A stretch of 64,000 nucleotides of DNA, taken from positions 54,407 to 118,406 of IMG/VR virus record IMGVR_UViG_3300042402_002055; one strand, given 5' to 3'. The position numbers and the translations under genes were made by a program. This DNA comes from a virus. The notes beneath the pieces were generated by a model that made no database searches, was not told the origin of the DNA, and saw only the letters and a list, made by a program, of their open reading frames with translations. This document shows positions 1 through 64,000 of the stretch, in pieces (the stretch's first letter is position 1; every line of letters starts with the position of its first letter).

Positions 1-5
1 AGGAG

Positions 6-194
6 GTGCGTGTGAAGTTAAATAAAGATGATAAGGAATTATATTATTTGGAAAATGGTAAAGTGGTGTTCACTCCTGAGTATCACCTTCAACGAGGTGA
101 TTGCTGTGGGAGTGGGTGCCGCCATTGTCCATATATTCCAGTTGGTATAAAAGGAAATAAAAATACAAAACAAAAACAAAATGGTAACAGTTAA
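6..194 (+). CDS. DUF5522-like small Cys-rich protein
   Basis: HLQRGDCCGSGCRHCPY motif; the start may lie outside the window. Confidence 0.7.
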   Translation: MRVKLNKDDKELYYLENGKVVFTPEYHLQRGDCCGSGCRHCPYIPVGIKGNKNTKQKQNGNS

Positions 195-444
195 AAAATT
201 CTCAGCAGTATGGTGTGGCCCTTGTAGGGTGTTAGCACCGGTAATGAACGAAATCAAAGGAAATTTCTCAAATGTAAAGTTTGAAGAATATGATATTGAC
301 GAATATAGTGAAGTAACCGAACAATATGGAGTCCGTTCAGTTCCAACAGTAATTATCGAAAGAGATGGTGTTGAACTACAAAGGTTTACAGGACTTTCAT
401 CTAAAATGGCATATACAAACGCAATCAATGAGGCAGTAAAGTAA
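181..444 (+). CDS. trxA: thioredoxin
   Basis: WCGPC active site, VRSVPT cis-Pro motif. Confidence 0.93.
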   Translation: MVTVKKFSAVWCGPCRVLAPVMNEIKGNFSNVKFEEYDIDEYSEVTEQYGVRSVPTVIIERDGVELQRFTGLSSKMAYTNAINEAVK

Positions 445-445
445 A

Positions 446-477
446 TTTGGTATTGTGAGAAAAATTAGTTATATTAG
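446..477 (+). promoter_or_regulatory. Bacteroidota-like -33/-7 promoter (TTTG-N20-TATATTAG)
   Basis: tttggtattgtgagaaaaattagttatattag; one of 16 copies with the same spacing. Confidence 0.75.
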
Positions 478-481
478 ACAT

Positions 482-685
482 ATGAAATTAGTAGGTGAAT
501 TACATCCAATGCATAAACTGACTGAAGAACAGGTATTGCAAATTAGGGAACTATATAAAATAGGTCATAGAAATATTAATGTAATAGCTAGGAACTATGG
601 AGTATCATCAGCTAATATAAAAAAAATAGTTACAAACGAAACATGGAAACACATGGTTAAGTGGCCATATGAAAGTACAAGATAA
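482..685 (+). CDS. small helix-turn-helix DNA-binding protein
   Basis: GELHPMHKLTEEQVLQIR...IARNYGVSSANIKKI resembles the HTH tail of phage HNH endonucleases; start moved to ATG 482, downstream of the promoter. Confidence 0.7.
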   Translation: MKLVGELHPMHKLTEEQVLQIRELYKIGHRNINVIARNYGVSSANIKKIVTNETWKHMVKWPYESTR

Positions 686-1436
686 ACAATATTGTGATAC
701 TTCCAAGTTTAGTGTAAGGTTAATAGAAAAGTCGGTTGCAAAGAATATAATAGTAAAATATCATTATTCTAAACAATGGACAAAAGTTAGTTACGCATTG
801 GGATTGTTCTACGAAAACGACACCGAACATAAATTCTTTGGTGGAGTAAATCAGGAACTAATTGGAGTGATTTGTTATGGTGACCCGATTGGTAGACATT
901 GTGGAGCATCTATAAGTGAAACATTGGATAGAACGGAAGTGATGGAATTAGTAAGACTTTTTGTATTTGACGGTTATGGTTGTAACATTGAAAGTTGGTT
1001 TGTCGGAAAGTCTTTTGAATGGTTAAAAGAAAACGCAAAACAAATAAGAGCACTGATATCATACTCCGACCCTGTGCAAGGACATAAAGGTCAAATATAT
1101 CAGGCAACAAATTGGTTATATCAAGGAACAAGTATTAGACCTAATGACACATGGTCTTTTCGTTTTGAAGAAGGTGGTAAATGGATACATGGTAGAACTA
1201 TGGCACCTTATTGGGGAACAACCTCACCTTTCAAATTACAAGAACTTATTGATAAACCATTTTGGGTAAAGAGAGAACCAAAGAAACATAGGTATATCTA
1301 CATTTTGGGCAAGGATAAAAAAGATAAAAAGGAATTATCAAAAAACATAAAACATCCTTTATATCCATACCCAAAAACATTAGAGAAATATACCGAAGAA
1401 ATATTAAAATTAGAACCAATTGAAAGAGTTAAATAA
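669..1436 (+). CDS. Mom-family (GNAT) adenine modification protein, copy 1
   Basis: IIVKYHYS, ELVRL, NIESWFVG, LISYSDPVQGHKGQIYQATNWLY, KHRYIY motifs. Confidence 0.8.
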   Translation: MKVQDKQYCDTSKFSVRLIEKSVAKNIIVKYHYSKQWTKVSYALGLFYENDTEHKFFGGVNQELIGVICYGDPIGRHCGASISETLDRTEVMELVRLFVFDGYGCNIESWFVGKSFEWLKENAKQIRALISYSDPVQGHKGQIYQATNWLYQGTSIRPNDTWSFRFEEGGKWIHGRTMAPYWGTTSPFKLQELIDKPFWVKREPKKHRYIYILGKDKKDKKELSKNIKHPLYPYPKTLEKYTEEILKLEPIERVK

Positions 1437-2223
1437 GTTATATTGTGATACAAGTAGAGTATCGGTTAGAGAAATAAGCAGTTCAGTTGCAAAAGAAATT
1501 ATAGTTAAGAAACACTATACACATGCATGGACTGCGTGTAGATATTCATTGGGTATCTTTTACAAAACTGATGAGTCAAATGCATTGGGTGATAATGATA
1601 AACTAATTGGATGTTTAGTGTATGGATTCCCAGTAGGTGCAAGAGCTGCAAATTCAGTTTCAGATTCAATTACAAAAGATAACATTTTAGAATTGACACG
1701 ATTGTATTGTGATGATGGATATGGTTCAAACATTGAGTCATATGCGTTAGGACAATCGTTTAAGTGGTTTAGAGAAAATGATAAAGCAATTAAAATCTTA
1801 ATCTCATACGCAGATAACGGACAAGAACATTTAGGAGGTATTTATCAGGCAACGAATTGGATTTATCAAGGAATGAATACCGATATTGCATTGATGCCAA
1901 ATTACGGAATATCACTTTCAAATGACCCTTACAAATGGATTCATAGCAGAACTGTGTTTTCAATGTGGGGTAGTGGTAATTTGGAACATCTTAGGAGAGA
2001 AATTGGTAAACAGGGATATAAAGAGTTTTGGAGAAGAGAAGAACCACCAAAACATAGATACATACAAGTATTGGGTGCAGACAAAAAAGAAAAAAGAGAA
2101 TTACTTAAAACTCTAAAACACGACCCAAAGTCATATCCAAAAGATACACGTGAATTTAATAAGGATATAGAAATCCATACTACAATTGCACCTGAAACCG
2201 AACTTGCAAGTAAGTTTTGGTAA
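1420..2223 (+). CDS. Mom-family (GNAT) adenine modification protein, copy 2
   Basis: IIVKKHYT, ELTRL, LISYADNGQEHLGGIYQATNWIY, KHRYI; paralog of the preceding ORF. Confidence 0.8.
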   Translation: MKELNKLYCDTSRVSVREISSSVAKEIIVKKHYTHAWTACRYSLGIFYKTDESNALGDNDKLIGCLVYGFPVGARAANSVSDSITKDNILELTRLYCDDGYGSNIESYALGQSFKWFRENDKAIKILISYADNGQEHLGGIYQATNWIYQGMNTDIALMPNYGISLSNDPYKWIHSRTVFSMWGSGNLEHLRREIGKQGYKEFWRREEPPKHRYIQVLGADKKEKRELLKTLKHDPKSYPKDTREFNKDIEIHTTIAPETELASKFW

Positions 2224-2247
2224 TTTGAATAATTTTTAGTATATTAC
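2216..2247 (+). promoter_or_regulatory. TTTG-N20-TATATTAC promoter
   Basis: tttggtaatttgaataatttttagtatattac directly before ATG 2252. Confidence 0.75.
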
Positions 2248-2251
2248 ATAT

Positions 2252-3427
2252 ATGAATAAATTTTGGGATACAGGCAATGAGCCTAAAAAATCAGACGGAT
2301 TTGATTTTGAAAAAAATAAAAGAGAGTTACTTGAAAATTTAGACTATCTAATGGGTATGTCAGTACAAGAACAAACCCTCTATAAGAAGTGGGTAGAATG
2401 GAATCAGGATTTACATGGTAGTATGAAATTACTTCCTGCATTACACCAACAATACGATAAGATTTGGGAACCCACAGACATATTGGATTATGATAAAACT
2501 GTAAAGGAAATACAAGAACTAGAACCATTTGTTGAATTGGTAGAAGATGGTGAAGCAACTCGTTGGACACATATGAGAAAGTTAATTTCCTCAATGGAAT
2601 TCAGTGCAAATCCAGGTCGTAATGTTAAAGCATTTGTGAAAGACAGAAAATCAAATAAAATATTAGGTGTTATTTCATTGGGTTCGGATATTACAAGTTT
2701 GGGTGTTAGAGATAATTTTATAGGTTGGAAAAAAGAAGATAAATTTCAAAATGGTAAATTAAATAACACCACAATCGGAACATCCATTATAGCAACACAA
2801 CCATTGGGTTATAATTTTTTAGGTGGTAAATTGGTCGCAGCATTAACTACATCTCCTGTTTTTAGAAAACAATGGAAAGAAAAATACAATAATATTTTAA
2901 TTGCAGTTGGAACTACTGCCTTATATGGTGCAAGTTCTCAATACAATGCAATTCCACATTTTAAAACATTAGGTGAAAGTAAAGGTTTAATTAACATTAA
3001 ACCAGATGATAAGTATTATGATATTTGGCATCAATATGTTAAAAATTTAGACCCAGTGTGGTATGATAAAGCGATAAACTCCACGGGCCCAAAACAAAAT
3101 GTTTTAATGAGAGTTTTTAAAGAAATCGATGTTAAGGCTTCTCTTTATAATCATGGTTTTAAGAGAGGTGTATATTTTGCACAAATGTATGAGAATGGTA
3201 ATGATTATCTATGTTCTAAAATTGATGAGGATAAATTGATAATGAAACCAAAGTTTGTACAAGGTGACGAATATACAATCAAATGGTGGAAAGATAAGGC
3301 AATAAAAAGATATACAACATTACATAGTGAAGGAAGATTAAAATCGGAAAAGTTATTTTATGCTGACATCATTGGAATGACATGGGAAGAATGTAAAGAA
3401 AAATATTTAAAAGAAGTGGGAAGATAA
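2252..3427 (+). CDS. DUF4338/DruA-like GNAT-fold protein
   Basis: PGRN..LGVISLGS..RDNFIGW, PLGYNFLGGKLVA and TTALYGASSQYN motifs. Confidence 0.65.
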   Translation: MNKFWDTGNEPKKSDGFDFEKNKRELLENLDYLMGMSVQEQTLYKKWVEWNQDLHGSMKLLPALHQQYDKIWEPTDILDYDKTVKEIQELEPFVELVEDGEATRWTHMRKLISSMEFSANPGRNVKAFVKDRKSNKILGVISLGSDITSLGVRDNFIGWKKEDKFQNGKLNNTTIGTSIIATQPLGYNFLGGKLVAALTTSPVFRKQWKEKYNNILIAVGTTALYGASSQYNAIPHFKTLGESKGLINIKPDDKYYDIWHQYVKNLDPVWYDKAINSTGPKQNVLMRVFKEIDVKASLYNHGFKRGVYFAQMYENGNDYLCSKIDEDKLIMKPKFVQGDEYTIKWWKDKAIKRYTTLHSEGRLKSEKLFYADIIGMTWEECKEKYLKEVGR

Positions 3428-3428
3428 T

Positions 3429-5984
3429 ATGTATCAAAATATATTTTACGAAAGAGCAAAAAATCTCATGCACTTGTGGGATGACAAAAATGGATATCAA
3501 ACAATGCCATACCGAAAGTATGCGTATAAAAAAGACCCACAAGGACAGCATCTTTCAATGAATGGAGAAAGACTTACAAGAATTTCAAAATGGGAAAAAG
3601 AAGACAATGATGACTTATTTGAAAGTGATGTTCCAGAAACAACAAGAGTGTTAGTGGATATTTACGATAGTGATATTCCTTCGAATGGACATAGAGTATT
3701 GACTTTTGACATTGAGGTTGAAATGATATCAGGACTCCCAAACACAAAAGAAGCACAAAACGAACTGACAGCAATTGCAGCACATGATGGTGCAACTAAA
3801 TTGTATGATGTATTCGTATTAGACAAAGACAAAATAGTTAAAAATAATGCCAAAAACTTTAATAAAGATGGGAGAGAAGTTACTCTACACATTTTCGATA
3901 ACGAGAAAAATCTCTTACTTGCTTTCCTTAATTATTACGAGGAAATTGACCCGACTATTCTTACGGGATGGAATATAGATTTCTTTGATATTCCGTATTT
4001 GTATAATCGTATAAAAAATGTATGTGGAGAAGGCCATGCAAAAAGACTTTCTAGAATAGGACAATGTTTCTATTCACCATATAGAGAGAAATGGTCTTTT
4101 GGTGGTGTATCAATTTTGGATTACATCAGTTTATACAAACAATACAACTTTGGACTAGAAAGTTCATACACATTGAACCACATCGCAACAAAAGAATTGG
4201 GTAGAGGCAAAGTTGAGTATGAAGGAAGCTTGGATGATTTATTTGTAAATGATTTAGAAAAGTTTATTGAGTATAATATTGTCGATGTGGACTTAGTGGT
4301 ATCAATGGATGAGAAGTTAAAGTTTATTGATTTATGTCGAGCTATATGTCACGCCGGTTATGTTCCTTATGAAGATTATATGTTTTCGTCAAAATGGTTA
4401 GAAGGAGCTTGTTTAGCATATCTTAAAACTAAAAATATGGTTGCAACAAACAAACCGGCCGATAGGAGAGAGAGAATGCAAGCATTGAAAGATAATGACC
4501 AAGAAAAGTTTATTGGAGCATATGTAAAAGAACCCATCGTTGGTAAGTATGATTGGATTTATGATTTGGATTTGACATCACTATACCCATCAATCATTAT
4601 GACCCTAAATATCAGTCCTGAAACAAAGATTGGTAAGATTTCAAATTGGGATGCAGAACAATATATCAAAGGTGAGGAAATCACTTATAAGTTAAAGGGT
4701 AAGGATGGTGATGAATACGAATACAATCGTCAGGAATTAGCAGATGTTATTAAAGATAGTAATTTGGGTGTAGCAGCCAATGGAGTCCTTTATATGCAAG
4801 ATAAACCAGGTTTGATTGCGGATATCCTTAACACATGGTTTAACAAAAGGGTTGAATATCGTAAATTAGAAAAGAAATATGGTGAGGAAAAAAATACCGA
4901 ATTATATGAGTTCTATGGTAAGAGACAACACGTTCAAAAGATTCTATTGAACTCAATGTATGGTGTATTAGGATTACCTGCATTCCGTTTCTATGATGTG
5001 GATAACGCAGAGGCAGTAACCCTAACAGGACAAGTAGTAATTAAAAAGACGGCTGAAATGGCAAATAGAAAATATTGGAAAGAATTAGAAACAACTGACG
5101 ACTATAATGTTTATATTGATACCGACTCAATTTATATGATGGCAGAACCTTTGGTAAAACATAGATACCCAGAATATAAGACATTTGATGAAAAGAGGAT
5201 GGCAGTTGAAGTGGATAACATTGCAACCGAAACACAAACATTCTTAAACTCATTCTACGACTTATTGGCAGAGAGATTTTTCTTTATTCCAAAAGATAAA
5301 CATAGATTTGAGATTAAAAAGGAATATATCAGTAAAGCAGGATTTTGGGTAGCAAAGAAACGATATGCACAATGGATGATTTTGAAAAACGGAATACCTT
5401 GTGATAAGTTGGATGTTAAAGGTTTGGATGTAGTTAGAAGTTCATTTCCAAAAGCATTCCAAAAGTTTATGTCGACAATGTTGAAAGATATTCTAATGGG
5501 TAAAGACCATGAATATATAGATGATACTCTATTGACATTTAAGAAAAGTTTACCAACACTACCTGTAAATACAATAGCAAAAGGTGGAGCATTAAAAGAA
5601 TTGAGTAAATATGATAATGGTAGTTGGAAACCTGGAAATGCAGTAGCAAATTTTGAGAAAGGAACACCTGCACACGTTAAAGCCGGAATAACATATAATA
5701 GATTATTAAAATTCTTTAATTGTCCATATAAGCATGAACCAATTAGAGATGGTGATAAAGTAAAATGGGTATATCTTAAAGACAACCCATTAGGATTAGA
5801 AACAGTTGCATTCAAAGATTATAATGACCCAAAAGAAATTATGGATTTTGTGGAAACCTATGTGGATAGAAACAAAATATTTGAAGCAGAATTAGAAAAC
5901 AAATTAGATGACTTTTATAACGCATTAAAGTGGGATAAAGTTACCGCAGATACAAAAACAGCAAAAAAGTTTTTCGCATTTTAA
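3429..5984 (+). CDS. family B DNA polymerase (T4 gp43-like)
   Basis: Exo FDIEV and GWNIDFFD; Pol DLTSLYPS, KILLNSMYG, YIDTDS, KKRY; no intein visible. Confidence 0.97.
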   Translation: MYQNIFYERAKNLMHLWDDKNGYQTMPYRKYAYKKDPQGQHLSMNGERLTRISKWEKEDNDDLFESDVPETTRVLVDIYDSDIPSNGHRVLTFDIEVEMISGLPNTKEAQNELTAIAAHDGATKLYDVFVLDKDKIVKNNAKNFNKDGREVTLHIFDNEKNLLLAFLNYYEEIDPTILTGWNIDFFDIPYLYNRIKNVCGEGHAKRLSRIGQCFYSPYREKWSFGGVSILDYISLYKQYNFGLESSYTLNHIATKELGRGKVEYEGSLDDLFVNDLEKFIEYNIVDVDLVVSMDEKLKFIDLCRAICHAGYVPYEDYMFSSKWLEGACLAYLKTKNMVATNKPADRRERMQALKDNDQEKFIGAYVKEPIVGKYDWIYDLDLTSLYPSIIMTLNISPETKIGKISNWDAEQYIKGEEITYKLKGKDGDEYEYNRQELADVIKDSNLGVAANGVLYMQDKPGLIADILNTWFNKRVEYRKLEKKYGEEKNTELYEFYGKRQHVQKILLNSMYGVLGLPAFRFYDVDNAEAVTLTGQVVIKKTAEMANRKYWKELETTDDYNVYIDTDSIYMMAEPLVKHRYPEYKTFDEKRMAVEVDNIATETQTFLNSFYDLLAERFFFIPKDKHRFEIKKEYISKAGFWVAKKRYAQWMILKNGIPCDKLDVKGLDVVRSSFPKAFQKFMSTMLKDILMGKDHEYIDDTLLTFKKSLPTLPVNTIAKGGALKELSKYDNGSWKPGNAVANFEKGTPAHVKAGITYNRLLKFFNCPYKHEPIRDGDKVKWVYLKDNPLGLETVAFKDYNDPKEIMDFVETYVDRNKIFEAELENKLDDFYNALKWDKVTADTKTAKKFFAF

Positions 5985-5986
5985 TT

Positions 5987-6733
5987 ATGAAAAGTTTAAA
6001 TTTTTGGAAACCAGAAGGATTTGACATTGCCAGTTATAAGTGGCACCTAAAGGAAAGAGTAGATAAAGAAATATTAGGAAATGGTTCCGATGTAGGGAGT
6101 TGTTATTACACTTTCAATGAATTGGGATTTAGAGGAGACTCACCAAAAAAGAAAGGAACTAGAGTAATGTCCGTTGGTTGTTCACACACCGAAGGAATTG
6201 GTGTCCACAATCATCAAACTTGGTCACATTATTTGACTAGGAGCATGAAGTCCGCAGTTGATTTAAACTTAGGAATAAGTGGAAGGAGTAATGATTATAT
6301 TTCCAGAACAATAATATCATGGACAGATTATCTTAATCCTGATTTGGTTTTAGTGATGTACACATACCCACATAGAAGAGAATTTTATAGAGAAACAGGT
6401 GAAGTTGAGCCATATCATCCAAATCCTTGGGGATACTTTGATGAGGATAAAGAAGGTAGAATGGTATGGGCAAATAAAATTGCCTCATCAAACGATTCGG
6501 AAGATTTTATCAATTGGTATAAAAATCACCAACTAATAACTTATTTTTTGAAATCAAAAGAAATTCCTTTTATTTGGAATGGAACATTTGTTGGAACCGA
6601 TTACACCGATGAAAATAGATTTGATGGTGATTACCCAAATTTACCAGACTCACATAGTCATGCATCCCCACAACAAAATGAGATATATTCCAAAAAACTT
6701 TTAAATCATATCAAACAAAATTTTGAAATTTAA
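5987..6733 (+). CDS. SGNH/GDSL-like hydrolase family protein (paralog 1)
   Basis: VGCSHTEG, GRSNDYI, C-terminal SHAS. Confidence 0.6.
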   Translation: MKSLNFWKPEGFDIASYKWHLKERVDKEILGNGSDVGSCYYTFNELGFRGDSPKKKGTRVMSVGCSHTEGIGVHNHQTWSHYLTRSMKSAVDLNLGISGRSNDYISRTIISWTDYLNPDLVLVMYTYPHRREFYRETGEVEPYHPNPWGYFDEDKEGRMVWANKIASSNDSEDFINWYKNHQLITYFLKSKEIPFIWNGTFVGTDYTDENRFDGDYPNLPDSHSHASPQQNEIYSKKLLNHIKQNFEI

Positions 6734-6752
6734 AAAATTATTCGTATATTAG
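6722..6752 (+). promoter_or_regulatory. promoter variant upstream of sliding clamp
   Basis: tttgaaatttaaaaaattattcgtatattag (19-nt spacer). Confidence 0.6.
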
Positions 6753-6774
6753 TAAAATATAAAACATAAAACAA

Positions 6775-7488
6775 ATGAACAAAAACAATTTATTAAAATT
6801 TATTCAAAAGTATTCATTGGGTGGACTTATTGAATCAGTAGCATGGAATGCAGAAGGAACAAAGTTATCAGTTAGATTTATTTCAGATGACAAAACATTA
6901 TTAGGTGAAGTAGAGTTTAACGCTTACACATCAACATCAATGAATGTGGGTATTTACACAACATCATTATTGAAAAATATGATTGGTGTATTAGACAACG
7001 ATTTAACATTAAAAGTTGATAAAGCAGGTGATAAATCGGTATCATTAAAGTTATCGTCTGACGAAACTGAAACATCTTATCAATTAGCAGACTTAGGAGT
7101 TATTCCACCTGTACCAGATTTGAAAGCATTGCCTGATTTTGGTATTTCAATTGATATGGCATCTAATATGATTGACAAATTTATCAAAGCAAAAGGTGCA
7201 TTGAGTGATGTAGATACTTTCACAATCTTTACCGAAGCTGGTGATTTGAAGATGGCAATTGGTTATTCTTCTATCTCTACAAACCGAGTTACATTTACTG
7301 CACAAAAAGATTACGCAGAAACAGTAAAACCAATTTCCTTCTCAGCAAAGTATTTGAAAGAAATCTTAACTGCAAACAAAGAAGCAACATCAGCAAAGTT
7401 AAAAGTTTCAACCGATGGTTTATCGAATGTTGAATTCCAAATTGATGACTTTGTGTGTAAATATTATTTAGTAGAAATTTCAAACTAA
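6775..7488 (+). CDS. DNA sliding clamp (gp45/PCNA-like)
   Basis: 237 aa beta-rich protein between polB and clamp loader; C-terminal FSAKYL..VSTDGLS..CKYYL. Confidence 0.75.
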   Translation: MNKNNLLKFIQKYSLGGLIESVAWNAEGTKLSVRFISDDKTLLGEVEFNAYTSTSMNVGIYTTSLLKNMIGVLDNDLTLKVDKAGDKSVSLKLSSDETETSYQLADLGVIPPVPDLKALPDFGISIDMASNMIDKFIKAKGALSDVDTFTIFTEAGDLKMAIGYSSISTNRVTFTAQKDYAETVKPISFSAKYLKEILTANKEATSAKLKVSTDGLSNVEFQIDDFVCKYYLVEISN

Positions 7489-7493
7489 TAAAA

Positions 7494-7787
7494 ATGAGTG
7501 AACAATTAGAATTATTCCCACAAGAGGAAGTAAAATCAGAAATAGAACAATTACCAACAATTCAAGATGCAGAGTGGTGTTTTCAGTTTTTCAATAATGA
7601 ACCGGTAGTATTTGCATGGCAACAAGAAGGTGTAGAACCAAATCCATTGGTATTACAAATTGAACCAAAAGATGGTGATGGATTAAATTTTCAACAAAAT
7701 GGAATGTCATTTAGAATTTTTCCAAGACCAATTAGTGAAAAAACGAAACAACAAAGACAAGATGAAAGTAAAGATAAAGAAGCTTAG
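7494..7787 (+). CDS. hypothetical protein
   Basis: ORF tightly packed in operon. Confidence 0.6.
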   Translation: MSEQLELFPQEEVKSEIEQLPTIQDAEWCFQFFNNEPVVFAWQQEGVEPNPLVLQIEPKDGDGLNFQQNGMSFRIFPRPISEKTKQQRQDESKDKEA

Positions 7788-8196
7788 TCCGGAGGCAGTC
7801 ATCCCAACTTACGCAAAAGATGGTGATGCTGGTATGGATATGGTTGCAACGAAAATTATAAGTGACAATTTAGGTGCAGTTACATACGGAACTGATATTG
7901 CAATAGAAATTCCCAAAGGATTTGTAGGATTGATTTTCCCTCGTTCATCTATTAGAAAAACAAACTTACAATTGAGTAATTCGGTTGGTGTAGTAGATAG
8001 TGGATATAGAGGTGAAATTCAAGCCACTTTTAATAAAATTCAGGGTATTGATAATGTTGAAAGAGATAGTTATAAAATTGGTGATAGAATTTGTCAAATT
8101 ATGATTATACCACATCCACCTATCGAATTTGTAGAAGTAGAAGAATTAAATAACACCGAAAGAGGCGAAGGCGGATTCGGTTCAACTGGAAAATAA
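7762..8196 (+). CDS. dut: trimeric dUTPase
   Basis: DAGMD, PRSS, GVVDSGYRGE, RGEGGFGSTG; start moved to MKVKIKK. Confidence 0.96.
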   Translation: MKVKIKKLSPEAVIPTYAKDGDAGMDMVATKIISDNLGAVTYGTDIAIEIPKGFVGLIFPRSSIRKTNLQLSNSVGVVDSGYRGEIQATFNKIQGIDNVERDSYKIGDRICQIMIIPHPPIEFVEVEELNNTERGEGGFGSTGK

Positions 8197-8200
8197 TATT

Positions 8201-8905
8201 ATGAAAAAAATATATTTTGATGGGTGTTCTTACACATTCGGCCAAAGTTTAGAATTATATTGTAATTCACATGATATATTTCAACATGATAGATTGAGTA
8301 AATATAAATTTACAGAAAGTGATTTAAAATTTATAAAAGAAAACAGATATACTTCAATTGTATCAAAACATTTTGAATTTGATGAAGTAAATAAATCGAT
8401 ACCTGGAAAATCAAATGGAAAAATTTTATTTGATTTGAATAAACAAAATATAGATTTATACGAACATGTTATAATTCAATTAACACATTTTGGTAGATAT
8501 TTTACAAAAAATATGCACGAATGGCAAAGTCACGAAGCAACGATTGACTTTATGTTAAAAAATGGATATCTAACACAGGAAGAAATAGATTATACAATAG
8601 AAAATATAGAAAAAATTCAACTTGATTATTTTTTACAATTAGAAGAAAAATTTAAAAACTATCCAAATAAACTTAAAATCATATTTCATAGTGATGAGTG
8701 GGAAGAAATACTATCAAAAGAACAAATACAAAAATATGGTATAAATATTGAAGGTGAGTATATGATTAAGAAGTGGGCTGAAAAGAATAATATGTTTATA
8801 AATCAACAAGACGAATTTAAAAATAGTATCTTTGCAAACTACGATACACATTTAACACCTGCAGGACATAAAATATTAGCAGAATCAATAATAAAACAAT
8901 TATGA
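8201..8905 (+). CDS. SGNH-like protein (paralog 2)
   Basis: FDGCSYTFG, GKSNGKI, DTHLTPAGH. Confidence 0.65.
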   Translation: MKKIYFDGCSYTFGQSLELYCNSHDIFQHDRLSKYKFTESDLKFIKENRYTSIVSKHFEFDEVNKSIPGKSNGKILFDLNKQNIDLYEHVIIQLTHFGRYFTKNMHEWQSHEATIDFMLKNGYLTQEEIDYTIENIEKIQLDYFLQLEEKFKNYPNKLKIIFHSDEWEEILSKEQIQKYGINIEGEYMIKKWAEKNNMFINQQDEFKNSIFANYDTHLTPAGHKILAESIIKQL

Positions 8906-9849
8906 GTTTTTTCGCAAACGAAAACAATAAAAAAGAACATAGCTTGTGGGTGGAGAAATACCGTCCACAAACTCTTGCCGACTATGTTGGTAATGAAACC
9001 ATCAAAGAAACAATTCAGCAATATTTAGATGCAAATGATATACCACATTTATTGTTGTATGGAAAAGCGGGCACGGGTAAGACCACACTTGCTAAACTAA
9101 TCGTAAACACAATTAAATGTGACTTTATGATTATCAACGCATCGGATGAAAACAATGTGGATACCGTAAGAACAAAAGTAAAGAACTTCGCATCATCGGT
9201 TGGATTTGCAGGTTTCAAAGTAATCATCTTAGATGAGTTTGATTATATGACACCCGGAGCACAAGCGATTTTGAGAAACTTAATGGAAACATTCAGTAAG
9301 CATTGTAGATTTATCTTAACCTGTAATTACATTGAGAAAATCATTGACCCTATCCAAAGTAGATGTCAATCTTTCGCAATCACTCCTCCTACTAAAAAGG
9401 ATGTAGCAGTTCAGGTAGCAAAGATATTAGAAGCTGAAAAGATTAAGTTTGAACCAAAGAATATGGCTGATGTGATTAATTCATATTATCCAGACATTAG
9501 AAGGATACTTAATACTTGTCAATTACAATCTGCAAAAGGTGAATTGAAAGTAGACCATAGAGTAATGGTTGAAGCAAACTTTGCAAGTAAACTTATTGAG
9601 TTATTGAAATCAAATGATGAAAAACGAAATGTGTTTATGGCAACAAGACAAGCCGTAGCAGATAACAAATTAAATGACTACTCCGAAATGTATACAATGT
9701 TATATGACAAAGTTGATGAATATGCAACCGGAAATGTAGCAAATGTTATTTTGACAATTGCAGATGGTCTTTCAAAAGATGCATTGGTAGTAGATAAGGA
9801 AATCGTATTTATGTCTACAATTATACAAATATTAAACATTATAAAATAA
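8902..9849 (+). CDS. clamp loader ATPase subunit (RFC small/gp44-like)
   Basis: WVEKYRP, GKAGTGKT, INASD, LDEFD, SRC motifs. Confidence 0.95.
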   Translation: MSFFANENNKKEHSLWVEKYRPQTLADYVGNETIKETIQQYLDANDIPHLLLYGKAGTGKTTLAKLIVNTIKCDFMIINASDENNVDTVRTKVKNFASSVGFAGFKVIILDEFDYMTPGAQAILRNLMETFSKHCRFILTCNYIEKIIDPIQSRCQSFAITPPTKKDVAVQVAKILEAEKIKFEPKNMADVINSYYPDIRRILNTCQLQSAKGELKVDHRVMVEANFASKLIELLKSNDEKRNVFMATRQAVADNKLNDYSEMYTMLYDKVDEYATGNVANVILTIADGLSKDALVVDKEIVFMSTIIQILNIIK

Positions 9850-9854
9850 ACAAA

Positions 9855-10094
9855 ATGGAACAAGGACAACAATTACCAACGAATTTTAACTTAAACGATG
9901 CAAGAGATATGGATTGTGAATGTGGTGGAAAGATATTTTTACCAGCATATAGATTTAAAAAGATATCTCGTTTATTAACAGGACAACCAAAGGATTCGGT
10001 TATGCCTATTGAATTGTATGTATGTGCAAGTTGTGGTAAAGCATTAAACGAATTATTACCACAAGAATTACAAGAAACAAAAATCACAGAATAA
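9855..10094 (+). CDS. small zinc-ribbon protein
   Basis: CECG ... CASCG. Confidence 0.65.
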   Translation: MEQGQQLPTNFNLNDARDMDCECGGKIFLPAYRFKKISRLLTGQPKDSVMPIELYVCASCGKALNELLPQELQETKITE

Positions 10095-10543
10095 TGGCAG
10101 CAAAATTGTTTGACCATATCAATGCAATAACTACCATACAAGACCCTAAGTATTTTGACAAACTATCTGACGAAGATGTTAAGACTTGGAGTAATTTTAT
10201 GATAAATAGATTTCTATCAATGAAGCCTGAATGGGTTGAGTTGGTAGCATCTCTATTGCCTTTAACACAAACTCTACAACCAAAAGAAATGTATAAGTTG
10301 TATATTAGTGTTATTCCAAAAGGTAAATACTTTTTGAAATATATAAAAGGAAAATCAGAGGATAAATATGAACAATTCATAGTTGACTTATTAAAGAAAG
10401 AATATGATTGTTCAGAAAATCAAGCAATTGAATATTTGGAAGTTCTTTATTCTACAAGAGAGGGTAGGGAATATATGAAGTATGTTTCCGAAAAATATGG
10501 TATAGATAAAAAACAAATAACAAAACTAAAATTAAAAATATAG
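10094..10543 (+). CDS. clamp loader subunit (gp62-like)
   Basis: LFDHINAI, FMINRFLSM, Y..S..QAIEYL; follows the gp44-like gene. Confidence 0.75.
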   Translation: MAAKLFDHINAITTIQDPKYFDKLSDEDVKTWSNFMINRFLSMKPEWVELVASLLPLTQTLQPKEMYKLYISVIPKGKYFLKYIKGKSEDKYEQFIVDLLKKEYDCSENQAIEYLEVLYSTREGREYMKYVSEKYGIDKKQITKLKLKI

Positions 10544-11409
10544 TGTTAAATAAAAAATATTTAATAGCAAATGGCTGTTCTTTTACCGAAGGTCACCATT
10601 TGGGAAACGAAGGGTCGTGGGCAAAATTTTTAGGTAGTAAATTGAATTTAGAGGTAATAAATTTGGCAAAAGGTGGTAGTGGAAATGATACCATAGTATG
10701 GCGAACTATGGAATTTTGTGAAATGAATAAAGATATTGCAAACAATTCATTATATGTAATTCAATTGAGTGAATGTTTAAGATACCACTTATATTTTGAT
10801 AATGGTATGGATAAACCACAGGAATGGCAAGTCACCCCTTTATGTTTTTTAAAAGGAATGGAGTGGAATAAAGGTGGAAATGGAGTTCAAAGTTGGATTT
10901 ATAAAAACAAAGAAGAGTTGGTTTATATTTACAATAATATAACATTTGCATTATATAAAACTTTTCAAAATATTTTATCAATTGTTTCTTATTTTGAATC
11001 AAAAGGATACCCATATATTATTTTTGATGGAATAAATGACCACAATCCAATAAAAGTTAATAATTCATATTATTTAAAAGAATCTTGGAATGATGATGCA
11101 AACGAACAATTTAAAATATTAACATCATTGGATATACAATTCCCAAATGATTATAAAAAATCTTTAGTAGATAGAGATTATGGTTATTTTATACATGAAA
11201 CATTAATAAAAAATATATTTTCAAATAAGAAAGTATTTAAAGAAATTCCAACAATGATGAAATTTGTTATGGAAATTGGTTTAAAAAATCATAATGATAG
11301 TGAATACTATTTTAGAGAAAATGGTGGCCACCCAAATATGGAAGCGGCTGACCAATGGGCAAATGTACTCAAAAATTATATAGAAGAAATATTTGGTAAA
11401 TCGGAATAA
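10543..11409 (+). CDS. SGNH-like protein (paralog 3)
   Basis: ANGCSFTEG, NLAKGGSGND, GGHPN. Confidence 0.65.
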   Translation: MLNKKYLIANGCSFTEGHHLGNEGSWAKFLGSKLNLEVINLAKGGSGNDTIVWRTMEFCEMNKDIANNSLYVIQLSECLRYHLYFDNGMDKPQEWQVTPLCFLKGMEWNKGGNGVQSWIYKNKEELVYIYNNITFALYKTFQNILSIVSYFESKGYPYIIFDGINDHNPIKVNNSYYLKESWNDDANEQFKILTSLDIQFPNDYKKSLVDRDYGYFIHETLIKNIFSNKKVFKEIPTMMKFVMEIGLKNHNDSEYYFRENGGHPNMEAADQWANVLKNYIEEIFGKSE

Positions 11410-11423
11410 ATTGTCTATATTAG
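11392..11423 (+). promoter_or_regulatory. TTTG-N20-TATATTAG promoter
   Basis: tttggtaaatcggaataaattgtctatattag. Confidence 0.75.
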
Positions 11424-11430
11424 ATATATT

Positions 11431-12315
11431 ATGGCAAGAGTATCATTTTCACAATATAGTATGTGGCATAGTTGTCCACAACAATACAAATTAGCATACA
11501 TAGATAAGTTAGGTGAATCATCATCTAACATTCATTCAATCTTTGGAACTGCAATGCACGAAACACTTCAAAACTATTTGGAGAAATGTTTAAGAATATC
11601 AAAGTCACAAGCTGACAAAATGATTGACTTGCAAGAGTATCTAAAAGAAAGAATGAGAGATGCATATCTTAAAGAAACCGAAGGGGAAATAGGAAATACT
11701 ACAATATGCACCAAAGAAGAAATGGTGGAGTTTTTAGAAGATGGAAATGTCTTATTAGATTGGTTTCAAAAACCCAAAAACTTTAACAAATTCTTTTCGT
11801 TAAAACACGATGAGTTGGTAGCAATTGAACAACCTATAAACACAAAGATTTCAGAGAATGTAAACTTTATGGGTTTCATAGATTTGATTATCAGAGACAC
11901 ATTTACAGGTAGATACAGAATTATTGACTTTAAAACTTCTACAAGAGGTTGGAGTAAGTATCAAAAATCAGACCCAGTTAAAAACGCACAAATCTTATTA
12001 TACAAAAAGTTCTATGCCGAATTGATTGGTATTTCGGAAGATGTGATTGATGTTGAATTTATTATTTTGAAAAGAAAAGTAGAAGTAAGAGAGGATATCC
12101 CAACACATAGAATTAGTAAACACATACCTGCAAATGGTAAGGTATCAGTCAACAAAGCCTGGAAGGGTTTTACGGAATTTGTCGAAAGTGTATTTGACAA
12201 AGATGGTAATTATAGAACCGATATAGAGTTCCCAAAGAATGCAACCAAACTATGTGAATGGTGTGAGTTTTTTGATAGAGGAATATGTGATAGAGGATTA
12301 AAAAATTTAAATTAA
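11431..12315 (+). CDS. PD-(D/E)xK nuclease (RecB/Cas4-like, Fe-S Cys motif)
   Basis: SCP, FGTAMH, GFIDL, IIDFKT, QILLY, CEWCEF..C. Confidence 0.85.
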   Translation: MARVSFSQYSMWHSCPQQYKLAYIDKLGESSSNIHSIFGTAMHETLQNYLEKCLRISKSQADKMIDLQEYLKERMRDAYLKETEGEIGNTTICTKEEMVEFLEDGNVLLDWFQKPKNFNKFFSLKHDELVAIEQPINTKISENVNFMGFIDLIIRDTFTGRYRIIDFKTSTRGWSKYQKSDPVKNAQILLYKKFYAELIGISEDVIDVEFIILKRKVEVREDIPTHRISKHIPANGKVSVNKAWKGFTEFVESVFDKDGNYRTDIEFPKNATKLCEWCEFFDRGICDRGLKNLN

Positions 12316-12340
12316 ACAATATATATTTTAAAAATAAGTT

Positions 12341-13723
12341 ATGGCAAAAAAGAAGATTCTGTTATTATCAGATGATTTAAGAATGGCAAGTGGTATTGCC
12401 AATGTTTCCAAACAATTAGTATTAGGAACGGTTGATAAGTATGATTGGGTTCAATTGGGAGCAGCAATCAAACATCCAGAAGCTGGTAAGGTTTTAGACT
12501 TAAACGATAGTGTTAGAGAACAAACCGGTGTAAAAGATGCAAGTGTAAAAATTTACCCATCGGATGGTTATGGTAATCCGGATATTATCAGACAATTGTT
12601 GATGGTTGAAAAACCTGATGCAATCTTACACTTTACAGACCCGAGATATTGGATTTGGTTGTATGAAATGGAACATGAAGTTCGTCAATCAGTACCTTTA
12701 TTCTTTTATCATATTTGGGATGATTTACCAGACCCAAAATACAATAGAGATTACTACGAAAGTTGTGATTGGATTGGATGTATTTCTAAACAAACTTATG
12801 GTATTACCAAAAGAGTATATAGTTGGGATAAAGAAAAACATTGGACTAAGCCTGAAGATTGGCAAGTAAGTTATGTACCACATGGTATCAATTCGGACTT
12901 ATACAAACCGGTAGAAGTTCCAAAAGATTTTAAAGAAAGTATATTTGGTGATAAAGAATATGATTTCGTATTGTATTGGAGTAATAGAAACATTCGTAGA
13001 AAACAACCAATTGATGTAATTCTTGCGTTTGACAAATTCGTTGAAGCATTGGCACCTGAACATAGAGATAAAGTATGTTTATTAATGCATACCGAACCTG
13101 TACAAGAACATGGTACAGATTTACCTAGAACAATTGCAGAATGTTGTTCATCAGAAACAAATGTAGTATTTGCACCGAACCGATACAATGAAGAACAATT
13201 AAACTATCTTTACAATATGGGTGATGTGACAATCAATGTTGCATCTAACGAAGGATTTGGATTAGCAACCGCTGAATCGGTAATGGCCGGAACTCCAATC
13301 ATCGTAACGGTGACTGGTGGATTACAAGACCAATGTGGATTTAGAGAAAACGGAACGGGTAAATTACTTACGGCAGATGATTATGTAGAGATTGGTTCTT
13401 TACACGATAGACATAGAAAAGCAGGTGTAGTTTGGGGAGATTGGGTTAAACCAATTTGGCCAGTTCGTTCAACAACGGGTTCAGTTCCTACTCCATATAT
13501 CTTTGATGATAGAGTTGATTTTGAAGATATATCTCCATTGATTATGGATTGGTATAAAATGCCAAAAGAGGACAGAGAATCGGCCGGACTAAAAGGTAGA
13601 AAACACTTTTTAGGAGAAGGTGGATTGAGTAGAGAAAATATGTGTCAAACATTAGTAGATGGTATGGAAGGTGCATTTGCAAATTGGAAACCAAAACAAA
13701 AATTTAAGTTAATAGAGTTATAA
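12341..13723 (+). CDS. glycosyltransferase, GT4 (GT-B)
   Basis: NRNIRRK, NEGFGL..AES..AGTP, TGGL. Confidence 0.85.
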   Translation: MAKKKILLLSDDLRMASGIANVSKQLVLGTVDKYDWVQLGAAIKHPEAGKVLDLNDSVREQTGVKDASVKIYPSDGYGNPDIIRQLLMVEKPDAILHFTDPRYWIWLYEMEHEVRQSVPLFFYHIWDDLPDPKYNRDYYESCDWIGCISKQTYGITKRVYSWDKEKHWTKPEDWQVSYVPHGINSDLYKPVEVPKDFKESIFGDKEYDFVLYWSNRNIRRKQPIDVILAFDKFVEALAPEHRDKVCLLMHTEPVQEHGTDLPRTIAECCSSETNVVFAPNRYNEEQLNYLYNMGDVTINVASNEGFGLATAESVMAGTPIIVTVTGGLQDQCGFRENGTGKLLTADDYVEIGSLHDRHRKAGVVWGDWVKPIWPVRSTTGSVPTPYIFDDRVDFEDISPLIMDWYKMPKEDRESAGLKGRKHFLGEGGLSRENMCQTLVDGMEGAFANWKPKQKFKLIEL

Positions 13724-13724
13724 T

Positions 13725-14993
13725 ATGAAACCAACATTAGTATTTCAGGCACCAGTAGCAACAAGAAGTGGGTATGGTGACCACGCGAGAGATTTATTAC
13801 ATTCTCTTTATAAATTAGATAAGTTTGAAATTAAAGTAATTAGCACTCGTTGGGGACAAACTCCAATGGATGCACTTAATTATGACAATCCATTTCATAA
13901 GTGGGTAGTAGACAGTATTATTCCAAAAATTGACCAAAAACCTGACATTTATATTCAGGTTACTGTACCAAATGAATTTCAACCATTGGGATTCTACAAT
14001 ATAGGAATCACTGCCGCAATTGAAACCACACATTGTGCATTAGATTGGATACATGGTTGTAATAGAATGGATTTAATATTAGTACCATCCGAACATTCTA
14101 AGAAAAGTTTAGTTGATACAATTTATAATGAGGCTGATAAAAATAGTGGCCAATTGATTGCACAACATAAAATTCAGAAACCAGTTGAGATTATTTTTGA
14201 AGGATTTGATGAGATGGATTTCGGAACAGATACAATTGAACACATTACTGAATTGGATTCAATCAAAGAAGATTTTGCATTTCTATTCGTAGGACATTGG
14301 TTAAGAGGTGATTTGGGTGAAGATAGAAAGAATGTTGGAATGATGATTAAAACATTTGCAATGGCTTTCAAAAATGAAAAAGTTAAACCGGCATTAGTAT
14401 TGAAGACAAGTTCGGCTGGATTTAGTGTAATGGACAGAGAAAACACCATTAAGAAAATTAGAGAAGTATTGGGTAGTGATTATAAAAAAGTTCCAATTTA
14501 TCTATTGCATGGTGATTTAACACCGGCACAAATGAATGGACTATATGAACATAAAAAAGTAAAGGCAATGTTAAACTTCACAAAGGGTGAGGGATTTGGT
14601 AGACCTTTATTAGAATTCAGTTTGACAGGTAAGCCGGTTATCGTATCTAATTGGTCTGGCCATTTGGATTTCCTAAAACAAGGTGCCGTATTATTAGAAG
14701 GTGAATTAAAAAATGTACATGAATCAGCTGCAGACCAATTCTTATTAAAAGAATCCAGTTGGTTTAATGTTAATATTTCAAAGGCATTGACTACAATCAA
14801 AGATGTTTATAAAAATTACGACAAATATAAAGTAGATTCATCTCAATTAGGTAAACAAAATAAACAAAATTTCAGTTTAGAGAAAATGACTAAATTGTTT
14901 GATGTAATTTTAAATCAGTATGGTATTTATACTAAGATACAACCAAAGTTTCAACAATTACAATTACCAAAATTGAAGATGTTAAATAAATAA
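13725..14993 (+). CDS. glycosyltransferase, GT4 (GT-B)
   Basis: SGYG, RKNVG, GEGFGRPLLE, NWSGHLDF. Confidence 0.85.
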   Translation: MKPTLVFQAPVATRSGYGDHARDLLHSLYKLDKFEIKVISTRWGQTPMDALNYDNPFHKWVVDSIIPKIDQKPDIYIQVTVPNEFQPLGFYNIGITAAIETTHCALDWIHGCNRMDLILVPSEHSKKSLVDTIYNEADKNSGQLIAQHKIQKPVEIIFEGFDEMDFGTDTIEHITELDSIKEDFAFLFVGHWLRGDLGEDRKNVGMMIKTFAMAFKNEKVKPALVLKTSSAGFSVMDRENTIKKIREVLGSDYKKVPIYLLHGDLTPAQMNGLYEHKKVKAMLNFTKGEGFGRPLLEFSLTGKPVIVSNWSGHLDFLKQGAVLLEGELKNVHESAADQFLLKESSWFNVNISKALTTIKDVYKNYDKYKVDSSQLGKQNKQNFSLEKMTKLFDVILNQYGIYTKIQPKFQQLQLPKLKMLNK

Positions 14994-14994
14994 A

Positions 14995-15507
14995 ATGTAC
15001 ACAAAAATATACCAAAGATATGTAAAGTCCAAAAAGAGAGTGGCAGATGCTCTTAGAACAATGGAGAGAGGTAATTTCTATCAATTATTGGAATACGATT
15101 ACATAGATGTAGAAGATTCTAAAACTTGGTCAGCATCAACAGCACCGATAATATATGTTCTATATGTTTCAGCAAAAGATGATTTGGTACATGCTATAAA
15201 ATTATCCGATATTAATCCAGTCACTGTAAAAAGATTGTTTGGTAAATTGGTGGACGAAGCCGATGGTGAATTAGATTTAGGAAAGAAAGCTTCATCTGCT
15301 TATGAAAATAAAATAAAAAATATGAAGTTTTTTTCAAAAAACTTTTACAGAACATACAAACTTTCGGGTATTAGGAGAGTATCATCTTTGGATATGGATA
15401 TTGCCAATTTGGTTCCAAAAGCAAAACTAAAAAATATTAAAGATGGATACGCGGTATATAGTAGAACAAATAAAAAGAGAAATATAGACACAAATCCAAA
15501 CGATTAA
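14995..15507 (+). CDS. hypothetical protein
   Basis: 170-aa basic ORF. Confidence 0.6.
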   Translation: MYTKIYQRYVKSKKRVADALRTMERGNFYQLLEYDYIDVEDSKTWSASTAPIIYVLYVSAKDDLVHAIKLSDINPVTVKRLFGKLVDEADGELDLGKKASSAYENKIKNMKFFSKNFYRTYKLSGIRRVSSLDMDIANLVPKAKLKNIKDGYAVYSRTNKKRNIDTNPND

Positions 15508-15520
15508 AAAATAAATAGTT

Positions 15521-15901
15521 ATGACATCAAAAGAATTCGTTATTTGGTTAAAGGGTTTTACGGAAGGAGTCCATGAATTTGCAATTACTCCAAAACAATG
15601 GGATTACCTAAAAGAAAAATTAGCAGAGGTTAAGGATGAAGAACCAATAGGATTTCCATTTGGAGTTCCGAATACTGCACCAATACAAACACTACCACAT
15701 ATTACACCAGGTCCATTGACAGACCCATACAATCCATATAAAGTAACTTGTACACCAGGAACAACAATTACAACAACACCAGGTGTTGGTTCTATTACAA
15801 TATCTAATCCACCATTTGGATTTGGAAGTACATCAACTGCCTATGGATACCCAAGTGGTTCTGCATGGAGTTATACAACATCAAACGAAAAAGTATTTTA
15901 A
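15521..15901 (+). CDS. hypothetical protein (P/T/G-rich tail)
   Basis: MTSKEFVIWLKGF N-terminus typical of phage hypotheticals. Confidence 0.65.
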   Translation: MTSKEFVIWLKGFTEGVHEFAITPKQWDYLKEKLAEVKDEEPIGFPFGVPNTAPIQTLPHITPGPLTDPYNPYKVTCTPGTTITTTPGVGSITISNPPFGFGSTSTAYGYPSGSAWSYTTSNEKVF

Positions 15902-16524
15902 TGAAATTAAGTTACGCGATAACGGCTTGTAATGAAGTCGAAGAAACAATTAGATTAGTAAGTCAGTTGTTAAACTACAAAGAAGAAAATTCAGAAATAG
16001 TAGTTCTGCTAGATACACCAAAAGCTCCTACGGAATTGATAGAATATTTGGAATTACAAGGTAATGCTGATAAGATTACTTTGATTGAATCCGAATTTAA
16101 TAATGACTTTGCACAATGGAAAAACTTACTAAATTCGGAATGTAAGGGTGAGTGGATATTCCAATTAGATGCGGATGAGTTTTTAGAACCAGATTTAATT
16201 TATAATTTAGAAGATATATTGGAGACGAATGTTGATAAAGATTTAATATTAGTTCCAAGAATAAATACCGTAGAAGGTTTAACCGAATCACATATTCAAA
16301 AGTGGGGTTGGAAAGTGGATGAAAAAGGTTGGGTAAACTTTCCTGATGTTCAAACTCGTATTTACAAAAACAAAGAAACCATTGGTTGGAGTGGTAAAGT
16401 ACATGAAAGAATTGGTGGATTTGAATCTTATACAAATTTTCCATTTGAAGAAATTTATTGTATCAAACATCCAAAGACAATAGAAAGACAAGAAAGACAG
16501 AATAACTACTACGATACTTTATAA
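15901..16524 (+). CDS. glycosyltransferase, GT2
   Basis: WIFQLDADE, PDVQTRI, GKVHE; start moved to 15901. Confidence 0.8.
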   Translation: MKLSYAITACNEVEETIRLVSQLLNYKEENSEIVVLLDTPKAPTELIEYLELQGNADKITLIESEFNNDFAQWKNLLNSECKGEWIFQLDADEFLEPDLIYNLEDILETNVDKDLILVPRINTVEGLTESHIQKWGWKVDEKGWVNFPDVQTRIYKNKETIGWSGKVHERIGGFESYTNFPFEEIYCIKHPKTIERQERQNNYYDTL

Positions 16525-17153
16525 TGGTTCACATATACTATCACATATACGCAATTGATGGTGTTGAATCTATAATAGATGAACAATTAAGTTTAATCAA
16601 AAAACACTTTGATTTTCCTTACAAATTAAATGTAGGGATTTCTATTGCAGACGATAATACCTCAATAGATTATATCATTAACAAATTTGAAAAAATTAGA
16701 GATGTAAGGTCTAAGGGTAATGAATTTGTTACATTGGATTTAATAGAAAAAGATAAAGAAAAATTTGGAGATTCCGATTATATTTTGTATATTCATACCA
16801 AAGGTGCTTCAAAACAAAACTTAGAAAATGTAGTAAGTTGGAGACATCTTATGAATTATTTTAATATTGAAAAATATAAAAATATATTTAAAATTTTTGA
16901 AAAAACAGATTATAATACATATGGAGTTTTATTGGGAAGTGCCGGAAAATGGAAATTATATTCAGGTAATTTTTGGTGGGCAAAGTCATCGTATGTAAAA
17001 ACAATAAAAATGGACGGAGTTAGGAAAAATAGATTTAATGCCGAAGTTGATTATATTCAAAACGGAGTAGATTGGAAACCATACTCATCATACAATAGAG
17101 AGGGAGAAAATCATTATTCAATTTTATTTAAAAGAGAAGAATATGCAAAATAA
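16524..17153 (+). CDS. glycan-locus protein (putative glycosyltransferase)
   Basis: YIHTKG, YSGNFWWA motifs; context. Confidence 0.5.
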   Translation: MVHIYYHIYAIDGVESIIDEQLSLIKKHFDFPYKLNVGISIADDNTSIDYIINKFEKIRDVRSKGNEFVTLDLIEKDKEKFGDSDYILYIHTKGASKQNLENVVSWRHLMNYFNIEKYKNIFKIFEKTDYNTYGVLLGSAGKWKLYSGNFWWAKSSYVKTIKMDGVRKNRFNAEVDYIQNGVDWKPYSSYNREGENHYSILFKREEYAK

Positions 17154-18042
17154 AATAACATTTATATACGATTATAAAGACGGAGAAATTTGGTCAACTC
17201 CAATGGCTTTACTGAATGAGTTTAAAGAAAGAGGTTGGGAAACCGAAATAGTGCCAATACCAAATGGAGATGATTCTCAGTTACAATTATGGATTCAACA
17301 AGATACACCAACTGACATTGTATTATTTATGGATTGGGGTAGAATTGATTCTAAATGGTTGGACAAATCATTAAAACCCAATGCATTTTGGATTCAGGAA
17401 AGTGGTGATGACCCACAAAACTTTGAAAGAAATTATCCTAAAGCAAATCGTTTTCATTACACAATTACACCGGATAAACAATCTGCAATTGAATATAGAA
17501 ATAGAGGTATAAATGCAGAATGGGTAAATCACTTTGCAGATACCAAAGTTCAATTCCCAATGAATTTAGAACCCGAATATACTGCAGTCACTACAAGAGG
17601 ATTTGGTAATTCGGAATTTTTAGATTATATTACAAATTGGGCCGAAGGTGCAATAGGTAATAAAAATGGTTTAGGCCCAAAAGAACACACCGAATTTTTG
17701 AACAAAGGATTGGTAGTTATTCAAAATAGTAGATGGGGAGAAATTACTCGTAGAATTTTTGAAGGTATGGCTTGTGGTAAATTGGTTATCACAGATAGGT
17801 TACCGGAAAGTAGAGGATTGAATGAAGTATTTGTAGAAGGTGAAGAAATTATTTTATACAATGATATGTTTGATTGTATTGAAAAGATAAACTATTATGC
17901 AGAAAATGAAGAAGAACGAGAAAAAATTGCACATAATGGAATGATAAAAGTATTACACAATTATACACAAATTCAAGTAGTAGACAAATTAATAAAAGAA
18001 TATGAAAATTTTAATAACAGGAGTAGCAGGACTATTGGGTAG
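17143..18042 (+). CDS. glycosyltransferase (CgeB/Glyco_trans_1_2-like)
   Basis: RIFEGMACG..ITD, F.EGEEI..Y, REKIA.NG..HNY. Confidence 0.8.
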   Translation: MQNKITFIYDYKDGEIWSTPMALLNEFKERGWETEIVPIPNGDDSQLQLWIQQDTPTDIVLFMDWGRIDSKWLDKSLKPNAFWIQESGDDPQNFERNYPKANRFHYTITPDKQSAIEYRNRGINAEWVNHFADTKVQFPMNLEPEYTAVTTRGFGNSEFLDYITNWAEGAIGNKNGLGPKEHTEFLNKGLVVIQNSRWGEITRRIFEGMACGKLVITDRLPESRGLNEVFVEGEEIILYNDMFDCIEKINYYAENEEEREKIAHNGMIKVLHNYTQIQVVDKLIKEYENFNNRSSRTIG

Positions 18043-18994
18043 TCGATTGGCCGATTGGATTATTGAAAATGTACCAGATGCAGAAGTCGTTGGTATTGAT
18101 GATTTAAGTGGTGGGTATAGAGAAAATGTAAATCCTAAAGTAATATTTTGGCAACAAAATTTAGTAGAACATCCAATTGAAAATGCATTTGATGTACATA
18201 GATTTGATTATGTATTTCATTTAGCTGCATATGCTGCAGAAGGATTATCACCATTTATCAGACAATATAATTACGAAAATAATTTAGTTGCAACTGCAAG
18301 AATTATAAACAATTGTATAAAGTATAATGTAAAAAGATTAGTATTCACATCTACACTTGCCGTATATGGTTATGGTGATGGGGGTGTATTTGATGAAATA
18401 CAAATACCAAAACCAATTGACCCATATGGAGTTGCAAAGTATGCATGTGAGATGGATATTCAAATAGCAAATGAACAACATGGATTAGATTATTGTATCA
18501 TTAGACCACACAATGTATATGGTAGAAATCAAAACATTTGGGACAAATATCGTAATGTGTTAGGTATCTGGATGTATCAACATATGATTAATGAATCAAT
18601 GACTATCTTTGGTGATGGAAACCAAACAAGAGCATTTAGTTGTATAGATGATATTGTAGAACCATTATGGAAGTCGGCAATTTTACCAGAAGCATCTAAA
18701 CAAATTATCAATTTAGGTGGAATAGAAGAGTGGTCTATTAATAATGCTAATGTAGTATTAAGAGAGGTGTTAGGAGGTGGAGAGGTAAAATATTTTGAAG
18801 GAAGACACGAAGTAAAACATTCAATTCCTACATTCCAAAAGTCGATAGACATATTAGGATTTGAACATAAAACTTCTTTGAAGGATGGTTTAACTGATAT
18901 GTGGAATTGGTCACAAGAACAACCAAAAAGAGAAAGATTTGTATGGCCATCATATGAGTTAGATAATGGAATTTATTCATTTTGGAAAAAATAA
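18002..18994 (+). CDS. NAD-dependent nucleotide-sugar epimerase/dehydratase
   Basis: GVAGLLG, YGVAK, RPHNVYG, GDGNQTRAF. Confidence 0.9.
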   Translation: MKILITGVAGLLGSRLADWIIENVPDAEVVGIDDLSGGYRENVNPKVIFWQQNLVEHPIENAFDVHRFDYVFHLAAYAAEGLSPFIRQYNYENNLVATARIINNCIKYNVKRLVFTSTLAVYGYGDGGVFDEIQIPKPIDPYGVAKYACEMDIQIANEQHGLDYCIIRPHNVYGRNQNIWDKYRNVLGIWMYQHMINESMTIFGDGNQTRAFSCIDDIVEPLWKSAILPEASKQIINLGGIEEWSINNANVVLREVLGGGEVKYFEGRHEVKHSIPTFQKSIDILGFEHKTSLKDGLTDMWNWSQEQPKRERFVWPSYELDNGIYSFWKK

Positions 18995-18997
18995 AGT

Positions 18998-19570
18998 ATG
19001 ATAGAATTTATTATACCAACATACAATAGACCACATCAATTATTAACAATAATTGGTTCTATACTTTCTCAAAATAATCCAAATTGGAAAATTCATATAG
19101 TAGCAGATGCAAAATATAATGGATATGATGATATAAAAAGAATATTCTCAAATATAGATAAAATAAAGTTTAGTGAATTACAAGGGCCACATAATGATTG
19201 GGGCCACACACCGAGACAATATGGGTTGGATAATGCAACAACGGAATGGGTAGTGATGTCAGGTGATGATAATTATTATACACCAAATTTTGTAAATGAA
19301 TTTATTTCAAAAATAAATAATAATATAAATTTCATATATTGTGACATGATACATAATCATATCAATTATAAATATTTTAATTCAGAACCAATGATAAATA
19401 AAATTGACATAGGAAATTTTGCAGTTAGAACTGAATATGCTAAACTTATTAAATTTAATAAAGGAAGTTATGGAGCCGATGGTGAATTTGTTGAAGAATA
19501 TGTGGATAAATTTTGCAAAGAAAAAAATAACATTGAAAAAATAAATGCAGCATTATATGTCCACAACTAA
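18998..19570 (+). CDS. glycosyltransferase, GT2
   Basis: IIPTYNR, GDDNYY. Confidence 0.8.
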   Translation: MIEFIIPTYNRPHQLLTIIGSILSQNNPNWKIHIVADAKYNGYDDIKRIFSNIDKIKFSELQGPHNDWGHTPRQYGLDNATTEWVVMSGDDNYYTPNFVNEFISKINNNINFIYCDMIHNHINYKYFNSEPMINKIDIGNFAVRTEYAKLIKFNKGSYGADGEFVEEYVDKFCKEKNNIEKINAALYVHN

Positions 19571-20207
19571 ATTCTCAGTAGTAATTCCTACACTTTGGAA
19601 ATCAGATAGAACAAAAAAACTACTTTCGGATTTAAACGAATGTGAGTATGTCGATGAAATAATCGTAATAGATAATGAATACGATGGTTATCAAGATACA
19701 AAAGTTGAAAAAATTAGATTTGTTTCATTGGGAGGAAACATTTATGTAAATCCTGCATGGAACAAAGGAATAGAATTGGCAAAGAATGAATGTATTGCAT
19801 TGATAAATGATGATATAAACTTTAATCCAAACATATTCGAAGTAATAAGTGAAGATATATTAAATCAGTTTGGTATTATTGGGATGGGTGAGGGTAATTA
19901 TAAATCTGTAAACATAGAGGGTGACCCAATATTAGAAGTATGGCAACCTGGTGTAAATGATTGGGGATGGGGTTGTTTTATTATGTTAAATAAAAAAGAT
20001 TGGATTGATATTCCTGATAATATTAAAATATGGTATGGTGATAATTTTATAAAAGATGTAAATCCATCACCAAAATCATGTTTAAGAAACTTTAAGGTAG
20101 AAACCGAAATGTCAACAACATCGGATGGTGATGAATGGAACGATAGAAAAAAAGAAGACCATATTAACTTTATAAATTATTTAAGAAATGGAAAAACTAC
20201 CAATTAG
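19557..20207 (+). CDS. glycosyltransferase, GT2
   Basis: SVVIPT, IVIDN, AWNKG, INDD, WYGD. Confidence 0.8.
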   Translation: MSTTKFSVVIPTLWKSDRTKKLLSDLNECEYVDEIIVIDNEYDGYQDTKVEKIRFVSLGGNIYVNPAWNKGIELAKNECIALINDDINFNPNIFEVISEDILNQFGIIGMGEGNYKSVNIEGDPILEVWQPGVNDWGWGCFIMLNKKDWIDIPDNIKIWYGDNFIKDVNPSPKSCLRNFKVETEMSTTSDGDEWNDRKKEDHINFINYLRNGKTTN

Positions 20208-20928
20208 TATAGGAATATTATCCTGGCATAGTGGACAAGTATTAGTAGATACATTAACCACATATCATAACAATGGATTATTTGATATGGTAAACGATGT
20301 CACTATCTTATTTCAGGAAGTAACTCCACAAGATATCCAAATTGCAACTCACTTTGGATTAGACTTTATAGGTTTACAAAAGAATATTGGAATAGGACAG
20401 GCATTTATTAGATTAACTGAAAATGCACAACAAGATTATGTTTTAGTATTAGAACATGATTGGAATTTGATTGAAGATAAACAAACTACATATGATAGAT
20501 TAAAAAGAAGTTATCAAGCAATCGAAATGGGATTGGATGTAGTTCGTTTAAGACATAGAGCAAATCCAGGTAATCCACATTTTTCATTTAGACATAAAGG
20601 TAAAGAACTTACCTATTATGATGATGAAATCGGATGTCAATCTCCACACTTATTAGATTCATTACATTGGTTAGACCCATCGGTTGAATTTCCAGAATAT
20701 ATAAAGAAAACCGAAGATATGTTTTGGACAACATCTCGTTATGGTAATTGGACAAATAACCCTTGCTTATACAAAAAACAATTTTACTTAGATACCGTTA
20801 AACCATTTGCAGGTGAGGGAATTGCATTGGAAGGGAATATTAGTAAATGGTGGGCCCAACAAGAATATAAAGTAGGACACAACGAAGGATTATTCATGCA
20901 TAACGATTGGCAAAAATATGGTAAATAA
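20188..20928 (+). CDS. putative glycosyltransferase (GT-A)
   Basis: NIGIG, LEHDW, WTNNP. Confidence 0.55.
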   Translation: MEKLPISIGILSWHSGQVLVDTLTTYHNNGLFDMVNDVTILFQEVTPQDIQIATHFGLDFIGLQKNIGIGQAFIRLTENAQQDYVLVLEHDWNLIEDKQTTYDRLKRSYQAIEMGLDVVRLRHRANPGNPHFSFRHKGKELTYYDDEIGCQSPHLLDSLHWLDPSVEFPEYIKKTEDMFWTTSRYGNWTNNPCLYKKQFYLDTVKPFAGEGIALEGNISKWWAQQEYKVGHNEGLFMHNDWQKYGK

Positions 20929-22336
20929 TATAACTGCACATATGCAAGTTCATAGAAATGAAATTGCAGTAGAGGAATGTCTTCGAAGATTTCGTATACA
21001 TTTTCCAATTACCCCCATCTATTTACATGGTGATAATGGGTATGATTTTTCCGATTTTGAAAATAAATTTAAATTAAAATATACACACTCAAATATAAAT
21101 GTTTCACCGAAGGGATTGGGAAACGGTAACTGGCCTAAATATTTGGCAAGAATACTATTGACATGTCAAACATTTCCAAACGATTGGTTATTGTTTTTAG
21201 AGGAAGATGTCAACACATTACATGGTGACATAATATTTCCAACAAAAGACTCTGGTGGTGGAAATATGCATCCATATAAACTTAAATTTTATGAAACATT
21301 ATTATCAAAATATCCTGATATGGATATAACTCATGTTGGGTACAATATGGGTGGTGGTAGTATTGTTAAAATGGATGCAATGGTTAAATCAATTGTATCG
21401 GTAATAACTAATCAGTATACGGATGAATATTTGAGTGAATTGGATGATAGAATAATAATACATGGTGATACTTTAATTTCTGCATTACTACATTTAAATG
21501 GATACTCCACTTCCGAATGGGAACAATTATCAGAAAAGGCAAGTAATATATTTAAACCGAATCCTGTATTTGACCATCAATGGAAGGAATTTTACAACCA
21601 AACCGATTATAAAAATTATTTAAATTATAAAAATATGAAAAACAATAGAGAACATTTTGACAAGTATTTAGAAACAATTCAATCCGAATTATCCCATCCG
21701 GAAAAAATGGATATTAACCATATACTAAATGAAATTTTAAACTTAAATGTTTATAATAATGATTTTATATCAGTTAATGAGGGTGATATTGTAATGGATA
21801 TTGGTGTAAATTTCGGACTATTTAGTTTAGATGCTTTACAATATAATCCAAAAAAAATAATTGGATTCGAACCAAATCCAAGATTAATTCAATATTTTAG
21901 TAAATTGAATCTACCCAATGTTGAATTATACCAAGCAGCTGTATCAAATAAAAATGGCAAAATTACCTTTTATGAGAATTCATTCCCTGGTAGGTCTTCA
22001 CTACATGCTGAAAAGAGTCCTGATACAATTAAATCTTCATATGAAGTTGAGGTATATAATATAAATGATGTATTAAAATCACATAATAAAATAAATTATT
22101 TAAAAGTAGATTGTGAGGGAGCGGAATATGAAATTTTTGAAGCAATGAATATGGATATTCTAAGTAAGAATATTGATAAAATTGCAATAGAATTTCATAA
22201 TATACCAACTGATTTGAAAGTAGTAAACTTAATATCAAAAATTCAATCTGCGGGATTTGAAACTAAATTAGATTATGTTGAGGGAAGTGGTGATACTGGT
22301 ATGTTGTATGCTAGAAAACAATACAAAATAGATTAA
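20918..22336 (+). CDS. GT-like domain fused to FkbM-family methyltransferase
   Basis: N-terminal LEEDV; C-terminal DIGVNFG, FEP, LKVDCEGAE, IEFH. Confidence 0.8.
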   Translation: MVNNITAHMQVHRNEIAVEECLRRFRIHFPITPIYLHGDNGYDFSDFENKFKLKYTHSNINVSPKGLGNGNWPKYLARILLTCQTFPNDWLLFLEEDVNTLHGDIIFPTKDSGGGNMHPYKLKFYETLLSKYPDMDITHVGYNMGGGSIVKMDAMVKSIVSVITNQYTDEYLSELDDRIIIHGDTLISALLHLNGYSTSEWEQLSEKASNIFKPNPVFDHQWKEFYNQTDYKNYLNYKNMKNNREHFDKYLETIQSELSHPEKMDINHILNEILNLNVYNNDFISVNEGDIVMDIGVNFGLFSLDALQYNPKKIIGFEPNPRLIQYFSKLNLPNVELYQAAVSNKNGKITFYENSFPGRSSLHAEKSPDTIKSSYEVEVYNINDVLKSHNKINYLKVDCEGAEYEIFEAMNMDILSKNIDKIAIEFHNIPTDLKVVNLISKIQSAGFETKLDYVEGSGDTGMLYARKQYKID

Positions 22337-23092
22337 ATGAAAGATTTGGTTATATCGGCAATAGCAAACTATTTGCCAGAAAAGATTAAAATATATGTAG
22401 AATCACTAAACGATTGTGGATTTAGTGGTGATAAAATAATGATATGTTATAATATTCCAAATGAAACGATAGAATATCTTTCAGCAAAAGGTTGGGAATG
22501 TTATGGTGCAGAATTACAAGGACATCCTCATATGAAACGATTAGTTGATATGTGGTGGTTCTTACAAAATGATGAGAGAGAATGGAATCATATAATTACA
22601 ACCGATGTTAGAGATATAGTATGGCAAACAAATCCATCCAATTGGTTAGAACAAAATCTTAAAACGGAAATACTATGTGCTTCGGAGTGTGTGACTTATG
22701 AAAACGAACCATGGGGTTATAAAAATATACACGAAGGATACGGCCCGATGTTTTGGGAATGGATAAAACCAAATGTAATAGGTAATGTTGGGGTGATTGC
22801 CGGAAAACATAAATCAGTAAAAGATTTATTAATGTTAAATTGGTTAGTATCACAATCAGGAGATACAAGACATTTTACCGACCAAAGTTCTTTCAATTTT
22901 ATCATATCAAATAATTTAGTAAAAGATAAAGTTGATATTAATTCTGATTTTGCTTTACAAATTGGAACTACTACAAAGGATTTGAAAATAGAAAATGATA
23001 TAATTATGAATGGTGACATACCTTATGTATTAGTTCACCAATATGATAGAAACACAGAATTAAATAATTTAGTTATAAACAAATACAAATGA
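22337..23092 (+). CDS. putative glycosyltransferase
   Basis: TDVRD..QTNP, NVGVIAG, DQSSFN, VHQYDR. Confidence 0.6.
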   Translation: MKDLVISAIANYLPEKIKIYVESLNDCGFSGDKIMICYNIPNETIEYLSAKGWECYGAELQGHPHMKRLVDMWWFLQNDEREWNHIITTDVRDIVWQTNPSNWLEQNLKTEILCASECVTYENEPWGYKNIHEGYGPMFWEWIKPNVIGNVGVIAGKHKSVKDLLMLNWLVSQSGDTRHFTDQSSFNFIISNNLVKDKVDINSDFALQIGTTTKDLKIENDIIMNGDIPYVLVHQYDRNTELNNLVINKYK

Positions 23093-23988
23093 AAAAAATA
23101 GTTATTACAACATTTATAATGCCAAATGAAATAGATGATTTGGAAAGAACTTTGGCGGATTTAAATAAAGCATCTAAATATGTTAGAGGTGAAAATTATG
23201 AATTATATTTAGCTCTTACGGTATCTGACTTTTTGGTAGATTGGGAAAATTCAAAATTAGATAAACAATATTTTATTGATAGATTTAATTCACTAAAATC
23301 ATTAACAGAGTGGGCAGGTAAAACTTCATTTCATATAAGAGAGGATATAATGGGTTGTACCTCATTGAGAAGGATTGCACACAATGAATGTACTGATGCA
23401 ACTCATTTTATTTGGTTAGATACTGATATTGTATTTGATGATAAGATATTGTTTTATGTAGAAAATTCAATCGATGCAATAGAGTCCGAAAATATTACAA
23501 AAAAATATGTTATTAGTCCAGAGTGCGTAAAGATTTGGGATACAACTTGGGATTGTTTGGTTAATGAAAATTTCTTAAATAAAGAGGTTGGATATTGTAG
23601 AATCAACAACCCTTTCATAGATGCAGGACAACATGGTGAAATTGGTGTAGAAACTTTATTGAATGATGTCCCAGGACAACCTAGAATGAAATTTGGTGGA
23701 GGTTGGTTTAATTGTTTATCTAAAGAATTATTAGACAGAACACCACTTCCTGAATCAATGGGACACTATGGTCCAGATGATACATTTATTATGTGGGCAT
23801 CGGAAAAACTAAATCAAAATGGTGAACAAATACATCAGTTTAAATTAAAAAACTATGTAGTTTGTGAAAACTATATTTATAGAGATAGAACTCATTACGA
23901 TAAACTAATAAAAAGAATAGACAGAAAGGAAGAATTTAGAAATCAAGCCAATGAATCATTCTCAATTGAAATAAATAATATAAAATGA
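23089..23988 (+). CDS. putative glycosyltransferase (GT-A)
   Basis: WLDTD, GGGW, YGPDD. Confidence 0.6.
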   Translation: MKKIVITTFIMPNEIDDLERTLADLNKASKYVRGENYELYLALTVSDFLVDWENSKLDKQYFIDRFNSLKSLTEWAGKTSFHIREDIMGCTSLRRIAHNECTDATHFIWLDTDIVFDDKILFYVENSIDAIESENITKKYVISPECVKIWDTTWDCLVNENFLNKEVGYCRINNPFIDAGQHGEIGVETLLNDVPGQPRMKFGGGWFNCLSKELLDRTPLPESMGHYGPDDTFIMWASEKLNQNGEQIHQFKLKNYVVCENYIYRDRTHYDKLIKRIDRKEEFRNQANESFSIEINNIK

Positions 23989-24692
23989 CAATAGAACAAT
24001 CTAAAGAAAAATTAAAAAAAGAAGGATATACTTGGTTTGAACTAAATGAATTTGATCCTGAATTTTATAATTGGTTATTACCTCTAAAATGCAATAAAGA
24101 AAATAACTTAAAAAATAAGATTAAGGAATTAAGAATGGATATGGCCCGTAATCCAAAAATTCCAAACCATCAGATAAAAGAAATGTTTGAAACACATGAT
24201 TTAGCCTCAGAAAAGAAGAATTGGATAGTAAATGAATATAAACATATAACTAACTTTTCACAAATCTGGTATTATGGTGATTTAAATACAATGTTTAATC
24301 CAAATACATCAGAAGATGATTATAAAAATTATAAAAAATATGTTAAAAATATAGTAAACCATTTTTTTGATTTTGAAAAAAACCAACAATATTCAGATTT
24401 ATCTTTTTGTACTTATTATGATGAAGATTGTCACTTACAAAACCATTCGGATGGAACCGGAACTGGTAGAGTATGTGCACTACTAATTTATTTAAATGAA
24501 ACATACGATGAGAAGGATGGTGGTGTATTAGTTTTAAACAATACTGAAAAAGTAATTCCGACCTTTGGTAAAGTTGCAATGATAGATTTACAAACATTTG
24601 ATATACCACATATGGTAACAAAGGTAACTGGTGGAATTGGGAGATATGCAATCCTATCCTTTGTTAAGAAAACCCAGAATGAATTCAAATAA
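23985..24692 (+). CDS. 2OG-Fe(II) oxygenase
   Basis: HSD..LIYLN..GG.L..PHMV..R. Confidence 0.85.
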   Translation: MTIEQSKEKLKKEGYTWFELNEFDPEFYNWLLPLKCNKENNLKNKIKELRMDMARNPKIPNHQIKEMFETHDLASEKKNWIVNEYKHITNFSQIWYYGDLNTMFNPNTSEDDYKNYKKYVKNIVNHFFDFEKNQQYSDLSFCTYYDEDCHLQNHSDGTGTGRVCALLIYLNETYDEKDGGVLVLNNTEKVIPTFGKVAMIDLQTFDIPHMVTKVTGGIGRYAILSFVKKTQNEFK

Positions 24693-25347
24693 AAAACTTT
24701 ATATTTTTGGTGACTCTTTTTCTACAAATTTTTCTACATGTCAAACGATAGAAAAAGAAAAAACATGGCCATATCTACTATCAAATAAATTAAATTTAAA
24801 AATAGAAGACCATGCACATTCTGGAATATCAAATCAAGGAATGTTACAAATGATATATAGAAATTTAAATATAGATGATTGCGGAATGATAATATTCGGA
24901 TTAACTTTTTTTCATAGAATATATGATTTTTACAAAAATAGTGGTATTGATTTAAAAATAAGTGATACTGAATTATTAAAAAATGGTATTAACGATTATG
25001 AAATTAATTATTACAGAAAAAAAATGTTAGATGAAGTTCAATATGATGAATCAATAAAACAACAACTTGAACAATTTCATTTTATATTTAGAACATTAAA
25101 ATCAACAAATAAGCCGTTTTTCTTTTGGTCATTGGATAGGTCTAATATTTATTTTTATGAAAAATTAACTAAAGATTTTAAAAAAGAATTAATAAAATCA
25201 CCAGTTGGTACGGATGACTGGTTTAAACCATTTATAGATGTAAATGTTGAATGGGGACAGATGAATAGTGATAAACATTTTGGAGAATATGGGCATAATC
25301 AATTTTTTCAATATTTATATCAGTATATACAACCAAAATTAATATGA
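24679..25347 (+). CDS. SGNH-like protein (paralog 4)
   Basis: IFGDSFS, WP, GISN, DKHFGEYGH; start moved to 24679. Confidence 0.65.
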   Translation: MNSNKKLYIFGDSFSTNFSTCQTIEKEKTWPYLLSNKLNLKIEDHAHSGISNQGMLQMIYRNLNIDDCGMIIFGLTFFHRIYDFYKNSGIDLKISDTELLKNGINDYEINYYRKKMLDEVQYDESIKQQLEQFHFIFRTLKSTNKPFFFWSLDRSNIYFYEKLTKDFKKELIKSPVGTDDWFKPFIDVNVEWGQMNSDKHFGEYGHNQFFQYLYQYIQPKLI

Positions 25348-25718
25348 AATTTCAAGTAACACATCCTAAAATTTGGAATAAATTGGCAGAAAAGAATATT
25401 CCAATGAAACACAAAATCCAAATCTACGAAAAATTAGGTGGAGCATATCGTTTAGGAGAAGATGGTGGAGAACAGGTATTTAATAAAATGACTGAATTAC
25501 TTAAATATAAAGTAAATGAAGGTCCAGAATCACAAGACCATGAAGTATCTATGGCAGGTGGTCAATTAGACGATATTATAAAAAACGCAACCGAACTTAA
25601 AGGTAAAATTGGAGAACAAGAAATGAATCTACCAGGTTGGATTTCAGACCACATTTCACAGGCAATGCAATTTATTAACCAGGCAAATACTGGTTTTCAC
25701 AAATTAGACGAAAAATAA
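25344..25718 (+). CDS. hypothetical protein
   Basis: DHEVSMA..LPGWI motif. Confidence 0.65.
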   Translation: MKFQVTHPKIWNKLAEKNIPMKHKIQIYEKLGGAYRLGEDGGEQVFNKMTELLKYKVNEGPESQDHEVSMAGGQLDDIIKNATELKGKIGEQEMNLPGWISDHISQAMQFINQANTGFHKLDEK

Positions 25719-26032
25719 TGGAAAATATTTATTCAGTATTAATTACGGCAATAACCGTATTAGGTGGAACAGGAGCTTGGAGATACTACGAAAAGAGAGC
25801 TTTAAATAAAGAAAGAGATGAGGAGTTTATCAGACACGATTGTAAAGATAGAATCTCTAAATTGGAAGGATTATTAGAAGCTGCATCAAAAGAGAAAGAT
25901 GAACTTCGTAATATGGTATTGGCACTTACAAAAGAAGTAGCAGCATTGACTGTTAAAGTAGAATTTCTTACAAAAGAAAACGATAAGTTAGAAAAGGCTC
26001 TACCAAAAACAAAGAGACAATTAAATGGGTAA
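25718..26032 (+). CDS. membrane-anchored coiled-coil protein
   Basis: N-terminal TM segment plus heptad repeats. Confidence 0.6.
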   Translation: MENIYSVLITAITVLGGTGAWRYYEKRALNKERDEEFIRHDCKDRISKLEGLLEAASKEKDELRNMVLALTKEVAALTVKVEFLTKENDKLEKALPKTKRQLNG

Positions 26033-26846
26033 AAACGGATTCATAGAAGGAATGTGGAATGGTTTAAAAGTTGAATTTGGAAAAGTATATTCAAATTTAA
26101 ATGCATTTGCATTCAATCCATTACATGAAGCTGGTGAACCTACTGGTAAAAAACTTAGAGTATTTGATTTTGACGATACATTGGTTCAAACAAAATCATT
26201 CATATACATTACACATAAAGACGGAAAGAAGTCAAAATTAAACCCAGGTGAATACGCAGTATATGAACCAAAAGAAGGTGACGAATTTGACTTTAGTGAT
26301 TTCCAAAAAGTAACAGACCCACAAGAAATTAAGGGAGTTACTAACTTACTTAAAAGAATAGTAAACGCATCAGGTGAAAGAACAGTTGCAATATTAACTG
26401 CAAGAAGTGCATACAAACCTGTTAAAGATTATTTACAAGATATTGGATTGGAGGGAATATATGTTGCTGCATTAGGTAGTTCTGACCCACAAGATAAAGC
26501 AGATTGGATTGAAGAAAAGATTAAAAAAGGATTTAATGATGTATTTTTTATAGATGACTCACACAAAAATGTAAGTGCAGTAAAAAAACTAAAAGAAAAA
26601 TATCCGAATATAAAGATGAGTGTTCAACATGTAAAACATGATGTTCCAAAACCACCTAAAAACTCAAAAATGAAAAAGGACGAAAAACCAAACGATATGA
26701 GTTTGAAATCGTTATTACCAAAGAATTTAAATCAAACAATCAAAAACCCAGATACAGGTAGAACGATTAAAGTTAAATCTGCATTAGGATATGATAAACA
26801 ATCTAAAGTATTTAAAGCAGCACAGAATTTAGTTAAAAAGAAATAG
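26025..26846 (+). CDS. HAD-superfamily phosphatase (RNA-repair-like)
   Basis: FDFDDTL, LTAR, K, FIDDS..N. Confidence 0.8.
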   Translation: MGKNGFIEGMWNGLKVEFGKVYSNLNAFAFNPLHEAGEPTGKKLRVFDFDDTLVQTKSFIYITHKDGKKSKLNPGEYAVYEPKEGDEFDFSDFQKVTDPQEIKGVTNLLKRIVNASGERTVAILTARSAYKPVKDYLQDIGLEGIYVAALGSSDPQDKADWIEEKIKKGFNDVFFIDDSHKNVSAVKKLKEKYPNIKMSVQHVKHDVPKPPKNSKMKKDEKPNDMSLKSLLPKNLNQTIKNPDTGRTIKVKSALGYDKQSKVFKAAQNLVKKK

Positions 26847-26848
26847 TT

Positions 26849-27295
26849 ATGATATACCTTTTCACAGGTCAGCCGGGAAGTGGTAAAACTACTTTGGCTA
26901 AGAAGTTACAAATGTGGTTACAAACTGATAAAGCAAATTGGAGAAAATCCGTATTTCATATTGACGGAGACCAATTACGAGAATTATTCCCAAACAAAGA
27001 CTATTCAAAAGAAGGTAGAGAAAAGAATATCCAAAAAGCTTTCGATATTGCAAGGTTTTTAGACGATTCTGGGAACGATGTTGTAATATCCTTAGTTAGT
27101 CCTTATAAACATTTAAGAGACGAATTTAAGTCTCAATGCAAGGTACAAGAGATTTATTGTCATACTAAGAAAATTAGAGGTAGAGAGGATAAGTTTGCAT
27201 TAGATTATGAACCACCTACCGAATATTTTGTAGATTTAGACACATCGGAGCCATCGGACGAAACTTTTAAAAAGTTATTAAAAATTATTGTTTGA
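26849..27295 (+). CDS. cysC: adenylylsulfate kinase-like
   Basis: GQPGSGKTT, IDGDQLR, YSKEGR..N, SLVSPY, YEPP. Confidence 0.8.
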   Translation: MIYLFTGQPGSGKTTLAKKLQMWLQTDKANWRKSVFHIDGDQLRELFPNKDYSKEGREKNIQKAFDIARFLDDSGNDVVISLVSPYKHLRDEFKSQCKVQEIYCHTKKIRGREDKFALDYEPPTEYFVDLDTSEPSDETFKKLLKIIV

Positions 27296-27328
27296 TATAC
27301 TTATAGTTATAATTAAATAGTTATTAGT

Positions 27329-27937
27329 ATGGAAAACGAAGAAATTCAACAAGAAGATGGTTTCTTTCCAAATTTAGAAAAAAGAAGAACTCCAAAAAGA
27401 GGAATAGGTGCAAGACCACTATTAGAATCCGAAATCAAAGATGCACAATCCAAATCTCGTTCAGCATTTGAAGCTGCAAGATTATTAGAAGTATCTTATA
27501 ACACATATAAGAAATACGCTAAACTTTATGGTATTTTCGAAGACCTTAAAAACCCGTATGGTATTGGTATTGAGAAAGCAAAAGCAATCAAAAACAAAAA
27601 GTATAATATTGATGATATTATAAATGGTAAACATGTACATTATCCACTACATAAATTTAAAAATAAATTATTTTTAAGTGGATATGTTCCTAAAGTGTGT
27701 AGTAGTTGTGGATTTAGTGAGGAAAGAATAACGGATGGTAAGATGCCATTACTCATAGACTTTTTAGATGGTAATTTAAATAATCGTAAATTAGATAACA
27801 TTAGACCTTTATGTTATAATTGTTTCTTTTTATTAGTTGGTGACCGAAATGTTAAAAATTGGTATGCAGAAAATGGTGGACAAATTACAGAGGAAGAGGA
27901 AAAATTATTAGAACAACAAAATCAAAACAATCAATAG
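27329..27937 (+). CDS. HTH + degenerate HNH/zinc-finger protein
   Basis: AARLLEVSYNTYKKY; CSSCG..IDFLDGN.NN..LCYNC. Confidence 0.6.
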   Translation: MENEEIQQEDGFFPNLEKRRTPKRGIGARPLLESEIKDAQSKSRSAFEAARLLEVSYNTYKKYAKLYGIFEDLKNPYGIGIEKAKAIKNKKYNIDDIINGKHVHYPLHKFKNKLFLSGYVPKVCSSCGFSEERITDGKMPLLIDFLDGNLNNRKLDNIRPLCYNCFFLLVGDRNVKNWYAENGGQITEEEEKLLEQQNQNNQ

Positions 27938-27938
27938 T

Positions 27939-28340
27939 ATGGAAAGAAAGTATTTACCTACATTAGCAGAATTGGTAGACAGACTATCAATATCTCAATT
28001 AAAAGAAGTATTCATCACAGACCACAAAGAGGAATACGCAAAAGAAATCGATGAAATTGTACATGACATCGAATTGATTCTAAGTCAAACTGATGGTAGA
28101 ATTACCGGTGAACAAATTAGAGCAATTGTCGTATTATCTCAAATGAATTTACACATCTGGCACAATGAATCTGCAGTTAGAAAAGGAACAGCTGGCCCTG
28201 CAAACTTAGCATTGACACATGGTTTGAACGGAATCAGAAACACTGCAAAGAATAAAATACAAGAAGTTGCAGGTGGTAGAAAAGATTATAAAATTGATTG
28301 TCTAGCATCCGAATTTAAAGATTGGGAAATTAGTTGGTAA
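27939..28340 (+). CDS. hypothetical protein (DUF4254/DUF6165-like helical)
   Basis: ELVDRLSI.QLK, N..IW..E, N..RN..K. Confidence 0.55.
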   Translation: MERKYLPTLAELVDRLSISQLKEVFITDHKEEYAKEIDEIVHDIELILSQTDGRITGEQIRAIVVLSQMNLHIWHNESAVRKGTAGPANLALTHGLNGIRNTAKNKIQEVAGGRKDYKIDCLASEFKDWEISW

Positions 28341-28364
28341 TTTCAAATATTTGTTGTATATTTA
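28333..28364 (+). promoter_or_regulatory. promoter upstream of iscU
   Basis: gttggtaatttcaaatatttgttgtatattta. Confidence 0.65.
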
Positions 28365-28380
28365 TAGTAAATGAAATAAT

Positions 28381-28791
28381 ATGGCATATAGTGATAAAGT
28401 CTTAGACCATTATTCCAACCCAAAAAATGTTGGAACTTTGGACAAATCTAAACAAAATGTAGGAACAGGATTAGTGGGTGCTCCAGAATGTGGTGATGTG
28501 ATGAGATTGCAATTGGAAATCAATGATGGTGTCATAACAGATGCAAAGTTTAAAACATTTGGATGTGGTTCTGCAATCGCAGCATCATCTTTGGCAACGG
28601 AATGGTTGAAAGGTAAGAGTGTGGAAGACGCTGCCAAATTAGATAATATGGATTTGGTTGAAGAATTAAATCTACCACCTGTTAAAATACATTGTTCAGT
28701 ATTGGCACAAGATGCAGTTCAAGCTGCAATCAATGATTATAGAGTAAAAAATGGTGAAACTCCATTAGTATTCGAAGAAAGTCATATATAA
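28381..28791 (+). CDS. iscU: Fe-S cluster scaffold IscU
   Basis: GAPECGD, FGCGSA, LPPVKIHC. Confidence 0.96.
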   Translation: MAYSDKVLDHYSNPKNVGTLDKSKQNVGTGLVGAPECGDVMRLQLEINDGVITDAKFKTFGCGSAIAASSLATEWLKGKSVEDAAKLDNMDLVEELNLPPVKIHCSVLAQDAVQAAINDYRVKNGETPLVFEESHI

Positions 28792-28792
28792 A

Positions 28793-29116
28793 ATGGTAAG
28801 TGTAACCGAATCAGCAGCAAAAAAATTAAACTCACTCATCGAAGAAAGTGGATTCCAAACACCATATGTAAGAGTAGCAGTTAAAGGTGGTGGTTGTAGT
28901 GGATTATCATATGACCTTTCATTTGATACTGAGAGACAACCCGCAGATACCCTTGCAGAAGACAAAGGTGTAAAAATCCTCATAGACAACAAATCTCTAC
29001 TTTACTTATTTGGAACCGAACTACAATTTGAGGATGGGTTGAATGGTAAAGGATTTCAATTTGTAAATCCAAATGCAAGTAGAACTTGTGGATGTGGAGA
29101 ATCTTTCGCACTATAA
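28793..29116 (+). CDS. iscA: Fe-S carrier IscA/HesB
   Basis: GGCSG, NPNA..TCGCGESF. Confidence 0.95.
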   Translation: MVSVTESAAKKLNSLIEESGFQTPYVRVAVKGGGCSGLSYDLSFDTERQPADTLAEDKGVKILIDNKSLLYLFGTELQFEDGLNGKGFQFVNPNASRTCGCGESFAL

Positions 29117-29137
29117 TGTGGATAAAAATAATAAGTT

Positions 29138-29338
29138 ATGTCTCTAAAATCATCTAAAGAAAACTTAAGTAAAACGGAAAAACCACAAAAATTCGAATAC
29201 ATATTTGAAGATGACGAATCAAAATCTATCTGGAAGTATGATTTGAAGAAATTCCCGAATGGGCCCGTTTCGGTTGAATATCATTGGAAACCACACTACC
29301 TAAAAGAATTGGCAATTCGTCAAAAAAGAGGAAGATAA
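29138..29338 (+). CDS. hypothetical protein
   Basis: WKYD..K..NGP..VE. Confidence 0.6.
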   Translation: MSLKSSKENLSKTEKPQKFEYIFEDDESKSIWKYDLKKFPNGPVSVEYHWKPHYLKELAIRQKRGR

Positions 29339-29370
29339 TTTGGTAATATCAAAAATCTTTCGTATATTTA
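29339..29370 (+). promoter_or_regulatory. TTTG-N20-TATATTTA promoter
   Basis: tttggtaatatcaaaaatctttcgtatattta. Confidence 0.75.
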
Positions 29371-29394
29371 GTTAACAAACAAAAAAACAGAATT

Positions 29395-29577
29395 ATGGGA
29401 AGTAAGAAACAACAAATCTTTGAAACAATGAAAGCATTGTTCGTAAAGTTTGAAGAAGAACACAACAAGACAACAAAAGTATCTCAAAAGAATGCACGAA
29501 CGCATATCGGTGACCTAAAGAAATTGGTTACAGACTATCGCCAGGCCTCAGTAGAAGAAACTAAAAATAGTAATTAA
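29395..29577 (+). CDS. Hc1-like small basic protein (Bacteroidota type)
   Basis: K.S..NAR...LKKLV..YR..SV pattern. Confidence 0.6.
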   Translation: MGSKKQQIFETMKALFVKFEEEHNKTTKVSQKNARTHIGDLKKLVTDYRQASVEETKNSN

Positions 29578-29584
29578 ACCCAAC

Positions 29585-29619
29585 GGGGTGGAAAGTAATA
29601 TCTCCACCCCTTATTTTTT
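29585..29619 (+). terminator. intrinsic terminator
   Basis: GGGGTGGA/TCCACCCC stem plus T-tract. Confidence 0.75.
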
Positions 29620-29637
29620 AACAAAAAACAAACAAAC

Positions 29638-32600
29638 ATGAAGAAGGCGATTTTATCGTTGTTCCTTTCGGTATCAGTTTTAATGGGATTTGGTCAAGTA
29701 ACCACTTCCACTATTTCTGGTGTTGTTAAGAACGAAAAACAAGAGGTGTTAGTAGGTGCAACAATTCACGCAACCCACACACCAACAGGTACTCAGTACA
29801 AATCAGTTACAAACAAGAATGGTGTTTATGTATTACCTGCAGTAAGAGTAGGTGGCCCATACACAATCCACGCTTCGTATGTAGGTTTTAGAAAAGGTGA
29901 AGAGAAAGATGTAAACACTCAATTAGGTGTGACATCAAATGTGGACTTTAAATTAGTAGGTGAAAGCACTTCATTAAAAGAAGTAGTTGTAACGGGTACT
30001 AAATCTGGTCTATTCTCAAAAGAGAAAACAGGAGCAGCACAACAATTCACTCGTAGAGAATTACAAACTATTCCAATTACGGGTGCAAGAACTATCGATG
30101 GGATTACAAAGTATAACCCATTCGGTAATGGTAATTCATTCGGAGCACAAGACTCTCGTATGAATAACTTTACAATTGATGGTTCTCAATTCAATAACAA
30201 TTTCGGTTTAGGTTCATCTGCACAAGCGGGTGGTAGAACCGGAGCAAGTGCAATTTCATTGGATGCGATTGACCAATTACAGGTTAACGTAGCTCCATTT
30301 GATATTCGTCAGTCTGGGTTTACTGGTGCAGGTATCAATGCGGTAACAAGAAGTGGTACAAATGAAATTGAAGGTTCGGCATATCAAACACAAAGAGATA
30401 ATAGTTCTCGTTATGTTGGTGATAATGCAAGAGGAACAAAAGTAACTGCATCTAAATTTGATGAGAAGGTACAAGGTTTCCGTTTAGGAGCACCAATCAT
30501 TAAGAACAAATTATTTATCTTTGGTAACTACGAATCAATTGAGAAAACTGAACCAGGTACAACTTGGATTTCATCAGGTTCTCCTTTAACCGGTTCACAA
30601 GTAAGTAGACCAACTTTCCAACAATTAACTGACCTTTCTAAATTTATGAAAGATAAGTTTAATTACGAAACAGGTCCATTTGAAGGATATTCTAATACCA
30701 ACACATCTAATAAATTTTTAGTTCGTGTTGATTGGAATATTAACGATAAGAACAAATTAACTGCTCGTTATGTATACCATAATTCAGAAGCACAAATTGG
30801 TATTTCAAATTCACAATCTGCAGGTTTTGGTAATAGAACGCAAAACATCAACGCAATGTCTTTCCAAAATAGTGGATATACTATTCAGGATAACACTCGT
30901 TCGGCAGTATTAGAATTAAACTCTAAGATTTCAAATACATTATACAATAACTTAATTGTATCGTATGATAAACAAATTGAGAACAGAGGTTATTTATCTC
31001 AAATGTTCCCAACGATTGACATTAAAGAAGGTTCTACTACATTAACATCAGTAGGATTTGACCCATTCACTCCAGGAAACAAATTAGACTACTCTACAAT
31101 CAATGTTACTAATAACTTAACAAAGTATTTAGGTAAACATACAATCGTAAGTGGTTTCAATTTCCAAAGTTATGAATCTAATAACTTATTCTTCCCAGCA
31201 TCAAATGGTGTTTATATTTTCAATAGCTTAGCTGATTTCTATACTGCAGCTAATCAATCATTAGCAAATGGTGGTAAACCATCTGCGTTTGCACCAGCTC
31301 GTTTCCAATTCCGTTATTCGGCGTTGCCAGGAGCAATTGAACCAATGCAAACTTTAAAATCTTATAGAACTGATTTATATTTACAAGACGAATATAACGC
31401 AACTAAAGATTTAAAATTGACTTTTGGTATTAGAGCAAACATTATTGATTTTGAAAACAGCGCATTAGAAAATCCAGCAATCACTGCGATGACTTTTGCG
31501 AATGGTGAAAAATGGAATACAGGTGTAATGCCTAAGACTCAAGTTCTATTTGAACCAAGATTAGGTTTCAACTATGATTTAAAAGGTGAAAAGAAAACTC
31601 AATTTAGAGGTGGAACAGGCGTATTCACAGGTCGTCCTCCTTATGTATTTTTATCGAATCAAATCGGTAACAATGGAGTGTTAACTGGATTTATCGATGT
31701 AAGTGGTACTGCAGCTGCACCTTATGGTTTCACTGCTGACCCTAACAAATACTTCATTCCTTCAACTCCAACATTACCTTCAACATTTGATTTAGCATTA
31801 ACAGACCCTAACTACAAATTCCCACAAGTTTGGAAAACCAATTTGGCAGTAGACCAAAAGTTACCATTCTTCGGATTAGTAGCAACGGCAGAATACTTAT
31901 ACAACAAAACAATAAACGCAGTTCATTACTATGAAGCTAACCTAAGAAATCCAGTAGGAACTTTGGGTGGTGTAGATAACAGACCTCGTTTCGGTGGAAG
32001 TGATGCAACTGTAAGAGTAAATAACAATGTGAGTAGAGCAGCAGTTCTTACGAGTAAGAATGGTGCATACCACGAATCATTGACATTGAAATTAGAGAAA
32101 CCATATCAAAAAGGTTTCTGGGGTTCATTCGCTTGGACAACTGCTAACTCAAAAGACTTTATGAGTGCAGGTTCAATCGCTAGTGGTAGTTGGCAATCAG
32201 CATTATCAGTTAATGGTAATAACGATTTAGGATTATCATTTGCAGACGCATTTGTTAAAAATAGATTCGTAGGTTTATTAGGATATAGAATTGAATATGG
32301 TTCTAAATATGGTGGAGCAACTACATTTACATTAGGATATGTGGGACAACAAGGTAATCCATATTCTTATATCGCAGCAGGTGACTTGAATGGTGATAGA
32401 GTAAACAACAACGATTTAATTTTCGTTCCAATGAAAGGCTCTGACATCAAATTTGCAAGTTTAACTGCAGGTGGTAAAACATTTACTGAAGCTGACCAAC
32501 AAGCTGCATTTGATAAGTTTATCGGACAAGATAAATACTTATCAACTCGTAGAGGTCAATACGCTGAAAGAAATGGTGGTTTATTACCTTACTTACATAG

Positions 32601-32916
32601 ATTTGATTTATCAGTAGCACAAGATGTATTTGTTAAGATTGGTGGAAAGAGAAATGCTTTCCAAATCAGAGCAGATATCTTAAACTTTGGTAATATGGTT
32701 GATAATAAGTTTGGTATTTCACAAAGAGCTACGGCACCTCAAATTTTGAACTTTGTAAGCAGAGATGCAGTTACAAATGTTCCAACATTTAGATTGGCAA
32801 CACAAAGATTAACAGATGGTTCTACTATTTTAGCTAGAGATAGTTATCAGTATAACTCATCGGTATTCGATGTATGGTCTGCACAATTAGGTATCCGTTA
32901 CATCTTCGGTAAATAA
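29638..32916 (+). CDS. TonB-dependent receptor (Oar-like)
   Basis: signal peptide, carboxypeptidase-regulatory-like N-domain, GFTGAGINAVTRSGTN plug motif, barrel ending QLGIRYIF. Confidence 0.92.
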   Translation: MKKAILSLFLSVSVLMGFGQVTTSTISGVVKNEKQEVLVGATIHATHTPTGTQYKSVTNKNGVYVLPAVRVGGPYTIHASYVGFRKGEEKDVNTQLGVTSNVDFKLVGESTSLKEVVVTGTKSGLFSKEKTGAAQQFTRRELQTIPITGARTIDGITKYNPFGNGNSFGAQDSRMNNFTIDGSQFNNNFGLGSSAQAGGRTGASAISLDAIDQLQVNVAPFDIRQSGFTGAGINAVTRSGTNEIEGSAYQTQRDNSSRYVGDNARGTKVTASKFDEKVQGFRLGAPIIKNKLFIFGNYESIEKTEPGTTWISSGSPLTGSQVSRPTFQQLTDLSKFMKDKFNYETGPFEGYSNTNTSNKFLVRVDWNINDKNKLTARYVYHNSEAQIGISNSQSAGFGNRTQNINAMSFQNSGYTIQDNTRSAVLELNSKISNTLYNNLIVSYDKQIENRGYLSQMFPTIDIKEGSTTLTSVGFDPFTPGNKLDYSTINVTNNLTKYLGKHTIVSGFNFQSYESNNLFFPASNGVYIFNSLADFYTAANQSLANGGKPSAFAPARFQFRYSALPGAIEPMQTLKSYRTDLYLQDEYNATKDLKLTFGIRANIIDFENSALENPAITAMTFANGEKWNTGVMPKTQVLFEPRLGFNYDLKGEKKTQFRGGTGVFTGRPPYVFLSNQIGNNGVLTGFIDVSGTAAAPYGFTADPNKYFIPSTPTLPSTFDLALTDPNYKFPQVWKTNLAVDQKLPFFGLVATAEYLYNKTINAVHYYEANLRNPVGTLGGVDNRPRFGGSDATVRVNNNVSRAAVLTSKNGAYHESLTLKLEKPYQKGFWGSFAWTTANSKDFMSAGSIASGSWQSALSVNGNNDLGLSFADAFVKNRFVGLLGYRIEYGSKYGGATTFTLGYVGQQGNPYSYIAAGDLNGDRVNNNDLIFVPMKGSDIKFASLTAGGKTFTEADQQAAFDKFIGQDKYLSTRRGQYAERNGGLLPYLHRFDLSVAQDVFVKIGGKRNAFQIRADILNFGNMVDNKFGISQRATAPQILNFVSRDAVTNVPTFRLATQRLTDGSTILARDSYQYNSSVFDVWSAQLGIRYIFGK

Positions 32917-32939
32917 GATTACGCAGTCAAAATATACTC

Positions 32940-32972
32940 AAATCCCTCACCCTAAAAAGTGGGGGATTTTTT
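32940..32972 (+). terminator. intrinsic terminator
   Basis: AAATCCCTCAC/GTGGGGGATTT stem plus T-tract. Confidence 0.8.
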
Positions 32973-32973
32973 A

Positions 32974-33005
32974 TTTGGTAAATTAAAATATTTTTCGTAT
33001 ATTAG
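32974..33005 (+). promoter_or_regulatory. promoter upstream of groEL
   Basis: tttggtaaattaaaatatttttcgtatattag. Confidence 0.75.
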
Positions 33006-33028
33006 AGTATAAACAAAAAACAAAATAG

Positions 33029-34651
<1,623 letters not shown>

Positions 34652-34676
34652 TAAATAAAACAATAAAACAAAACAA

Positions 34677-34883
34677 ATGGCAAAGTATTATTCAGTACAA
34701 GTGGCAATCGAAGTAGAAGATGCTAAGGGTAAGATTAAAAAACAAAAAGAAAACTATTTAGTAGACGCAATGTCGGTGACAGAAGCAGAAGCTAAGTTAG
34801 TAAACAAATTCATTGAAGAAGCAGTTAAGCTTGAATATGAAGTAGTAAAAGTATCAGAAACAAACATTATTGAAGTATTCTAA
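34677..34883 (+). CDS. DUF4494-like protein
   Basis: E.YLVDA.SVTEAEA. Confidence 0.7.
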   Translation: MAKYYSVQVAIEVEDAKGKIKKQKENYLVDAMSVTEAEAKLVNKFIEEAVKLEYEVVKVSETNIIEVF

Positions 34884-34884
34884 T

Positions 34885-35133
34885 ATGGAAAAAGAACTCA
34901 AAGAACAAAAGGAATTAGTCCTTAAAAGAGTTCCACCCGGAGATAGATGGATATTTGCTGACCTAAAAAATAGTGCAGTATATCCATCTCTCACCGATGC
35001 TTTGGAAGCTTGGTATCAAACAAATGGTGATACTAACTTTTACATTGAAGCAAGAAAAGGAACAGTTGAAATTATTAAACAAGAAGAAGTGGAAATACCT
35101 GTAAAAAGATTTTCACTATACGGAGAAGATTAA
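34885..35133 (+). CDS. hypothetical protein
   Basis: RVPPGDRW motif; start moved to 34885. Confidence 0.65.
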   Translation: MEKELKEQKELVLKRVPPGDRWIFADLKNSAVYPSLTDALEAWYQTNGDTNFYIEARKGTVEIIKQEEVEIPVKRFSLYGED

Positions 35134-35135
35134 TT

Positions 35136-35456
35136 ATGAGTCATATCATCGGTAGAAAATGTGTTAGTTTTTGTGATACAGGATGTGTAAAGGTATGTCC
35201 TGTCGATTGTATTAACGGCCCTATTAAAATAGATGGAGTTGGTGCAGAAGTAGAAGAACTAAAAAACACAGGAGAGTTTTATAATTTAGTCAATCCACAG
35301 ATGTATATAAATCCAGATGTTTGTATAGATTGTGGTGCATGTATATCCGAATGTCCAGTTGATGCAATTTTTAGTAATGAAAATGAAGCAATTAGAGAAG
35401 GAGACGAAGAATATATTCACAAAAATTATGAATTCTACGGAATGAAATTTAACTAA
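35136..35456 (+). CDS. ferredoxin (FdxA-like dicluster)
   Basis: C...C...CVKVCPVDCI and CIDCGAC...CPVDAI. Confidence 0.9.
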   Translation: MSHIIGRKCVSFCDTGCVKVCPVDCINGPIKIDGVGAEVEELKNTGEFYNLVNPQMYINPDVCIDCGACISECPVDAIFSNENEAIREGDEEYIHKNYEFYGMKFN

Positions 35457-35502
35457 AAATTTTTTATATTTATATTTAATTCTAAACAAAAAACAAAAAA
35501 CA

Positions 35503-35766
35503 ATGAGTACATTAGTATTAGTAGTAGTTACATTAGCAGTAGCAGGTGCAATTACTTACATCCTTATGAAAAAAGGTACAATTGCTGACGCAAACAACAA
35601 CAACATTCCAGATGCAATCGAAGAGAAAGTAGAGGAAGTTAAAGTTGTAGTTAAGAAAGCAAAAGCTAAAGCAGAAAAAGTAAAGACTGCAGTAGCTGAA
35701 GTTGCAAAAGTAGTTAAGGAAGTAAAAAAGCCAGCAACTAAGAAAGCAACTAAAAAAACAAAGTAA
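35503..35766 (+). CDS. membrane-anchored Lys/Ala-rich protein
   Basis: TM helix, DANNNNIPD, K/A-rich tail. Confidence 0.65.
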   Translation: MSTLVLVVVTLAVAGAITYILMKKGTIADANNNNIPDAIEEKVEEVKVVVKKAKAKAEKVKTAVAEVAKVVKEVKKPATKKATKKTK

Positions 35767-35794
35767 GTAAAGTAAATCGGAAAATAACTAAATA

Positions 35795-35917
35795 ATGGCA
35801 AAAGCAATTGGTTCCTCAAACAAACAAAGCTTCGGCAAAAGAAAAACAGGTAGAGCAAAAAAAAGTTATAATAAACATTCACCAAAGCCAAAAGACTACA
35901 AAGGTCAAGGTAGATAA
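35795..35917 (+). CDS. 40-aa basic protein (missed by ORF track)
   Basis: MAKAIGSSNKQSFGKRKTGRAKKSYNKHSPKPKDYKGQGR*; fills the gap exactly. Confidence 0.7.
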   Translation: MAKAIGSSNKQSFGKRKTGRAKKSYNKHSPKPKDYKGQGR

Positions 35918-35918
35918 A

Positions 35919-36857
35919 ATGATAAAATTAACGGACATTTTTAAAGAAGATGACATTGTAAAAAACAAAAAGTCAAACAATGTCTATCTCGTAAAAAAGA
36001 TGGACCCGGCTAAACATATCAAACCCGACTCTAATTTACCATCTACACAAAAATTAAGTTCATCTGATTTTGAAAAACAATCGGAAAAACTTAAAGGAAA
36101 AACATCTGGTAAAGATATACAAACGGCGGATATCGGTGGAGGTAAGATATATGGTACTATTCATGGAAATACCAAAATGGTTGATGATATAGTTGACCAT
36201 GTAAAATCTACTATACCACAAGAAAAATGGAAAGATGTTGTATTTGTAGGAGAAGGTGGTGCAACGAATGATATAGGTGAATTAGAATTCCACGATGAAA
36301 TGGAATATGCAGTACCTAAATTCTTAGAAATGGGTGCTGGGATAGATACATTTGATGGTGATGAATTGGATGTTCATAAGCCTAAATCTTTTTTGTATAA
36401 AACCCAAATGAAAAAAACAGGCCTTCCACATAATCTTATAAAAGCAGGTAATTGGGCTAGTATGGTTGGACAAGGTGAAGGAACGGATACTATGAATCCT
36501 TCTATATACTTAGATGATACTGGTAAACAATTCTTACAAAACTCAGCTAAAGAAGCAGGATTTCCACCAATAAGTGATTTTGACAATCCATCTAAAAAAG
36601 ATAAAAAAATATTATATCGTTTATCATTCCCCGAAGATTACAATGATACAGAAACAAAAGTAAATGATATTCAGGTTGCATTCAATCAAATTAGAGATGA
36701 AAATATCATAAAGAAATCGAATGAATTGGAAAAGAAAGGTAAAATTCCAATTGTAGTTGCCGGTGAAGGTCATGTTGAATTGGTTAGAAAATCAATGACT
36801 AAAAAATCTAAATTAAGTGAATTTTCTTTAAGAGGTATTCTTAAATCAATTAAATAA
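35919..36857 (+). CDS. hypothetical protein
   Basis: true start likely MIKLTDIFKE at 35919, right after the small ORF's stop. Confidence 0.65.
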   Translation: MIKLTDIFKEDDIVKNKKSNNVYLVKKMDPAKHIKPDSNLPSTQKLSSSDFEKQSEKLKGKTSGKDIQTADIGGGKIYGTIHGNTKMVDDIVDHVKSTIPQEKWKDVVFVGEGGATNDIGELEFHDEMEYAVPKFLEMGAGIDTFDGDELDVHKPKSFLYKTQMKKTGLPHNLIKAGNWASMVGQGEGTDTMNPSIYLDDTGKQFLQNSAKEAGFPPISDFDNPSKKDKKILYRLSFPEDYNDTETKVNDIQVAFNQIRDENIIKKSNELEKKGKIPIVVAGEGHVELVRKSMTKKSKLSEFSLRGILKSIK

Positions 36858-36881
36858 TATATTTATATTAAACTATAAATT

Positions 36882-37721
36882 ATGTTGTTAAAGAAAGGTG
36901 ATAATAATGAGAATGTAAAGTTAATGCAACAAAAGTTGGGCATTGAACCAGCTGTTACTAACTTTGGCCCAAAAACAGAAGCTGCAGTAAAAGCTTGGCA
37001 AGCTGCACATGGTTTAGATGCTGACGGAATAGTTGGTGATAAAACTTGGGCAATGATTATGGCAGAAGGCCAATCGGTTCCTGCTCCAGTAGAAACCCCA
37101 ATACCACAATCAACAGGTGGATTAAAATTAGAAAAATTAAAAGGACATATTCCAGATGCAGTAATCGCAATGATTCCTGATACTGCTGCTAAATTCCAAA
37201 TCAATACTCCATTAAGATTGGCACACTTCTTAGCACAATGTGGACATGAGAGTGGTGGATTTAGACTTACAAAAGAAAACTTAAACTATTCAGCTAAAGG
37301 TCTAATGGGTATATTCAAAAAGTATTTCCCAACTGAAGCTTTGGCAAAACAATACGAAAGACAACCTGCAAAAATTGCAAACAAAGTATATGGTGGTCGC
37401 ATGGGCAATGGTCCAGAAAGTAGTGGTGAAGGTGCAAAATATTGTGGTAGAGGATATATCCAATTGACAGGTAAAGATAACTACATTGCATTTGGTAAAT
37501 CAATCGGTGTAGATATGACATTTAATCCTGATTTAGTATCATCACAATACTCTTTATTATCAGCAGCATGGTTCTTTTCTAAAAACGGATTACATAAGAT
37601 GGCAGATGAAGGTGCAACCGATGCAGTAGTTACTAAGATTACTAAAAGAGTAAATGGTGGAACTATTGGATTGGCAGATAGAATCAAACACTTCAAAGAG
37701 TATTATCATTTATTGTCATAA
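36882..37721 (+). CDS. endolysin: peptidoglycan-binding domain + GH19
   Basis: FGPKTEAAVKAWQ..GL.ADGIVG; HFLAQ..HES, ENLNYS, GRGYIQLTG, VNGG. Confidence 0.92.
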   Translation: MLLKKGDNNENVKLMQQKLGIEPAVTNFGPKTEAAVKAWQAAHGLDADGIVGDKTWAMIMAEGQSVPAPVETPIPQSTGGLKLEKLKGHIPDAVIAMIPDTAAKFQINTPLRLAHFLAQCGHESGGFRLTKENLNYSAKGLMGIFKKYFPTEALAKQYERQPAKIANKVYGGRMGNGPESSGEGAKYCGRGYIQLTGKDNYIAFGKSIGVDMTFNPDLVSSQYSLLSAAWFFSKNGLHKMADEGATDAVVTKITKRVNGGTIGLADRIKHFKEYYHLLS

Positions 37722-38542
37722 TGGATAATAAAAAAAAGTTATATTGGAATAGTTGTTCGTTTCTGTATGCAGATATTATGTTTGGTAGTGATTATATCTT
37801 ATCAAAAGAAAGTCCATTATCTAAGCTATTTTATAATTTTGGTGAAGAAGGTAGTTTTATTGCATCTGGTATGGGGTCTAACAATGAGTCTATTTTTTTT
37901 AGAACTCTGATTGATTGTTCAAAAAATGATTTTGATTTTGTAATTATTGGTTGGTCACATCCTGAGAGAGCTTTGATTTTAGATAACCACATTGAGTTGG
38001 ATTTCGAAAAACTAAAAGAAGATTCAGAAAAAAAGTTTTTAGGTAATAGTAGACATGCAGATTTATATGGATATCAAAATTTAATACCAACTGGTGCATC
38101 TTACAATAATCACTTATTGAAATTTGAACCAAAAGGTACTGACGATACTATTTTGTATACAATATCATTACACAATTTTTTTAAGCAAAAAGGTATTCCA
38201 CATTTATTTTTAAATATGGGTAAATTGGATACAAATGTTTTATCTGCAAGAGAAAGTTGGTTGAATGGAATTGACTCTAAAAATTATTTGTCAATAAATG
38301 ATAATGATAGTATTTTAGAAAAAATGAGTTTTTGTTTTACGGAATATTATGGTAAAAAGGCAGAAAAAATAGTAGTAAAAGATGGTGACATTCACAAGTA
38401 TAATACATTGGTTGGTAATAGTGATAAAGAATATGCAAAAACTGGTTGGATAATGGATATCGGCGGCCACCTCGGAAAATTGGCATACAATGATTTATTT
38501 AATTTAATTTCGAATCATATACAAAAAAATAATTTGGTGTAG
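37721..38542 (+). CDS. SGNH-like protein (paralog 5)
   Basis: WNSCSF, GSNNESI, GWSHPER, GGHLG. Confidence 0.55.
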   Translation: MDNKKKLYWNSCSFLYADIMFGSDYILSKESPLSKLFYNFGEEGSFIASGMGSNNESIFFRTLIDCSKNDFDFVIIGWSHPERALILDNHIELDFEKLKEDSEKKFLGNSRHADLYGYQNLIPTGASYNNHLLKFEPKGTDDTILYTISLHNFFKQKGIPHLFLNMGKLDTNVLSARESWLNGIDSKNYLSINDNDSILEKMSFCFTEYYGKKAEKIVVKDGDIHKYNTLVGNSDKEYAKTGWIMDIGGHLGKLAYNDLFNLISNHIQKNNLV

Positions 38543-38564
38543 TTAAATTATTTTCGTATATTAG
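38533..38564 (+). promoter_or_regulatory. TTTG-N20-TATATTAG promoter
   Basis: tttggtgtagttaaattattttcgtatattag. Confidence 0.7.
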
Positions 38565-38568
38565 AAAT

Positions 38569-38760
38569 ATGGAAAAATTTAAAATTACATTTAATGTTAT
38601 AATTGTGACTTGTGTCATAGGATTGGCAATATCATACTTAACTCAATTAATAGAAGTAATACCAAATGTATCTTTTTTAGAAGGTGTCGGTATTTATTGT
38701 CTTTGGACTCCAATTCATCATTATTTGAATACTTTAGGCAAAGATAACACAGATTACTAA
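38569..38760 (+). CDS. small membrane protein
   Basis: hydrophobic ORF after promoter. Confidence 0.55.
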   Translation: MEKFKITFNVIIVTCVIGLAISYLTQLIEVIPNVSFLEGVGIYCLWTPIHHYLNTLGKDNTDY

Positions 38761-38813
38761 TGATTTAGGGGATTGTTTTATATTTATATTCGTAAAGTTA
38801 AAATCGTTTATAA

Positions 38814-39464
38814 ATGAAGGCAAAATTATTAGAATTTAAAGAAAATTGGAATGATATATTGATATCATTTCTTGCATACATTGGAGTAGCATGGGTAATA
38901 GTTGCATTACTATTCCAACTTACAATGGTTGGTATGCATTATAGTGGAAGTGATATTCCTACTCAAGTTGGAAATTGGTTTGACCACAAATTTAATGGAA
39001 CATTCAAAAATAGTCCAGAAAATATTATGTATGTAGCCGAAGACCATATTTGGGTTGAGAGTGTTACAAATCAAGTTAAAATAGGAAAATTAGCTGGAAA
39101 TAGAAAATTAGAATTCGGTGTAAAGAATATATTAGAAGAATATTTGCAAGATAAAGGTTATGACATCACCCCATCTGCAACTTACAAATTGAAAGTGGAT
39201 ATTATATTTTTAGATGTATTAACGACTAAAAAGAATGTGTCGGTATTTCATAGTAACGAACAAGAAGTTGTTATCCGTTTAAGAGGAACACTTTACAAAG
39301 ATGGTAAAAAAGAAAAAGAGGTTATGGTTGAAGAAAGTTCATCAGAAATCTCTATGTCAACTCTCATAGTAGATGAAGGTGGAAAGTTCAATCAAACTTC
39401 GTTAAGTAATGCACTTAAAAAAGGTTCCGGTCAACTTATCACCAAACTATTAGGAGAAAAATAA
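38814..39464 (+). CDS. membrane-anchored CsgG-like protein
   Basis: TM segment; GVKNILEEYL and FNQTSLSNALKK are shared with the 46765 protein. Confidence 0.55.
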   Translation: MKAKLLEFKENWNDILISFLAYIGVAWVIVALLFQLTMVGMHYSGSDIPTQVGNWFDHKFNGTFKNSPENIMYVAEDHIWVESVTNQVKIGKLAGNRKLEFGVKNILEEYLQDKGYDITPSATYKLKVDIIFLDVLTTKKNVSVFHSNEQEVVIRLRGTLYKDGKKEKEVMVEESSSEISMSTLIVDEGGKFNQTSLSNALKKGSGQLITKLLGEK

Positions 39465-41110
39465 TGAAAAAAATCATATTATTTATTGGGGTATTTTTAT
39501 TAGTATCCCTATCGGCATTTAGTCAATTAACAATCAGTCAGTCATTATCACCAACAACCGGATTAAAGGTAGGTGACACTATAAGTGTTAAATATACTTT
39601 GACAAAAGGAGATACTATTGTTAATCCTCGTTATCTTTGGTTTAGATACCAATATAACAATAAGGCATTGACATATCTTTCAACTGAATTTAATCAGGGT
39701 ACATCAACTCAAACATTCTACACCGGTTGGACTAGTTATAAGTTCACTCCAAATGTGGGTGCAAGTGATAACGCTTTGAATTTACAATATACACTGAGTC
39801 CTTGGAATTATGCAGTAAATGCAGATTGGAATATTGGTCAATTGACAATTCAAAGAGCAGACCGTTCTATCACCGGATTGTTGGCAACACAAAAATATAT
39901 CTTAAAAGACCAAAATACTTATAACAACATTTTCAAAATAGACTTAGCAACTGGTACTGATACAACTGGTGCAAATGTTGGAACTATTACTGGTGGTGGG
40001 TTTTCATCTATATCAAATGTAACGGGTAATACATCACAATTCAAAGTTAGAGTTTTGTTTCCATCGGGATATTCAATTACTGACCACAATGTTCAATTGA
40101 TGAGATTGAAATCAGATGGTAGTGGTGATATAGACTGGTCACAACAACCAATTACACAAGCTGCATTGGATGCAAGTGGTGAGGTAATATTCACATCAGG
40201 TATTAAAGTTGGTGATAGTGTTGGTGTATTTGTATCACCTGCTTCTCAAAAGACTTGGATGAATAATGTAATCACGGTTTCAGATGCATATAAAGCATTC
40301 TTAGGACACTCTCAAACTGATATTAGTGGAACTGCAAACTTCTTTACAAGACCTGTTTTAGAAAGAAAAATAGGTAATGTAACAAAGAACGATATGACAT
40401 TCAACGAAGCTGACTCATACAATCTATTTGCATATGTAATCGGACAAGATGTATCTACAAATGCATTTATTCCAACATCAACTTCAACTTCGTGGAGATG
40501 GCATAGTGGTTTATTAAATCAAAGTTGGTTGGATGGTGTTACTAAGAATAGAGTATATGTTACAACTCCATCACAAACCGTTGATGTGGTATTTGCATGG
40601 GGTGGTGACTTAAACTGGTCACACTCATCTCATCCTGACACAATTGCAACTAGAATTACACAAGGTAATTTTACAAACTCAATAAACGATAGAAACTTCC
40701 AATCATTTTCAGTAAAATCAATGTCATATACTCAACCTACATTTGAAAAGGCAACATTGGGTATTAACTCTACTTTGGAAAATGGTAAAGTTGTATTAAC
40801 TGCAACATTGACAAAAGAAGGGTTAGCAGGTTTACAAGTTATTATGAATTATGACGAAAGTAAATTAACTTTGGATAATGTTTCATTTGATGCAGGTTCT
40901 ACAATTACAAACTTTTCAACTCGTGATGGTAATAGATTAACATTTGGTTCAATAGACCAATTAAAGACGGCAAGAATCAAAGTGGGAACACCATATAGAT
41001 TAGTATTCACACCAAAAGAAACTTTAACAAATACTGCAGGTTTATTCTTTTTCATATTAGCAGATGCAGTAGATGGTTTGGGTAAAAAAGTTGATTTGAC
41101 AATAGAATAA
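39464..41110 (+). CDS. secreted protein with cohesin-like and dockerin-like modules
   Basis: signal peptide; VSDAY, GNV..FNEAD, GLQVIMNYDESKL. Confidence 0.6.
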   Translation: MKKIILFIGVFLLVSLSAFSQLTISQSLSPTTGLKVGDTISVKYTLTKGDTIVNPRYLWFRYQYNNKALTYLSTEFNQGTSTQTFYTGWTSYKFTPNVGASDNALNLQYTLSPWNYAVNADWNIGQLTIQRADRSITGLLATQKYILKDQNTYNNIFKIDLATGTDTTGANVGTITGGGFSSISNVTGNTSQFKVRVLFPSGYSITDHNVQLMRLKSDGSGDIDWSQQPITQAALDASGEVIFTSGIKVGDSVGVFVSPASQKTWMNNVITVSDAYKAFLGHSQTDISGTANFFTRPVLERKIGNVTKNDMTFNEADSYNLFAYVIGQDVSTNAFIPTSTSTSWRWHSGLLNQSWLDGVTKNRVYVTTPSQTVDVVFAWGGDLNWSHSSHPDTIATRITQGNFTNSINDRNFQSFSVKSMSYTQPTFEKATLGINSTLENGKVVLTATLTKEGLAGLQVIMNYDESKLTLDNVSFDAGSTITNFSTRDGNRLTFGSIDQLKTARIKVGTPYRLVFTPKETLTNTAGLFFFILADAVDGLGKKVDLTIE

Positions 41111-41111
41111 T

Positions 41112-43430
41112 ATGAAACACTTATTAGTTACATTATTTTTACTTATATCATTTTTAGGGTTCGGACAGAGTGTATCTGCTCCGGACTCTAAATCATTTAT
41201 ACCATCTACAAATGGACAAGATGCAAGTGGATTTGTATTGAGTGGGTTTGGTGCAACATCTACTTTACTTGCTTCAATCAGTTTAGTTAATCCACCAACC
41301 GGTACAACATTTGTATTAAACACAACAACAGGCCTAACCGCAGCAAGTGGATTTACTTTAAGTGGTAATAAGACTCGTTTAGTAGTAACGGGAACAATGG
41401 TAGATATTAACACCGCATTGGCATCACTTAAAGTAAACACAGGTTCTATAAAAGGAAATGTTTTATTATCTGTGGCAGCAACAATCAATCCAACGGGATA
41501 TTTCTACAATGGTGTAAACGGACATTTTTATAGACCAATATCAACCGGAGCAACTTATACAAACGCAAGAATTTTATCCGAAGCAACAACATTCAAAGGA
41601 CAAAAAGGATATTTAGTAACAATCACTTCCGCAGATGAAGATTTGTTTATTTTTAATAATGTTCCACAAAGTAGTATTTGGTTTGCACTAACGGATGAAG
41701 AAACGGAAGGTCAATGGAAAATTGATGCCGGTCCTGAAAAAGGAACTCTAATCAAAACATCAAACGGGCAAACTGAAGGAAACATACAAGGACAATACAA
41801 TAACTGGGCAGGTGGTGAACCAAACAATAGTGGTAACGAAGATTATGCAGTAACTAAATGGGGTGGTGGTTCTCAATGGAATGATTTACCAAATGGGTTT
41901 AGTTGTGCTTATGTAATTGAATTTGGAACTTGGACTAATCCAGATGATGCAACATTTACAGAGTTTTATACTAATTCAGTAACTCACTCAAACGGAGAAG
42001 TCCTAACTGCACGATTCAATTTTGACTTTGGTAGTAATGTGGATGAAACTAAATTTTCAGCAAAAGCAAACACATATAAAAATAATATATGGGATGTAAC
42101 AACCAACGCATCAAGAACATTAAGTGGATTAGGTAAAGCAGATATTACAAATGATTTAGATACTACCAAATACCCAACAGGAACTAAATATGTAAACTTA
42201 ACACCTGGTGAAATTGAATTTTGTGTTATATACGAATACGATGTAACCAATAAAAGATATAGAGTTGGTTTAGATAGTAGATTATGGGAATACACACAAA
42301 ACGCTCCGGTATGGAATGATGTAAAAAACTTAAAACTTTTTGATTTATACAACGGACCAGTAATACCAAATTCAACTGGAAGTGGTGATGTTTGGTGGAA
42401 TGAATATTACATTTATACTGATACTCAATTTAATTATGCAAATTCAACATATCAATCAAATTTAAGAAATGGTGGTGGTTATTATGCATTAAAATTGGCA
42501 TCAACTTTTACATTTGGTGATAATACATCATTGGTACAACATGGTATTGATGTGATACCAAACTCACAAACGGAATTAAACACTTTGTATAGTAGTATTG
42601 TTAGTGTAGCTGATGTGTATTTGGCATTTAAGGAATTGTCAAATGGTGGGTTGTTTGGTAATGAAACTGGTAATGAGTTTGGATATGGTATTCAATATAT
42701 GAACGCCGATGTAAATGGTGATGGTTTATTTAATGAAGCAGATACATATAAATTACTGCAACATTTAACGGGTGTAGAATCACTTACACAATATTCAACA
42801 TTAACATATTTGATGAAACTATATGGTAAATCGGAATATGATGGTATTACAAAATCAAATTGGAATACACAATTCAATTCAACGAGAAGTTTATACCCAT
42901 TCAGTTTAAATACCGGAACACTTAATAACACATATAATGTTAGTGTAAGTTGGAGAGGTGATGTAAATCTTTCACATTCAGCAATACCTGTGGTTAATAC
43001 AACCGCAAGCAATTCGGTTAGAAGTAGTATGAGTGTTAAAACAATGAGTTCACCAATATCAAACGAAATCAACGCATCAATCATAACTGAAATAATAGGT
43101 GATAGTGTTTATGCATATATTACAATAGACCCACTACAACAAGAATTAGTAGGAACTCAATTACATTTAAATTATGATAATAGTTTGTTAAAGTTTGGTA
43201 GTGTATCTTATAAAACAATAGGTTCACCAACCAATTACGGAACGGACAAAAGTGATTATGTGAATTTTGGTTCATTGATTACCGATGGTGGTGTTTTGAA
43301 TAACACAACGGAATATAAAATTACATTTACAACTAAAACAAAATTGGATAATATATTGGGATTGGTTTCGGTTGGATTTATGGATGCAGTTAACAAAAGT
43401 GGGAAAACATTAAAAATAATAATGAAATAA
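41112..43430 (+). CDS. secreted C-type lectin + dockerin-like + cohesin-like protein
   Basis: signal peptide; GYLVTITS..E, NWAGGEPNN, WNDL; ADVNGDG; GTQLHLNYDNSLL. Confidence 0.75.
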   Translation: MKHLLVTLFLLISFLGFGQSVSAPDSKSFIPSTNGQDASGFVLSGFGATSTLLASISLVNPPTGTTFVLNTTTGLTAASGFTLSGNKTRLVVTGTMVDINTALASLKVNTGSIKGNVLLSVAATINPTGYFYNGVNGHFYRPISTGATYTNARILSEATTFKGQKGYLVTITSADEDLFIFNNVPQSSIWFALTDEETEGQWKIDAGPEKGTLIKTSNGQTEGNIQGQYNNWAGGEPNNSGNEDYAVTKWGGGSQWNDLPNGFSCAYVIEFGTWTNPDDATFTEFYTNSVTHSNGEVLTARFNFDFGSNVDETKFSAKANTYKNNIWDVTTNASRTLSGLGKADITNDLDTTKYPTGTKYVNLTPGEIEFCVIYEYDVTNKRYRVGLDSRLWEYTQNAPVWNDVKNLKLFDLYNGPVIPNSTGSGDVWWNEYYIYTDTQFNYANSTYQSNLRNGGGYYALKLASTFTFGDNTSLVQHGIDVIPNSQTELNTLYSSIVSVADVYLAFKELSNGGLFGNETGNEFGYGIQYMNADVNGDGLFNEADTYKLLQHLTGVESLTQYSTLTYLMKLYGKSEYDGITKSNWNTQFNSTRSLYPFSLNTGTLNNTYNVSVSWRGDVNLSHSAIPVVNTTASNSVRSSMSVKTMSSPISNEINASIITEIIGDSVYAYITIDPLQQELVGTQLHLNYDNSLLKFGSVSYKTIGSPTNYGTDKSDYVNFGSLITDGGVLNNTTEYKITFTTKTKLDNILGLVSVGFMDAVNKSGKTLKIIMK

Positions 43431-43443
43431 AAAACTAAAAATT

Positions 43444-43740
43444 ATGAATGTATCGTTTGATTATAATGAAATGAAGAATTTTATATCACACACAGGTAAA
43501 TATAAAATTGTAAATGTTAAGTGTTTTATTCAAGTTCCTAGTAGTTGGTATAATCAATTTAGAAGAGAAGAAGAAGAAGTAGAGATGGAAGTGGCTTACC
43601 TAATAGATGATATTGAGACTGAAAAATGGATATTTGACGAAAGATATAGAAAAAGAAAAGACGAACTTATGAGATGGAGTATCGAATCAGTTTTTTACAG
43701 AGAATTCAAAAGTAAAATATTAGATTTATTATATAAATGA
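43444..43740 (+). CDS. hypothetical protein
   Basis: cytoplasmic-looking ORF within the cassette. Confidence 0.55.
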   Translation: MNVSFDYNEMKNFISHTGKYKIVNVKCFIQVPSSWYNQFRREEEEVEMEVAYLIDDIETEKWIFDERYRKRKDELMRWSIESVFYREFKSKILDLLYK

Positions 43741-44630
43741 AAAAACTATTATTAATCATATCGTTAGTTTTAATTGGGTTTGTTGCAAACTCACAAATCC
43801 AAAAACCTGATACATTACAACTATCTGCAAAGGAACTATTTGGAGAAAGTGATGATTGGAACGATGTGGGTATATTACAATCATATGTTAATTTTTCAAA
43901 AGATGTACTTTCATCATCAAATCTTTCAATTGGTGTAATTGGTAGACAAGTATCAACTACTCTTAATTTTGGATACCATAAATCATCTTTAAATGGACAA
44001 TGGGGACATTCATTTGCAGCATCAATAAATCCTATATGGAACTATTATGGTGTGGGATATGGACTTAGTAGAAATACAGAAAAAAGAACAACAACAATAC
44101 AAACATTTTATTCTACGGACTTTGATTTCCAAAAAGATATTAACCTATCTTTTATAGATGTTTTTAGAACTAAAAAATGGGGAACATTCGGTTATAGTTT
44201 AACGGCATCAAAATCATTTTGGGGAACTTATCAGGGTGAGTGGGAAGGGAAATACACGGTAGATGAAAATGGTGATTTTAAAGATTTAATATATCCACAA
44301 ATGCCCGCATCATCCGAACTTACTTATAGAGGTATGGTGATGTACACTTACACATTGAAAACAAAGAGGGTAGATATTTCACCGCAAGTATTTGCAATGA
44401 GTGATGTATATAAAGTATTTAAAGATGGAACTGAATCGGATTTAACATATGTAGATGATTTTAATTTGGACTTATATTATGGTGTATCTATGGATTGGAA
44501 AATAACTAAAAGATTTGTATTAAATACCAATATCAGATATAACACAACTTGGGATAAATTAAGTGAATCGGTTGGATATAAAAAGAGTAACCCAATCCTA
44601 TTTATGATAGGAACAAACTTTCAATTTTAA
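43737..44630 (+). CDS. outer-membrane beta-barrel protein
   Basis: signal peptide, alternating amphipathic strands, C-terminal GTNFQF. Confidence 0.7.
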   Translation: MKKLLLIISLVLIGFVANSQIQKPDTLQLSAKELFGESDDWNDVGILQSYVNFSKDVLSSSNLSIGVIGRQVSTTLNFGYHKSSLNGQWGHSFAASINPIWNYYGVGYGLSRNTEKRTTTIQTFYSTDFDFQKDINLSFIDVFRTKKWGTFGYSLTASKSFWGTYQGEWEGKYTVDENGDFKDLIYPQMPASSELTYRGMVMYTYTLKTKRVDISPQVFAMSDVYKVFKDGTESDLTYVDDFNLDLYYGVSMDWKITKRFVLNTNIRYNTTWDKLSESVGYKKSNPILFMIGTNFQF

Positions 44631-45001
44631 TGAGTAAAAAAGATTTAATATCATTCATAGTAATTTATTTCTTAACCACATTTGTAATATTATTTAGTGG
44701 TTGTAGAAAAACACAAGTTATGCCTACACCACAACCTGTTATAAACATATTTAGTGTTAAAGAAAGTAGTGTTGAAAACGGACAAGAAATACAATTTGAA
44801 TTAATTAAAAATGGTGTCTATACATTGACTTTGGGTGATAGTGTGAATAACCAAGTTTTGACAAGAGAAAGATTTATCGGACAAATTGGACAAAATAAAA
44901 AGAAAATATACACTAAATCACTTTCAGTTAAATATTTATATCTGTTATTGGAGGATGAGAACAAAAGTAAAGTAGGAAAAACAATAATAATAGTAAAGTA
45001 A
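44630..45001 (+). CDS. lipoprotein, Ig/T9SS-CTD-like
   Basis: lipobox FSGC; G.N...IYT..L..YLYL. Confidence 0.55.
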   Translation: MSKKDLISFIVIYFLTTFVILFSGCRKTQVMPTPQPVINIFSVKESSVENGQEIQFELIKNGVYTLTLGDSVNNQVLTRERFIGQIGQNKKKIYTKSLSVKYLYLLLEDENKSKVGKTIIIVK

Positions 45002-45002
45002 A

Positions 45003-45386
45003 ATGAGAAAAATCGACAAAATTTTAGGATTGGGATTTTTGGTAACCCTTTTGGCATTGAGTTGTAGAAAGATAGACTTACCTGCACCAGTTGCACAAGA
45101 ATTACCAACGGAATTAAAAATATCAAATTCAGTAGGTATTAAATTACAAACCGCATTCGTAACATCAGAAGTTGCAATGAATGTAAAAAGTGATGTAGCA
45201 CAAACTGTGACTATTAGAATATTTGATATTGCAAACAAAGTTGTATCAAAATCTACAAGTGATGTAAATGTGGGTGACAATGTATTAAAAGTATATACAA
45301 ATGCACTACCATCATCTGCTTATAGAATTGGAATATATGATATGAGTGGTAAACAATTAGGAATAACAGATTTTAACAAATTATAA
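45003..45386 (+). CDS. lipoprotein, T9SS-CTD/FlgD-like
   Basis: lipobox ALSC; VTIRIFDIANKVV..GDN..LPSSAY. Confidence 0.6.
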   Translation: MRKIDKILGLGFLVTLLALSCRKIDLPAPVAQELPTELKISNSVGIKLQTAFVTSEVAMNVKSDVAQTVTIRIFDIANKVVSKSTSDVNVGDNVLKVYTNALPSSAYRIGIYDMSGKQLGITDFNKL

Positions 45387-45398
45387 AAACAACAATTT

Positions 45399-45710
45399 AT
45401 GTCAGAAGAAGTAGAAAAATCAGAAACAACCGGTGGTTCAATTAAGAATATACTTATCGGTTTAGTATCAACAATCACATTAGGTGTGGGTGGTTGGTTC
45501 ACAACAAAGTTAACAGGTGGTGACGAAAAAGAAGCTCCAGTTCAACAAGCAGCTCCAGTAATTAACATTACAAATTCTAACCAACAAGCACAATCTGCAG
45601 GTGGAACAACTAAAGTTATCGAAAGAGAAAGAGTAGTTGAAAAAGAAAAACCAGCTCCAAAACCTAAAAAGGAAGCAGACGAGTTCAAAGAGAAACCAGC
45701 AGCTTGGTAA
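45399..45710 (+). CDS. single-TM protein
   Basis: TM segment plus PVINITN. Confidence 0.6.
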   Translation: MSEEVEKSETTGGSIKNILIGLVSTITLGVGGWFTTKLTGGDEKEAPVQQAAPVINITNSNQQAQSAGGTTKVIERERVVEKEKPAPKPKKEADEFKEKPAAW

Positions 45711-45736
45711 TTTAGAAAATTAAAAATTTATATAAA

Positions 45737-46396
45737 ATGGCAGAACAACAACCAAGTGGTTTTAAAGACCTATTGAGTAATATGATGAAACGCAGATGGT
45801 ACATTACTGCGTTAGTATTGGGAGGATTTATGTTTATTATAGGAGGAATGTTCTTTGCTATATTTTCTAAATCAGAAATAGCAGGAGAGTGGAAAGAACT
45901 TCTATTATTGTTATTGGGAGCATTCATTGGTAGTTATGGTAAAATCATTGACTATTGGTTTAGTGATACTGATAAGGACAAAATGTTAGTTCAAAAGATG
46001 GATGAGGAAGATGGTACATCATTAAGCAACACCGCTGATATGCCAGTAACTCCACCAAACAACACTCCATTAATTCCAGATGCATTTGTACAAGCTGCAA
46101 AAAACGCACATGAAATCAATTTAATCGAAGCAAACAAAGTAGATGTAAAATCGGAACCAAATAATCCACAACATATCGAAACCCCTTTCAAACCACAACC
46201 AAGAACAGGCGTAGAGGTAGACGAAGATGGTGATGGTGTAATGGATGGTATTGATTTTGATGGTGATGGTAAGATTGATATGTATTTTGCACATAGACAA
46301 TGTGAACATATTTGGGGTGATGTGGATGGAGATGGTGATGAAGAATGTTTGAAGTGTGGAAAGATTAAAGATGAAGATGCTGAAATGGCAGGATAA
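45737..46396 (+). CDS. two-TM protein with acidic DxDGDG repeats
   Basis: two TM helices; DEDGDG, DFDGDG, DVDGDG; CEH..CLKCG. Confidence 0.65.
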   Translation: MAEQQPSGFKDLLSNMMKRRWYITALVLGGFMFIIGGMFFAIFSKSEIAGEWKELLLLLLGAFIGSYGKIIDYWFSDTDKDKMLVQKMDEEDGTSLSNTADMPVTPPNNTPLIPDAFVQAAKNAHEINLIEANKVDVKSEPNNPQHIETPFKPQPRTGVEVDEDGDGVMDGIDFDGDGKIDMYFAHRQCEHIWGDVDGDGDEECLKCGKIKDEDAEMAG

Positions 46397-46433
46397 ATCG
46401 GTTACATAGTATTAACAATTTAAATTAAAAACT

Positions 46434-46706
46434 ATGGGATTTTTTAGAGAATTATTTAGTGATAGCAACGACATTAATGAGAAATCAGTTGTAGGGTTTG
46501 CATCTTTCGGTTGTATGGTCTTAGCTTTGGTAGTTGACCTTGTAACTGGATATATGGGTAAACCATTATTGATTAACGAATACATCTTTAACGGATTTTT
46601 GGTAATCACTTTGGGTTCATTTGGTATCGCTTCAGTTGATAAGTTTATCAATAAGAAAGCAGAACACGATGCAGCTAAATTGGAAGCCGAATCGGAAGAA
46701 GGATAA
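46434..46706 (+). CDS. two-TM membrane protein (holin-like?)
   Basis: INEKSVVGF..F motif, two TM segments. Confidence 0.55.
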   Translation: MGFFRELFSDSNDINEKSVVGFASFGCMVLALVVDLVTGYMGKPLLINEYIFNGFLVITLGSFGIASVDKFINKKAEHDAAKLEAESEEG

Positions 46707-46713
46707 AATTTAG

Positions 46714-46740
46714 AAAGGGAGTTAAATACTCCCTTTTTTT
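46714..46740 (+). terminator. intrinsic terminator
   Basis: AAAGGGAGT/ACTCCCTTT plus T-tract. Confidence 0.75.
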
Positions 46741-46764
46741 ATATTTATATCAAAACATTTATGT

Positions 46765-47484
46765 ATGAAAAACTTATTGGTATTATTAAGTTTCTTTTTG
46801 TTAAGCAATGTTGCCATTGCCCAAACTGTCGGAGTAACAAAAACAGAACAATTTAAAGCATCGTTTGAAACAAAAATTGATATTAGTCAATTTATGGATT
46901 ATGACGGCCCTCAAATTCCTATTCAAATCCTAAAGGCGGGTATATCGGATGAGATGTATGAAATGTATCCTGAGTTAAAAGAAAAGAGAGTTGGATTGGG
47001 TGTTGCTAATATCTCAATGGAGTATTTGGAAAATCTTAATCGTTTCAAATTCACAGAGGACAAAACGGAAATTAAGAATAGAATGGTTAAACAATTCCAA
47101 GCATCTCAAGCTGGCATTTCCGAAAACAAATTAGATGGTAGAGGAAAGATTAGTTTAGCAGAATACTTTGTAACAATTGAATGTTATGATTACTCAGTTA
47201 GTGAAGATGAGACTATAAACTTAAAAGATGGTATCAAAGATAACATGGTGACAAGAATAGGTTTACAAGTTAGATTTACAAATGCAGAAACAGGAGTAGT
47301 ATTTGGTGCAAGTGGATTAGGAGAAGCAACTACCAATAGACAATTAACACTATTATCGGATGCATCAGTAGACCCAATTAAATTCAATCAGTCAACTATA
47401 TCAATTGCAACTAAGAAGGCATTAGATATCGCTTGTGCAAGAATTTTGGATAGAATGATTAAAAAGGGAATATTTACAAAATAG
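46765..47484 (+). CDS. CsgG/HfaB-family protein
   Basis: signal peptide; GLGVANI..EYL..NRFKF.E, LQVRF.NAETG, G.GEA. Confidence 0.7.
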   Translation: MKNLLVLLSFFLLSNVAIAQTVGVTKTEQFKASFETKIDISQFMDYDGPQIPIQILKAGISDEMYEMYPELKEKRVGLGVANISMEYLENLNRFKFTEDKTEIKNRMVKQFQASQAGISENKLDGRGKISLAEYFVTIECYDYSVSEDETINLKDGIKDNMVTRIGLQVRFTNAETGVVFGASGLGEATTNRQLTLLSDASVDPIKFNQSTISIATKKALDIACARILDRMIKKGIFTK

Positions 47485-47491
47485 AATTATT

Positions 47492-47794
47492 ATGAGAAAG
47501 TTATTGTTAGTATTATTATTAGGATTATTTAGTTGCACACCTGTAAGATATGTGTATGTAGACCAAAAGGACTCAGTTGTAAAAAAACAAAGAGTAGTGT
47601 ATGATAACTTATATGTTCCATCACCATTCTTTTTTAATTATGGATGGGGTGTTCCTTATTACAATCCAATTATTATACAAAGACAAAGACCTATTGTAAT
47701 TCCACGTAGACCAACAGTACAACCAAATAGATGGATTAGGCCTAATACTCCACAAAGAACTTTACCACCGAGAGTACCTAGAGTAAGAAGATAA
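47492..47794 (+). CDS. Pro/Arg-rich lipoprotein
   Basis: lipobox LFSC. Confidence 0.6.
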   Translation: MRKLLLVLLLGLFSCTPVRYVYVDQKDSVVKKQRVVYDNLYVPSPFFFNYGWGVPYYNPIIIQRQRPIVIPRRPTVQPNRWIRPNTPQRTLPPRVPRVRR

Positions 47795-49296
47795 TGAAAA
47801 AATGGATATCAACATTACTAATAATTGTTATATCCCTAACGGCATTTAAAGCCGAAGGACAAACTTATACCCAATCATTTATAGATAAGTGCACCGGTGA
47901 AAGAAAGATTGCAACTACAACAATGATAAATGGTAGTGCAACAGTTTCTTTTTACAATGAGGTAAGAACATTTTCACCAATAGAAGTTCAAACAGGACAA
48001 TTACAAATTTGGATAAACCAAGTCTATCTTAGATATTCAACATTGGCATGTCCTACAAATGTAGTAGTTCAACAAACGGTAACCAATGCAGTAGCACAAA
48101 CGGCATCAAACGCCGCAAGTAGTGCAGCAAGTAATGCAGCATCCGCTGCAGCAAGTACGGCAGCATCTAACGCAGCAAAACCACCTACTATAAATGTACC
48201 ACCTCCACCTCCGGCAGCATCGGCACCTCCACCACCGGCACCAACGGCATCGGCACCACCTCCGGCAAGTAGTAGTTCATCGAATCCTCCACCTGCAAGT
48301 GGTGGTTCTACACAAAGTGGGGGTAGTTCTTCATCATCTTCATCACAAAATTCGGGTAGTTCTTCTTCATCATCTGGAGAGAGTTCATCATCTAGCAGTA
48401 GTTCTTCATCATCATCTGAAACAAAATCGGAGACCAAAACGGAAACAAAGAGTGAATCGAAATCAGAAAGCAAATCCGAAAGTAAAAGTGAAGAAAAGAA
48501 ATCAGAAAGTAAGAGTGAAGAAAAGAAAGAGGAAAAAAAATCTGAAGAGAAGAAGGAGGAAAAGAAAGAGGAAAAAAAGGAAGAAAAGAAAGAAGAAAAG
48601 AAGGAGGAAAAGAAAAAAGAAGAAAAGAAAAAAAGTGGTAACTTAAATCCAATGTTAGTATCATCGGATTACTCGGTTGTAGAAAGTGCAGATAGAAAGT
48701 TTGGTTCTATATTGGGATTGGGTTGGAGTAGAGCAAGTATGGCGGGAGATGAGATGTTCTCTACAAATGCAATGATATGGTCAAATTTGAAACAATTTGC
48801 ATTAGGTGGTGGTTATACTAAAATGGAATTTAATGAGGGTAAATTGGATGCCATACACTCTTACGGTGTAACTGGGGCATACTTAGACGGAAACTATATG
48901 GGTTTATTAGGATATACATGGATTAAACCACATCCTAAATATGGAACATATGGTTATAATGTTGGTATGGTAAACTTATTCTTAAAAAATGCAGACAATA
49001 AATTTGATTATTCTATCATAACATCAGCAGTTGCATTTTGGACTAAACCTTATCAGTATTCAAAGAAACTTACAATATCACCACAGATATTCGTAATGTC
49101 ATCTCCTTTATCTTATAATTCAACAACGGGTGGAACAACGGTAAATAGACATGCAGGATTCTTAATGGGTTCATCTTTTGACTATAAATTGAGTAAAAGA
49201 TTTGGATTTAGTTTTAACTACAAATTTAATGGTTCTACACAACCAGGAACACCACTATTACATATGTTTTTAGTAGGTAGTAGAATGATGTTATAA
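47794..49296 (+). CDS. outer-membrane protein with long low-complexity linker
   Basis: signal peptide, N-domain, A/P/S/KE linker, C-terminal barrel similar to the 43737 protein (ISPQ.F.M, K..KRF..N). Confidence 0.7.
   Translation: MKKWISTLLIIVISLTAFKAEGQTYTQSFIDKCTGERKIATTTMINGSATVSFYNEVRTFSPIEVQTGQLQIWINQVYLRYSTLACPTNVVVQQTVTNAVAQTASNAASSAASNAASAAASTAASNAAKPPTINVPPPPPAASAPPPPAPTASAPPPASSSSSNPPPASGGSTQSGGSSSSSSSQNSGSSSSSSGESSSSSSSSSSSSETKSETKTETKSESKSESKSESKSEEKKSESKSEEKKEEKKSEEKKEEKKEEKKEEKKEEKKEEKKKEEKKKSGNLNPMLVSSDYSVVESADRKFGSILGLGWSRASMAGDEMFSTNAMIWSNLKQFALGGGYTKMEFNEGKLDAIHSYGVTGAYLDGNYMGLLGYTWIKPHPKYGTYGYNVGMVNLFLKNADNKFDYSIITSAVAFWTKPYQYSKKLTISPQIFVMSSPLSYNSTTGGTTVNRHAGFLMGSSFDYKLSKRFGFSFNYKFNGSTQPGTPLLHMFLVGSRMML
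48086..48633 (+). repeat. coding low-complexity repeats (AAS, PPPA, poly-S, SESK, KKEE)
   Basis: visible in DNA and protein. Confidence 0.8.
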
Positions 49297-49332
49297 TTGA
49301 AAAATGTTATATTTATCCTAAAGTAAAATAGG

Positions 49333-49968
49333 ATGAAAAAAGTATTATTGTTAGTTACACTATTGGTTATTAGTGTTACATTATTTGCACAAGATGTTGT
49401 AGTATTGAAACATACAAATTACACATCACACTTCAGTAAATCAAAGAAATATCCAGTAATGGTAGAGTGGTGGGAAACTAAAGCAAAAGTAGGTTGCCCA
49501 ACTCCACTACCTCGTAAAGACAATTTCAAACCAGACCCATTGTTACCAGTTGAAACTAATATTGGAAATGACTATGTTGGTAGTGGTTTGGATAGAGGAC
49601 ATTTGATGCCAGCAAAATCAAATCAATGTCAAACTCAAGCAGTGCAAGATGAGTGTTTCTATTATTCTAATATGGCTGCACAAACACATAGATTGAATGC
49701 AGGAGATTGGAAATCATTGGAAACTTTGACAAGAGAAATTGCAGTTAAACAAGACTCAGTTCATATATGGGCAGGAAATGTTGGTGAGATTAGAAGAATA
49801 GGTAAAGTAGCAGTTCCAAAACAATGTTGGAAAGTTGTTTACACCAAAAAATCAAATGAATGGATGGCTTTCTTATTTGAAAATGACCAATCTAATCCAG
49901 ACGGAATCAATAATAACAAAGTAGACTTATCAGACATAGAAAAATTAACAGGCCTAAAATTTAAATAA
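49333..49968 (+). CDS. secreted DNA/RNA non-specific endonuclease
   Basis: signal peptide; DRGH, SNMAAQ, LNAGDW..LE. Confidence 0.9.
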   Translation: MKKVLLLVTLLVISVTLFAQDVVVLKHTNYTSHFSKSKKYPVMVEWWETKAKVGCPTPLPRKDNFKPDPLLPVETNIGNDYVGSGLDRGHLMPAKSNQCQTQAVQDECFYYSNMAAQTHRLNAGDWKSLETLTREIAVKQDSVHIWAGNVGEIRRIGKVAVPKQCWKVVYTKKSNEWMAFLFENDQSNPDGINNNKVDLSDIEKLTGLKFK

Positions 49969-49970
49969 AG

Positions 49971-50411
49971 ATGTTCGTACCAAACCACTTACACCTATTA
50001 GTAAAAGGATATATTAAAACTCCACCAAAAACAGAAAAAGTGTTAAACATATGGTTTACACAGTTAGTACAAAATGTAGGAATGAAAGTGGTTGCAGGGC
50101 CCACATCGGTATATGTCAATGAACCTGGAAATGAAGGATTGACCGGTACTGTTACACTTGCAACATCACATGCATCAATTCATATTTGGGATAACATAAA
50201 TCCTGCTATGTTTCAATTTGACTTATATAGTTGTTCAAACTTTACACCACAACAGGTTTTAAACCACATTGACGATTGGTTTGGTTTACAAGAAGCACAT
50301 TGGCAATTCATTGATAGAAATGGTATTGAGTTTTACACATTAGATAGTGGAAATTTCAAAAAAGGATTGAGTTCTAAATTTGTAGATGTATTTAAAAAGA
50401 AAAAATTCTAA
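49971..50411 (+). CDS. speD: S-adenosylmethionine decarboxylase-like
   Basis: GLTG..LATSHASIHIW, FDLYSC. Confidence 0.8.
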   Translation: MFVPNHLHLLVKGYIKTPPKTEKVLNIWFTQLVQNVGMKVVAGPTSVYVNEPGNEGLTGTVTLATSHASIHIWDNINPAMFQFDLYSCSNFTPQQVLNHIDDWFGLQEAHWQFIDRNGIEFYTLDSGNFKKGLSSKFVDVFKKKKF

Positions 50412-51070
50412 TGAGTTATTTGGTTGCCAATATACCACCAATTGAAGTTTTAGTAGATAAGAAATTTTTATACGATTTTCAAAAAGATTACAAGGGTAAT
50501 TATTTGGGTGATGGTGAGTGGGAAAAAGGACATTGGGTAAGTGTTAAATCAATTGCAAATCGTGCATTACTATTTGAAACTTATATTGATACATTTGGAG
50601 CAGTATATGACAAACTACCTATACATGCATTCCGTTGGAGACCATTAGAAACGACAGATAAGACCTTTCCTTTGGACTTCTTACAACTTTGGGATTGTCT
50701 ATCATACAATATATCAGTCATAGAAAAGAGGGTATTAAGGGGTGTTAAGACCTATACTACAATGAAAGACCAAACGGTTGTTGAGGGTGATTATCTTTTT
50801 ACAATTGATACGGCTCATTCTGACCCAAATGAAATAGATTGTGGATGGAGTGAAACACCAAACGAACATAAATGTTATAATATATCTAAATTGGAAAATG
50901 GACAAATATGTGCACAACCAAATAATAGAACTAGATTTTACCAACCAAGTAGAACCAATGATATTACACAATCACCTTATTTTAGATATTCTACAAAAAT
51001 ATGGTCATGTGAAGATTTTGGAAAGTGGAGACCATCCGATACAAATTGGGACTATACGGAAACTAAATAA
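50411..51070 (+). CDS. conserved hypothetical phage protein
   Basis: YLVANIPP, LQLWDC, YLFTID, QPNNR. Confidence 0.7.
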   Translation: MSYLVANIPPIEVLVDKKFLYDFQKDYKGNYLGDGEWEKGHWVSVKSIANRALLFETYIDTFGAVYDKLPIHAFRWRPLETTDKTFPLDFLQLWDCLSYNISVIEKRVLRGVKTYTTMKDQTVVEGDYLFTIDTAHSDPNEIDCGWSETPNEHKCYNISKLENGQICAQPNNRTRFYQPSRTNDITQSPYFRYSTKIWSCEDFGKWRPSDTNWDYTETK

Positions 51071-51078
51071 TATTTAAT

Positions 51079-51408
51079 ATGGGAAATTTAACTAAAAAAT
51101 ATTATATGGATGTAATTCAATATTACAGGCCTGATTATAGAGAAAGAATTTTAAATGGTGAATATCCAATGCATCTTGTAAAAGGTAATGGATATGAAAT
51201 ACAATGGGTTAATGAATCGGAAATAACGGAGTATTCAATATTTAATTGTCCTGATGAACATTTTTTTGAAAGAAAAAGTGGTCAATACTTTGGATGGCCT
51301 ATTACTTGGCACCCAAATGTTTCACATAATATACCTACAAAACCAGATTATGGTAGACCAAAAGAAGTGGAATCACCTATTCCTGATTGGTCAAATTGGA
51401 AAGGTTAA
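51079..51408 (+). CDS. hypothetical protein
   Basis: packed ORF. Confidence 0.55.
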   Translation: MGNLTKKYYMDVIQYYRPDYRERILNGEYPMHLVKGNGYEIQWVNESEITEYSIFNCPDEHFFERKSGQYFGWPITWHPNVSHNIPTKPDYGRPKEVESPIPDWSNWKG

Positions 51409-51417
51409 TAATAAAAA

Positions 51418-52119
51418 ATGATAGATACACCCACTTTACAATTTTTTGGTTGTTCATTTACTAGTTTAGAAACTAGTGATACTGGATATGTAGTTAATAA
51501 TTTTAAAAGTATTGTTTCTGAAAAATTACAATATTCATTTATAAACCACTCTAATACTGGATATTCAAATGAAAAAATAATAGATGATGTTTATAACTTT
51601 TGTAATAACAATTTAACTCAAAATAACATATATGTAATTCAATTTAGTTTTAATGATAGATTTGGTATGTATTCCGATTTAGTAGATAAATTTATTTCAA
51701 TGTGCAAAAGAAAAAATCCGGATGATTATACCGAATCAATATTTATTAATTTTTATAACGATTGGTTAAAATATTTTTATTCAAGAAAGGGTAGAATACG
51801 AGAATTTAGAAAACAAATAGATTTTCTTTGTGCATGGTTAAGGTCAAACAATGTAAAATTTGTTTGTTTTGGGATGGATGAGGATATGGATGCAGAATAT
51901 TATACAGATGTATTTTATGAAAGAAATAATTTTATAAAATTTGAAAATACATATTCTTTATATGACCATATGTGTTTGAATAAATTAAGAATATCAGACA
52001 TTCCAGAATACCAAAAAGAAGGCCTTGTATTGGATTTTCACTTAAACAACGATGGACACATTTATATATCTAATAAAATTATAGAAAAAATAATACATTA
52101 CAATTTTTTATCTATATAG
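51418..52119 (+). CDS. SGNH-like protein (paralog 6)
   Basis: FGCSFT, GYSNEKI, DFHLNNDGH. Confidence 0.65.
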   Translation: MIDTPTLQFFGCSFTSLETSDTGYVVNNFKSIVSEKLQYSFINHSNTGYSNEKIIDDVYNFCNNNLTQNNIYVIQFSFNDRFGMYSDLVDKFISMCKRKNPDDYTESIFINFYNDWLKYFYSRKGRIREFRKQIDFLCAWLRSNNVKFVCFGMDEDMDAEYYTDVFYERNNFIKFENTYSLYDHMCLNKLRISDIPEYQKEGLVLDFHLNNDGHIYISNKIIEKIIHYNFLSI

Positions 52120-52132
52120 ATACTTATAATAC

Positions 52133-52159
52133 ATAACTCATTGATAATCAATAAGTTAT
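52133..52159. promoter_or_regulatory. 27-bp palindrome ATAACT-N2-TTGAT-A-ATCAA-N2-AGTTAT
   Basis: dyad symmetry; recurs at 63334 and 63383. Confidence 0.6.
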
Positions 52160-52177
52160 AAAATACTTTGAAAAATA

Positions 52178-52225
52178 TTTGGAAATACCAAATATTTGTC
52201 CTATCTTTAGGTCTGTTCATTGAAA
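52178..52225 (+). promoter_or_regulatory. promoter + boxA-like element before tmRNA
   Basis: TTTG-N20-TATCTTTA, then GTTCATTGAAA (52215-52225). Confidence 0.65.
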
Positions 52226-52229
52226 TATT

Positions 52230-52615
52230 GGGGATGCTTTGGAATTGATTGCAATGCAAATAGTAGTACCACACGTAGAGGTAAGTGATAGAAACTCTTT
52301 AAAACTGCACAAAACAATAACTGACGAAAAGTCAACTATGACTTACAACGACTTAATGGCGTTTGTAGGTATGGATTACGCTGTAGCAGCCTAACCAATC
52401 CCGTACACATCATGGGACTTTAAATAGAATGTGAAATACGGGCCACAGGTCGGAGCCCATTTAAAATAATTTCGAGACCAGGTTCTTTGGAAGTTTGTTT
52501 CCCACACACATCAAACTTTATATTTTGTCAATTAAGAAAAATTGAATAAACGTGTGAAATGCTGGTATTATTAGTTCTTTGTAAGACACGGGTTCGATTC
52601 CCGTCATCTCCACCA
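52230..52615 (+). ncRNA. ssrA: tmRNA
   Basis: GGGGATG/CATCTCC-ACCA acceptor with G3-U, T-arm GGGTTCGATTCCC, tag ORF 52323-52394 ending YAVAA*. Confidence 0.93.
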
Positions 52616-52625
52616 AAAAAATATA

Positions 52626-52657
52626 TTTGGTAATTTGAAAAAGTTATCGTATATTAC
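52626..52657 (+). promoter_or_regulatory. promoter for tRNA-Met
   Basis: tttggtaatttgaaaaagttatcgtatattac. Confidence 0.75.
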
Positions 52658-52666
52658 ATTTAATAT

Positions 52667-52738
52667 CGCGGGATAGAGCAGAGGTAGCTCACGTGGCTCA
52701 TAACCACAAGGTCGGAGGTTCGAATCCTTCTCCCGCAA
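52667..52738 (+). tRNA. tRNA-Met(CAT), initiator-like
   Basis: C1xA72 mismatch, CT-CAT-AA loop; only 2 of the 3 G-C anticodon-stem pairs. Confidence 0.88.
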
Positions 52739-52746
52739 CAAACTTG

Positions 52747-52827
52747 GAGCACGAGGAACTAACATAAACGGAGTGCTTAACCCATAAGTTGATTAAATTC
52801 AATTATAAGGTTTCCAGTGAGTTAGTT
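52747..52827 (+). ncRNA. candidate pseudoknotted small RNA
   Basis: GAGCAC/GTGCTT crossed by AACTAAC/GTTAGTT, with an internal hairpin. Confidence 0.4.
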
Positions 52828-52837
52828 TAAAAAAAGA

Positions 52838-52869
52838 TTTGGTAGTTTGAAAAAATTATCGTATCTTAC
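52838..52869 (+). promoter_or_regulatory. promoter for small RNA
   Basis: tttggtagtttgaaaaaattatcgtatcttac. Confidence 0.75.
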
Positions 52870-52871
52870 AT

Positions 52872-52959
52872 TTAAGATGATTGGTTGAAGCCATCAAATA
52901 ATAAAACCGATTGAGTGACCTGTCCAACAGGGAAGAAAGCCGGACACTAATTATCTTAA
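52872..52959 (+). ncRNA. candidate small RNA with its own promoter
   Basis: 14-bp closing stem TTAAGATGATTGGT/ACTAATTATCTTAA between two promoters. Confidence 0.55.
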
Positions 52960-52976
52960 AAAAAGTTTTAAATAAA

Positions 52977-53033
52977 TTTGGTAGAATAAAAAATTATTCG
53001 TATATTTATTAAAACGACAATAGTTCTTTAAAA
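52977..53033 (+). promoter_or_regulatory. promoter + boxA-like element
   Basis: TTTG-N20-TATATTTA, then GTTCTTTAAAA (53023-53033). Confidence 0.7.
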
Positions 53034-53044
53034 GATTAAAATAT

Positions 53045-53915
53045 TTTACATAGTGAGTTCGTCTCACATAGTAAACAACCGCCGCCTATGGTGGTTAAAT
53101 AAACTACGAAAGTAGGATAAAGTGGGTGTATTAAGTGATACATCTGCGGCTACTCTCCCCGTAAGGAGAGATTAGCTTGAGTAGGCAAGTGGGATATTAT
53201 TTGAGCTTTGTACGAAAGGGTAACACTATATCGGAAGAGTTTGAATAGTTGGGGTAGTATAGATACTCCGACTGAGTTGGGAACAACAATAAGAATAACC
53301 CATAGAATATCAGTAAGAAGTGTAGACTTAATCCCTCTACATCATTGCGGTATTCAGTTTCAAAGTTATCTTAACATCAAGCCATCCGAAAGGACGCAAG
53401 ATAAGATAGTGTACAAGTGGTGTTGTTACCATCCTTATATAGAGTTTACCAAAACCTATATTTGAAGATGACTTAAAAAACGGCAGTAGGGATATTGCAT
53501 CGGGTAGTTTAGTATTCTCTCGTTCAAAAGATGAGGGAGCTAGTGGTAAACCACTACCTGAATGATTCTATAAACTAAAACTCAATTTTTACTAAGGTGT
53601 AAAAACTACAATTTAAAAATTAAGCATGAGTGTTTACCAGTTGCAGATGAAAGGTGTGTACATAGTTAAGAGATGTTCTTAGCCACGATACCTCCGCAAG
53701 AGGTCTGTGATTCTATCGAAAGGTTTCTAATTCCGCAAGAACTAATCAGGCTGCGAGGCTTGAAGAAAATAATTAAGTAGAGAGTAATCGGCAACTTAAA
53801 GACTGATAGTCTTAAATCATCCACATTGAATTGGTACTACTCAAAAGGTAGTGGAAACGGAAGGAAACAAATAATCTTTCTAAAGTCGGTTCACCAAATA
53901 GAGTATTCTCATCTA
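53045..53915 (+). ncRNA. large ornate non-coding RNA (GOLLD-like)
   Basis: ~870 nt without a credible ORF, higher GC, many hairpins with GNRA loops, located among tRNAs; boundaries approximate. Confidence 0.6.
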
Positions 53916-53922
53916 TTTATAA

Positions 53923-54018
53923 GCGGAGTTGGTGTAATGGTTCCACACGGGTTTACCCGCGGGATAGCACACTTACCGATCCAGGTGAGAGGATGTAGTT
54001 CGATTCTATGGCCCCGCT
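53923..54018 (+). tRNA. aberrant tRNA-Gly-like RNA
   Basis: GCGGAGT/GCCCCGC + U73, TTCGATT T-loop, hairpin inserted in D-loop, 8-nt CGATCCAG anticodon loop. Confidence 0.6.
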
Positions 54019-54125
54019 CAAAACGAAAATATTCGTGGTCTACATTTCCGGCTGTTTCTTATTCAACAGTCAAATCGTTTAAACTTAGACCTAAAAGATA
54101 GAACGAAAAAATAAAATTGGAAGTA

Positions 54126-54228
54126 AGTGTTTTAGGGAGGATTTTGGACATTAAAAATGCAATCAGAAACGATACACGATTGCCGGTTTCGTAGTCGTAC
54201 ACTACAAGAGTTACCGCCTCCTATAAAC
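54126..54228 (+). ncRNA. candidate structured RNA
   Basis: GGAGG/CCTCC closing stem; inner GCAATC/GATTGC with GAAAC/GTTTC pseudoknot. Confidence 0.4.
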
Positions 54229-54242
54229 TCTATTCATGTGCT

Positions 54243-54311
54243 AAGTAATTTAATGAGGCTTGTATTAACCAGAGCATGACTTGGATGGCGTATTTTGAAA
54301 TTAAATTACTT
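54243..54311 (+). ncRNA. candidate small RNA
   Basis: perfect 12-bp stem AAGTAATTTAAT/ATTAAATTACTT. Confidence 0.35.
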
Positions 54312-54350
54312 TTTAAATATTAAAATAAAAGAATTAGATATATATTAACG

Positions 54351-54440
54351 ATGAGAACTCTAACACATACACTTTGTAGTCAACCGAATCAGATTTGGAT
54401 TGGCAATTTTGTGCAGTTAGAGGATACGGATGTAGGATAA
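54351..54440 (+). CDS. 29-aa putative leader peptide
   Basis: MRTLTHTLCSQPNQIWIGNFVQLEDTDVG* upstream of a terminator and the tRNA array. Confidence 0.45.
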   Translation: MRTLTHTLCSQPNQIWIGNFVQLEDTDVG

Positions 54441-54468
54441 AATGTAATAATTTTTGAATAATATTGAG

Positions 54469-54503
54469 AAACCTCTGACTGAAAAGTTAGGGGTTTTTTT
54501 GTT
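54469..54503 (+). terminator. intrinsic terminator immediately before tRNA array
   Basis: AAACCTCTGACT-GAAA-AGTTAGGGGTTT plus T-tract. Confidence 0.8.
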
Positions 54504-54509
54504 ATATAC

Positions 54510-54583
54510 TCTCACTTGGCTCAGTTGGTTAGAGCGTCGCACTGTTAATGCGAAAGTCCTAAGTTCAAGTCTTAGAGTGAGAG
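54510..54583 (+). tRNA. tRNA-Asn(GTT)
   Basis: cloverleaf; TCGCA-CTGTTAA-TGCGA. Confidence 0.88.
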
Positions 54584-54592
54584 CAAACAAAA

Positions 54593-54665
54593 GCGGGTGT
54601 AGCTCAATTGGTAGAGTGCGTTCCTTCCAAGTACGAAGTTGCTGGTTCGAACCCAGTCACCCGCT
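54593..54665 (+). tRNA. tRNA-Gly(TCC)
   Basis: GCGGGTG/CACCCGC, CTTCCAA loop. Confidence 0.9.
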
Positions 54666-54745
54666 CAAACGGTTACCAATCCGGAACACGCCTGGAAGTT
54701 TAGTGTATTAGCACACCGGGAAATGGTGATAACAAAATTGGAAAT

Positions 54746-54816
54746 TGTCGGATGGTGTAATGGTAGCACAAATGTTTTTGGTACATTTAGTTTTGGTTCG
54801 AGTCCAGGTCCGATAA
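54746..54816 (+). tRNA. tRNA-Gln(TTG)
   Basis: AATGT-TTTTGGT-ACATT. Confidence 0.85.
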
Positions 54817-54821
54817 CAAAA

Positions 54822-54895
54822 TGGGAATTAGCGTAGTCAGGTATCGCGCTAGCTTTGGGAGCTAGAGGCCGTAGGTTCGAATCCTGCATTCCCAA
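54822..54895 (+). tRNA. tRNA-Pro(TGG)
   Basis: CTAGC-TTTGGGA-GCTAG. Confidence 0.9.
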
Positions 54896-54900
54896 CACTT

Positions 54901-54974
54901 TGGAATATAGCTCAATTGGTTAGAGCATTCGCCTGATACGTGAAAGGTTGAAAGTTCGAGTCTTTCTATTCCAA
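54901..54974 (+). tRNA. tRNA-Ile(GAT)
   Basis: TTCGC-CTGATAC-GTGAA. Confidence 0.9.
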
Positions 54975-54980
54975 CACACA

Positions 54981-55051
54981 TCCGGTTTGGTGCAATGGCA
55001 GCATGTAGGTCTCCAAAACCTTTGATTACAGTTCGAGTCTGTAAACCGGTG
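54981..55051 (+). tRNA. tRNA-Trp(CCA)
   Basis: AGGT-CTCCAAA-ACCT, G73. Confidence 0.85.
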
Positions 55052-55056
55052 CAATT

Positions 55057-55129
55057 AGTTCTATGGTGTAATTGGATAGCACGAAACACTACGGATGTTT
55101 TAGTTTGGGTTCGATTCCTAATAGGACTA
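55057..55129 (+). tRNA. tRNA-Arg(ACG)
   Basis: AAACA-CTACGGA-TGTTT. Confidence 0.88.
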
Positions 55130-55135
55130 CAATAT

Positions 55136-55205
55136 GGTCAGTTTGGTCGTGGAGGCCGGTGGGACTGCAAATCTTACGGAGTTGGTTCGATTCCAACATT
55201 GACCT
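55136..55205 (+). tRNA. tRNA-Cys(GCA)
   Basis: CTGCAAA loop, U73. Confidence 0.82.
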
Positions 55206-55210
55206 CAAAT

Positions 55211-55285
55211 GGTGTTTGAAGCATTAAGGTGATGCGTCGGTTTGTGGAGCCGGATAAGACGGGTCGGTACCGTCCTTACACCCCA
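55211..55285 (+). tRNA. tRNA-His(GTG), atypical T-loop
   Basis: G-1:C73, TTGTGGA loop, encoded CCA; T-loop GTCGGTA. Confidence 0.7.
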
Positions 55286-55287
55286 AA

Positions 55288-55371
55288 GGAAAGATGGGTG
55301 AGTGGTTTAAACCAGCAGTTTACTAAACTGCCGGCTCAAAAGGTCCGTGAGTTCGAATCTCACTCTTTCCG
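55288..55371 (+). tRNA. tRNA-Ser(ACT)
   Basis: GGAAAGA/TCTTTCC, G73, long variable arm, GCAGT-TTACTAA-ACTGC. Confidence 0.85.
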
Positions 55372-55376
55372 CAAAT

Positions 55377-55451
55377 GCCCGTATGGCGGAATTGGCATAC
55401 GCAGTGGTCTTAGAAGCCATACAATTATAGGTTCGACTCCTATTACGGGTA
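55377..55451 (+). tRNA. tRNA-Leu(TAG), short variable region
   Basis: GGCGGAATTGGCATACGC D-arm, CTTAGAA loop, A73. Confidence 0.8.
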
Positions 55452-55456
55452 CATTA

Positions 55457-55488
55457 TTTGGTAAAGTAAATTATTTATCGTATATTTA
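55457..55488 (+). promoter_or_regulatory. promoter
   Basis: tttggtaaagtaaattatttatcgtatattta. Confidence 0.75.
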
Positions 55489-55493
55489 ATTTA

Positions 55494-55618
55494 TAAGGTT
55501 GATTGGGAATAAAGATAGTCCGCTAAATCGAGTTAGTGCAAATCTAATAAACTGTCATTCGGTTAGTAAAGCCAATCATAAAAGTAAATGTCCACGCACC
55601 CATCTTTTACTTTCCTTA
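55494..55618 (+). ncRNA. candidate multi-stem small RNA
   Basis: TAAGG/CCTTA, TGATTGG/CCAATCA, GATAGT/ACTGTC, AAAGTAAA/TTTACTTT stems; T-loop-like TTAG-TGCAAAT-CTAA. Confidence 0.55.
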
Positions 55619-55621
55619 AAT

Positions 55622-55693
55622 GCTCAGTTCGACTAAGGGTTAGGTCACATCCCTTTCACGGATGTAATACGGGTTCGAATCCCGTACTGAGTA
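55622..55693 (+). tRNA. tRNA-Glu(TTC)
   Basis: CATCC-CTTTCAC-GGATG. Confidence 0.9.
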
Positions 55694-55698
55694 CAATA

Positions 55699-55771
55699 GC
55701 CCGAGTAGCTCAGCTGGTAGAGCAACTGATTTGTAATCAGTAGGTCGTAAGTTCGATTCTTATCTTGGGCT
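55699..55771 (+). tRNA. tRNA-Thr(TGT)
   Basis: ACTGA-TTTGTAA-TCAGT. Confidence 0.9.
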
Positions 55772-55775
55772 CAAT

Positions 55776-55849
55776 GGATGGGTAGTTCAGTTGGTTAGAA
55801 TGTCGGCTTGTCACGCCGAAGGTCGCGGGTTCGAGTCCCGTCCCGTCCG
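55776..55849 (+). tRNA. tRNA-Asp(GTC)
   Basis: TCGGC-TTGTCAC-GCCGA. Confidence 0.92.
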
Positions 55850-55854
55850 CAACG

Positions 55855-55926
55855 GGTCTGTTAGTTAAATGGATATAACTTCTCACTTCTAATGAGATGT
55901 TCGTGGTTCGATTCCACGACGGACTA
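55855..55926 (+). tRNA. tRNA-Arg(TCT)
   Basis: TCTCA-CTTCTAA-TGAGA. Confidence 0.9.
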
Positions 55927-55932
55927 CAATAT

Positions 55933-56040
55933 GCCGGTGTGGCGGAATGATAATTGTACAGTTATTAGACGTCCCGTAATTCTAGAAAGGTGATGTATCC
56001 GAAATGGACATCGTGTGGGTAATCAGTCCCTCCACCGGCA
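55933..56040 (+). ncRNA. aberrant tRNA-Leu-like RNA
   Basis: perfect GCCGGTG/CACCGGC + A73, GGCGGAA..AGACG D-arm with hairpin insert, long variable arm, degenerate anticodon arm and T-loop. Confidence 0.55.
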
Positions 56041-56042
56041 CC

Positions 56043-56131
56043 TTATGGGCTTTGATGATACAGCCATAAAGAGAGACAGATGTTTCTCATTCATCATAAA
56101 ATAGGTAGGTGACTCCACACCTGCTTATTTT
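56043..56131 (+). ncRNA. candidate pseudoknot + hairpin
   Basis: TTATGG/CCATAA crossed by TGATGA/TCATCA; 13-bp hairpin 56098-56130 with T-tract. Confidence 0.35.
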
Positions 56132-56135
56132 TAAA

Positions 56136-56209
56136 GGGAATGTAGCTCAGTTGGTTAGAGCAAAAAACTCATAATTTTGAGGTCACAGGTTCGAGCCCTG
56201 TCTTTCCCA
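56136..56209 (+). tRNA. tRNA-Ile2/Met(CAT)
   Basis: GGG start and CTCATAAT context typical of lysidine Ile2. Confidence 0.8.
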
Positions 56210-56217
56210 CAAAAAGA

Positions 56218-56249
56218 TTTGGTAATATGAAAATATTATCGTATATTTA
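56218..56249 (+). promoter_or_regulatory. promoter
   Basis: tttggtaatatgaaaatattatcgtatattta. Confidence 0.75.
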
Positions 56250-56265
56250 TTAAAATTAGAAAATT

Positions 56266-56535
56266 ATGAATTGGTTTGTTATTTATTATGTTATCAGTAT
56301 TGTTTATTGTTTTTATCAGTTGAATGTTAAATACAAAGAAAGAGGAGTTGAATATAGTTCTCCTGAATTGGATGCAATTATGGTATTAGTTATGGCATGG
56401 GTATTAGCCCCTGTCGATGTATCTATCACTTGGATTAGAATGGTCAAAAAAGCAGAGGAAGCTAGAATAAGACAATCATCTACTACCTTTTTAGATGCAG
56501 ATACTTTCAGAAATGAAGAAACACATATCTATTAG
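56266..56535 (+). CDS. small membrane protein
   Basis: two hydrophobic segments. Confidence 0.65.
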   Translation: MNWFVIYYVISIVYCFYQLNVKYKERGVEYSSPELDAIMVLVMAWVLAPVDVSITWIRMVKKAEEARIRQSSTTFLDADTFRNEETHIY

Positions 56536-56546
56536 TAGAATATAAT

Positions 56547-56631
56547 AGAGAGTTGGCCGAGCGGTTGATGGCACCAGTCTTGAAAACTGGCAAGTGTAAA
56601 AGCTTCTGGGGTTCGAATCCCTAACTCTCTG
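56547..56631 (+). tRNA. tRNA-Ser(TGA)
   Basis: CCAGT-CTTGAAA-ACTGG, long variable arm. Confidence 0.92.
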
Positions 56632-56645
56632 CAAAAACAAAAGTT

Positions 56646-57164
56646 ATGACACTAAAAGAAGCAACTGCCGAATTACATAGTAAGGCAGAAAAGATGGATT
56701 TTAATCAAAGAATGTTTGCGGGTAAATTGAGTAATGATGAATACTTAAATTATCTAATTCAACAATCTTACATTTTCCAAGAAATAGAAAATAGAAATTT
56801 ACCGCATCCAAATTTACAAAGATTAAGTTCAATCAATGAAGATATAAATGAATTGGGTGGATATAAATTTAAGATAAGCAAACCAACAACCGATTATGTT
56901 GTTTATTTGGGTGACTTAAATCAGTCAAACTTAAATGCACACATCTATCTTAATTACTTAGCTATTATGTTTGGTGGACAAATGATGAAATCAAAAGTTC
57001 CAGGTAGTGGTAAGATGTATGACTTTGAAGGTGACATGAGAGAATTGATTGGTAGTGTTAGAGCAATTCAAAATGATGGAATGGCCGACGAAGTAAATAA
57101 AGGTTTTATATTTATCATAAACATATTAGATGAATTACAAAGAAACTCTGGACAAACTATCTAA
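56646..57164 (+). CDS. heme oxygenase
   Basis: LKEAT..LH..AE, AHIYLNYL..MFGGQM, PGSG.MY. Confidence 0.88.
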   Translation: MTLKEATAELHSKAEKMDFNQRMFAGKLSNDEYLNYLIQQSYIFQEIENRNLPHPNLQRLSSINEDINELGGYKFKISKPTTDYVVYLGDLNQSNLNAHIYLNYLAIMFGGQMMKSKVPGSGKMYDFEGDMRELIGSVRAIQNDGMADEVNKGFIFIINILDELQRNSGQTI

Positions 57165-57762
57165 TGATATCCAATGGTTGATTTATCAGTTAGCAGATGG
57201 TGTTAAAATCGAAACGGAAGATTTTGGTTGGGACAATCGTAGATACGCATCAAATCGATTTAGAATGGCACACATTGAAAGATATTCCGATTCAAATTTA
57301 GAAGTATTACACTTTACTTGTTTTCCTACAAAATACTCACAATTGCCAATATTTGGATGTGATATAATTACAACCGATAAAAAACCATTGGCAGCATTTA
57401 TGGATTGGTCACCTGTTGATTCTGCATTAGAAATGACTATGACACATCAATTTGAAAAACCATATCCATTACCTGATTGGGCTAAGATTATATTTTCACC
57501 AACAGCATTGGCAATTGTCCCATCGGATAATGAAATGGAAAAATTAACGGAAGTAATATTACAAAGTTTTAAAACATATATTTCTTTATTGGGTAGTAGT
57601 AAAGATAAAAGTGAAAGAGTTGATTATATAATAGCAGCACAAAATCGATATTGTGAAAATCAACAAAAGAACGAAAGAACTTATAATGTATTGAAAGCAA
57701 AATTAGGAAAAGAAAGAGCTAAATACTTTATGGAAACAATCCTATTCCCGAAGATAGATTAA
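57130..57762 (+). CDS. ferredoxin-dependent bilin reductase (PcyA/PcyX-like)
   Basis: FRMAHIE, VLHF.CFP, PIFGCDI, DWSP, LPDWA.IIFS, QNRYC.NQQKN; adjacent to heme oxygenase. Confidence 0.85.
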   Translation: MNYKETLDKLSNDIQWLIYQLADGVKIETEDFGWDNRRYASNRFRMAHIERYSDSNLEVLHFTCFPTKYSQLPIFGCDIITTDKKPLAAFMDWSPVDSALEMTMTHQFEKPYPLPDWAKIIFSPTALAIVPSDNEMEKLTEVILQSFKTYISLLGSSKDKSERVDYIIAAQNRYCENQQKNERTYNVLKAKLGKERAKYFMETILFPKID

Positions 57763-57818
57763 CATATATAAAAAAATAATATATATAACACATTGACCCC
57801 AATGTTACTAAAAATAGT

Positions 57819-57850
57819 TTTGGTAATTTGGGGTTTTTTTCGTATCTTAC
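57819..57850 (+). promoter_or_regulatory. promoter
   Basis: tttggtaatttggggtttttttcgtatcttac. Confidence 0.7.
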
Positions 57851-57872
57851 ATATCTAATAGAAAACAACTAT

Positions 57873-58043
57873 ATGGGTAAGTTCTACGAAGATTTAGATA
57901 CTCTTAATGAGTTAATTAAAAAATTGGATAAGAAAAATCAATTGGGTGAGTTTATTATAAAAGCACTTAGATTGATGAAAGAAAATCCAAACAAATCAAT
58001 ATCAGATGTCATCAAAGAAACAAAAAAAGAACATTATAAATAA
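57873..58043 (+). CDS. hypothetical protein
   Basis: start moved to ATG after the promoter. Confidence 0.55.
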   Translation: MGKFYEDLDTLNELIKKLDKKNQLGEFIIKALRLMKENPNKSISDVIKETKKEHYK

Positions 58044-58248
58044 AGGACATTATTTGGAGTTAATGGATAGGATTCATATCGTAATGATGAATATTCAGGA
58101 CCATCTAATAGACCATCCATTAGCAGAAAACGAAAAGGATATACAAGAGAAAGTAGGAAAAGCATTCAGACATTTGTGGGATGCTTATCAATTGGTAGGA
58201 CAAAAAGAAGATAGTTATGAAAAACTGGAGAATAACGCACATAAGTGA
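58006..58248 (+). CDS. hypothetical protein
   Basis: HYLE.MDR.H..HP..AYQ motif. Confidence 0.6.
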   Translation: MSSKKQKKNIINKGHYLELMDRIHIVMMNIQDHLIDHPLAENEKDIQEKVGKAFRHLWDAYQLVGQKEDSYEKLENNAHK

Positions 58249-58981
58249 CACACATAATAAACACAATAGGGTAAATTTACCAGGTGGAGATATTTTAATA
58301 CATAGTGGAGACATAAGTTCAATTGGTAGGAAACACGAAGTATTAGATTTTATAAAATGGTTTAGTAAGCAACCATATAAGTTTAAGATTTTTATTGCAG
58401 GTAATCACGATTTAACATTTGATAGTGAGGTATTGTTTAGAGATAAATCCGTTCACTTTGATAGGATTCAATACTTTGAACTACCTACTAATGGTAAACC
58501 CGATTGGTTAGTAGATGCAATATCGGAATTGGATGATGATGTATTTTATTTAGAAAACTCATCTATTGAATTTGACAACATTAAGATATGGGGTAGTCCT
58601 ATCAGTCCTAGTTTTGGATATGGTTGGGCATTCAATAAAGATAGAGGTCAAGAAATAAATGAAGTATGGAATACTATACCTAATGATACTGACATTGTTA
58701 TTACACATAGTCCAATTTACGGATATTGTGATAAGACTCAAAACAATTATCAAAATGTAGGTTGTGAAGATTTATATCATAGATTGCAAGAGGTTAAACC
58801 ACACTTACACTTTGCAGGTCATATACATGAGGCATATGGTTATGGTGTAATTCCATATAAAGATGAGTGGGGTGATATTTATACCTTTAATGGTTGTAGT
58901 TGTAATTTAAGATATGAAGTGGATAATAATCCAATCACATTTGATTATAATTTCATAACAAGAGAAATAAATTTCATTTAA
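58217..58981 (+). CDS. calcineurin-like metallophosphoesterase
   Basis: SDTH, HSGD, AGNHD, THSP, GHIHE. Confidence 0.92.
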   Translation: MKNWRITHISDTHNKHNRVNLPGGDILIHSGDISSIGRKHEVLDFIKWFSKQPYKFKIFIAGNHDLTFDSEVLFRDKSVHFDRIQYFELPTNGKPDWLVDAISELDDDVFYLENSSIEFDNIKIWGSPISPSFGYGWAFNKDRGQEINEVWNTIPNDTDIVITHSPIYGYCDKTQNNYQNVGCEDLYHRLQEVKPHLHFAGHIHEAYGYGVIPYKDEWGDIYTFNGCSCNLRYEVDNNPITFDYNFITREINFI

Positions 58982-59817
58982 TGGAAAGAAATACTATAAT
59001 ATTTACAGGTGCATCACATACATTTGGATTGGGATTAGAATGGGAATTAGACCCAATATTAAATAGTGAAGAATATTTACAAAAAGGTGTTAATATTCCC
59101 ATTCCAAGACCGGATGTATATCAAAAATATTGGAGAGAAAATAGATGGCCTACTTTGGTATGTAATGAATTAGGATATACTCAATATAATGTTCATGATT
59201 CCGAAAATAAAATATTAATTGGAGGAAACGCAGTTGAAACATTGTGGATGATGGTTAAAAAAGAAAATGAACTTAAAGATTTATTTTCTAAAACAAAATA
59301 TATTGTATTAGAAACGGGTGGTAATGTTAGATGGTATGACGAAGAATTACATGGTGGAATAGATGGTGACAAATATCCAAATACAGTTATAGAAATGATT
59401 AATCTAATTAACAATCCCAATAGTGATGCATTGGTTGTTGCTAAAACTTTAGAATGGATTGATAATATAGACCCGGTTATTTATTCAAAAGAACTAACTG
59501 ATAAAATTTTATATCTTACAAAAAAATATCCAGAAATTAAATTTATAATATTACCATGGCATCAATTAGAACCAATAAAAAATGTTTCGAAACTTTTAAG
59601 AGATAGTATAGTAGAAATTAAAGAAAATGATAAAAGTTATAAAGATGTAAATAATTTTTTAGAAAAAGAAAAAATACAAGTTTGGAATAAAGCCAAAGCA
59701 TTTAATGGTAATTACAAATACAATATGATAGAACAACATGCATCAATTGAAGGACATAAGAGAGTTGCGGATATTGTCATAAATCACATTAAAAAATTAG
59801 AAAATGAAAAAAAATAA
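58981..59817 (+). CDS. SGNH-like protein (paralog 7)
   Basis: FTGASHTFG, RWP, QHASIEGH. Confidence 0.6.
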   Translation: MERNTIIFTGASHTFGLGLEWELDPILNSEEYLQKGVNIPIPRPDVYQKYWRENRWPTLVCNELGYTQYNVHDSENKILIGGNAVETLWMMVKKENELKDLFSKTKYIVLETGGNVRWYDEELHGGIDGDKYPNTVIEMINLINNPNSDALVVAKTLEWIDNIDPVIYSKELTDKILYLTKKYPEIKFIILPWHQLEPIKNVSKLLRDSIVEIKENDKSYKDVNNFLEKEKIQVWNKAKAFNGNYKYNMIEQHASIEGHKRVADIVINHIKKLENEKK

Positions 59818-60295
59818 GATATGGTTGTATTTGGATGATGTCCGAATACCAACTGAGGGTGATTGGCAAGTCGTAAGAAACTATGATGAATTGGTTGCAC
59901 ATATCAAAATGAATGGTTTGGAAAATTATGAAGTAATTAGTTTAGACCATGATTTAGGTGAAGGTGCAATGATTGAATATTATACAAATGTAAAACCTAA
60001 TTATGAATTGGACTACAATCGTATACCTGAAAAAACAGGAATGGATTGTGCAAGATACTTGGTAGCCGAATCAATGAATACAAAGATTCCTTTACCAACT
60101 ATTTATGTTCACTCAGCAAATCCAATTGGAGCAGCAAATATTATAGGATATGTAAACAACTATTTTAGAAATAATAAATTACCAGAAGTATGTGTAAAAG
60201 TAAATATTGAACATACATATGCACCTGATACAATTATGACGGAAGAGGAAAGAAACAATAGATACAAAATACTACAAAAATATAAAAACAAATAA
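59804..60295 (+). CDS. cyclic-phosphate-processing receiver-domain protein
   Basis: LYLDDVR, ISLDHDLG, TG.D, VHSANP.G. Confidence 0.8.
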   Translation: MKKNKIWLYLDDVRIPTEGDWQVVRNYDELVAHIKMNGLENYEVISLDHDLGEGAMIEYYTNVKPNYELDYNRIPEKTGMDCARYLVAESMNTKIPLPTIYVHSANPIGAANIIGYVNNYFRNNKLPEVCVKVNIEHTYAPDTIMTEEERNNRYKILQKYKNK

Positions 60296-60296
60296 T

Positions 60297-60779
60297 ATGA
60301 AACAAAAAGAAAACTTAATAATACTTTTTATTTTAATTGCGGTTTGGTTTAGATTGATACCACATTTACCTAATTTTACACCTGTGACTGCATTGGCTTT
60401 ATTTTCAGGTTTAATGTTGAAAAGAAAATGGTTGAGTATTGGTATTCCATTAGTTGCAATGATGGTATCGGACTTAGTTTTAGGATTTAGTGCAATATCA
60501 ATTTGGGTATATTTGGGATTTGCATCAATTACAATTATTGGATGGTTTTTAGATAAAATGAATGCAAAGTCAATTTTATTGTCATCTTTAATATTTTTTA
60601 TAGTTTCAAATTTTGGAGCATGGTTAATTGGATATCCACACACAATTGAAGGTTTAATGATGTGTTATACATTAGCAATACCATTTTTTGGATATTCTAT
60701 TTTAGGTGATTTATTTTGGGGATATACATTTAAACATTCTTATAAGTTTATAGAAAGTAAATTTTTAAAAGTAGCATAA
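60297..60779 (+). CDS. DUF6580-like membrane transport protein
   Basis: RLIPHLPNFTP, SD..LG, F.VSNFG.W, CY..AIPFF. Confidence 0.75.
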   Translation: MKQKENLIILFILIAVWFRLIPHLPNFTPVTALALFSGLMLKRKWLSIGIPLVAMMVSDLVLGFSAISIWVYLGFASITIIGWFLDKMNAKSILLSSLIFFIVSNFGAWLIGYPHTIEGLMMCYTLAIPFFGYSILGDLFWGYTFKHSYKFIESKFLKVA

Positions 60780-60782
60780 GTT

Positions 60783-60944
60783 ATGGAATGTATTGCAATT
60801 TTAATAATCGGAAGTATTTTATGGATGGCATTTGAGATGTGGAAAGCACCACTTTTAAGAGAAAATCCAGATGGTTCGTGGACTACGATAAGAAAAGAAA
60901 AGAAAATAATGGACTTTTTTAAGAAAAAAAATAAAAACAAATAG
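60783..60944 (+). CDS. 53-aa membrane protein (below ORF cutoff)
   Basis: MECIAILIIGSILWMAFEMWKAP...; fills the gap. Confidence 0.55.
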   Translation: MECIAILIIGSILWMAFEMWKAPLLRENPDGSWTTIRKEKKIMDFFKKKNKNK

Positions 60945-60946
60945 TT

Positions 60947-61525
60947 ATGGGTGTTGAATTAAAAGATACCTTTTTTGAAAGTGTAGAAAAATTGGTTTGG
61001 TATGATACTAAACTATGGAAAGTATGGTCAGCTATACGATATGATATTCCATTGTTCTTTAAGAATGTATGGAGATTTAGAAAGGAGTTGTATAATCACC
61101 AGTGGTGGGATTATCGTTACACTTTGGAAATGATGTATCGTTCTTTGAGTATTATGGTAGTTAGGTTGGAGAAGGATGGAATAGAGGAAGATGTGAGTAG
61201 AGGTAAGAAGGTTGCTAAGATTAAAAGAGCATTGGAATTACTTAAACACAAATTGGATGATGATTATGTGAGTAGAGCCGAAATTCAATTAGGTGAGTTA
61301 TCACATAAACCATTTGAGTTTGAGAAAATGGAAGATGGAAATTATCTATTAGTGGATAACGACACTCCTGCAGAAAGAGAACATGCAAAGAGTGTATATA
61401 AAAAAGCACAGGAAATTGAGAAAGTGGAGTGGAAAGAATTGTGGGAGATTTTCAAAGGAACTAAATTTTCAAAGAAGTTTGGTTGGGCATATGATGGGAG
61501 TGATATGCGACATTGGTGGGATTAA
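60947..61525 (+). CDS. hypothetical phage protein
   Basis: WDY.Y, C-terminal MRHWWD. Confidence 0.65.
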   Translation: MGVELKDTFFESVEKLVWYDTKLWKVWSAIRYDIPLFFKNVWRFRKELYNHQWWDYRYTLEMMYRSLSIMVVRLEKDGIEEDVSRGKKVAKIKRALELLKHKLDDDYVSRAEIQLGELSHKPFEFEKMEDGNYLLVDNDTPAEREHAKSVYKKAQEIEKVEWKELWEIFKGTKFSKKFGWAYDGSDMRHWWD

Positions 61526-61556
61526 AGGGATTATTAATTGTTAAAGTATATATTTT

Positions 61557-61760
61557 ATGTTTGTTGTTGTTTTGGTTATGGTCATTGTAACCGTTCTTAT
61601 TTCTTGGTCGTGGGTCAATGGTATTGATTATATGAAAGAAAACCATCCCGATTATAAAGGAGAAGATTTTTTAGATTGTGGTGAAGATGAGTGTATAACT
61701 AAAATGGCAGGCAGAGATGGTTGGGATGACAATAACATACATTCGGAAGGAGACTTTTAA
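61557..61760 (+). CDS. small membrane protein
   Basis: TM segment + GIDYMK..HPDYKGEDF. Confidence 0.6.
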   Translation: MFVVVLVMVIVTVLISWSWVNGIDYMKENHPDYKGEDFLDCGEDECITKMAGRDGWDDNNIHSEGDF

Positions 61761-61771
61761 ATAAAAACATT

Positions 61772-62071
61772 ATGAAAGAATTTATACAAAAATATCAGAA
61801 AGCAATTGTTGGAACAGGTGCAGTATCAGTATTATTGATATGTTATTTCCAACAAAAAGAATTAAGTAAACTAAGAAGTGAACAAGTTAAGGTATACAAT
61901 GTTCCTGCAGCTGCAGATAGTTTACAAAAAATAGTAGATAGTTTAGAAACCGAATTATTTATGGCTAAAACTATGAATGGAAGATATGAATTGGCATTGG
62001 AACATTTACACGAAGTGAACCAACCTGCAGGATTAGTCTTTCAAAGATATATGGAAACTGAAACCGAATAA
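61772..62071 (+). CDS. membrane-anchored coiled-coil protein
   Basis: TM segment + DSL..VDSL..E. Confidence 0.6.
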   Translation: MKEFIQKYQKAIVGTGAVSVLLICYFQQKELSKLRSEQVKVYNVPAAADSLQKIVDSLETELFMAKTMNGRYELALEHLHEVNQPAGLVFQRYMETETE

Positions 62072-62074
62072 ATA

Positions 62075-63145
62075 ATGAAAAGTGTTATAGTTTTTGTAGG
62101 AAGTTACAAGTCCCATATTCCATTTATTTTGGGATTTTTTGGAAAAGAAAATTTAGAATATAAATCGGAGTTTAACCCAACTATTTTTGATGAAAGTAAA
62201 ACACAAATATATTATCATCCAAAATTGAATTGTGATATTTTGATTTATGCAGATACTTCTTATTTTTTACAAGAATCAAATGAAGTATTTGATGAATATG
62301 ATGTTAAGATTTTTTCTATGGATTTAATTGATGGAAAGGAATTTTTATTCGATGAAAAAATATCAAAAATACCAAATTCAAAGAAAATATTCATATGGTA
62401 TTTTGGTGAAGTATTTAGTAAAGAATTTTTGAAATCATTTGAAAAAACAAAATACGATAAAATTTTATTAGGTTCAAATAGACGAGAATTGAAATGTGAT
62501 GTAGATTACATGTTACCCTTTAGGTATTTTAGATATTATATAGGTTATTATTGGATTGAAGATTTAATGAATAATTTTATTTATACAAAATACAATAAAA
62601 ATTCTCCAAGATTATTTAGTTATACCAGAGCATATAATTCCAGTACTTGGAGAAATGAATATATTATTGAACTTGGGGAGGATTTAACATCCAAAAATTC
62701 TGCAAACGATGCATATGATTTAACATATCCAAAGTATAAACATTTTGAAACAATATTTGATTATACGAATTGTAATATCAATTTAATATTTGAAACAATC
62801 AATTGTAACAATACAGATGAGGCCTTTTTAACAGAAAAAACATATAAGGGATTATTTTTTGGAAAACCTTTTTATTTGATTGCACCTGTAAATATAATAT
62901 CTTATTTAAAATCCAAAGGATTTTATTTATTAAATTTTGAATTTGGAAGTAATTTTGATTCTATTATAGATTTAAATCACAATTTTAATAATTTTAAAAA
63001 TTGGATAAAAATGACTGCTGAGGAAGAGATTGAAAAAATGTATAATATTTGGTTAGAAAAATCACAAAAAAACAGAAAAATGTTATTTCACTATTTAAAC
63101 GATTATTCTCAAAGTGAAGAAATCATTAAAAAGTTATTAAATTAG
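62075..63145 (+). CDS. hypothetical protein (possible glycosyltransferase-like)
   Basis: IFET..FLTEKT.K..GKPF..LK..GF motif. Confidence 0.5.
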   Translation: MKSVIVFVGSYKSHIPFILGFFGKENLEYKSEFNPTIFDESKTQIYYHPKLNCDILIYADTSYFLQESNEVFDEYDVKIFSMDLIDGKEFLFDEKISKIPNSKKIFIWYFGEVFSKEFLKSFEKTKYDKILLGSNRRELKCDVDYMLPFRYFRYYIGYYWIEDLMNNFIYTKYNKNSPRLFSYTRAYNSSTWRNEYIIELGEDLTSKNSANDAYDLTYPKYKHFETIFDYTNCNINLIFETINCNNTDEAFLTEKTYKGLFFGKPFYLIAPVNIISYLKSKGFYLLNFEFGSNFDSIIDLNHNFNNFKNWIKMTAEEEIEKMYNIWLEKSQKNRKMLFHYLNDYSQSEEIIKKLLN

Positions 63146-63153
63146 AAAAAAAT

Positions 63154-63321
63154 ATGGAAGTAGAACAATTTACAATTATAGTAGACTTATTAACTGAAAT
63201 AAGAGATTTACTAAAAGAGGACAAACAACCACAAACGAAAATTACGGTTGTTGGTAACAAACCACAAAATAACACAAAAAGCCCAAAAGGACTACAAACT
63301 AACGAGGATTTTACCCTATAA
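63154..63321 (+). CDS. 55-aa hypothetical protein
   Basis: MEVEQF..LLTEIRDLLK. Confidence 0.5.
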   Translation: MEVEQFTIIVDLLTEIRDLLKEDKQPQTKITVVGNKPQNNTKSPKGLQTNEDFTL

Positions 63322-63333
63322 AGGGGTATTTTC

Positions 63334-63409
63334 ATAACTCATTGATAATCAAAGACTTATACATATAGGTCTTTTTTTATGCATAACTGGTTGACTATCA
63401 ACATATTAA
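63334..63409. promoter_or_regulatory. two copies of the ATAACT..TTGAT.ATCAA palindrome overlapping a terminator
   Basis: 63334-63360 and 63383-63409; hairpin AAAGACTTAT/ATAGGTCTTT plus T-tract at 63351-63378. Confidence 0.55.
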
Positions 63410-63427
63410 AAAAAAGTTTAATAAATA

Positions 63428-63459
63428 TTTGGTAATGTCAATTATTTGTCGTATATTGA
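63428..63459 (+). promoter_or_regulatory. promoter
   Basis: tttggtaatgtcaattatttgtcgtatattga. Confidence 0.7.
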
Positions 63460-63507
63460 GGTATATTCAAACAATTATTTAACAAAAACACATAAAATTT
63501 CCGAGCT

Positions 63508-64000
63508 ATGAGTTGGTATGACAATTTCAAGACAGGTACGAAAGACTACCTAACAAAAGGTAAAAGTTACGCATCATCATTTTGGTATGATGGCTATGAC
63601 ACTTCGTATGATGTATTAGAAACCTATGGTGGTTTCAAGAAACAAGATTTAGACTTGTATAAAAAGACTAATAACCTATATAAGTTAGCATCAGTAAGAC
63701 GAGCTATTTCTAACTTCGTACAAATCGTTACACAAAAAAACATACCCGTTACATTCGCTACAAAAAGTGATAGTAAGACGGATGGTAAGAGAGTAATACT
63801 TTCTGCCGATGTTGATGACAAATTTGATGTGTCAGTTGGTTTAGCATTACACGAAGGTTCACACATTATATTATCCGACTTTAAGTTGTTGTCTAATATG
63901 AACGATATGTTATCTAACTACGAAAGAGTACAAAGACAAATCAATAGTGATACTCAAAATGAAATTGAGAACAATCTACCAATCAGTTGGACTATTGACA
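63508..64000 (+). CDS. partial HExxH metallopeptidase-like protein (possibly CobT/vWA-associated)
   Basis: open frame to the window end; TDGK.V, GLALHEGSH. Confidence 0.7.
   Translation, partial: MSWYDNFKTGTKDYLTKGKSYASSFWYDGYDTSYDVLETYGGFKKQDLDLYKKTNNLYKLASVRRAISNFVQIVTQKNIPVTFATKSDSKTDGKRVILSADVDDKFDVSVGLALHEGSHIILSDFKLLSNMNDMLSNYERVQRQINSDTQNEIENNLPISWTID

What the first reader, a model, noticed from the sequence alone, without database searches (positions are those of the whole stretch)
53923..54018. Non-decoding tRNA-Gly-like RNA: possible dedicated glycyl donor for the Mom enzymes
Seen: Gly-type acceptor (G1-C72, C2-G71, U73) and CC in the anticodon loop. The loop is 8 nt and lacks U33 (CGATCCAG), the T-stem has two G-U pairs, and a hairpin of ~25 nt (TTCCACACGGGTTTACCCGCGGGA) is inserted in the D-loop. 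A normal tRNA-Gly(TCC) sits 600 bp downstream, so this copy is not needed for decoding. Known: staphylococci use non-proteinogenic tRNA-Gly with altered T-arms for GNAT-fold Fem transferases, and the Mom adduct is a glycinamide. I recall glycyl-tRNA being reported as the Mom donor; that should be verified. Inference: a phage-encoded EF-Tu/ribosome-evading Gly-tRNA supplies DNA hypermodification.
Basis: partly seen in the sequence, partly recalled or inferred. Interest (0 to 1): 0.82.

Follow-up and report, generated by a model that had tools for sequence, protein, structure and literature searches.

The report
Phage glycine tRNA partnered with Mom
This odd glycine tRNA belongs to a widespread family of phage tRNA genes that travel with the Mom DNA-modifying enzyme, which is known to take its glycine from charged tRNA, so the phage most likely supplies its own donor tRNA that is kept out of protein synthesis.

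Summary
Window 53923-54018 is a 96-nt cloverleaf with a glycine-type acceptor, a UCC anticodon in an 8-nt loop without U33, and a 24-nt hairpin in the D-loop. Standard tRNA finders miss it.

It is not a pseudogene. It belongs to a conserved phage family (covariation 0.66-0.75 against 0.18-0.22 shuffled). Members keep G1-C72, C2-G71, G3-C70, U73 and C35-C36 but depart from decoding features. Only 14 of 59 unique mom-adjacent members have a 7-nt loop with U33, against 579 of 583 ordinary tRNAs in the same loci.

In 79 of 80 Mom-selected small-phage loci a Gly-type element abuts or overlaps mom. Among near-complete GOLLD phages, Mom is present in 6 of 7 with the family tRNA and 1 of 7 without. 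Published work shows Mom uses Gly-tRNAGly, and the papers I searched report no phage-encoded donor.

Caveats: charging, EF-Tu evasion and use by Mom are untested. The window copy lies 52 kb from its two mom genes. Exceptions exist both ways.

Verdict: supported; a new variant of a known kind; high interest.

The parts
53923..54018 (+). tRNA-Gly(UCC)-derived RNA, G1 to U73 (96 nt); a member of the mom-linked family
   Evidence: Sequence. Family model R1 gives 69.4 bits, E 1.6e-17, full length. Aligned with 48 other unique members.
53942..53965 (+). 24-nt hairpin insert in the D-loop
   Evidence: Absent from 42 of the 49 sequences in A1. Homologous inserts occur in L218 and in L204, L141, L152 and L207. 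The hairpin is predicted.
53977..53984 (+). 8-nt anticodon loop CGAUCCAG (UCC at 53980-53982; no U33; C32 and G38 could pair)
   Evidence: UCCAG is invariant in all 49 sequences of A1.
53500..53915 (+). GOLLD RNA, conserved 3' domain, ending 7 nt before the element
   Evidence: Rfam RF02032, 283.7 bits, gathering score 150. Deep RNA contigs in 4 metatranscriptome runs.
669..1436 (+). Mom-family GNAT, paralog 1
   Evidence: PF25680 at 149 bits. phrog_1384. Residues aligned with Mu's catalytic R and S are kept.
1420..2223 (+). Mom-family GNAT, paralog 2
   Evidence: PF25680 at 146.3 bits. Catalytic-equivalent residues are kept.
54593..54666 (+). Canonical decoding tRNA-Gly(UCC), loop CUUCCAA (U33, A38)
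   Evidence: ARAGORN, Rfam tRNA 64.4 bits, loop read.
54510..56632 (+). Array of 16 ordinary tRNA genes downstream
   Evidence: ARAGORN and Rfam.

Best explanation
The element is a phage-encoded tRNA-Gly(UCC) derivative. Its job is to be charged with glycine by the host GlyRS and to hand that glycine to the phage's Mom enzymes, which modify adenine in phage DNA, rather than to decode GGN codons.

The family keeps what GlyRS and an acceptor-end-reading transferase would need: G1-C72, C2-G71, G3-C70, U73, C35 and C36. It has lost what the ribosome and EF-Tu need: U33, a 7-nt loop, and in many members tight T-stem pairs 49-65 and 51-63, the UUC T-loop and the G18-G19 elbow. This would insulate Mom's glycine supply from translation, as staphylococci do for Fem transferases.

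In this large phage the gene sits 7 nt behind the very abundant GOLLD RNA. It is probably made from the same transcript and released by RNase P.

Shown here: the structure, its conservation, the loss of decoding features, and the genomic coupling to mom. Shown by others: the Mom chemistry. Inferred: charging, EF-Tu and ribosome avoidance, use by Mom, and co-transcription and processing with GOLLD.
For: (1) Chemistry. Mom uses Gly-tRNAGly, all three E. coli isoacceptors work, Gly-tRNAAla does not, and the authors suspect recognition of the acceptor end (PMC13219725).

(2) Reverse test. Of 80 loci picked by a Mom protein motif alone, 74 have a Gly-type tRNA at mom's end by model R1. Of the six misses, four have diverged Gly-type tRNAs, one has a 48-nt mini element, and one has nothing in the 105 nt available. 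That makes 79 of 80. The mom frame usually overlaps the tRNA (median -22 nt), with 39 co-directional and 35 convergent.

(3) Forward test. Mom is over Pfam's cut-off in 31 of 39 records with family tRNAs not next to GOLLD. A Mom ORF lies within 0-47 nt in 31 loci that span Mom lineages only 20-30% identical to each other.

(4) GOLLD phages at least 90% complete. Mom is present in 6 of 7 with a family tRNA and 1 of 7 without, that one a 35.5-bit hit (Fisher p = 0.029).

(5) Selected RNA. On A2, 96.0% of cells are paired, 16 of 21 pairs change on both sides, and the covariation score is 0.664 against 0.183 shuffled (0 of 500). On the independent Mom-selected set A5 the figures are 95.0% paired, 18 of 21 pairs, and 0.751 against 0.222.

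(6) Identity kept, decoding lost. In 59 unique mom-adjacent tRNAs, C35-C36 is kept in 59 of 59 and GCG...CGC-U73 in 57 of 59. Only 14 of 59 have a 7-nt loop with U33, and 33 of 59 have 8-nt loops. The baseline is U33 in 579 of 583 unique non-Gly tRNAs from the same loci (p = 7e-52). T-stem pair 51-63 is unpaired in 52 of 59 and 49-65 is missing in 52 of 59. Those pairs set EF-Tu affinity (PMC7826273 Discussion).

(7) Division of labour. The window and at least 9 other loci carry both a canonical CUUCCAA tRNA-Gly and a family member with G38.

(8) Cultured example. Psychrobacter phage vB_PmaS_Y8A has two unannotated D-armless Gly-type mini-tRNAs between mom and terS. Each has a 5-nt UUCCC loop on a 7-bp stem, which cannot decode.

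(9) No integrase is nearby. The order is ParB_N, Mom, tRNA, terS-like, TerL in 4 of 4 loci examined.
Against: - RNA contigs cover GOLLD but not the element, which the tool says is no evidence either way.
- In the window the element is 52 kb from mom and touches GOLLD instead. In this large-phage clade the association may partly reflect shared ancestry.
- Of 28 Mom-selected records from the window's Mom clade, only 1 has a family tRNA. I gave that of the 80 loci: I took contigs of about 24 kb or more and left out 4 records already known to hold the tRNA, plus the shorter ones. Two of the 28, 81-84% complete, have Mom but no tRNA of any kind and no GOLLD in what was recovered.
- Three genomes at least 90% complete have family-type tRNAs but no PF25680 and no PF22559 (G069, G073, G078).
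- Mu, JD024 and P12002L show no such element near mom. Cyanophage S-SSM6a has only a canonical tRNA-Gly. So Mom does not need a dedicated tRNA.
- 14 of 59 mom-adjacent members have normal loops and could decode.
- The window copy has a canonical T-loop and a fully paired T-stem, so EF-Tu avoidance is not evident for this copy.
- A2 and A5 are fitted to the model, which favours the structure.
- The 80 loci come from one Mom sub-clade (65-100% identity) and are not 80 independent events.
Confidence: 0.6

Rival explanations
1. It is a working decoder. The phage adds Gly-tRNA capacity, perhaps to offset Mom's drain on the pool, and the altered anticodon loop protects it from host anticodon nucleases or other tRNA-targeting defences.
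For: Phage tRNAs are reported to evade tRNA-targeting defences through anticodon-loop mutations (eLife 2023, PMC10264068; I saw only the title and search listing, and a term search of its text). 14 of 59 mom-adjacent members have normal loops. The UCC anticodon and A37 are kept throughout. Cassette turnover between near-identical phages looks like an arms race.
Against: - 8-nt loops in 33 of 59 members, and 5-nt loops on 7-bp stems in the cultured example, are not compatible with normal decoding.
- T-stem pairs that set EF-Tu affinity are broken in 52 of 59.
- A canonical tRNA-Gly(UCC) co-exists in the same genomes.
- That paper's text mentions neither U33 nor glycine tRNAs.
- Evasion alone does not explain why only glycine tRNAs sit beside mom (74 of 74).
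Confidence: 0.15
2. In this window it is mainly a punctuation mark for GOLLD: a tRNA-shaped RNase P site that defines GOLLD's 3' end, with its glycine identity being historical.
For: - It starts 7 nt after GOLLD.
- Of 121 GOLLD 3' flanks, 21 have an ARAGORN-called tRNA starting 8-18 nt after the terminal hairpin: 16 Met, 4 Gly and 1 undetermined.
- Six loci of the same GOLLD subclade carry only an acceptor-plus-T-arm stub there.
- RNA contig cover of GOLLD stops at about 53899-53917 in four runs. One contig bridges into a relative's element.
Against: - RNase P does not need the anticodon arm, yet UCCAG is invariant while the stem beneath it changes with compensation.
- The same family occurs without any GOLLD, next to mom.
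- Among GOLLD phages, the Gly-type slot tracks the presence of Mom.
- This role is compatible with the best explanation rather than opposed to it.
Confidence: 0.1
3. It is a cis-acting or regulatory RNA for mom (a processing site, a terminator, or a tRNA mimic that binds and restrains a toxic enzyme), not a glycine donor.
For: The mom reading frame runs into the tRNA in most small-phage loci. In co-directional cases mom's stop codon often lies in the tRNA's D-arm, so RNase P cleavage would cut mom's message before its stop. Untimely mom expression is described as toxic and is tightly controlled in Mu (abstract of PMC3378877, seen in the listing).
Against: - This cannot apply in cis to the window copy, which is 52 kb from mom.
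- Strict retention of the glycine identity set, and of an encoded CCA in some members, points to aminoacylation.
- Both orientations occur about equally (39 and 35), which a purely cis role does not predict.
Confidence: 0.08
4. It is a decaying tRNA pseudogene, or a leftover of a phage attachment site.
For: tRNA finders reject it. It has an insertion and an abnormal loop. GenBank annotators left the Psychrobacter phage elements unannotated.
Against: - All four stems are intact. Family-wide compensatory change, 0 of 500 shuffles reaching the observed score, and slid controls of 0.06-0.17 all argue for selection.
- The insert is shared by two lineages.
- No integrase lies beside mom-tRNA pairs in 4 of 4 loci.
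- A host-derived attachment-site copy would keep U33.
Confidence: 0.04

Closest known systems
Non-proteogenic tRNA-Gly (NP1-NP3) of Staphylococcus aureus and S. epidermidis, glycine donors for the FmhB, FemA and FemB transferases
   Same: - Extra tRNA-Gly(UCC) genes sit beside proteogenic ones.
- They are charged by the normal GlyRS and serve a transferase outside the ribosome.
- UGC or UGU replaces UUC in the T-loop, which is also seen in 10 of 59 mom-adjacent phage members.
- The anticodon stem has 6 bp with a small loop. The phage family's invariant C32 and G38 would allow the same.
- T-stem pairs 49-65 and 51-63 are weakened, lowering EF-Tu affinity.
(PMC7826273 Introduction and Discussion; phage data.)
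   Different: - The staphylococcal lineage is cellular and restricted to staphylococci, so any likeness is convergent.
- The phage partner is Mom and the acceptor substrate is DNA, not peptidoglycan precursors.
- Phage members go further: no U33, 8-nt or 5-nt loops, D-arm loss, D-loop hairpin inserts.
- The window copy keeps a UUC T-loop.
Phage Mu Mom with host Gly-tRNAGly (Silva et al., Nat Commun 2026; bioRxiv 2023)
   Same: Same enzyme family (PF25680), with the catalytic-equivalent R and S conserved. The donor is glycine on a tRNA-Gly body.
   Different: Mu relies on host tRNAs, and I found no tRNA-like element near its mom. The paper describes scavenging a host resource and, in the parts I read or searched by term, mentions no phage-encoded donor or gene neighbourhood.
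tRNAs and pseudo-tRNAs associated with GOLLD RNA
   Same: GOLLD lies in phage tRNA islands. tRNAs are sometimes present in its linker. A pseudo-tRNA is reported inside a mycobacterial GOLLD (bioRxiv 10.1101/2024.12.08.627333, passages; PMC6582537, passages).
   Different: Here the tRNA abuts GOLLD's 3' end rather than sitting in the linker. It is a specific non-canonical Gly family, and its presence tracks Mom. The passages I read describe neither point.
Phage tRNAs with anticodon-loop mutations that evade host tRNA-targeting defences (eLife 2023, PMC10264068)
   Same: Phage-encoded tRNAs whose anticodon loops differ from the host's.
   Different: Those tRNAs are proposed to keep decoding. The text of that paper mentions neither U33 nor glycine tRNAs. 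No linkage to a DNA-modification gene is described in its title or listing.

Membership tests
Canonical elongator tRNA (Rfam RF00005 / ARAGORN) | Scores at or above the Rfam tRNA gathering score (29 bits), or is called by ARAGORN | tested here: not met
   No RF00005 match at gathering score or at E up to 10. ARAGORN lists 17 tRNAs and a tmRNA but not this element.
Canonical elongator tRNA (Rfam RF00005 / ARAGORN) | Four-arm cloverleaf with 7-bp acceptor, D, anticodon and T stems | tested here: met
   Full-length alignment to R1 with all 21 model pairs placed, one non-standard (A5.C68). Family covariation.
Canonical elongator tRNA (Rfam RF00005 / ARAGORN) | 7-nt anticodon loop with U33 | tested here: not met
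   The loop is CGAUCCAG, 8 nt, with A before the anticodon. Baseline: U33 in 579 of 583 ordinary tRNAs.
Substrate of bacterial GlyRS (identity set recalled from my own knowledge: G1-C72, C2-G71, G3-C70, U73, C35, C36) | The identity nucleotides are present | tested here: met
   All six are present in the window copy. Among 59 unique mom-adjacent members: G1-C72 in 59, C2-G71 in 59, G3-C70 in 57, C35-C36 in 59.
Substrate of bacterial GlyRS (identity set recalled from my own knowledge: G1-C72, C2-G71, G3-C70, U73, C35, C36) | It is actually glycylated | not testable with these tools
   Needs an aminoacylation assay or charge-sensitive tRNA sequencing.
Staphylococcal-type non-proteogenic tRNA-Gly | UCC anticodon, alongside a proteogenic tRNA-Gly in the same genome | tested here: met
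   UCC at 53980-53982. The canonical copy is at 54593-54666.
Staphylococcal-type non-proteogenic tRNA-Gly | UGC or UGU instead of UUC in the T-loop (PMC7826273) | tested here: not met
   The window T-loop is UUCGAUU. The feature is met in 10 of 59 unique mom-adjacent relatives and in both Psychrobacter phage elements.
Staphylococcal-type non-proteogenic tRNA-Gly | Weak EF-Tu binding through T-stem pairs 49-65, 50-64 and 51-63 | tested here: inconclusive
   The window has U.G, G.U and U-A, all paired; their affinity is unknown. In relatives, 51-63 is unpaired in 52 of 59 and 49-65 is absent in 52 of 59. Binding itself is not testable here.
Staphylococcal-type non-proteogenic tRNA-Gly | Belongs to the evolutionary lineage found only in staphylococci and serves Fem transferases (abstract of PMC7826273) | tested here: not met
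   It is phage-encoded in freshwater viral contigs, and the linked enzyme is Mom. It works like this family but is not a member.
Mom family (PF25680), the proposed partner | Pfam score over the cut-off, and the catalytic arginine and serine conserved | tested here: met
   149 and 146.3 bits against a cut-off of 27.1. The R and S aligned with Mu R101 and S114 are invariant. I infer that R101/S114 are the paper's R111/S124 because the paper's construct drops 10 N-terminal residues.
GOLLD RNA (RF02032), the neighbour | Score at or above the gathering score over the full model | tested here: met
   283.7 bits against 150, model positions 1-416 of 416.
Mom-linked variant tRNA-Gly family (defined here) | Full-length R1 match with C32...UCC-A37-G38 and a GCG...CGC-U73 acceptor | tested here: met
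   69.4 bits. These features are seen in all 49 sequences of A1 apart from small acceptor variants.
Mom-linked variant tRNA-Gly family (defined here) | A Mom gene in the same genome | tested here: met
   Two Mom genes at 669-2223.
Mom-linked variant tRNA-Gly family (defined here) | Direct adjacency to mom | tested here: not met
   51.7 kb apart in the window. Adjacency holds in small phages. In large GOLLD phages the tRNA lies 8-64 kb from mom.

The most novel reading that the evidence does not exclude
Momylation in many environmental phages is a two-gene system: a Mom enzyme plus a private, translation-insulated glycyl-tRNA donor. In large freshwater phages that donor is built into the GOLLD transcript. 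GOLLD's unknown function would then be tied to it, for example if the 14-mer GOLLD cage (reported by others) carries, protects or concentrates tethered Gly-tRNA donors for DNA modification just before packaging.
Probability: 0.08. Interest if true: 0.95.

Novelty: new variant of a known kind. Interest (0 to 1): 0.85.

Why it matters
Mom's use of charged tRNA to modify DNA was established only recently, and it is presented as scavenging a host resource. This finding suggests that many phages instead bring their own donor. That donor is a tRNA-Gly reshaped so that, by sequence, it should still be charged but should be poor in translation.

That would be the first viral counterpart of the staphylococcal non-proteogenic tRNAs, and the first dedicated tRNA for a DNA modification.

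It would give a function to a class of phage 'pseudo-tRNAs' that annotation pipelines skip or mislabel. It offers natural minimal substrates (65-nt and 48-nt forms) for working out what GlyRS and Mom recognise. It also gives GOLLD, an abundant RNA of unknown function, a concrete genetic partner to test.

A cultured phage (Psychrobacter phage vB_PmaS_Y8A) carries the arrangement, so the idea can be tested directly.

Tried and rejected
- **Folding energy.** The single-sequence fold gave z = -0.53, which is uninformative.
- **blastn against cultured phages.** The 1.2-kb region matched only the neighbouring tRNA-Asn (23 records, none covering the element).
- **tblastn with the window's Mom proteins.** This found only 19 loci and missed most small-phage Moms that Pfam sees. 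I replaced it with an iterated HMM.
- **Expression.** 24 runs hold part of the stretch. Contigs of 4 runs cover GOLLD deeply but leave 53958-54004 uncovered in all four. No contig skips the D-loop insert, so splicing of the insert is untested.
- **Reverse test in the window's own Mom clade.** 1 of 28 records. This is inconclusive because 26 of them are under 55% complete, and the two best lack the whole tRNA/GOLLD island in what was recovered.
- **A second phage GNAT (PF22559) as partner in the Mom-less exceptions.** Found in 1 of 8 records (only G061, the L177 record). It does not explain G069, G073 or G078.
- **'tRNA-OTHER' next to the Mom homolog of cyanophage S-SSM6a.** Not a family member (CTTATAA loop). 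Melnitz phage has a tRNA-like element 0.9 kb upstream of its Mom homolog, but with a non-Gly acceptor, so I did not count it.
- **Attachment-site idea.** No integrase domain among the ORFs flanking mom-tRNA in 4 of 4 loci.
- **Natural frameshift-suppressor idea for the 8-nt loops.** Considered but not tested. The extra base lies 5' of the anticodon, varies (A, G, or AU/GA contexts), and alternates with 7-nt non-U33 and 5-nt loops. The idea also does not explain the mom linkage.
- **Supplementary files of the Mom papers.** Not available to me.
Full report
**What is there**

Window 53923-54018 (+) reads as a 96-nt cloverleaf from G1 to the discriminator U73.
- Acceptor stem: G1-C72, C2-G71, G3-C70, G4-C69, A5.C68 (a mismatch), G6-C67, U7.G66.
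- D-stem: GUGU/GCAC.
- Anticodon arm: stem CUUAC/GUGAG closes the 8-nt loop CGAUCCAG, with UCC at 53980-53982 and no U before it.
- T-stem: UGUAG/CUAUG with two G.U pairs, and a canonical UUCGAUU loop.
- D-loop: a 24-nt hairpin (53942-53965).

ARAGORN lists 17 tRNAs and a tmRNA in the window but not this element. Rfam's tRNA model misses it at its gathering score and even at E up to 10. Its folding energy is ordinary (z = -0.53). A normal tRNA-Gly(UCC) lies at 54593-54666.

The window is part of a 118-kb IMG/VR viral contig estimated at 63% complete. Two tandem Mom-family genes lie at 669-1436 and 1420-2223 (PF25680, 149 and 146 bits). They sit next to a DruA-like gene and a family B DNA polymerase. 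Heme oxygenase, a bilin reductase and SAM decarboxylase genes flank the tRNA island.

**The premise from the literature**

Silva et al. (Nat Commun 2026, PMC13219725; I read the abstract, passages, the Discussion and one Methods section) show the following. The 2023 preprint (10.1101/2023.03.24.534169) I saw only as its listing abstract and through a term search of its text.
- Mu Mom transfers glycine from Gly-tRNAGly to N6 of adenine in dsDNA.
- All three E. coli tRNA-Gly isoacceptors work.
- Glycine on tRNA-Ala does not.

The authors describe this as harvesting a readily available host resource. They cite the staphylococcal special tRNAs only as a precedent.

Term searches of both texts for tRNA gene, neighbour, adjacent, genomic context, co-occur and phage-encoded found nothing relevant. 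Library searches for momylation (4 papers) and for Mom with tRNAGly, phage, hypermodification and tRNA-like (6 papers) found no report of a mom-linked tRNA gene. A 2021 jumbo-phage survey still assumed an acyl-CoA donor.

**GOLLD flanks**

I examined 121 flanks (120 loci plus the window).
- 21 have an ARAGORN-called tRNA starting 8-18 nt after GOLLD's terminal hairpin: 16 Met, 4 Gly(UCC) and 1 undetermined.
- Many others have a terminator-like hairpin.
- Eleven (10 loci plus the window) carry a Gly-type element like the window's, 8-12 nt after GOLLD. Their anticodon stems differ but compensate, and UCCAG is invariant. Their loops are CUUCCAG, CGUCCAG, CAUUCCAG or, in the window, CGAUCCAG.
- Six loci of the same GOLLD subclade carry only an acceptor-plus-T-arm stub.

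**The family**

- 92 elements passed an acceptor-pairing test, giving 58 unique sequences. Of these, 49 are tRNA-shaped. The other 9 are chance matches inside coding sequence.
- Loops among the 49: CAUCCAG 16, CUUCCAG 9, CAUUCCAG 8, CGUCCAG 8, CCUCCAG 6, CAAUCCAG 1, CGAUCCAG 1.
- A covariance model built on them scores the window element 69.4 bits and the window's canonical tRNA-Gly 47.8 bits.
- On the model-fitted alignment of 79 matches (59 distinct), 96.0% of cells pair against 71.2% when shuffled. 16 of 21 pairs change on both sides. The covariation score is 0.664 against 0.183 (0 of 500 shuffles), and 0.10-0.14 with partners slid.

These are selected RNAs, not decaying copies. The fit to the model favours the structure somewhat.

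**The D-loop insert**

The insert is not unique to the window. A homologous hairpin occurs in L218, which is GOLLD-adjacent, has a normal loop, and comes from a 238-kb genome called 100% complete. It also occurs in a second lineage (L204, L141/L206, L152, L207), whose ortholog L127 lacks it. With effectively three independent versions, covariation in the insert cannot be judged. Its role is unexplained.

**Coupling to mom, forward direction**
- PF25680 is over its cut-off in 31 of 39 records holding family tRNAs away from GOLLD, most of them contigs of 4-35 kb.
- It is over the cut-off in 6 of 19 further records, 12 of which are under 30% complete.
- It is found in 4 of the first 10 GOLLD-adjacent Gly-type records, 0 of 7 records of the same GOLLD subclade without the Gly type, and 1 of 17 other GOLLD records.
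- An iterated Mom HMM places a Mom ORF 0-47 nt from the tRNA in 31 loci, 27 convergent and 4 co-directional. These loci span Mom lineages only 20-30% identical to one another.

**Coupling to mom, reverse direction**

Eighty loci were chosen only by a Mom peptide motif and similarity to a small-phage Mom.
- 74 have an R1 match beginning at the end of the mom match. All 74 are glycine-type.
- Of the 6 misses, four hold diverged Gly-type tRNAs, one holds a 48-nt mini element with a Gly-type acceptor, and one has nothing in the 105 nt available. That makes 79 of 80.
- The mom frame usually runs into the tRNA gene (median -22 nt, range -102 to +62). 39 are co-directional and 35 convergent.
- The gene order is ParB_N protein, Mom, tRNA, terS-like DUF5681, TerL in 4 of 4 loci, with no integrase.

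These 80 loci come from one Mom sub-clade (65-100% identity), so they are not independent events. The linkage nonetheless persists through changes of orientation and across 59 distinct tRNA sequences.

**Results against a strict link**
- Of the 80 loci most like the window's own Mom, I searched 28 whole records. I took contigs of about 24 kb or more, and left out four records already known to have the tRNA, plus the shorter ones. Only one has a family tRNA: G093, a near-identical relative of the window.
- Two records 81-84% complete have Mom but no tRNA of any kind and no GOLLD in what was recovered.
- Three genomes at least 90% complete have family-type tRNAs without PF25680 (G069, G073, G078) and without PF22559.
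- One search listed 110 cultured phage records with a Mom-like match, and I examined 6. Mu, JD024 and P12002L show nothing near mom. S-SSM6a has only a canonical tRNA-Gly. Melnitz has an ambiguous non-Gly tRNA-like element. Only the Psychrobacter phage has Gly-type elements.

**GOLLD phages at least 90% complete**

Mom is present in 6 of 7 with a family tRNA (G004, G074, G079, G080, G081, G084; not G078). It is present in 1 of 7 without (G021, a 35.5-bit hit; G018, G022, G023, G025, G029 and G032 have none over the cut-off). The controls carry only canonical CUUCCAA tRNA-Gly genes, or none. Fisher p = 0.029. Shared ancestry weakens this figure.

**Signs that the family does not decode**

Among 59 unique mom-adjacent tRNAs from the Mom-selected set:
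- C35-C36 is kept in 59 and GCG...CGC-U73 in 57.
- Only 14 have a 7-nt loop with U33, and 33 have 8-nt loops.
- The T-loop begins UGC in 10 and another non-UUC triplet in 5.
- The D-loop lacks GG in 17.

Across all loci, ARAGORN-called non-Gly tRNAs have U33 in 579 of 583 unique sequences (p = 7e-52).

On this independent set the cloverleaf again covaries (95.0% paired; 0.751 against 0.222; 0 of 500). However, T-stem pair 51-63 is unpaired in 52 of 59 and 49-65 is missing in 52 of 59.

The staphylococcal study states that EF-Tu affinity for the tRNA body is set almost only by pairs 49-65, 50-64 and 51-63. It also states that glycine needs a tight body, and that the non-proteogenic tRNAs weaken these pairs, carry UGC or UGU in the T-loop, and have a 6-bp anticodon stem with a small loop (PMC7826273 Introduction and Discussion).

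Ordinary tRNA-Gly(UCC) genes in these phages read CUUCCAA, whereas family members read ...UCCAG, so C32 can pair with G38. The window and at least nine other loci carry both kinds.

The window copy is extreme in its loop and D-loop, but its T-arm is normal.

**A cultured example**

In Psychrobacter phage vB_PmaS_Y8A (OQ059336.1), the 165-nt unannotated gap between mom and terS holds two tandem Gly-type elements (L393:2662-2726 and 2734-2799). Each has a GCG...CGC acceptor, U73, an encoded CCA, a UGC T-loop, no D-arm, and a 7-bp stem closing a UUCCC loop. R1 scores them only 12 bits (E 0.13), so I recognised them by reading the sequence. They cannot decode, and they offer a tractable test.

**GOLLD and expression**

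Twenty-three metatranscriptome runs from lakes and rivers each hold about a third of the 1.4-kb stretch.
- In four runs from four studies, contigs of very high depth cover 53300-53910. Cover ends at about 53899-53917.
- No contig covers 53958-54004.
- Low cover (depth about 5-80) resumes over 54052-54427 in two runs.
- One contig bridges GOLLD's 3' end into a relative's Gly-type element.

This shows GOLLD is abundant in RNA libraries and that read-through molecules exist. It does not show whether the element is expressed or processed.

G093 has flanks nearly identical to the window's but a quite different cassette (8-nt CAUUCCAG loop, aberrant T-loop, no insert). The window's cassette instead matches that of L218, whose GOLLD terminus differs. 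So this slot turns over or recombines faster than its surroundings.

**How it most likely works**

The element is probably transcribed with GOLLD and released by RNase P and 3' processing, then completed with CCA (the window encodes only C74). The host GlyRS would charge it through its intact identity set. EF-Tu and the ribosome would handle it poorly. Mom1 and Mom2 would then use it to glycylate adenines in phage DNA late in infection.

Only the structure, conservation, loss of decoding features and genomic coupling are shown here. The chemistry of Mom is shown by others. Every step specific to this RNA is inferred.

I put 0.6 on the dedicated-donor reading. By my estimate, about 0.85 applies to the weaker claim that the family is functionally tied to Mom.

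**Comparison with what is known, and verdict**

It works like the staphylococcal non-proteogenic tRNA-Gly but is not of that lineage. It extends the Mom system with a second, RNA component that the papers I could search do not report. It gives GOLLD a specific partner.

I file it as a new variant of a known kind, of high interest.

Noticed in passing
window 53500-53915 (and upstream towards tRNA-Met at 52667-52739): A full-length GOLLD RNA sits directly before the element. Contigs of very high depth cover it in four lake and river metatranscriptome runs, and cover ends at about 53899-53917.
   Followed up: partly
L313-L392 (Mom-selected small-phage loci): The mom reading frame usually runs into the tRNA gene (median overlap 22 nt, up to 102 nt). 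In co-directional cases mom's stop codon is often the TAA of the tRNA's conserved GUGUAA D-arm. RNase P cleavage would then remove mom's stop codon from a shared transcript.
   Followed up: partly
L393:2662-2726 and 2734-2799 (Psychrobacter phage vB_PmaS_Y8A, OQ059336.1): Two tandem, unannotated, D-armless Gly-type mini-tRNAs with encoded CCA and 5-nt UUCCC loops lie between mom and the small terminase gene of a cultured phage.
   Followed up: partly
L177:2405-2475 and 2419-4512: A family tRNA (CAUCCAG loop) abuts a 697-aa protein with amidoligase, DAM-like and phage GNAT-like (PF22559) domains, in a record with no PF25680. This may be a second kind of GNAT DNA modifier paired with this tRNA.
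   Followed up: partly
L310 (G093) against window 53860-54110 and L218:9800-10030: A phage with nearly identical flanks carries a very different Gly-type cassette. The window's cassette matches that of a phage with a different GOLLD terminus. The slot behind GOLLD is swapped or evolves fast.
   Followed up: partly
L095, L108, L116, L014, L061, L050 (just 3' of GOLLD): In the same GOLLD subclade the slot holds only a minihelix-like stub (acceptor stem plus T-arm with a UUCGAUU loop). It has no D or anticodon arm and no Gly-type acceptor. None of these six records shows Mom, but all are fragments.
   Followed up: partly
L102 (after GOLLD), compared with L099: A Glu-like tRNA behind another GOLLD also carries a hairpin insert in its D-loop, at the same place as the window's insert. 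Its relative L099 lacks it.
   Followed up: no
L178:528-675, L168:4865-5013, L031:172-528, L169:8671-9028, L112:3004-3150: Several large phages carry two or three family-type copies in tandem, or close together, behind GOLLD.
   Followed up: no
window 54019-54427 (for example 54032-54040 and about 54246-54302): Sequence just after the element is conserved in relatives. A short UUCGURGU-like motif follows many GOLLD-adjacent tRNAs, and a block of about 57 nt is shared with L080, L038, L022 and others. Two RNA runs show low cover (depth about 5-80) there. This may be another small RNA.
   Followed up: no
window 52230-52615; 49971-50411; 56646-57762; 59804-60779; 2252-3427: The phage encodes its own tmRNA. 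It also has SAM decarboxylase, heme oxygenase and a bilin reductase, which I recall as typical cyanophage accessory genes. Further genes are a cREC_REC plus DUF6580 pair near the tRNA island and a DruA-like gene right after the Mom pair.
   Followed up: no
L398:497-567 (Methylophilales phage Melnitz-3, MZ577098.1): A tRNA-like element with the family's D-arm and a UCC-containing loop, but a non-Gly acceptor, lies inside an annotated hypothetical CDS, 0.9 kb upstream of the Mom homolog.
   Followed up: no
L374, just after mom (about 3250-3300): A 48-nt element with a Gly-type acceptor (GCG...CGC-U) and two small hairpins takes the place of the tRNA. It may be a minimal form of the donor.
   Followed up: no

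Follow-up and report, generated by a model that had tools for sequence, protein, structure and literature searches.

Organization of the locus

The window (the whole stretch of viral DNA analysed, 64,000 nucleotides) contains a short open reading frame (ORF) followed by a predicted intrinsic terminator and then by a block of tRNA genes, as the initial annotation had observed. The region comprises the following features:

52977-53006, plus strand: nearest upstream copy of the phage promoter motif, heading the GOLLD RNA unit; another copy at 52838-52867
54243-54319, plus strand: conserved upstream hairpin preceding the leader, closing stem AAGTAATTTAAT/ATTAAATTACTT, then a T-run
54351-54440, plus strand: leader ORF MRTLTHTLCSQPNQIWIGNFVQLEDTDVG, 29 codons, ATG at 54351, TAA at 54438-54440
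54358-54364, plus strand: segment 1, CTCTAAC, codons 3-5; predicted to pair with segment 2 (anti-antiterminator)
54372-54407, plus strand: putative sensor codons 8-19, LCSQPNQIWIGN, all 12 for amino acids of the first tRNA block
54415-54423, plus strand: segment 2, AGTTAGAGG, codons 22-24; closely resembles the terminator 3' arm and is predicted to pair with segment 1 or 3
54466-54500, plus strand: predicted intrinsic terminator; core of segment 3 CCTCTGACT at 54472-54480, core of segment 4 AGTTAGGGG at 54485-54493, T-run 54494-54500
54510-55452, plus strand: first tRNA block (Asn, Gly, Gln, Pro, Ile, Trp, Arg, Cys, a weak candidate at 55212-55282, Ser, Leu)

The ORF is present with the 29 codons originally reported, and the array, counted as 11 tRNAs, consists of 10 genes found by ARAGORN in 54510-55452 plus the one weak Rfam tRNA (29.2 bits). 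The terminator had been called strong; indeed, it is the top-ranking terminator-like hairpin within 52000-58000, where 6 such sites occur (3.3 +/- 1.7 in shuffles), and its stem (54466-54499) has 15 pairs and a loop of 4. Two distances had to be corrected: the stop codon lies 25 nt rather than 28 nt from the stem, and the T-run ends 9 nt rather than ~6 nt before tRNA-Asn (54510). As this gap measures only 9 nt, no promoter fits between terminator and tRNA-Asn, in agreement with the absence of a promoter noted before; a sigma-70-like or Bacteroidota-type promoter at this place of the window was rejected for the same reason.

The phage promoter motif TTTGGTA-N15-CGTATMTT is present in 9 copies in the window (0 expected), with no copy between 53006 and 55457, hence none directly upstream of the leader; the next one beyond the first tRNA block is found at 55457. 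The neighbouring GOLLD RNA (RF02032) occupies 53500-53915 (283.7 bits, Rfam gathering threshold 150), and a phage-encoded tmRNA is located 2 kb upstream of the leader. In 13/13 distinct sequences the closing stem of the upstream hairpin is kept, both of its sides being altered in L039, L012, L057 and L032; a T-run follows in 12/13. This hairpin, which resembles a terminator, may end the GOLLD unit or may instead carry a promoter. The sequence TGGCGTATTTTGAA (54286-54299), invariant apart from an alteration in L032, is a candidate -7 box for the leader. Compared with the Bacteroidota promoter consensus, it is one base short of TAnnTTTG and has no TTTG ~20 nt upstream.

Leader conservation and alternative pairings

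Known Rfam families are absent from 54020-54510 at E<=1 except for a chance match (E=0.65), and the leader peptide belongs to no family in Pfam or PHROGs. DNA searches of cultured phage records for near and distant matches returned only two tRNA-Thr matches (54-60 nt) and then none, no relatives were obtained in a locus search that started from the 233-aa upstream protein, and a scan of metagenome contigs for the ORF-core pattern gave 0 matches. The covariance model R1 has 55 matches in 51 viral loci. All but one (54/55) are modules with an ATG-started ORF of 22-53 codons; the 55th match (E=0.064) is only a terminator 3' of a protein gene and was not counted as a module. Conservation of ORF and terminator, which the initial annotation had proposed as a check, was found in 54/54 related modules, with variation of the coding type: gaps within the ORF have lengths divisible by three (indels of 3-24 nt), the frame is open throughout, and relatives differ by synonymous changes (CCG>CCT, CAG>CAA, GGC>GGT, ACG>ACT, GTA>GTT/GTC). 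At the amino acid level, conservation concerns the H-T, P and W-G positions and the C-terminal tail L[ED]DTDVG, which is kept through synonymous changes. The conservation of the tail as amino acids points to a role of the peptide itself that simple codon sensing does not need. The leader had also been noted for G/C-ending codons uncommon in this DNA. These codons are indeed rare in the window phage (CCG 7% of Pro, CAG 9% of Gln, GGC 3% of Gly, GTG 9% of Val, GAG 15% of Glu and ACG 8% of Thr codons; 51 long ORFs, 15,837 codons), but they are not conserved among the relatives: L046 and L020 have CCT and CAA at the same positions, and L046 additionally GGT.

The ORF might be open merely by chance, as part of a structured non-coding RNA that follows GOLLD and has the hairpin as its 3' end. 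The ORF core is nucleotide-invariant in the five closest relatives, the leader region folds well (z -4.1) and the leader ATG has no Shine-Dalgarno sequence upstream, all of which would suit such an RNA. However, in L046 and L020 the internal hairpin is broken while the amino acids are kept (CCT AAT CAA AAT TGG), sequence conservation begins at the leader ATG, the frame stays open in 54/54 modules despite the indels, and the distant modules are not beside GOLLD. A chance frame at the 3' end of a GOLLD-linked non-coding RNA was the reading favoured at first, but it was dropped in view of the L046 and L020 amino acids and of the distant modules, and we consider it very improbable.

The initial annotation had found no convincing antiterminator helix. 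In fact, segment 2 (AGTTAGAGG) can pair with the terminator 5' arm (CCTCTGACT). The alternative structure that it had suggested looking for by folding is thus present, and it covaries with the terminator. In an unbiased search for duplexes, the upstream element that pairs best with the terminator 5' arm is segment 2 (E23 -13.3 kcal/mol, shuffle p 0.003), which in turn pairs best with segment 1 (E12 -10.0 kcal/mol, shuffle p 0.013). Segment 2 is likewise the top-scoring upstream partner of this arm in 19/19 distinct close relatives, in all of which its own top-scoring partner lies at codons 2-5.

The pairing logic is kept between types whose segment letters are wholly unlike (GTTAGAGG/CCTCTGAC, GTCTCGA/TCGGGAC, TGTTCGG/CCGAACA). 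When segments were swapped among 15 segment types, the cognate 2:3 helices had a mean energy of -11.74 kcal/mol versus -8.56 +/- 0.55 kcal/mol for swapped ones, and 0/20,000 permutations reached the observed energy (p<=5e-5). The swap test was used for 2:3 rather than a pair count, as the short and the long classes have this helix in registers one column apart. Helices 1:2 and 3:4 were counted on the covariance-model alignment A6, used instead of the plain MAFFT alignment A5, which put the helices out of register. On A6, which was fitted to the counted structure and leans towards it, 88.1% of the cells are paired (76.4% in shuffles), 13 pairs are changed on both sides (7.6 in shuffles) and the covariation score is 0.43 (0.22 in shuffles, <=0.17 in slid controls), with 0/500 shuffles reaching the observed value on any of the three measures. 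Taken singly, helix 1:2 (helix 1 of the count) has changes on both sides in 6/7 pairs, and helix 3:4 (the terminator, helix 2) in 7/15 pairs, with 93.8% of its cells paired.

These results are not uniform over the types. Helix 1:2 is weak in the L012 type (-4.3 kcal/mol, shuffle p 0.28-0.51), in the L036_4747 type (p 0.92-0.95) and in L083 (p 0.38-0.75), and 2:3, when tested on single sequences, does not reach significance in the L016 type (p 0.15-0.37) or in the L012 type (p 0.09-0.21). An alignment fold of 4 sequences, whose divergence is too small, contained zero pairs changed on both sides.

The terminator conformation is the minimum-energy fold in 15/15 representatives, and the antiterminator lies 1.0-13.2 kcal/mol above it (2.1 in the window). 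If a ribosome is represented by a 30-nt mask, the predicted fold of the window changes to 2:3 for a mask at codon 9 or 13 and remains 1:2 plus 3:4 for one at the stop codon.

Leader codons and the adjoining tRNA genes

In 51/54 modules a tRNA gene begins 1-173 nt past the end of the model, and the remaining three have at most 45 nt of downstream DNA; thus, a tRNA follows in 51/51 readable modules. Where at least 500 nt downstream of GOLLD could be inspected and no module was found by blastn, 26/28 stretches had no tRNA within 1.5 kb. Eight of these 26 were looked at individually: each has a hairpin and a T-run at most ~150 nt past GOLLD, and then a long ATG-started stretch. The distant modules, located away from GOLLD, possess a promoter-like TAnnTTTG box of their own 18-29 nt upstream of the ATG.

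In the window, the run of 12 codons naming amino acids of the first tRNA block has P=0.0012 against random peptides of proteome composition and P=0.0024 against shuffles of the leader itself. Overall, 17/28 residues match the array, which is no better than chance (binomial p=0.12), because the 10 amino acids of the block make up 48% of the proteome. The match of the window leader to its own array is therefore significant only locally.

Comparison between modules is more informative. Note that the permutation p-values given here overstate independence, since the sequences are related. Whole peptides match their own arrays better than others with p 5e-5 to 4e-4 (four array definitions, three redundancy levels, n=10-42). 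For the sensor codons, taken from codon 2 to 13 nt before segment 2 (a boundary chosen after seeing the peptides), the match is 0.556 versus 0.466 in the null (p=5e-5, n=36), and it persists in reduced sets (p=0.0012, n=15; p=0.00035, n=10 dissimilar representatives). The tail codons do not match at the amino acid level (p=0.12, 0.09, 0.59). At the codon level, with strict wobble, the values are 0.449 versus 0.361 (p=5e-5), and here the tail codons carry some signal as well (p=0.004). For individual amino acids, Ser, Gly and Gln are slightly higher, Leu, Thr and Met have no clear difference and Arg goes in the opposite direction.

Two pairwise contrasts are significant. L036 has two leaders in one phage, which match their own arrays at 21/43 residues versus 7/43 for the other array (p=0.0024), and for the sister types L016 and L036_7508 the corresponding numbers are 26/39 versus 9/39 (p=0.0002). 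Not significant were L003 versus L015 (p=0.45) and the window versus L054 (p=0.37), L036_7508 (p=0.24) and L036_4747 (p=1).

These contrasts bear on whether the leader responds to particular tRNAs at all. A translation-coupled attenuator could instead sense general translation capacity or ribosome stress through arrest of the nascent peptide, as in TnaC, SecM or Erm; the H-T, P and W-G positions and the DTDVG before the stop codon, conserved under synonymous variation, would suit an arrest peptide, and the phage's own tmRNA 2 kb away would be in keeping with it. What an arrest motif does not predict is that the central residues vary with the array between sister types sharing both ends of the peptide: MRQ...SNQLNWNEQP... 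goes with Pro-Asn-Trp-Leu-Gln, whereas MRQ...FIICSKWADER... goes with Ile-Phe-Lys-Trp-Arg-Cys-His. We therefore regard sensing by arrest as unlikely.

A putative attenuator in front of tRNA genes

RNA contigs from 4 metatranscriptome runs have a depth of 1-14 in the bin 54381-54517 (the 3' part of the leader plus the terminator) versus about 400-25,000 over GOLLD; assembled contigs reveal neither transcript ends nor strand, and since depth is unreadable from them, the low, gapped cover over the leader carries no evidential weight. One contig (depth 2.9) extends from 54332 across the terminator and 205 nt beyond, for which DNA carry-over is an equally possible source. In the L036_4747/L018/L086 type, a full promoter-like consensus, TTTG-N19-TATATTTG, is present between the terminator and the first tRNA, and in this type the array may be independent of readthrough.

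Such a promoter-like consensus past the terminator in one type, the roughly 100-1000-fold fall in RNA contig depth past GOLLD, and the conservation of the tail L[ED]DTDVG and of H-T, P and W-G as amino acids would also agree with the ORF being an independent gene for a small protein, the hairpin merely ending its own or the GOLLD transcript and the tRNAs being expressed by leakage or from unrecognised promoters. This leaves unexplained why the terminator arm covaries with the 3' codons of the ORF and the start of the ORF with segment 2, why the central residues follow the downstream set of tRNAs, and why a tRNA gene adjoins the module wherever the sequence can be read (51/51). An independent small protein thus appears quite improbable.

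Leader ORF, terminator before the genes, mutually exclusive pairings 1:2 and 2:3, and cognate codons are all present at the locus. The comparative evidence (conservation, covarying antiterminator and codon match) thus supports the tRNA-sensing attenuator proposed in the initial annotation, and we interpret the element as a probable trp-type leader-peptide transcription attenuator placed before tRNA genes (probability roughly 0.7). That the ORF is translated, in which direction the switch works and which physiological signal it answers are inferred from the sequences. Four segments would form either 1:2 plus 3:4 (the terminator) or 2:3 (the antiterminator). Without a ribosome, segment 1 would hold segment 2, 3:4 would form and polymerase would stop 9 nt before tRNA-Asn. 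An unhindered ribosome would come to rest at or near the stop codon, where it covers or flanks segment 2, and with 3:4 formed transcription would terminate as well. A ribosome stalled at about codons 8-19 would keep segment 1 from segment 2, and the free segment 2 would capture the emerging segment 3, so that no terminator would form and transcription would continue into the tRNA array. As the central codons name the amino acids of the downstream tRNAs, the signal sensed is probably slow decoding of those codons, to which the response would be to make more of the matching tRNAs. This lake phage would then probably make its extra tRNAs only when ribosomes are short of them.

A more far-reaching version of the attenuator reading is tentative and, in our view, rather doubtful: the leader would be a phage-built decoding gauge for multiple amino acids that detects the loss of particular host tRNAs during infection (for example through host anticodon nucleases or shut-off of the host by the phage) and has the exact replacements transcribed. 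Phages with several arrays would have an independent gauge for each, and the DTDVG tail would pause the ribosome between segments 2 and 3 at termination.

Among known regulators, T-box riboswitches likewise respond to the tRNA pool by forming either a terminator or an antiterminator, but they bind uncharged tRNA directly and need no ORF, unlike the phage leader; no T-box was found by Rfam cmscan at E<=1 over 51500-58000. The long tRNA operon of Anabaena PCC 7120 is reported to be switched on by translational stress (PMC8421152) and to have TrcR as its repressor (PMC10272220). It is similarly an accessory tRNA array that is silent until translation is impaired, but its control is exerted by a DNA-binding repressor, unlike that of the phage module. 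In the text of the two papers, "attenuat" occurs in neither, "leader" does not occur in PMC8421152 and "leader peptide" does not occur in PMC10272220. In the literature on leader-peptide attenuation, phage tRNA arrays and GOLLD with tRNA, we found no account of attenuation controlling tRNA genes.

The phage module would thus represent a classic mechanism with a new target, leader-peptide attenuation acting on tRNA genes. If this is true, phage tRNA arrays are not simply expressed but are produced when needed, with the ribosome itself serving as the gauge and each array having a gauge of its own. The leader sequence would then predict which shortages turn each array on, making it testable why phages carry tRNAs and when they use them, and the module could find practical application as a modular, programmable "decoding-speed sensor".

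The closest parallels are the enterobacterial leader-peptide attenuators (trpL, hisL, leuL, pheL, and the multivalent ones of thrL and ilvGMEDA). The phage module has in common with them a short ORF, exclusive pairings 1:2, 2:3 and 3:4, a terminator immediately ahead of the genes under control, regulatory codons that lie between segments 1 and 2, and predicted termination by default. It differs in that it would regulate tRNA genes rather than enzymes, and that its putative sensor combines up to about 12 different amino acids rather than repeating one or two. Furthermore, segment 1 is placed at codons 3-5 or on the start codon, the 2:3 loop measures about 50 nt, and the module is carried by apparent Bacteroidota phages and has no sequence homology to the enterobacterial leaders. 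A gene of the translation apparatus is known to be under such control as well, namely pheST with its leader peptide pheM. As the phage module would do, this system uses stalling at cognate codons to control the supply side of decoding rather than amino-acid synthesis; however, pheST/pheM controls the synthetase for one amino acid, whereas the phage module would control tRNAs for many.

Leader reading frame, terminator and RNA-gene island

The 29-codon ORF and the terminator directly before tRNA-Asn, both proposed in the initial annotation, are borne out. They lie in an RNA-gene island (+ strand, 52230-56632) with the order tmRNA, tRNA-Met, GOLLD RNA, tRNA-like element, ~480 nt of conserved sequence and tRNA genes. 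The source record (IMG/VR, lake water) comprises 118,406 nt and is an estimated ~63% complete; the window is its 3' part.

Features of the window (position, strand, feature)
52230-52615, +, phage-encoded tmRNA, tag DEKSTMTYNDLMAFVGMDYAVAA
53500-53915, probably from about 53097, +, GOLLD RNA (Rfam RF02032, 283.7 bits)
54243-54319, +, conserved terminator-like hairpin: 12-bp closing stem, interior TGGCGTATTTTGAA, then T-run
54351-54440, +, leader ORF, 29 codons
54466-54499, T-run to 54500, +, terminator hairpin, 15 pairs
54510 (start), +, tRNA-Asn, first tRNA after the terminator
55212-55282, +, weak tRNA found by Rfam (29.2 bits) but not by ARAGORN; GTG seen by eye in its anticodon loop
29339, 32974, 52626, 52838, 52977, 55457, 56218, 57819, 63428, +, promoter motif TTTGGTA-N15-CGTATMTT

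No relatives of the leader region were found among cultured-phage records. Pattern scans of viral contigs gave the first ones (loci L002, L005/L010, L003 and L012 (close)), a 23-mer that is invariant in the adjacent GOLLD RNA led to 55 contigs, and a degenerate peptide-tail pattern to 34 contigs, 24 of them new loci. The covariance model R1, built on 19 distinct sequences, had 55 matches (29 + 26) on 51 loci. Fifty-four are modules of a short leader ORF and a terminator; the 55th (E=0.064) is merely a terminator behind a protein gene. The sequences compared are related to each other.

An ATG-started frame of 22-53 codons is present in 54/54 modules. The sequence before the ATG is variable and conservation starts at the ATG; gaps within the ORF are in-frame (3, 6 or 24 nt). 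Relative to the window, loci L046 and L020 carry CCG>CCT, CAG>CAA, GGC>GGT, AAT>AAC and AGT>AGC, and the small internal hairpin CCGAAT/ATTTGG is broken in both, with Pro-Asn-Gln preserved. The tail Asp-Thr-Asp-Val-Gly-stop is likewise preserved through ACG/ACT, GTA/GTT/GTC and GGA/GGT. Because of the universal frame, the in-frame gaps and the synonymous changes, i.e. coding-type conservation across modules, a chance frame inside a non-coding RNA was rejected. The C-terminal tail L[ED]DTDVG-stop (window 54423-54437) is shared, with synonymous variation, by otherwise dissimilar leader types, and 22-codon forms end in Met-stop instead. This conserved tail suggests an additional peptide-level role of the leader, possibly a programmed pause at termination.

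A tRNA gene starts 1-173 nt beyond the model end in 51/54 modules; in the remaining three, at most 45 nt of sequence is left. Of 28 GOLLD-downstream stretches (at least 500 nt) without a blastn module, 26 lack any tRNA within 1.5 kb, and the eight of these that were displayed show a hairpin and T-run within ~150 nt of GOLLD, followed by a long ATG-started stretch. The other two (L030, L033) contain a divergent module and a tRNA array. Several of the same phages carry a distant module elsewhere, directly before an array, and distant modules have their own promoter-like TAnnTTTG box 18-29 nt 5' of the ATG. Two phages (L036, L086) possess two modules, one per array; L083 also has two, the sequence after the second being missing. 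The module is tied to tRNA arrays rather than to GOLLD. One leader type (L036 4747-4927, minus strand; L018 939-1101; L086 7181-7312) has a full promoter-like consensus, TTTG-N19-TATATTTG, between the terminator T-run, which itself supplies the TTTG, and the first tRNA, Leu-TAA at +56.

The promoter motif of the window (nine copies, all on the + strand; expected, 0) is probably the promoter class used by the phage and of Bacteroidota type (TTTG ... TAnnTTT), since in its form, TTTG...TAnnTTT(A/G), it is similar to the Bacteroidota promoter consensus. The motif scan gave no copy between 53006 and 55457, and no promoter is recognisable in the window directly before the leader, which is preceded instead by the 54243-54319 hairpin. 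In relatives, the closing stem of this hairpin has changes on both sides and its interior is invariant; it either ends the GOLLD unit as a terminator or bears the leader's promoter. In assembled contigs of four metatranscriptome runs (four studies), word depth is ~400-25,000 in the GOLLD region (700-25,000 over 53011-53832) vs 1-140 just downstream, and RNA contigs over GOLLD start at 53097. RNA contigs of three runs cover 54085-54314 (depth 34-87). The block 54020-54240, without a conserved ORF or Rfam match, is ~80-92% conserved in L002, L003, L005, L046 and L054 and absent from L012-type relatives. The tmRNA, also found in L002, L003 and L005, is a ribosome-rescue RNA adjoining a putative stalling sensor. 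Two overlapping ORFs (172 and 210 aa; 56646-57762) directly follow the last tRNA, the second with relatives of 57-69% identity in seven viral contigs.

Alternative pairings of the leader RNA

The leader region folds better than 200/200 shuffles (z -4.1). The initial annotation saw no convincing antiterminator helix; such a helix was found between segment 2, within the ORF, and the terminator 5' arm. Segment 2 nearly duplicates the terminator 3' arm.

Segments of the window leader (position, strand, sequence)
54358-54364, +, segment 1, CTCTAAC, codons 3-5
54415-54423, +, segment 2, AGTTAGAGG, codons 22-24
54472-54480, +, segment 3, terminator 5' arm, CCTCTGACT
54485-54493, +, terminator 3' arm, AGTTAGGGG

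Pairing 2:3 (antiterminator) has -13.3 kcal/mol (shuffle p 0.003) and pairing 1:2 (anti-antiterminator) -10.0 kcal/mol (p 0.013); 3:4 is the terminator. An unbiased duplex search placed segments 1 and 2 at homologous positions in 19/19 distinct close relatives. Segment sequences differ between types but vary jointly.

Segments 1; 2; 3; 4 in five types
Window: CTCTAAC; GTTAGAG(G); CCTCTGAC; GTTAGGGG
L032: CTTTAAC; GTTAAGG; CCCTTAACT; AGTTAAGGG
L039: CTTGAAT; ATTCAGG; CCCTGA..; -
L016: TGAGAC; GTCTCGA; TCGGGAC; TCTCGAGG
L036_4747: -; TGTTCGG; CCGAACA; TGTTCGGG

When leaders and terminator arms were swapped among 15 types, own combinations had -11.74 vs -8.56 +/- 0.55 kcal/mol for swapped ones (0/20,000 permutations as low), and the cognate arm ranked first in 7/15 and in the top three in 13/15 types. 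On alignment A6, which was fitted to 1:2 + 3:4 so that pair counts favour this structure, the paired share of cells is 88.1% (76.4% in shuffles), both-side changes occur in 13 pairs (7.6) and the covariation score is 0.43 (0.22; slid controls at most 0.17); 0/500 shuffles were as high in any of the three measures. Three types have a weak helix 1:2.

When folded without a ribosome, 15/15 representatives adopt the terminator conformation at the energy minimum, the antiterminator lying 1.0-13.2 kcal/mol higher. A 30-nt mask at codon 9 or 13 of the window leader switches the fold to 2:3; on the stop codon it retains 1:2 + 3:4, and masking the start codon or codon 17 likewise yields the terminator fold. 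The geometry is conserved: in long forms segment 2 begins ~22-24 nt 5' of the stop codon (L030 and L033: 27-30 nt), in 22-codon forms it overlaps the stop codon, and the terminator arm starts 26-35 nt past the stop codon.

Leader codons and downstream tRNAs

Leaders and the first tRNAs downstream
MRQLTNITSTSNQLNWNEQP...: Pro-Asn-Trp-Leu-Gln
MRQQKHTMSFIICSKWADER...: Ile-Phe-Lys-Trp-Arg-Cys-His
MNTMNLNTNTLPTTPNGDGG...: Pro-Asn-Asp-Gly-Thr
MKNINNISTSTRPLNNGNGYGVQP...: Leu-Arg-Pro-Asn-Leu-Tyr
...CLTIRIWGG: Ile-Trp-Arg-Cys-His
...CSTPNQIWGG (its sister): Tyr, then Asn-Gly-Gln-Pro-Ile-Trp

The first two leaders have both peptide ends in common and differ in the middle. Permutation of arrays among modules gave p 5e-5 to 4e-4 for the match of whole peptides to their own arrays (four array definitions, three redundancy levels, n=10-42). 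For the sensor codons (from codon 2 to 13 nt 5' of segment 2) the match was 0.556 vs 0.466 in the null (p=5e-5, n=36), with p=0.0012 (n=15) and p=0.00035 (n=10 representatives <60% alike) in reduced sets. At the amino-acid level, tail codons did not match their own arrays in these sets (p=0.12, 0.09 and 0.59, respectively). At the codon level with strict wobble, the match was 0.449 vs 0.361 (p=5e-5), and p=0.004 for tail codons.

Mean sensor count in 15 representatives, with vs without the tRNA in the array
Asn 3.0 vs 0; Trp 0.92 vs 0; Cys 1.14 vs 0.38; Tyr 0.78 vs 0.17
Val 1.2 vs 0.2; Phe 1.4 vs 0.3; Lys 1.8 vs 0.4; Ile 1.86 vs 0.88

In the same representatives, Ser, Gly and Gln were just slightly higher with the tRNA, Leu, Thr and Met showed no clear difference, and Arg went in the opposite direction.

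Pairwise contrasts (match to own array, to other array)
Two leaders of phage L036: 21/43, 7/43, p=0.0024
Sister types L016 and L036_7508: 26/39, 9/39, p=0.0002
L083_650 and L016: 32/38, 22/38, p=0.02
L003 and L015: 14/36, 10/36, p=0.45
Window and L054: 28/42, 23/42, p=0.37
Window and L036_7508: 22/36, 16/36, p=0.24
Window and L036_4747: 23/39, 23/39, p=1

L086 gives the same result as L036, but is a related phage. The window leader as a whole matches its array in 17/28 residues (p=0.12). Its residues 8-19, LCSQPNQIWIGN, are 12/12 in the amino-acid set of the first tRNA block (54510-55452); such a run has P=0.0012 in random peptides and 0.0024 in shuffles of the leader. Codons 9-17 (TGT AGT CAA CCG AAT CAG ATT TGG ATT) are all readable by first-block tRNAs with strict wobble. 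The conserved His of the leader has no matching ARAGORN tRNA in the window; the weak tRNA at 55212-55282 occupies the place of tRNA-His(GTG) in relatives. Neither ARAGORN nor Rfam called a tRNA in the array gaps 54667-54745 and 55928-56135. L002 (about 9930-10010) and, just after the terminator, L012, L020 and L046 carry a gene resembling tRNA-Asn(GTT) whose T-arm is aberrant (ATATCGTAATTCT in place of GGTTCGAATCC); ARAGORN missed it in L002 and L020.

Proposed mechanism and known systems

The comparative evidence supports the initial proposal of a tRNA-sensing attenuator. Judged from sequence, we put the probability that the leader is a translation-coupled attenuator gauging the decoding of the array's codons at roughly two in three, and the trp paradigm is its simplest reading. 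In untranslated RNA, 1:2 and 3:4 would form and transcription would terminate; a ribosome reaching the stop codon would sit on or beside segment 2, again with termination. A ribosome delayed in the sensor codons would keep segment 1 off segment 2, which, once free, would capture segment 3 and let the polymerase continue into the tRNAs. We infer this direction, from stalling to readthrough, from the geometry and by analogy; it is also the sole one that would give the leader/array match functional sense. Points against the reading are the relatedness of the compared sequences, the weak helix 1:2 of three types, the promoter-like consensus behind the terminator in one type, the lack of a recognisable promoter just 5' of the window leader, where a conserved terminator-like hairpin lies instead, and the conserved tail.

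Rfam contains no family matching the leader. Leader-peptide attenuation itself is known, and a full-text literature search found no description of it controlling tRNA genes. The nearest published case found, the stress-induced tRNA operon of Anabaena (PMC8421152), is reported to be controlled by the repressor TrcR (PMC10272220); in word searches, 'attenuat' appears in neither text, 'leader' not in PMC8421152 and 'leader peptide' not in PMC10272220. Compared with the enterobacterial leader-peptide attenuators, the phage leader has no homology, would control tRNA genes and, unlike them, carries a mixed amino-acid string as its sensor. Its working would be alike, and the sequence-level features of those attenuators that were tested are present in it, a promoter directly before the leader excepted: distant types have a promoter-like box there, and the window has no recognisable one.
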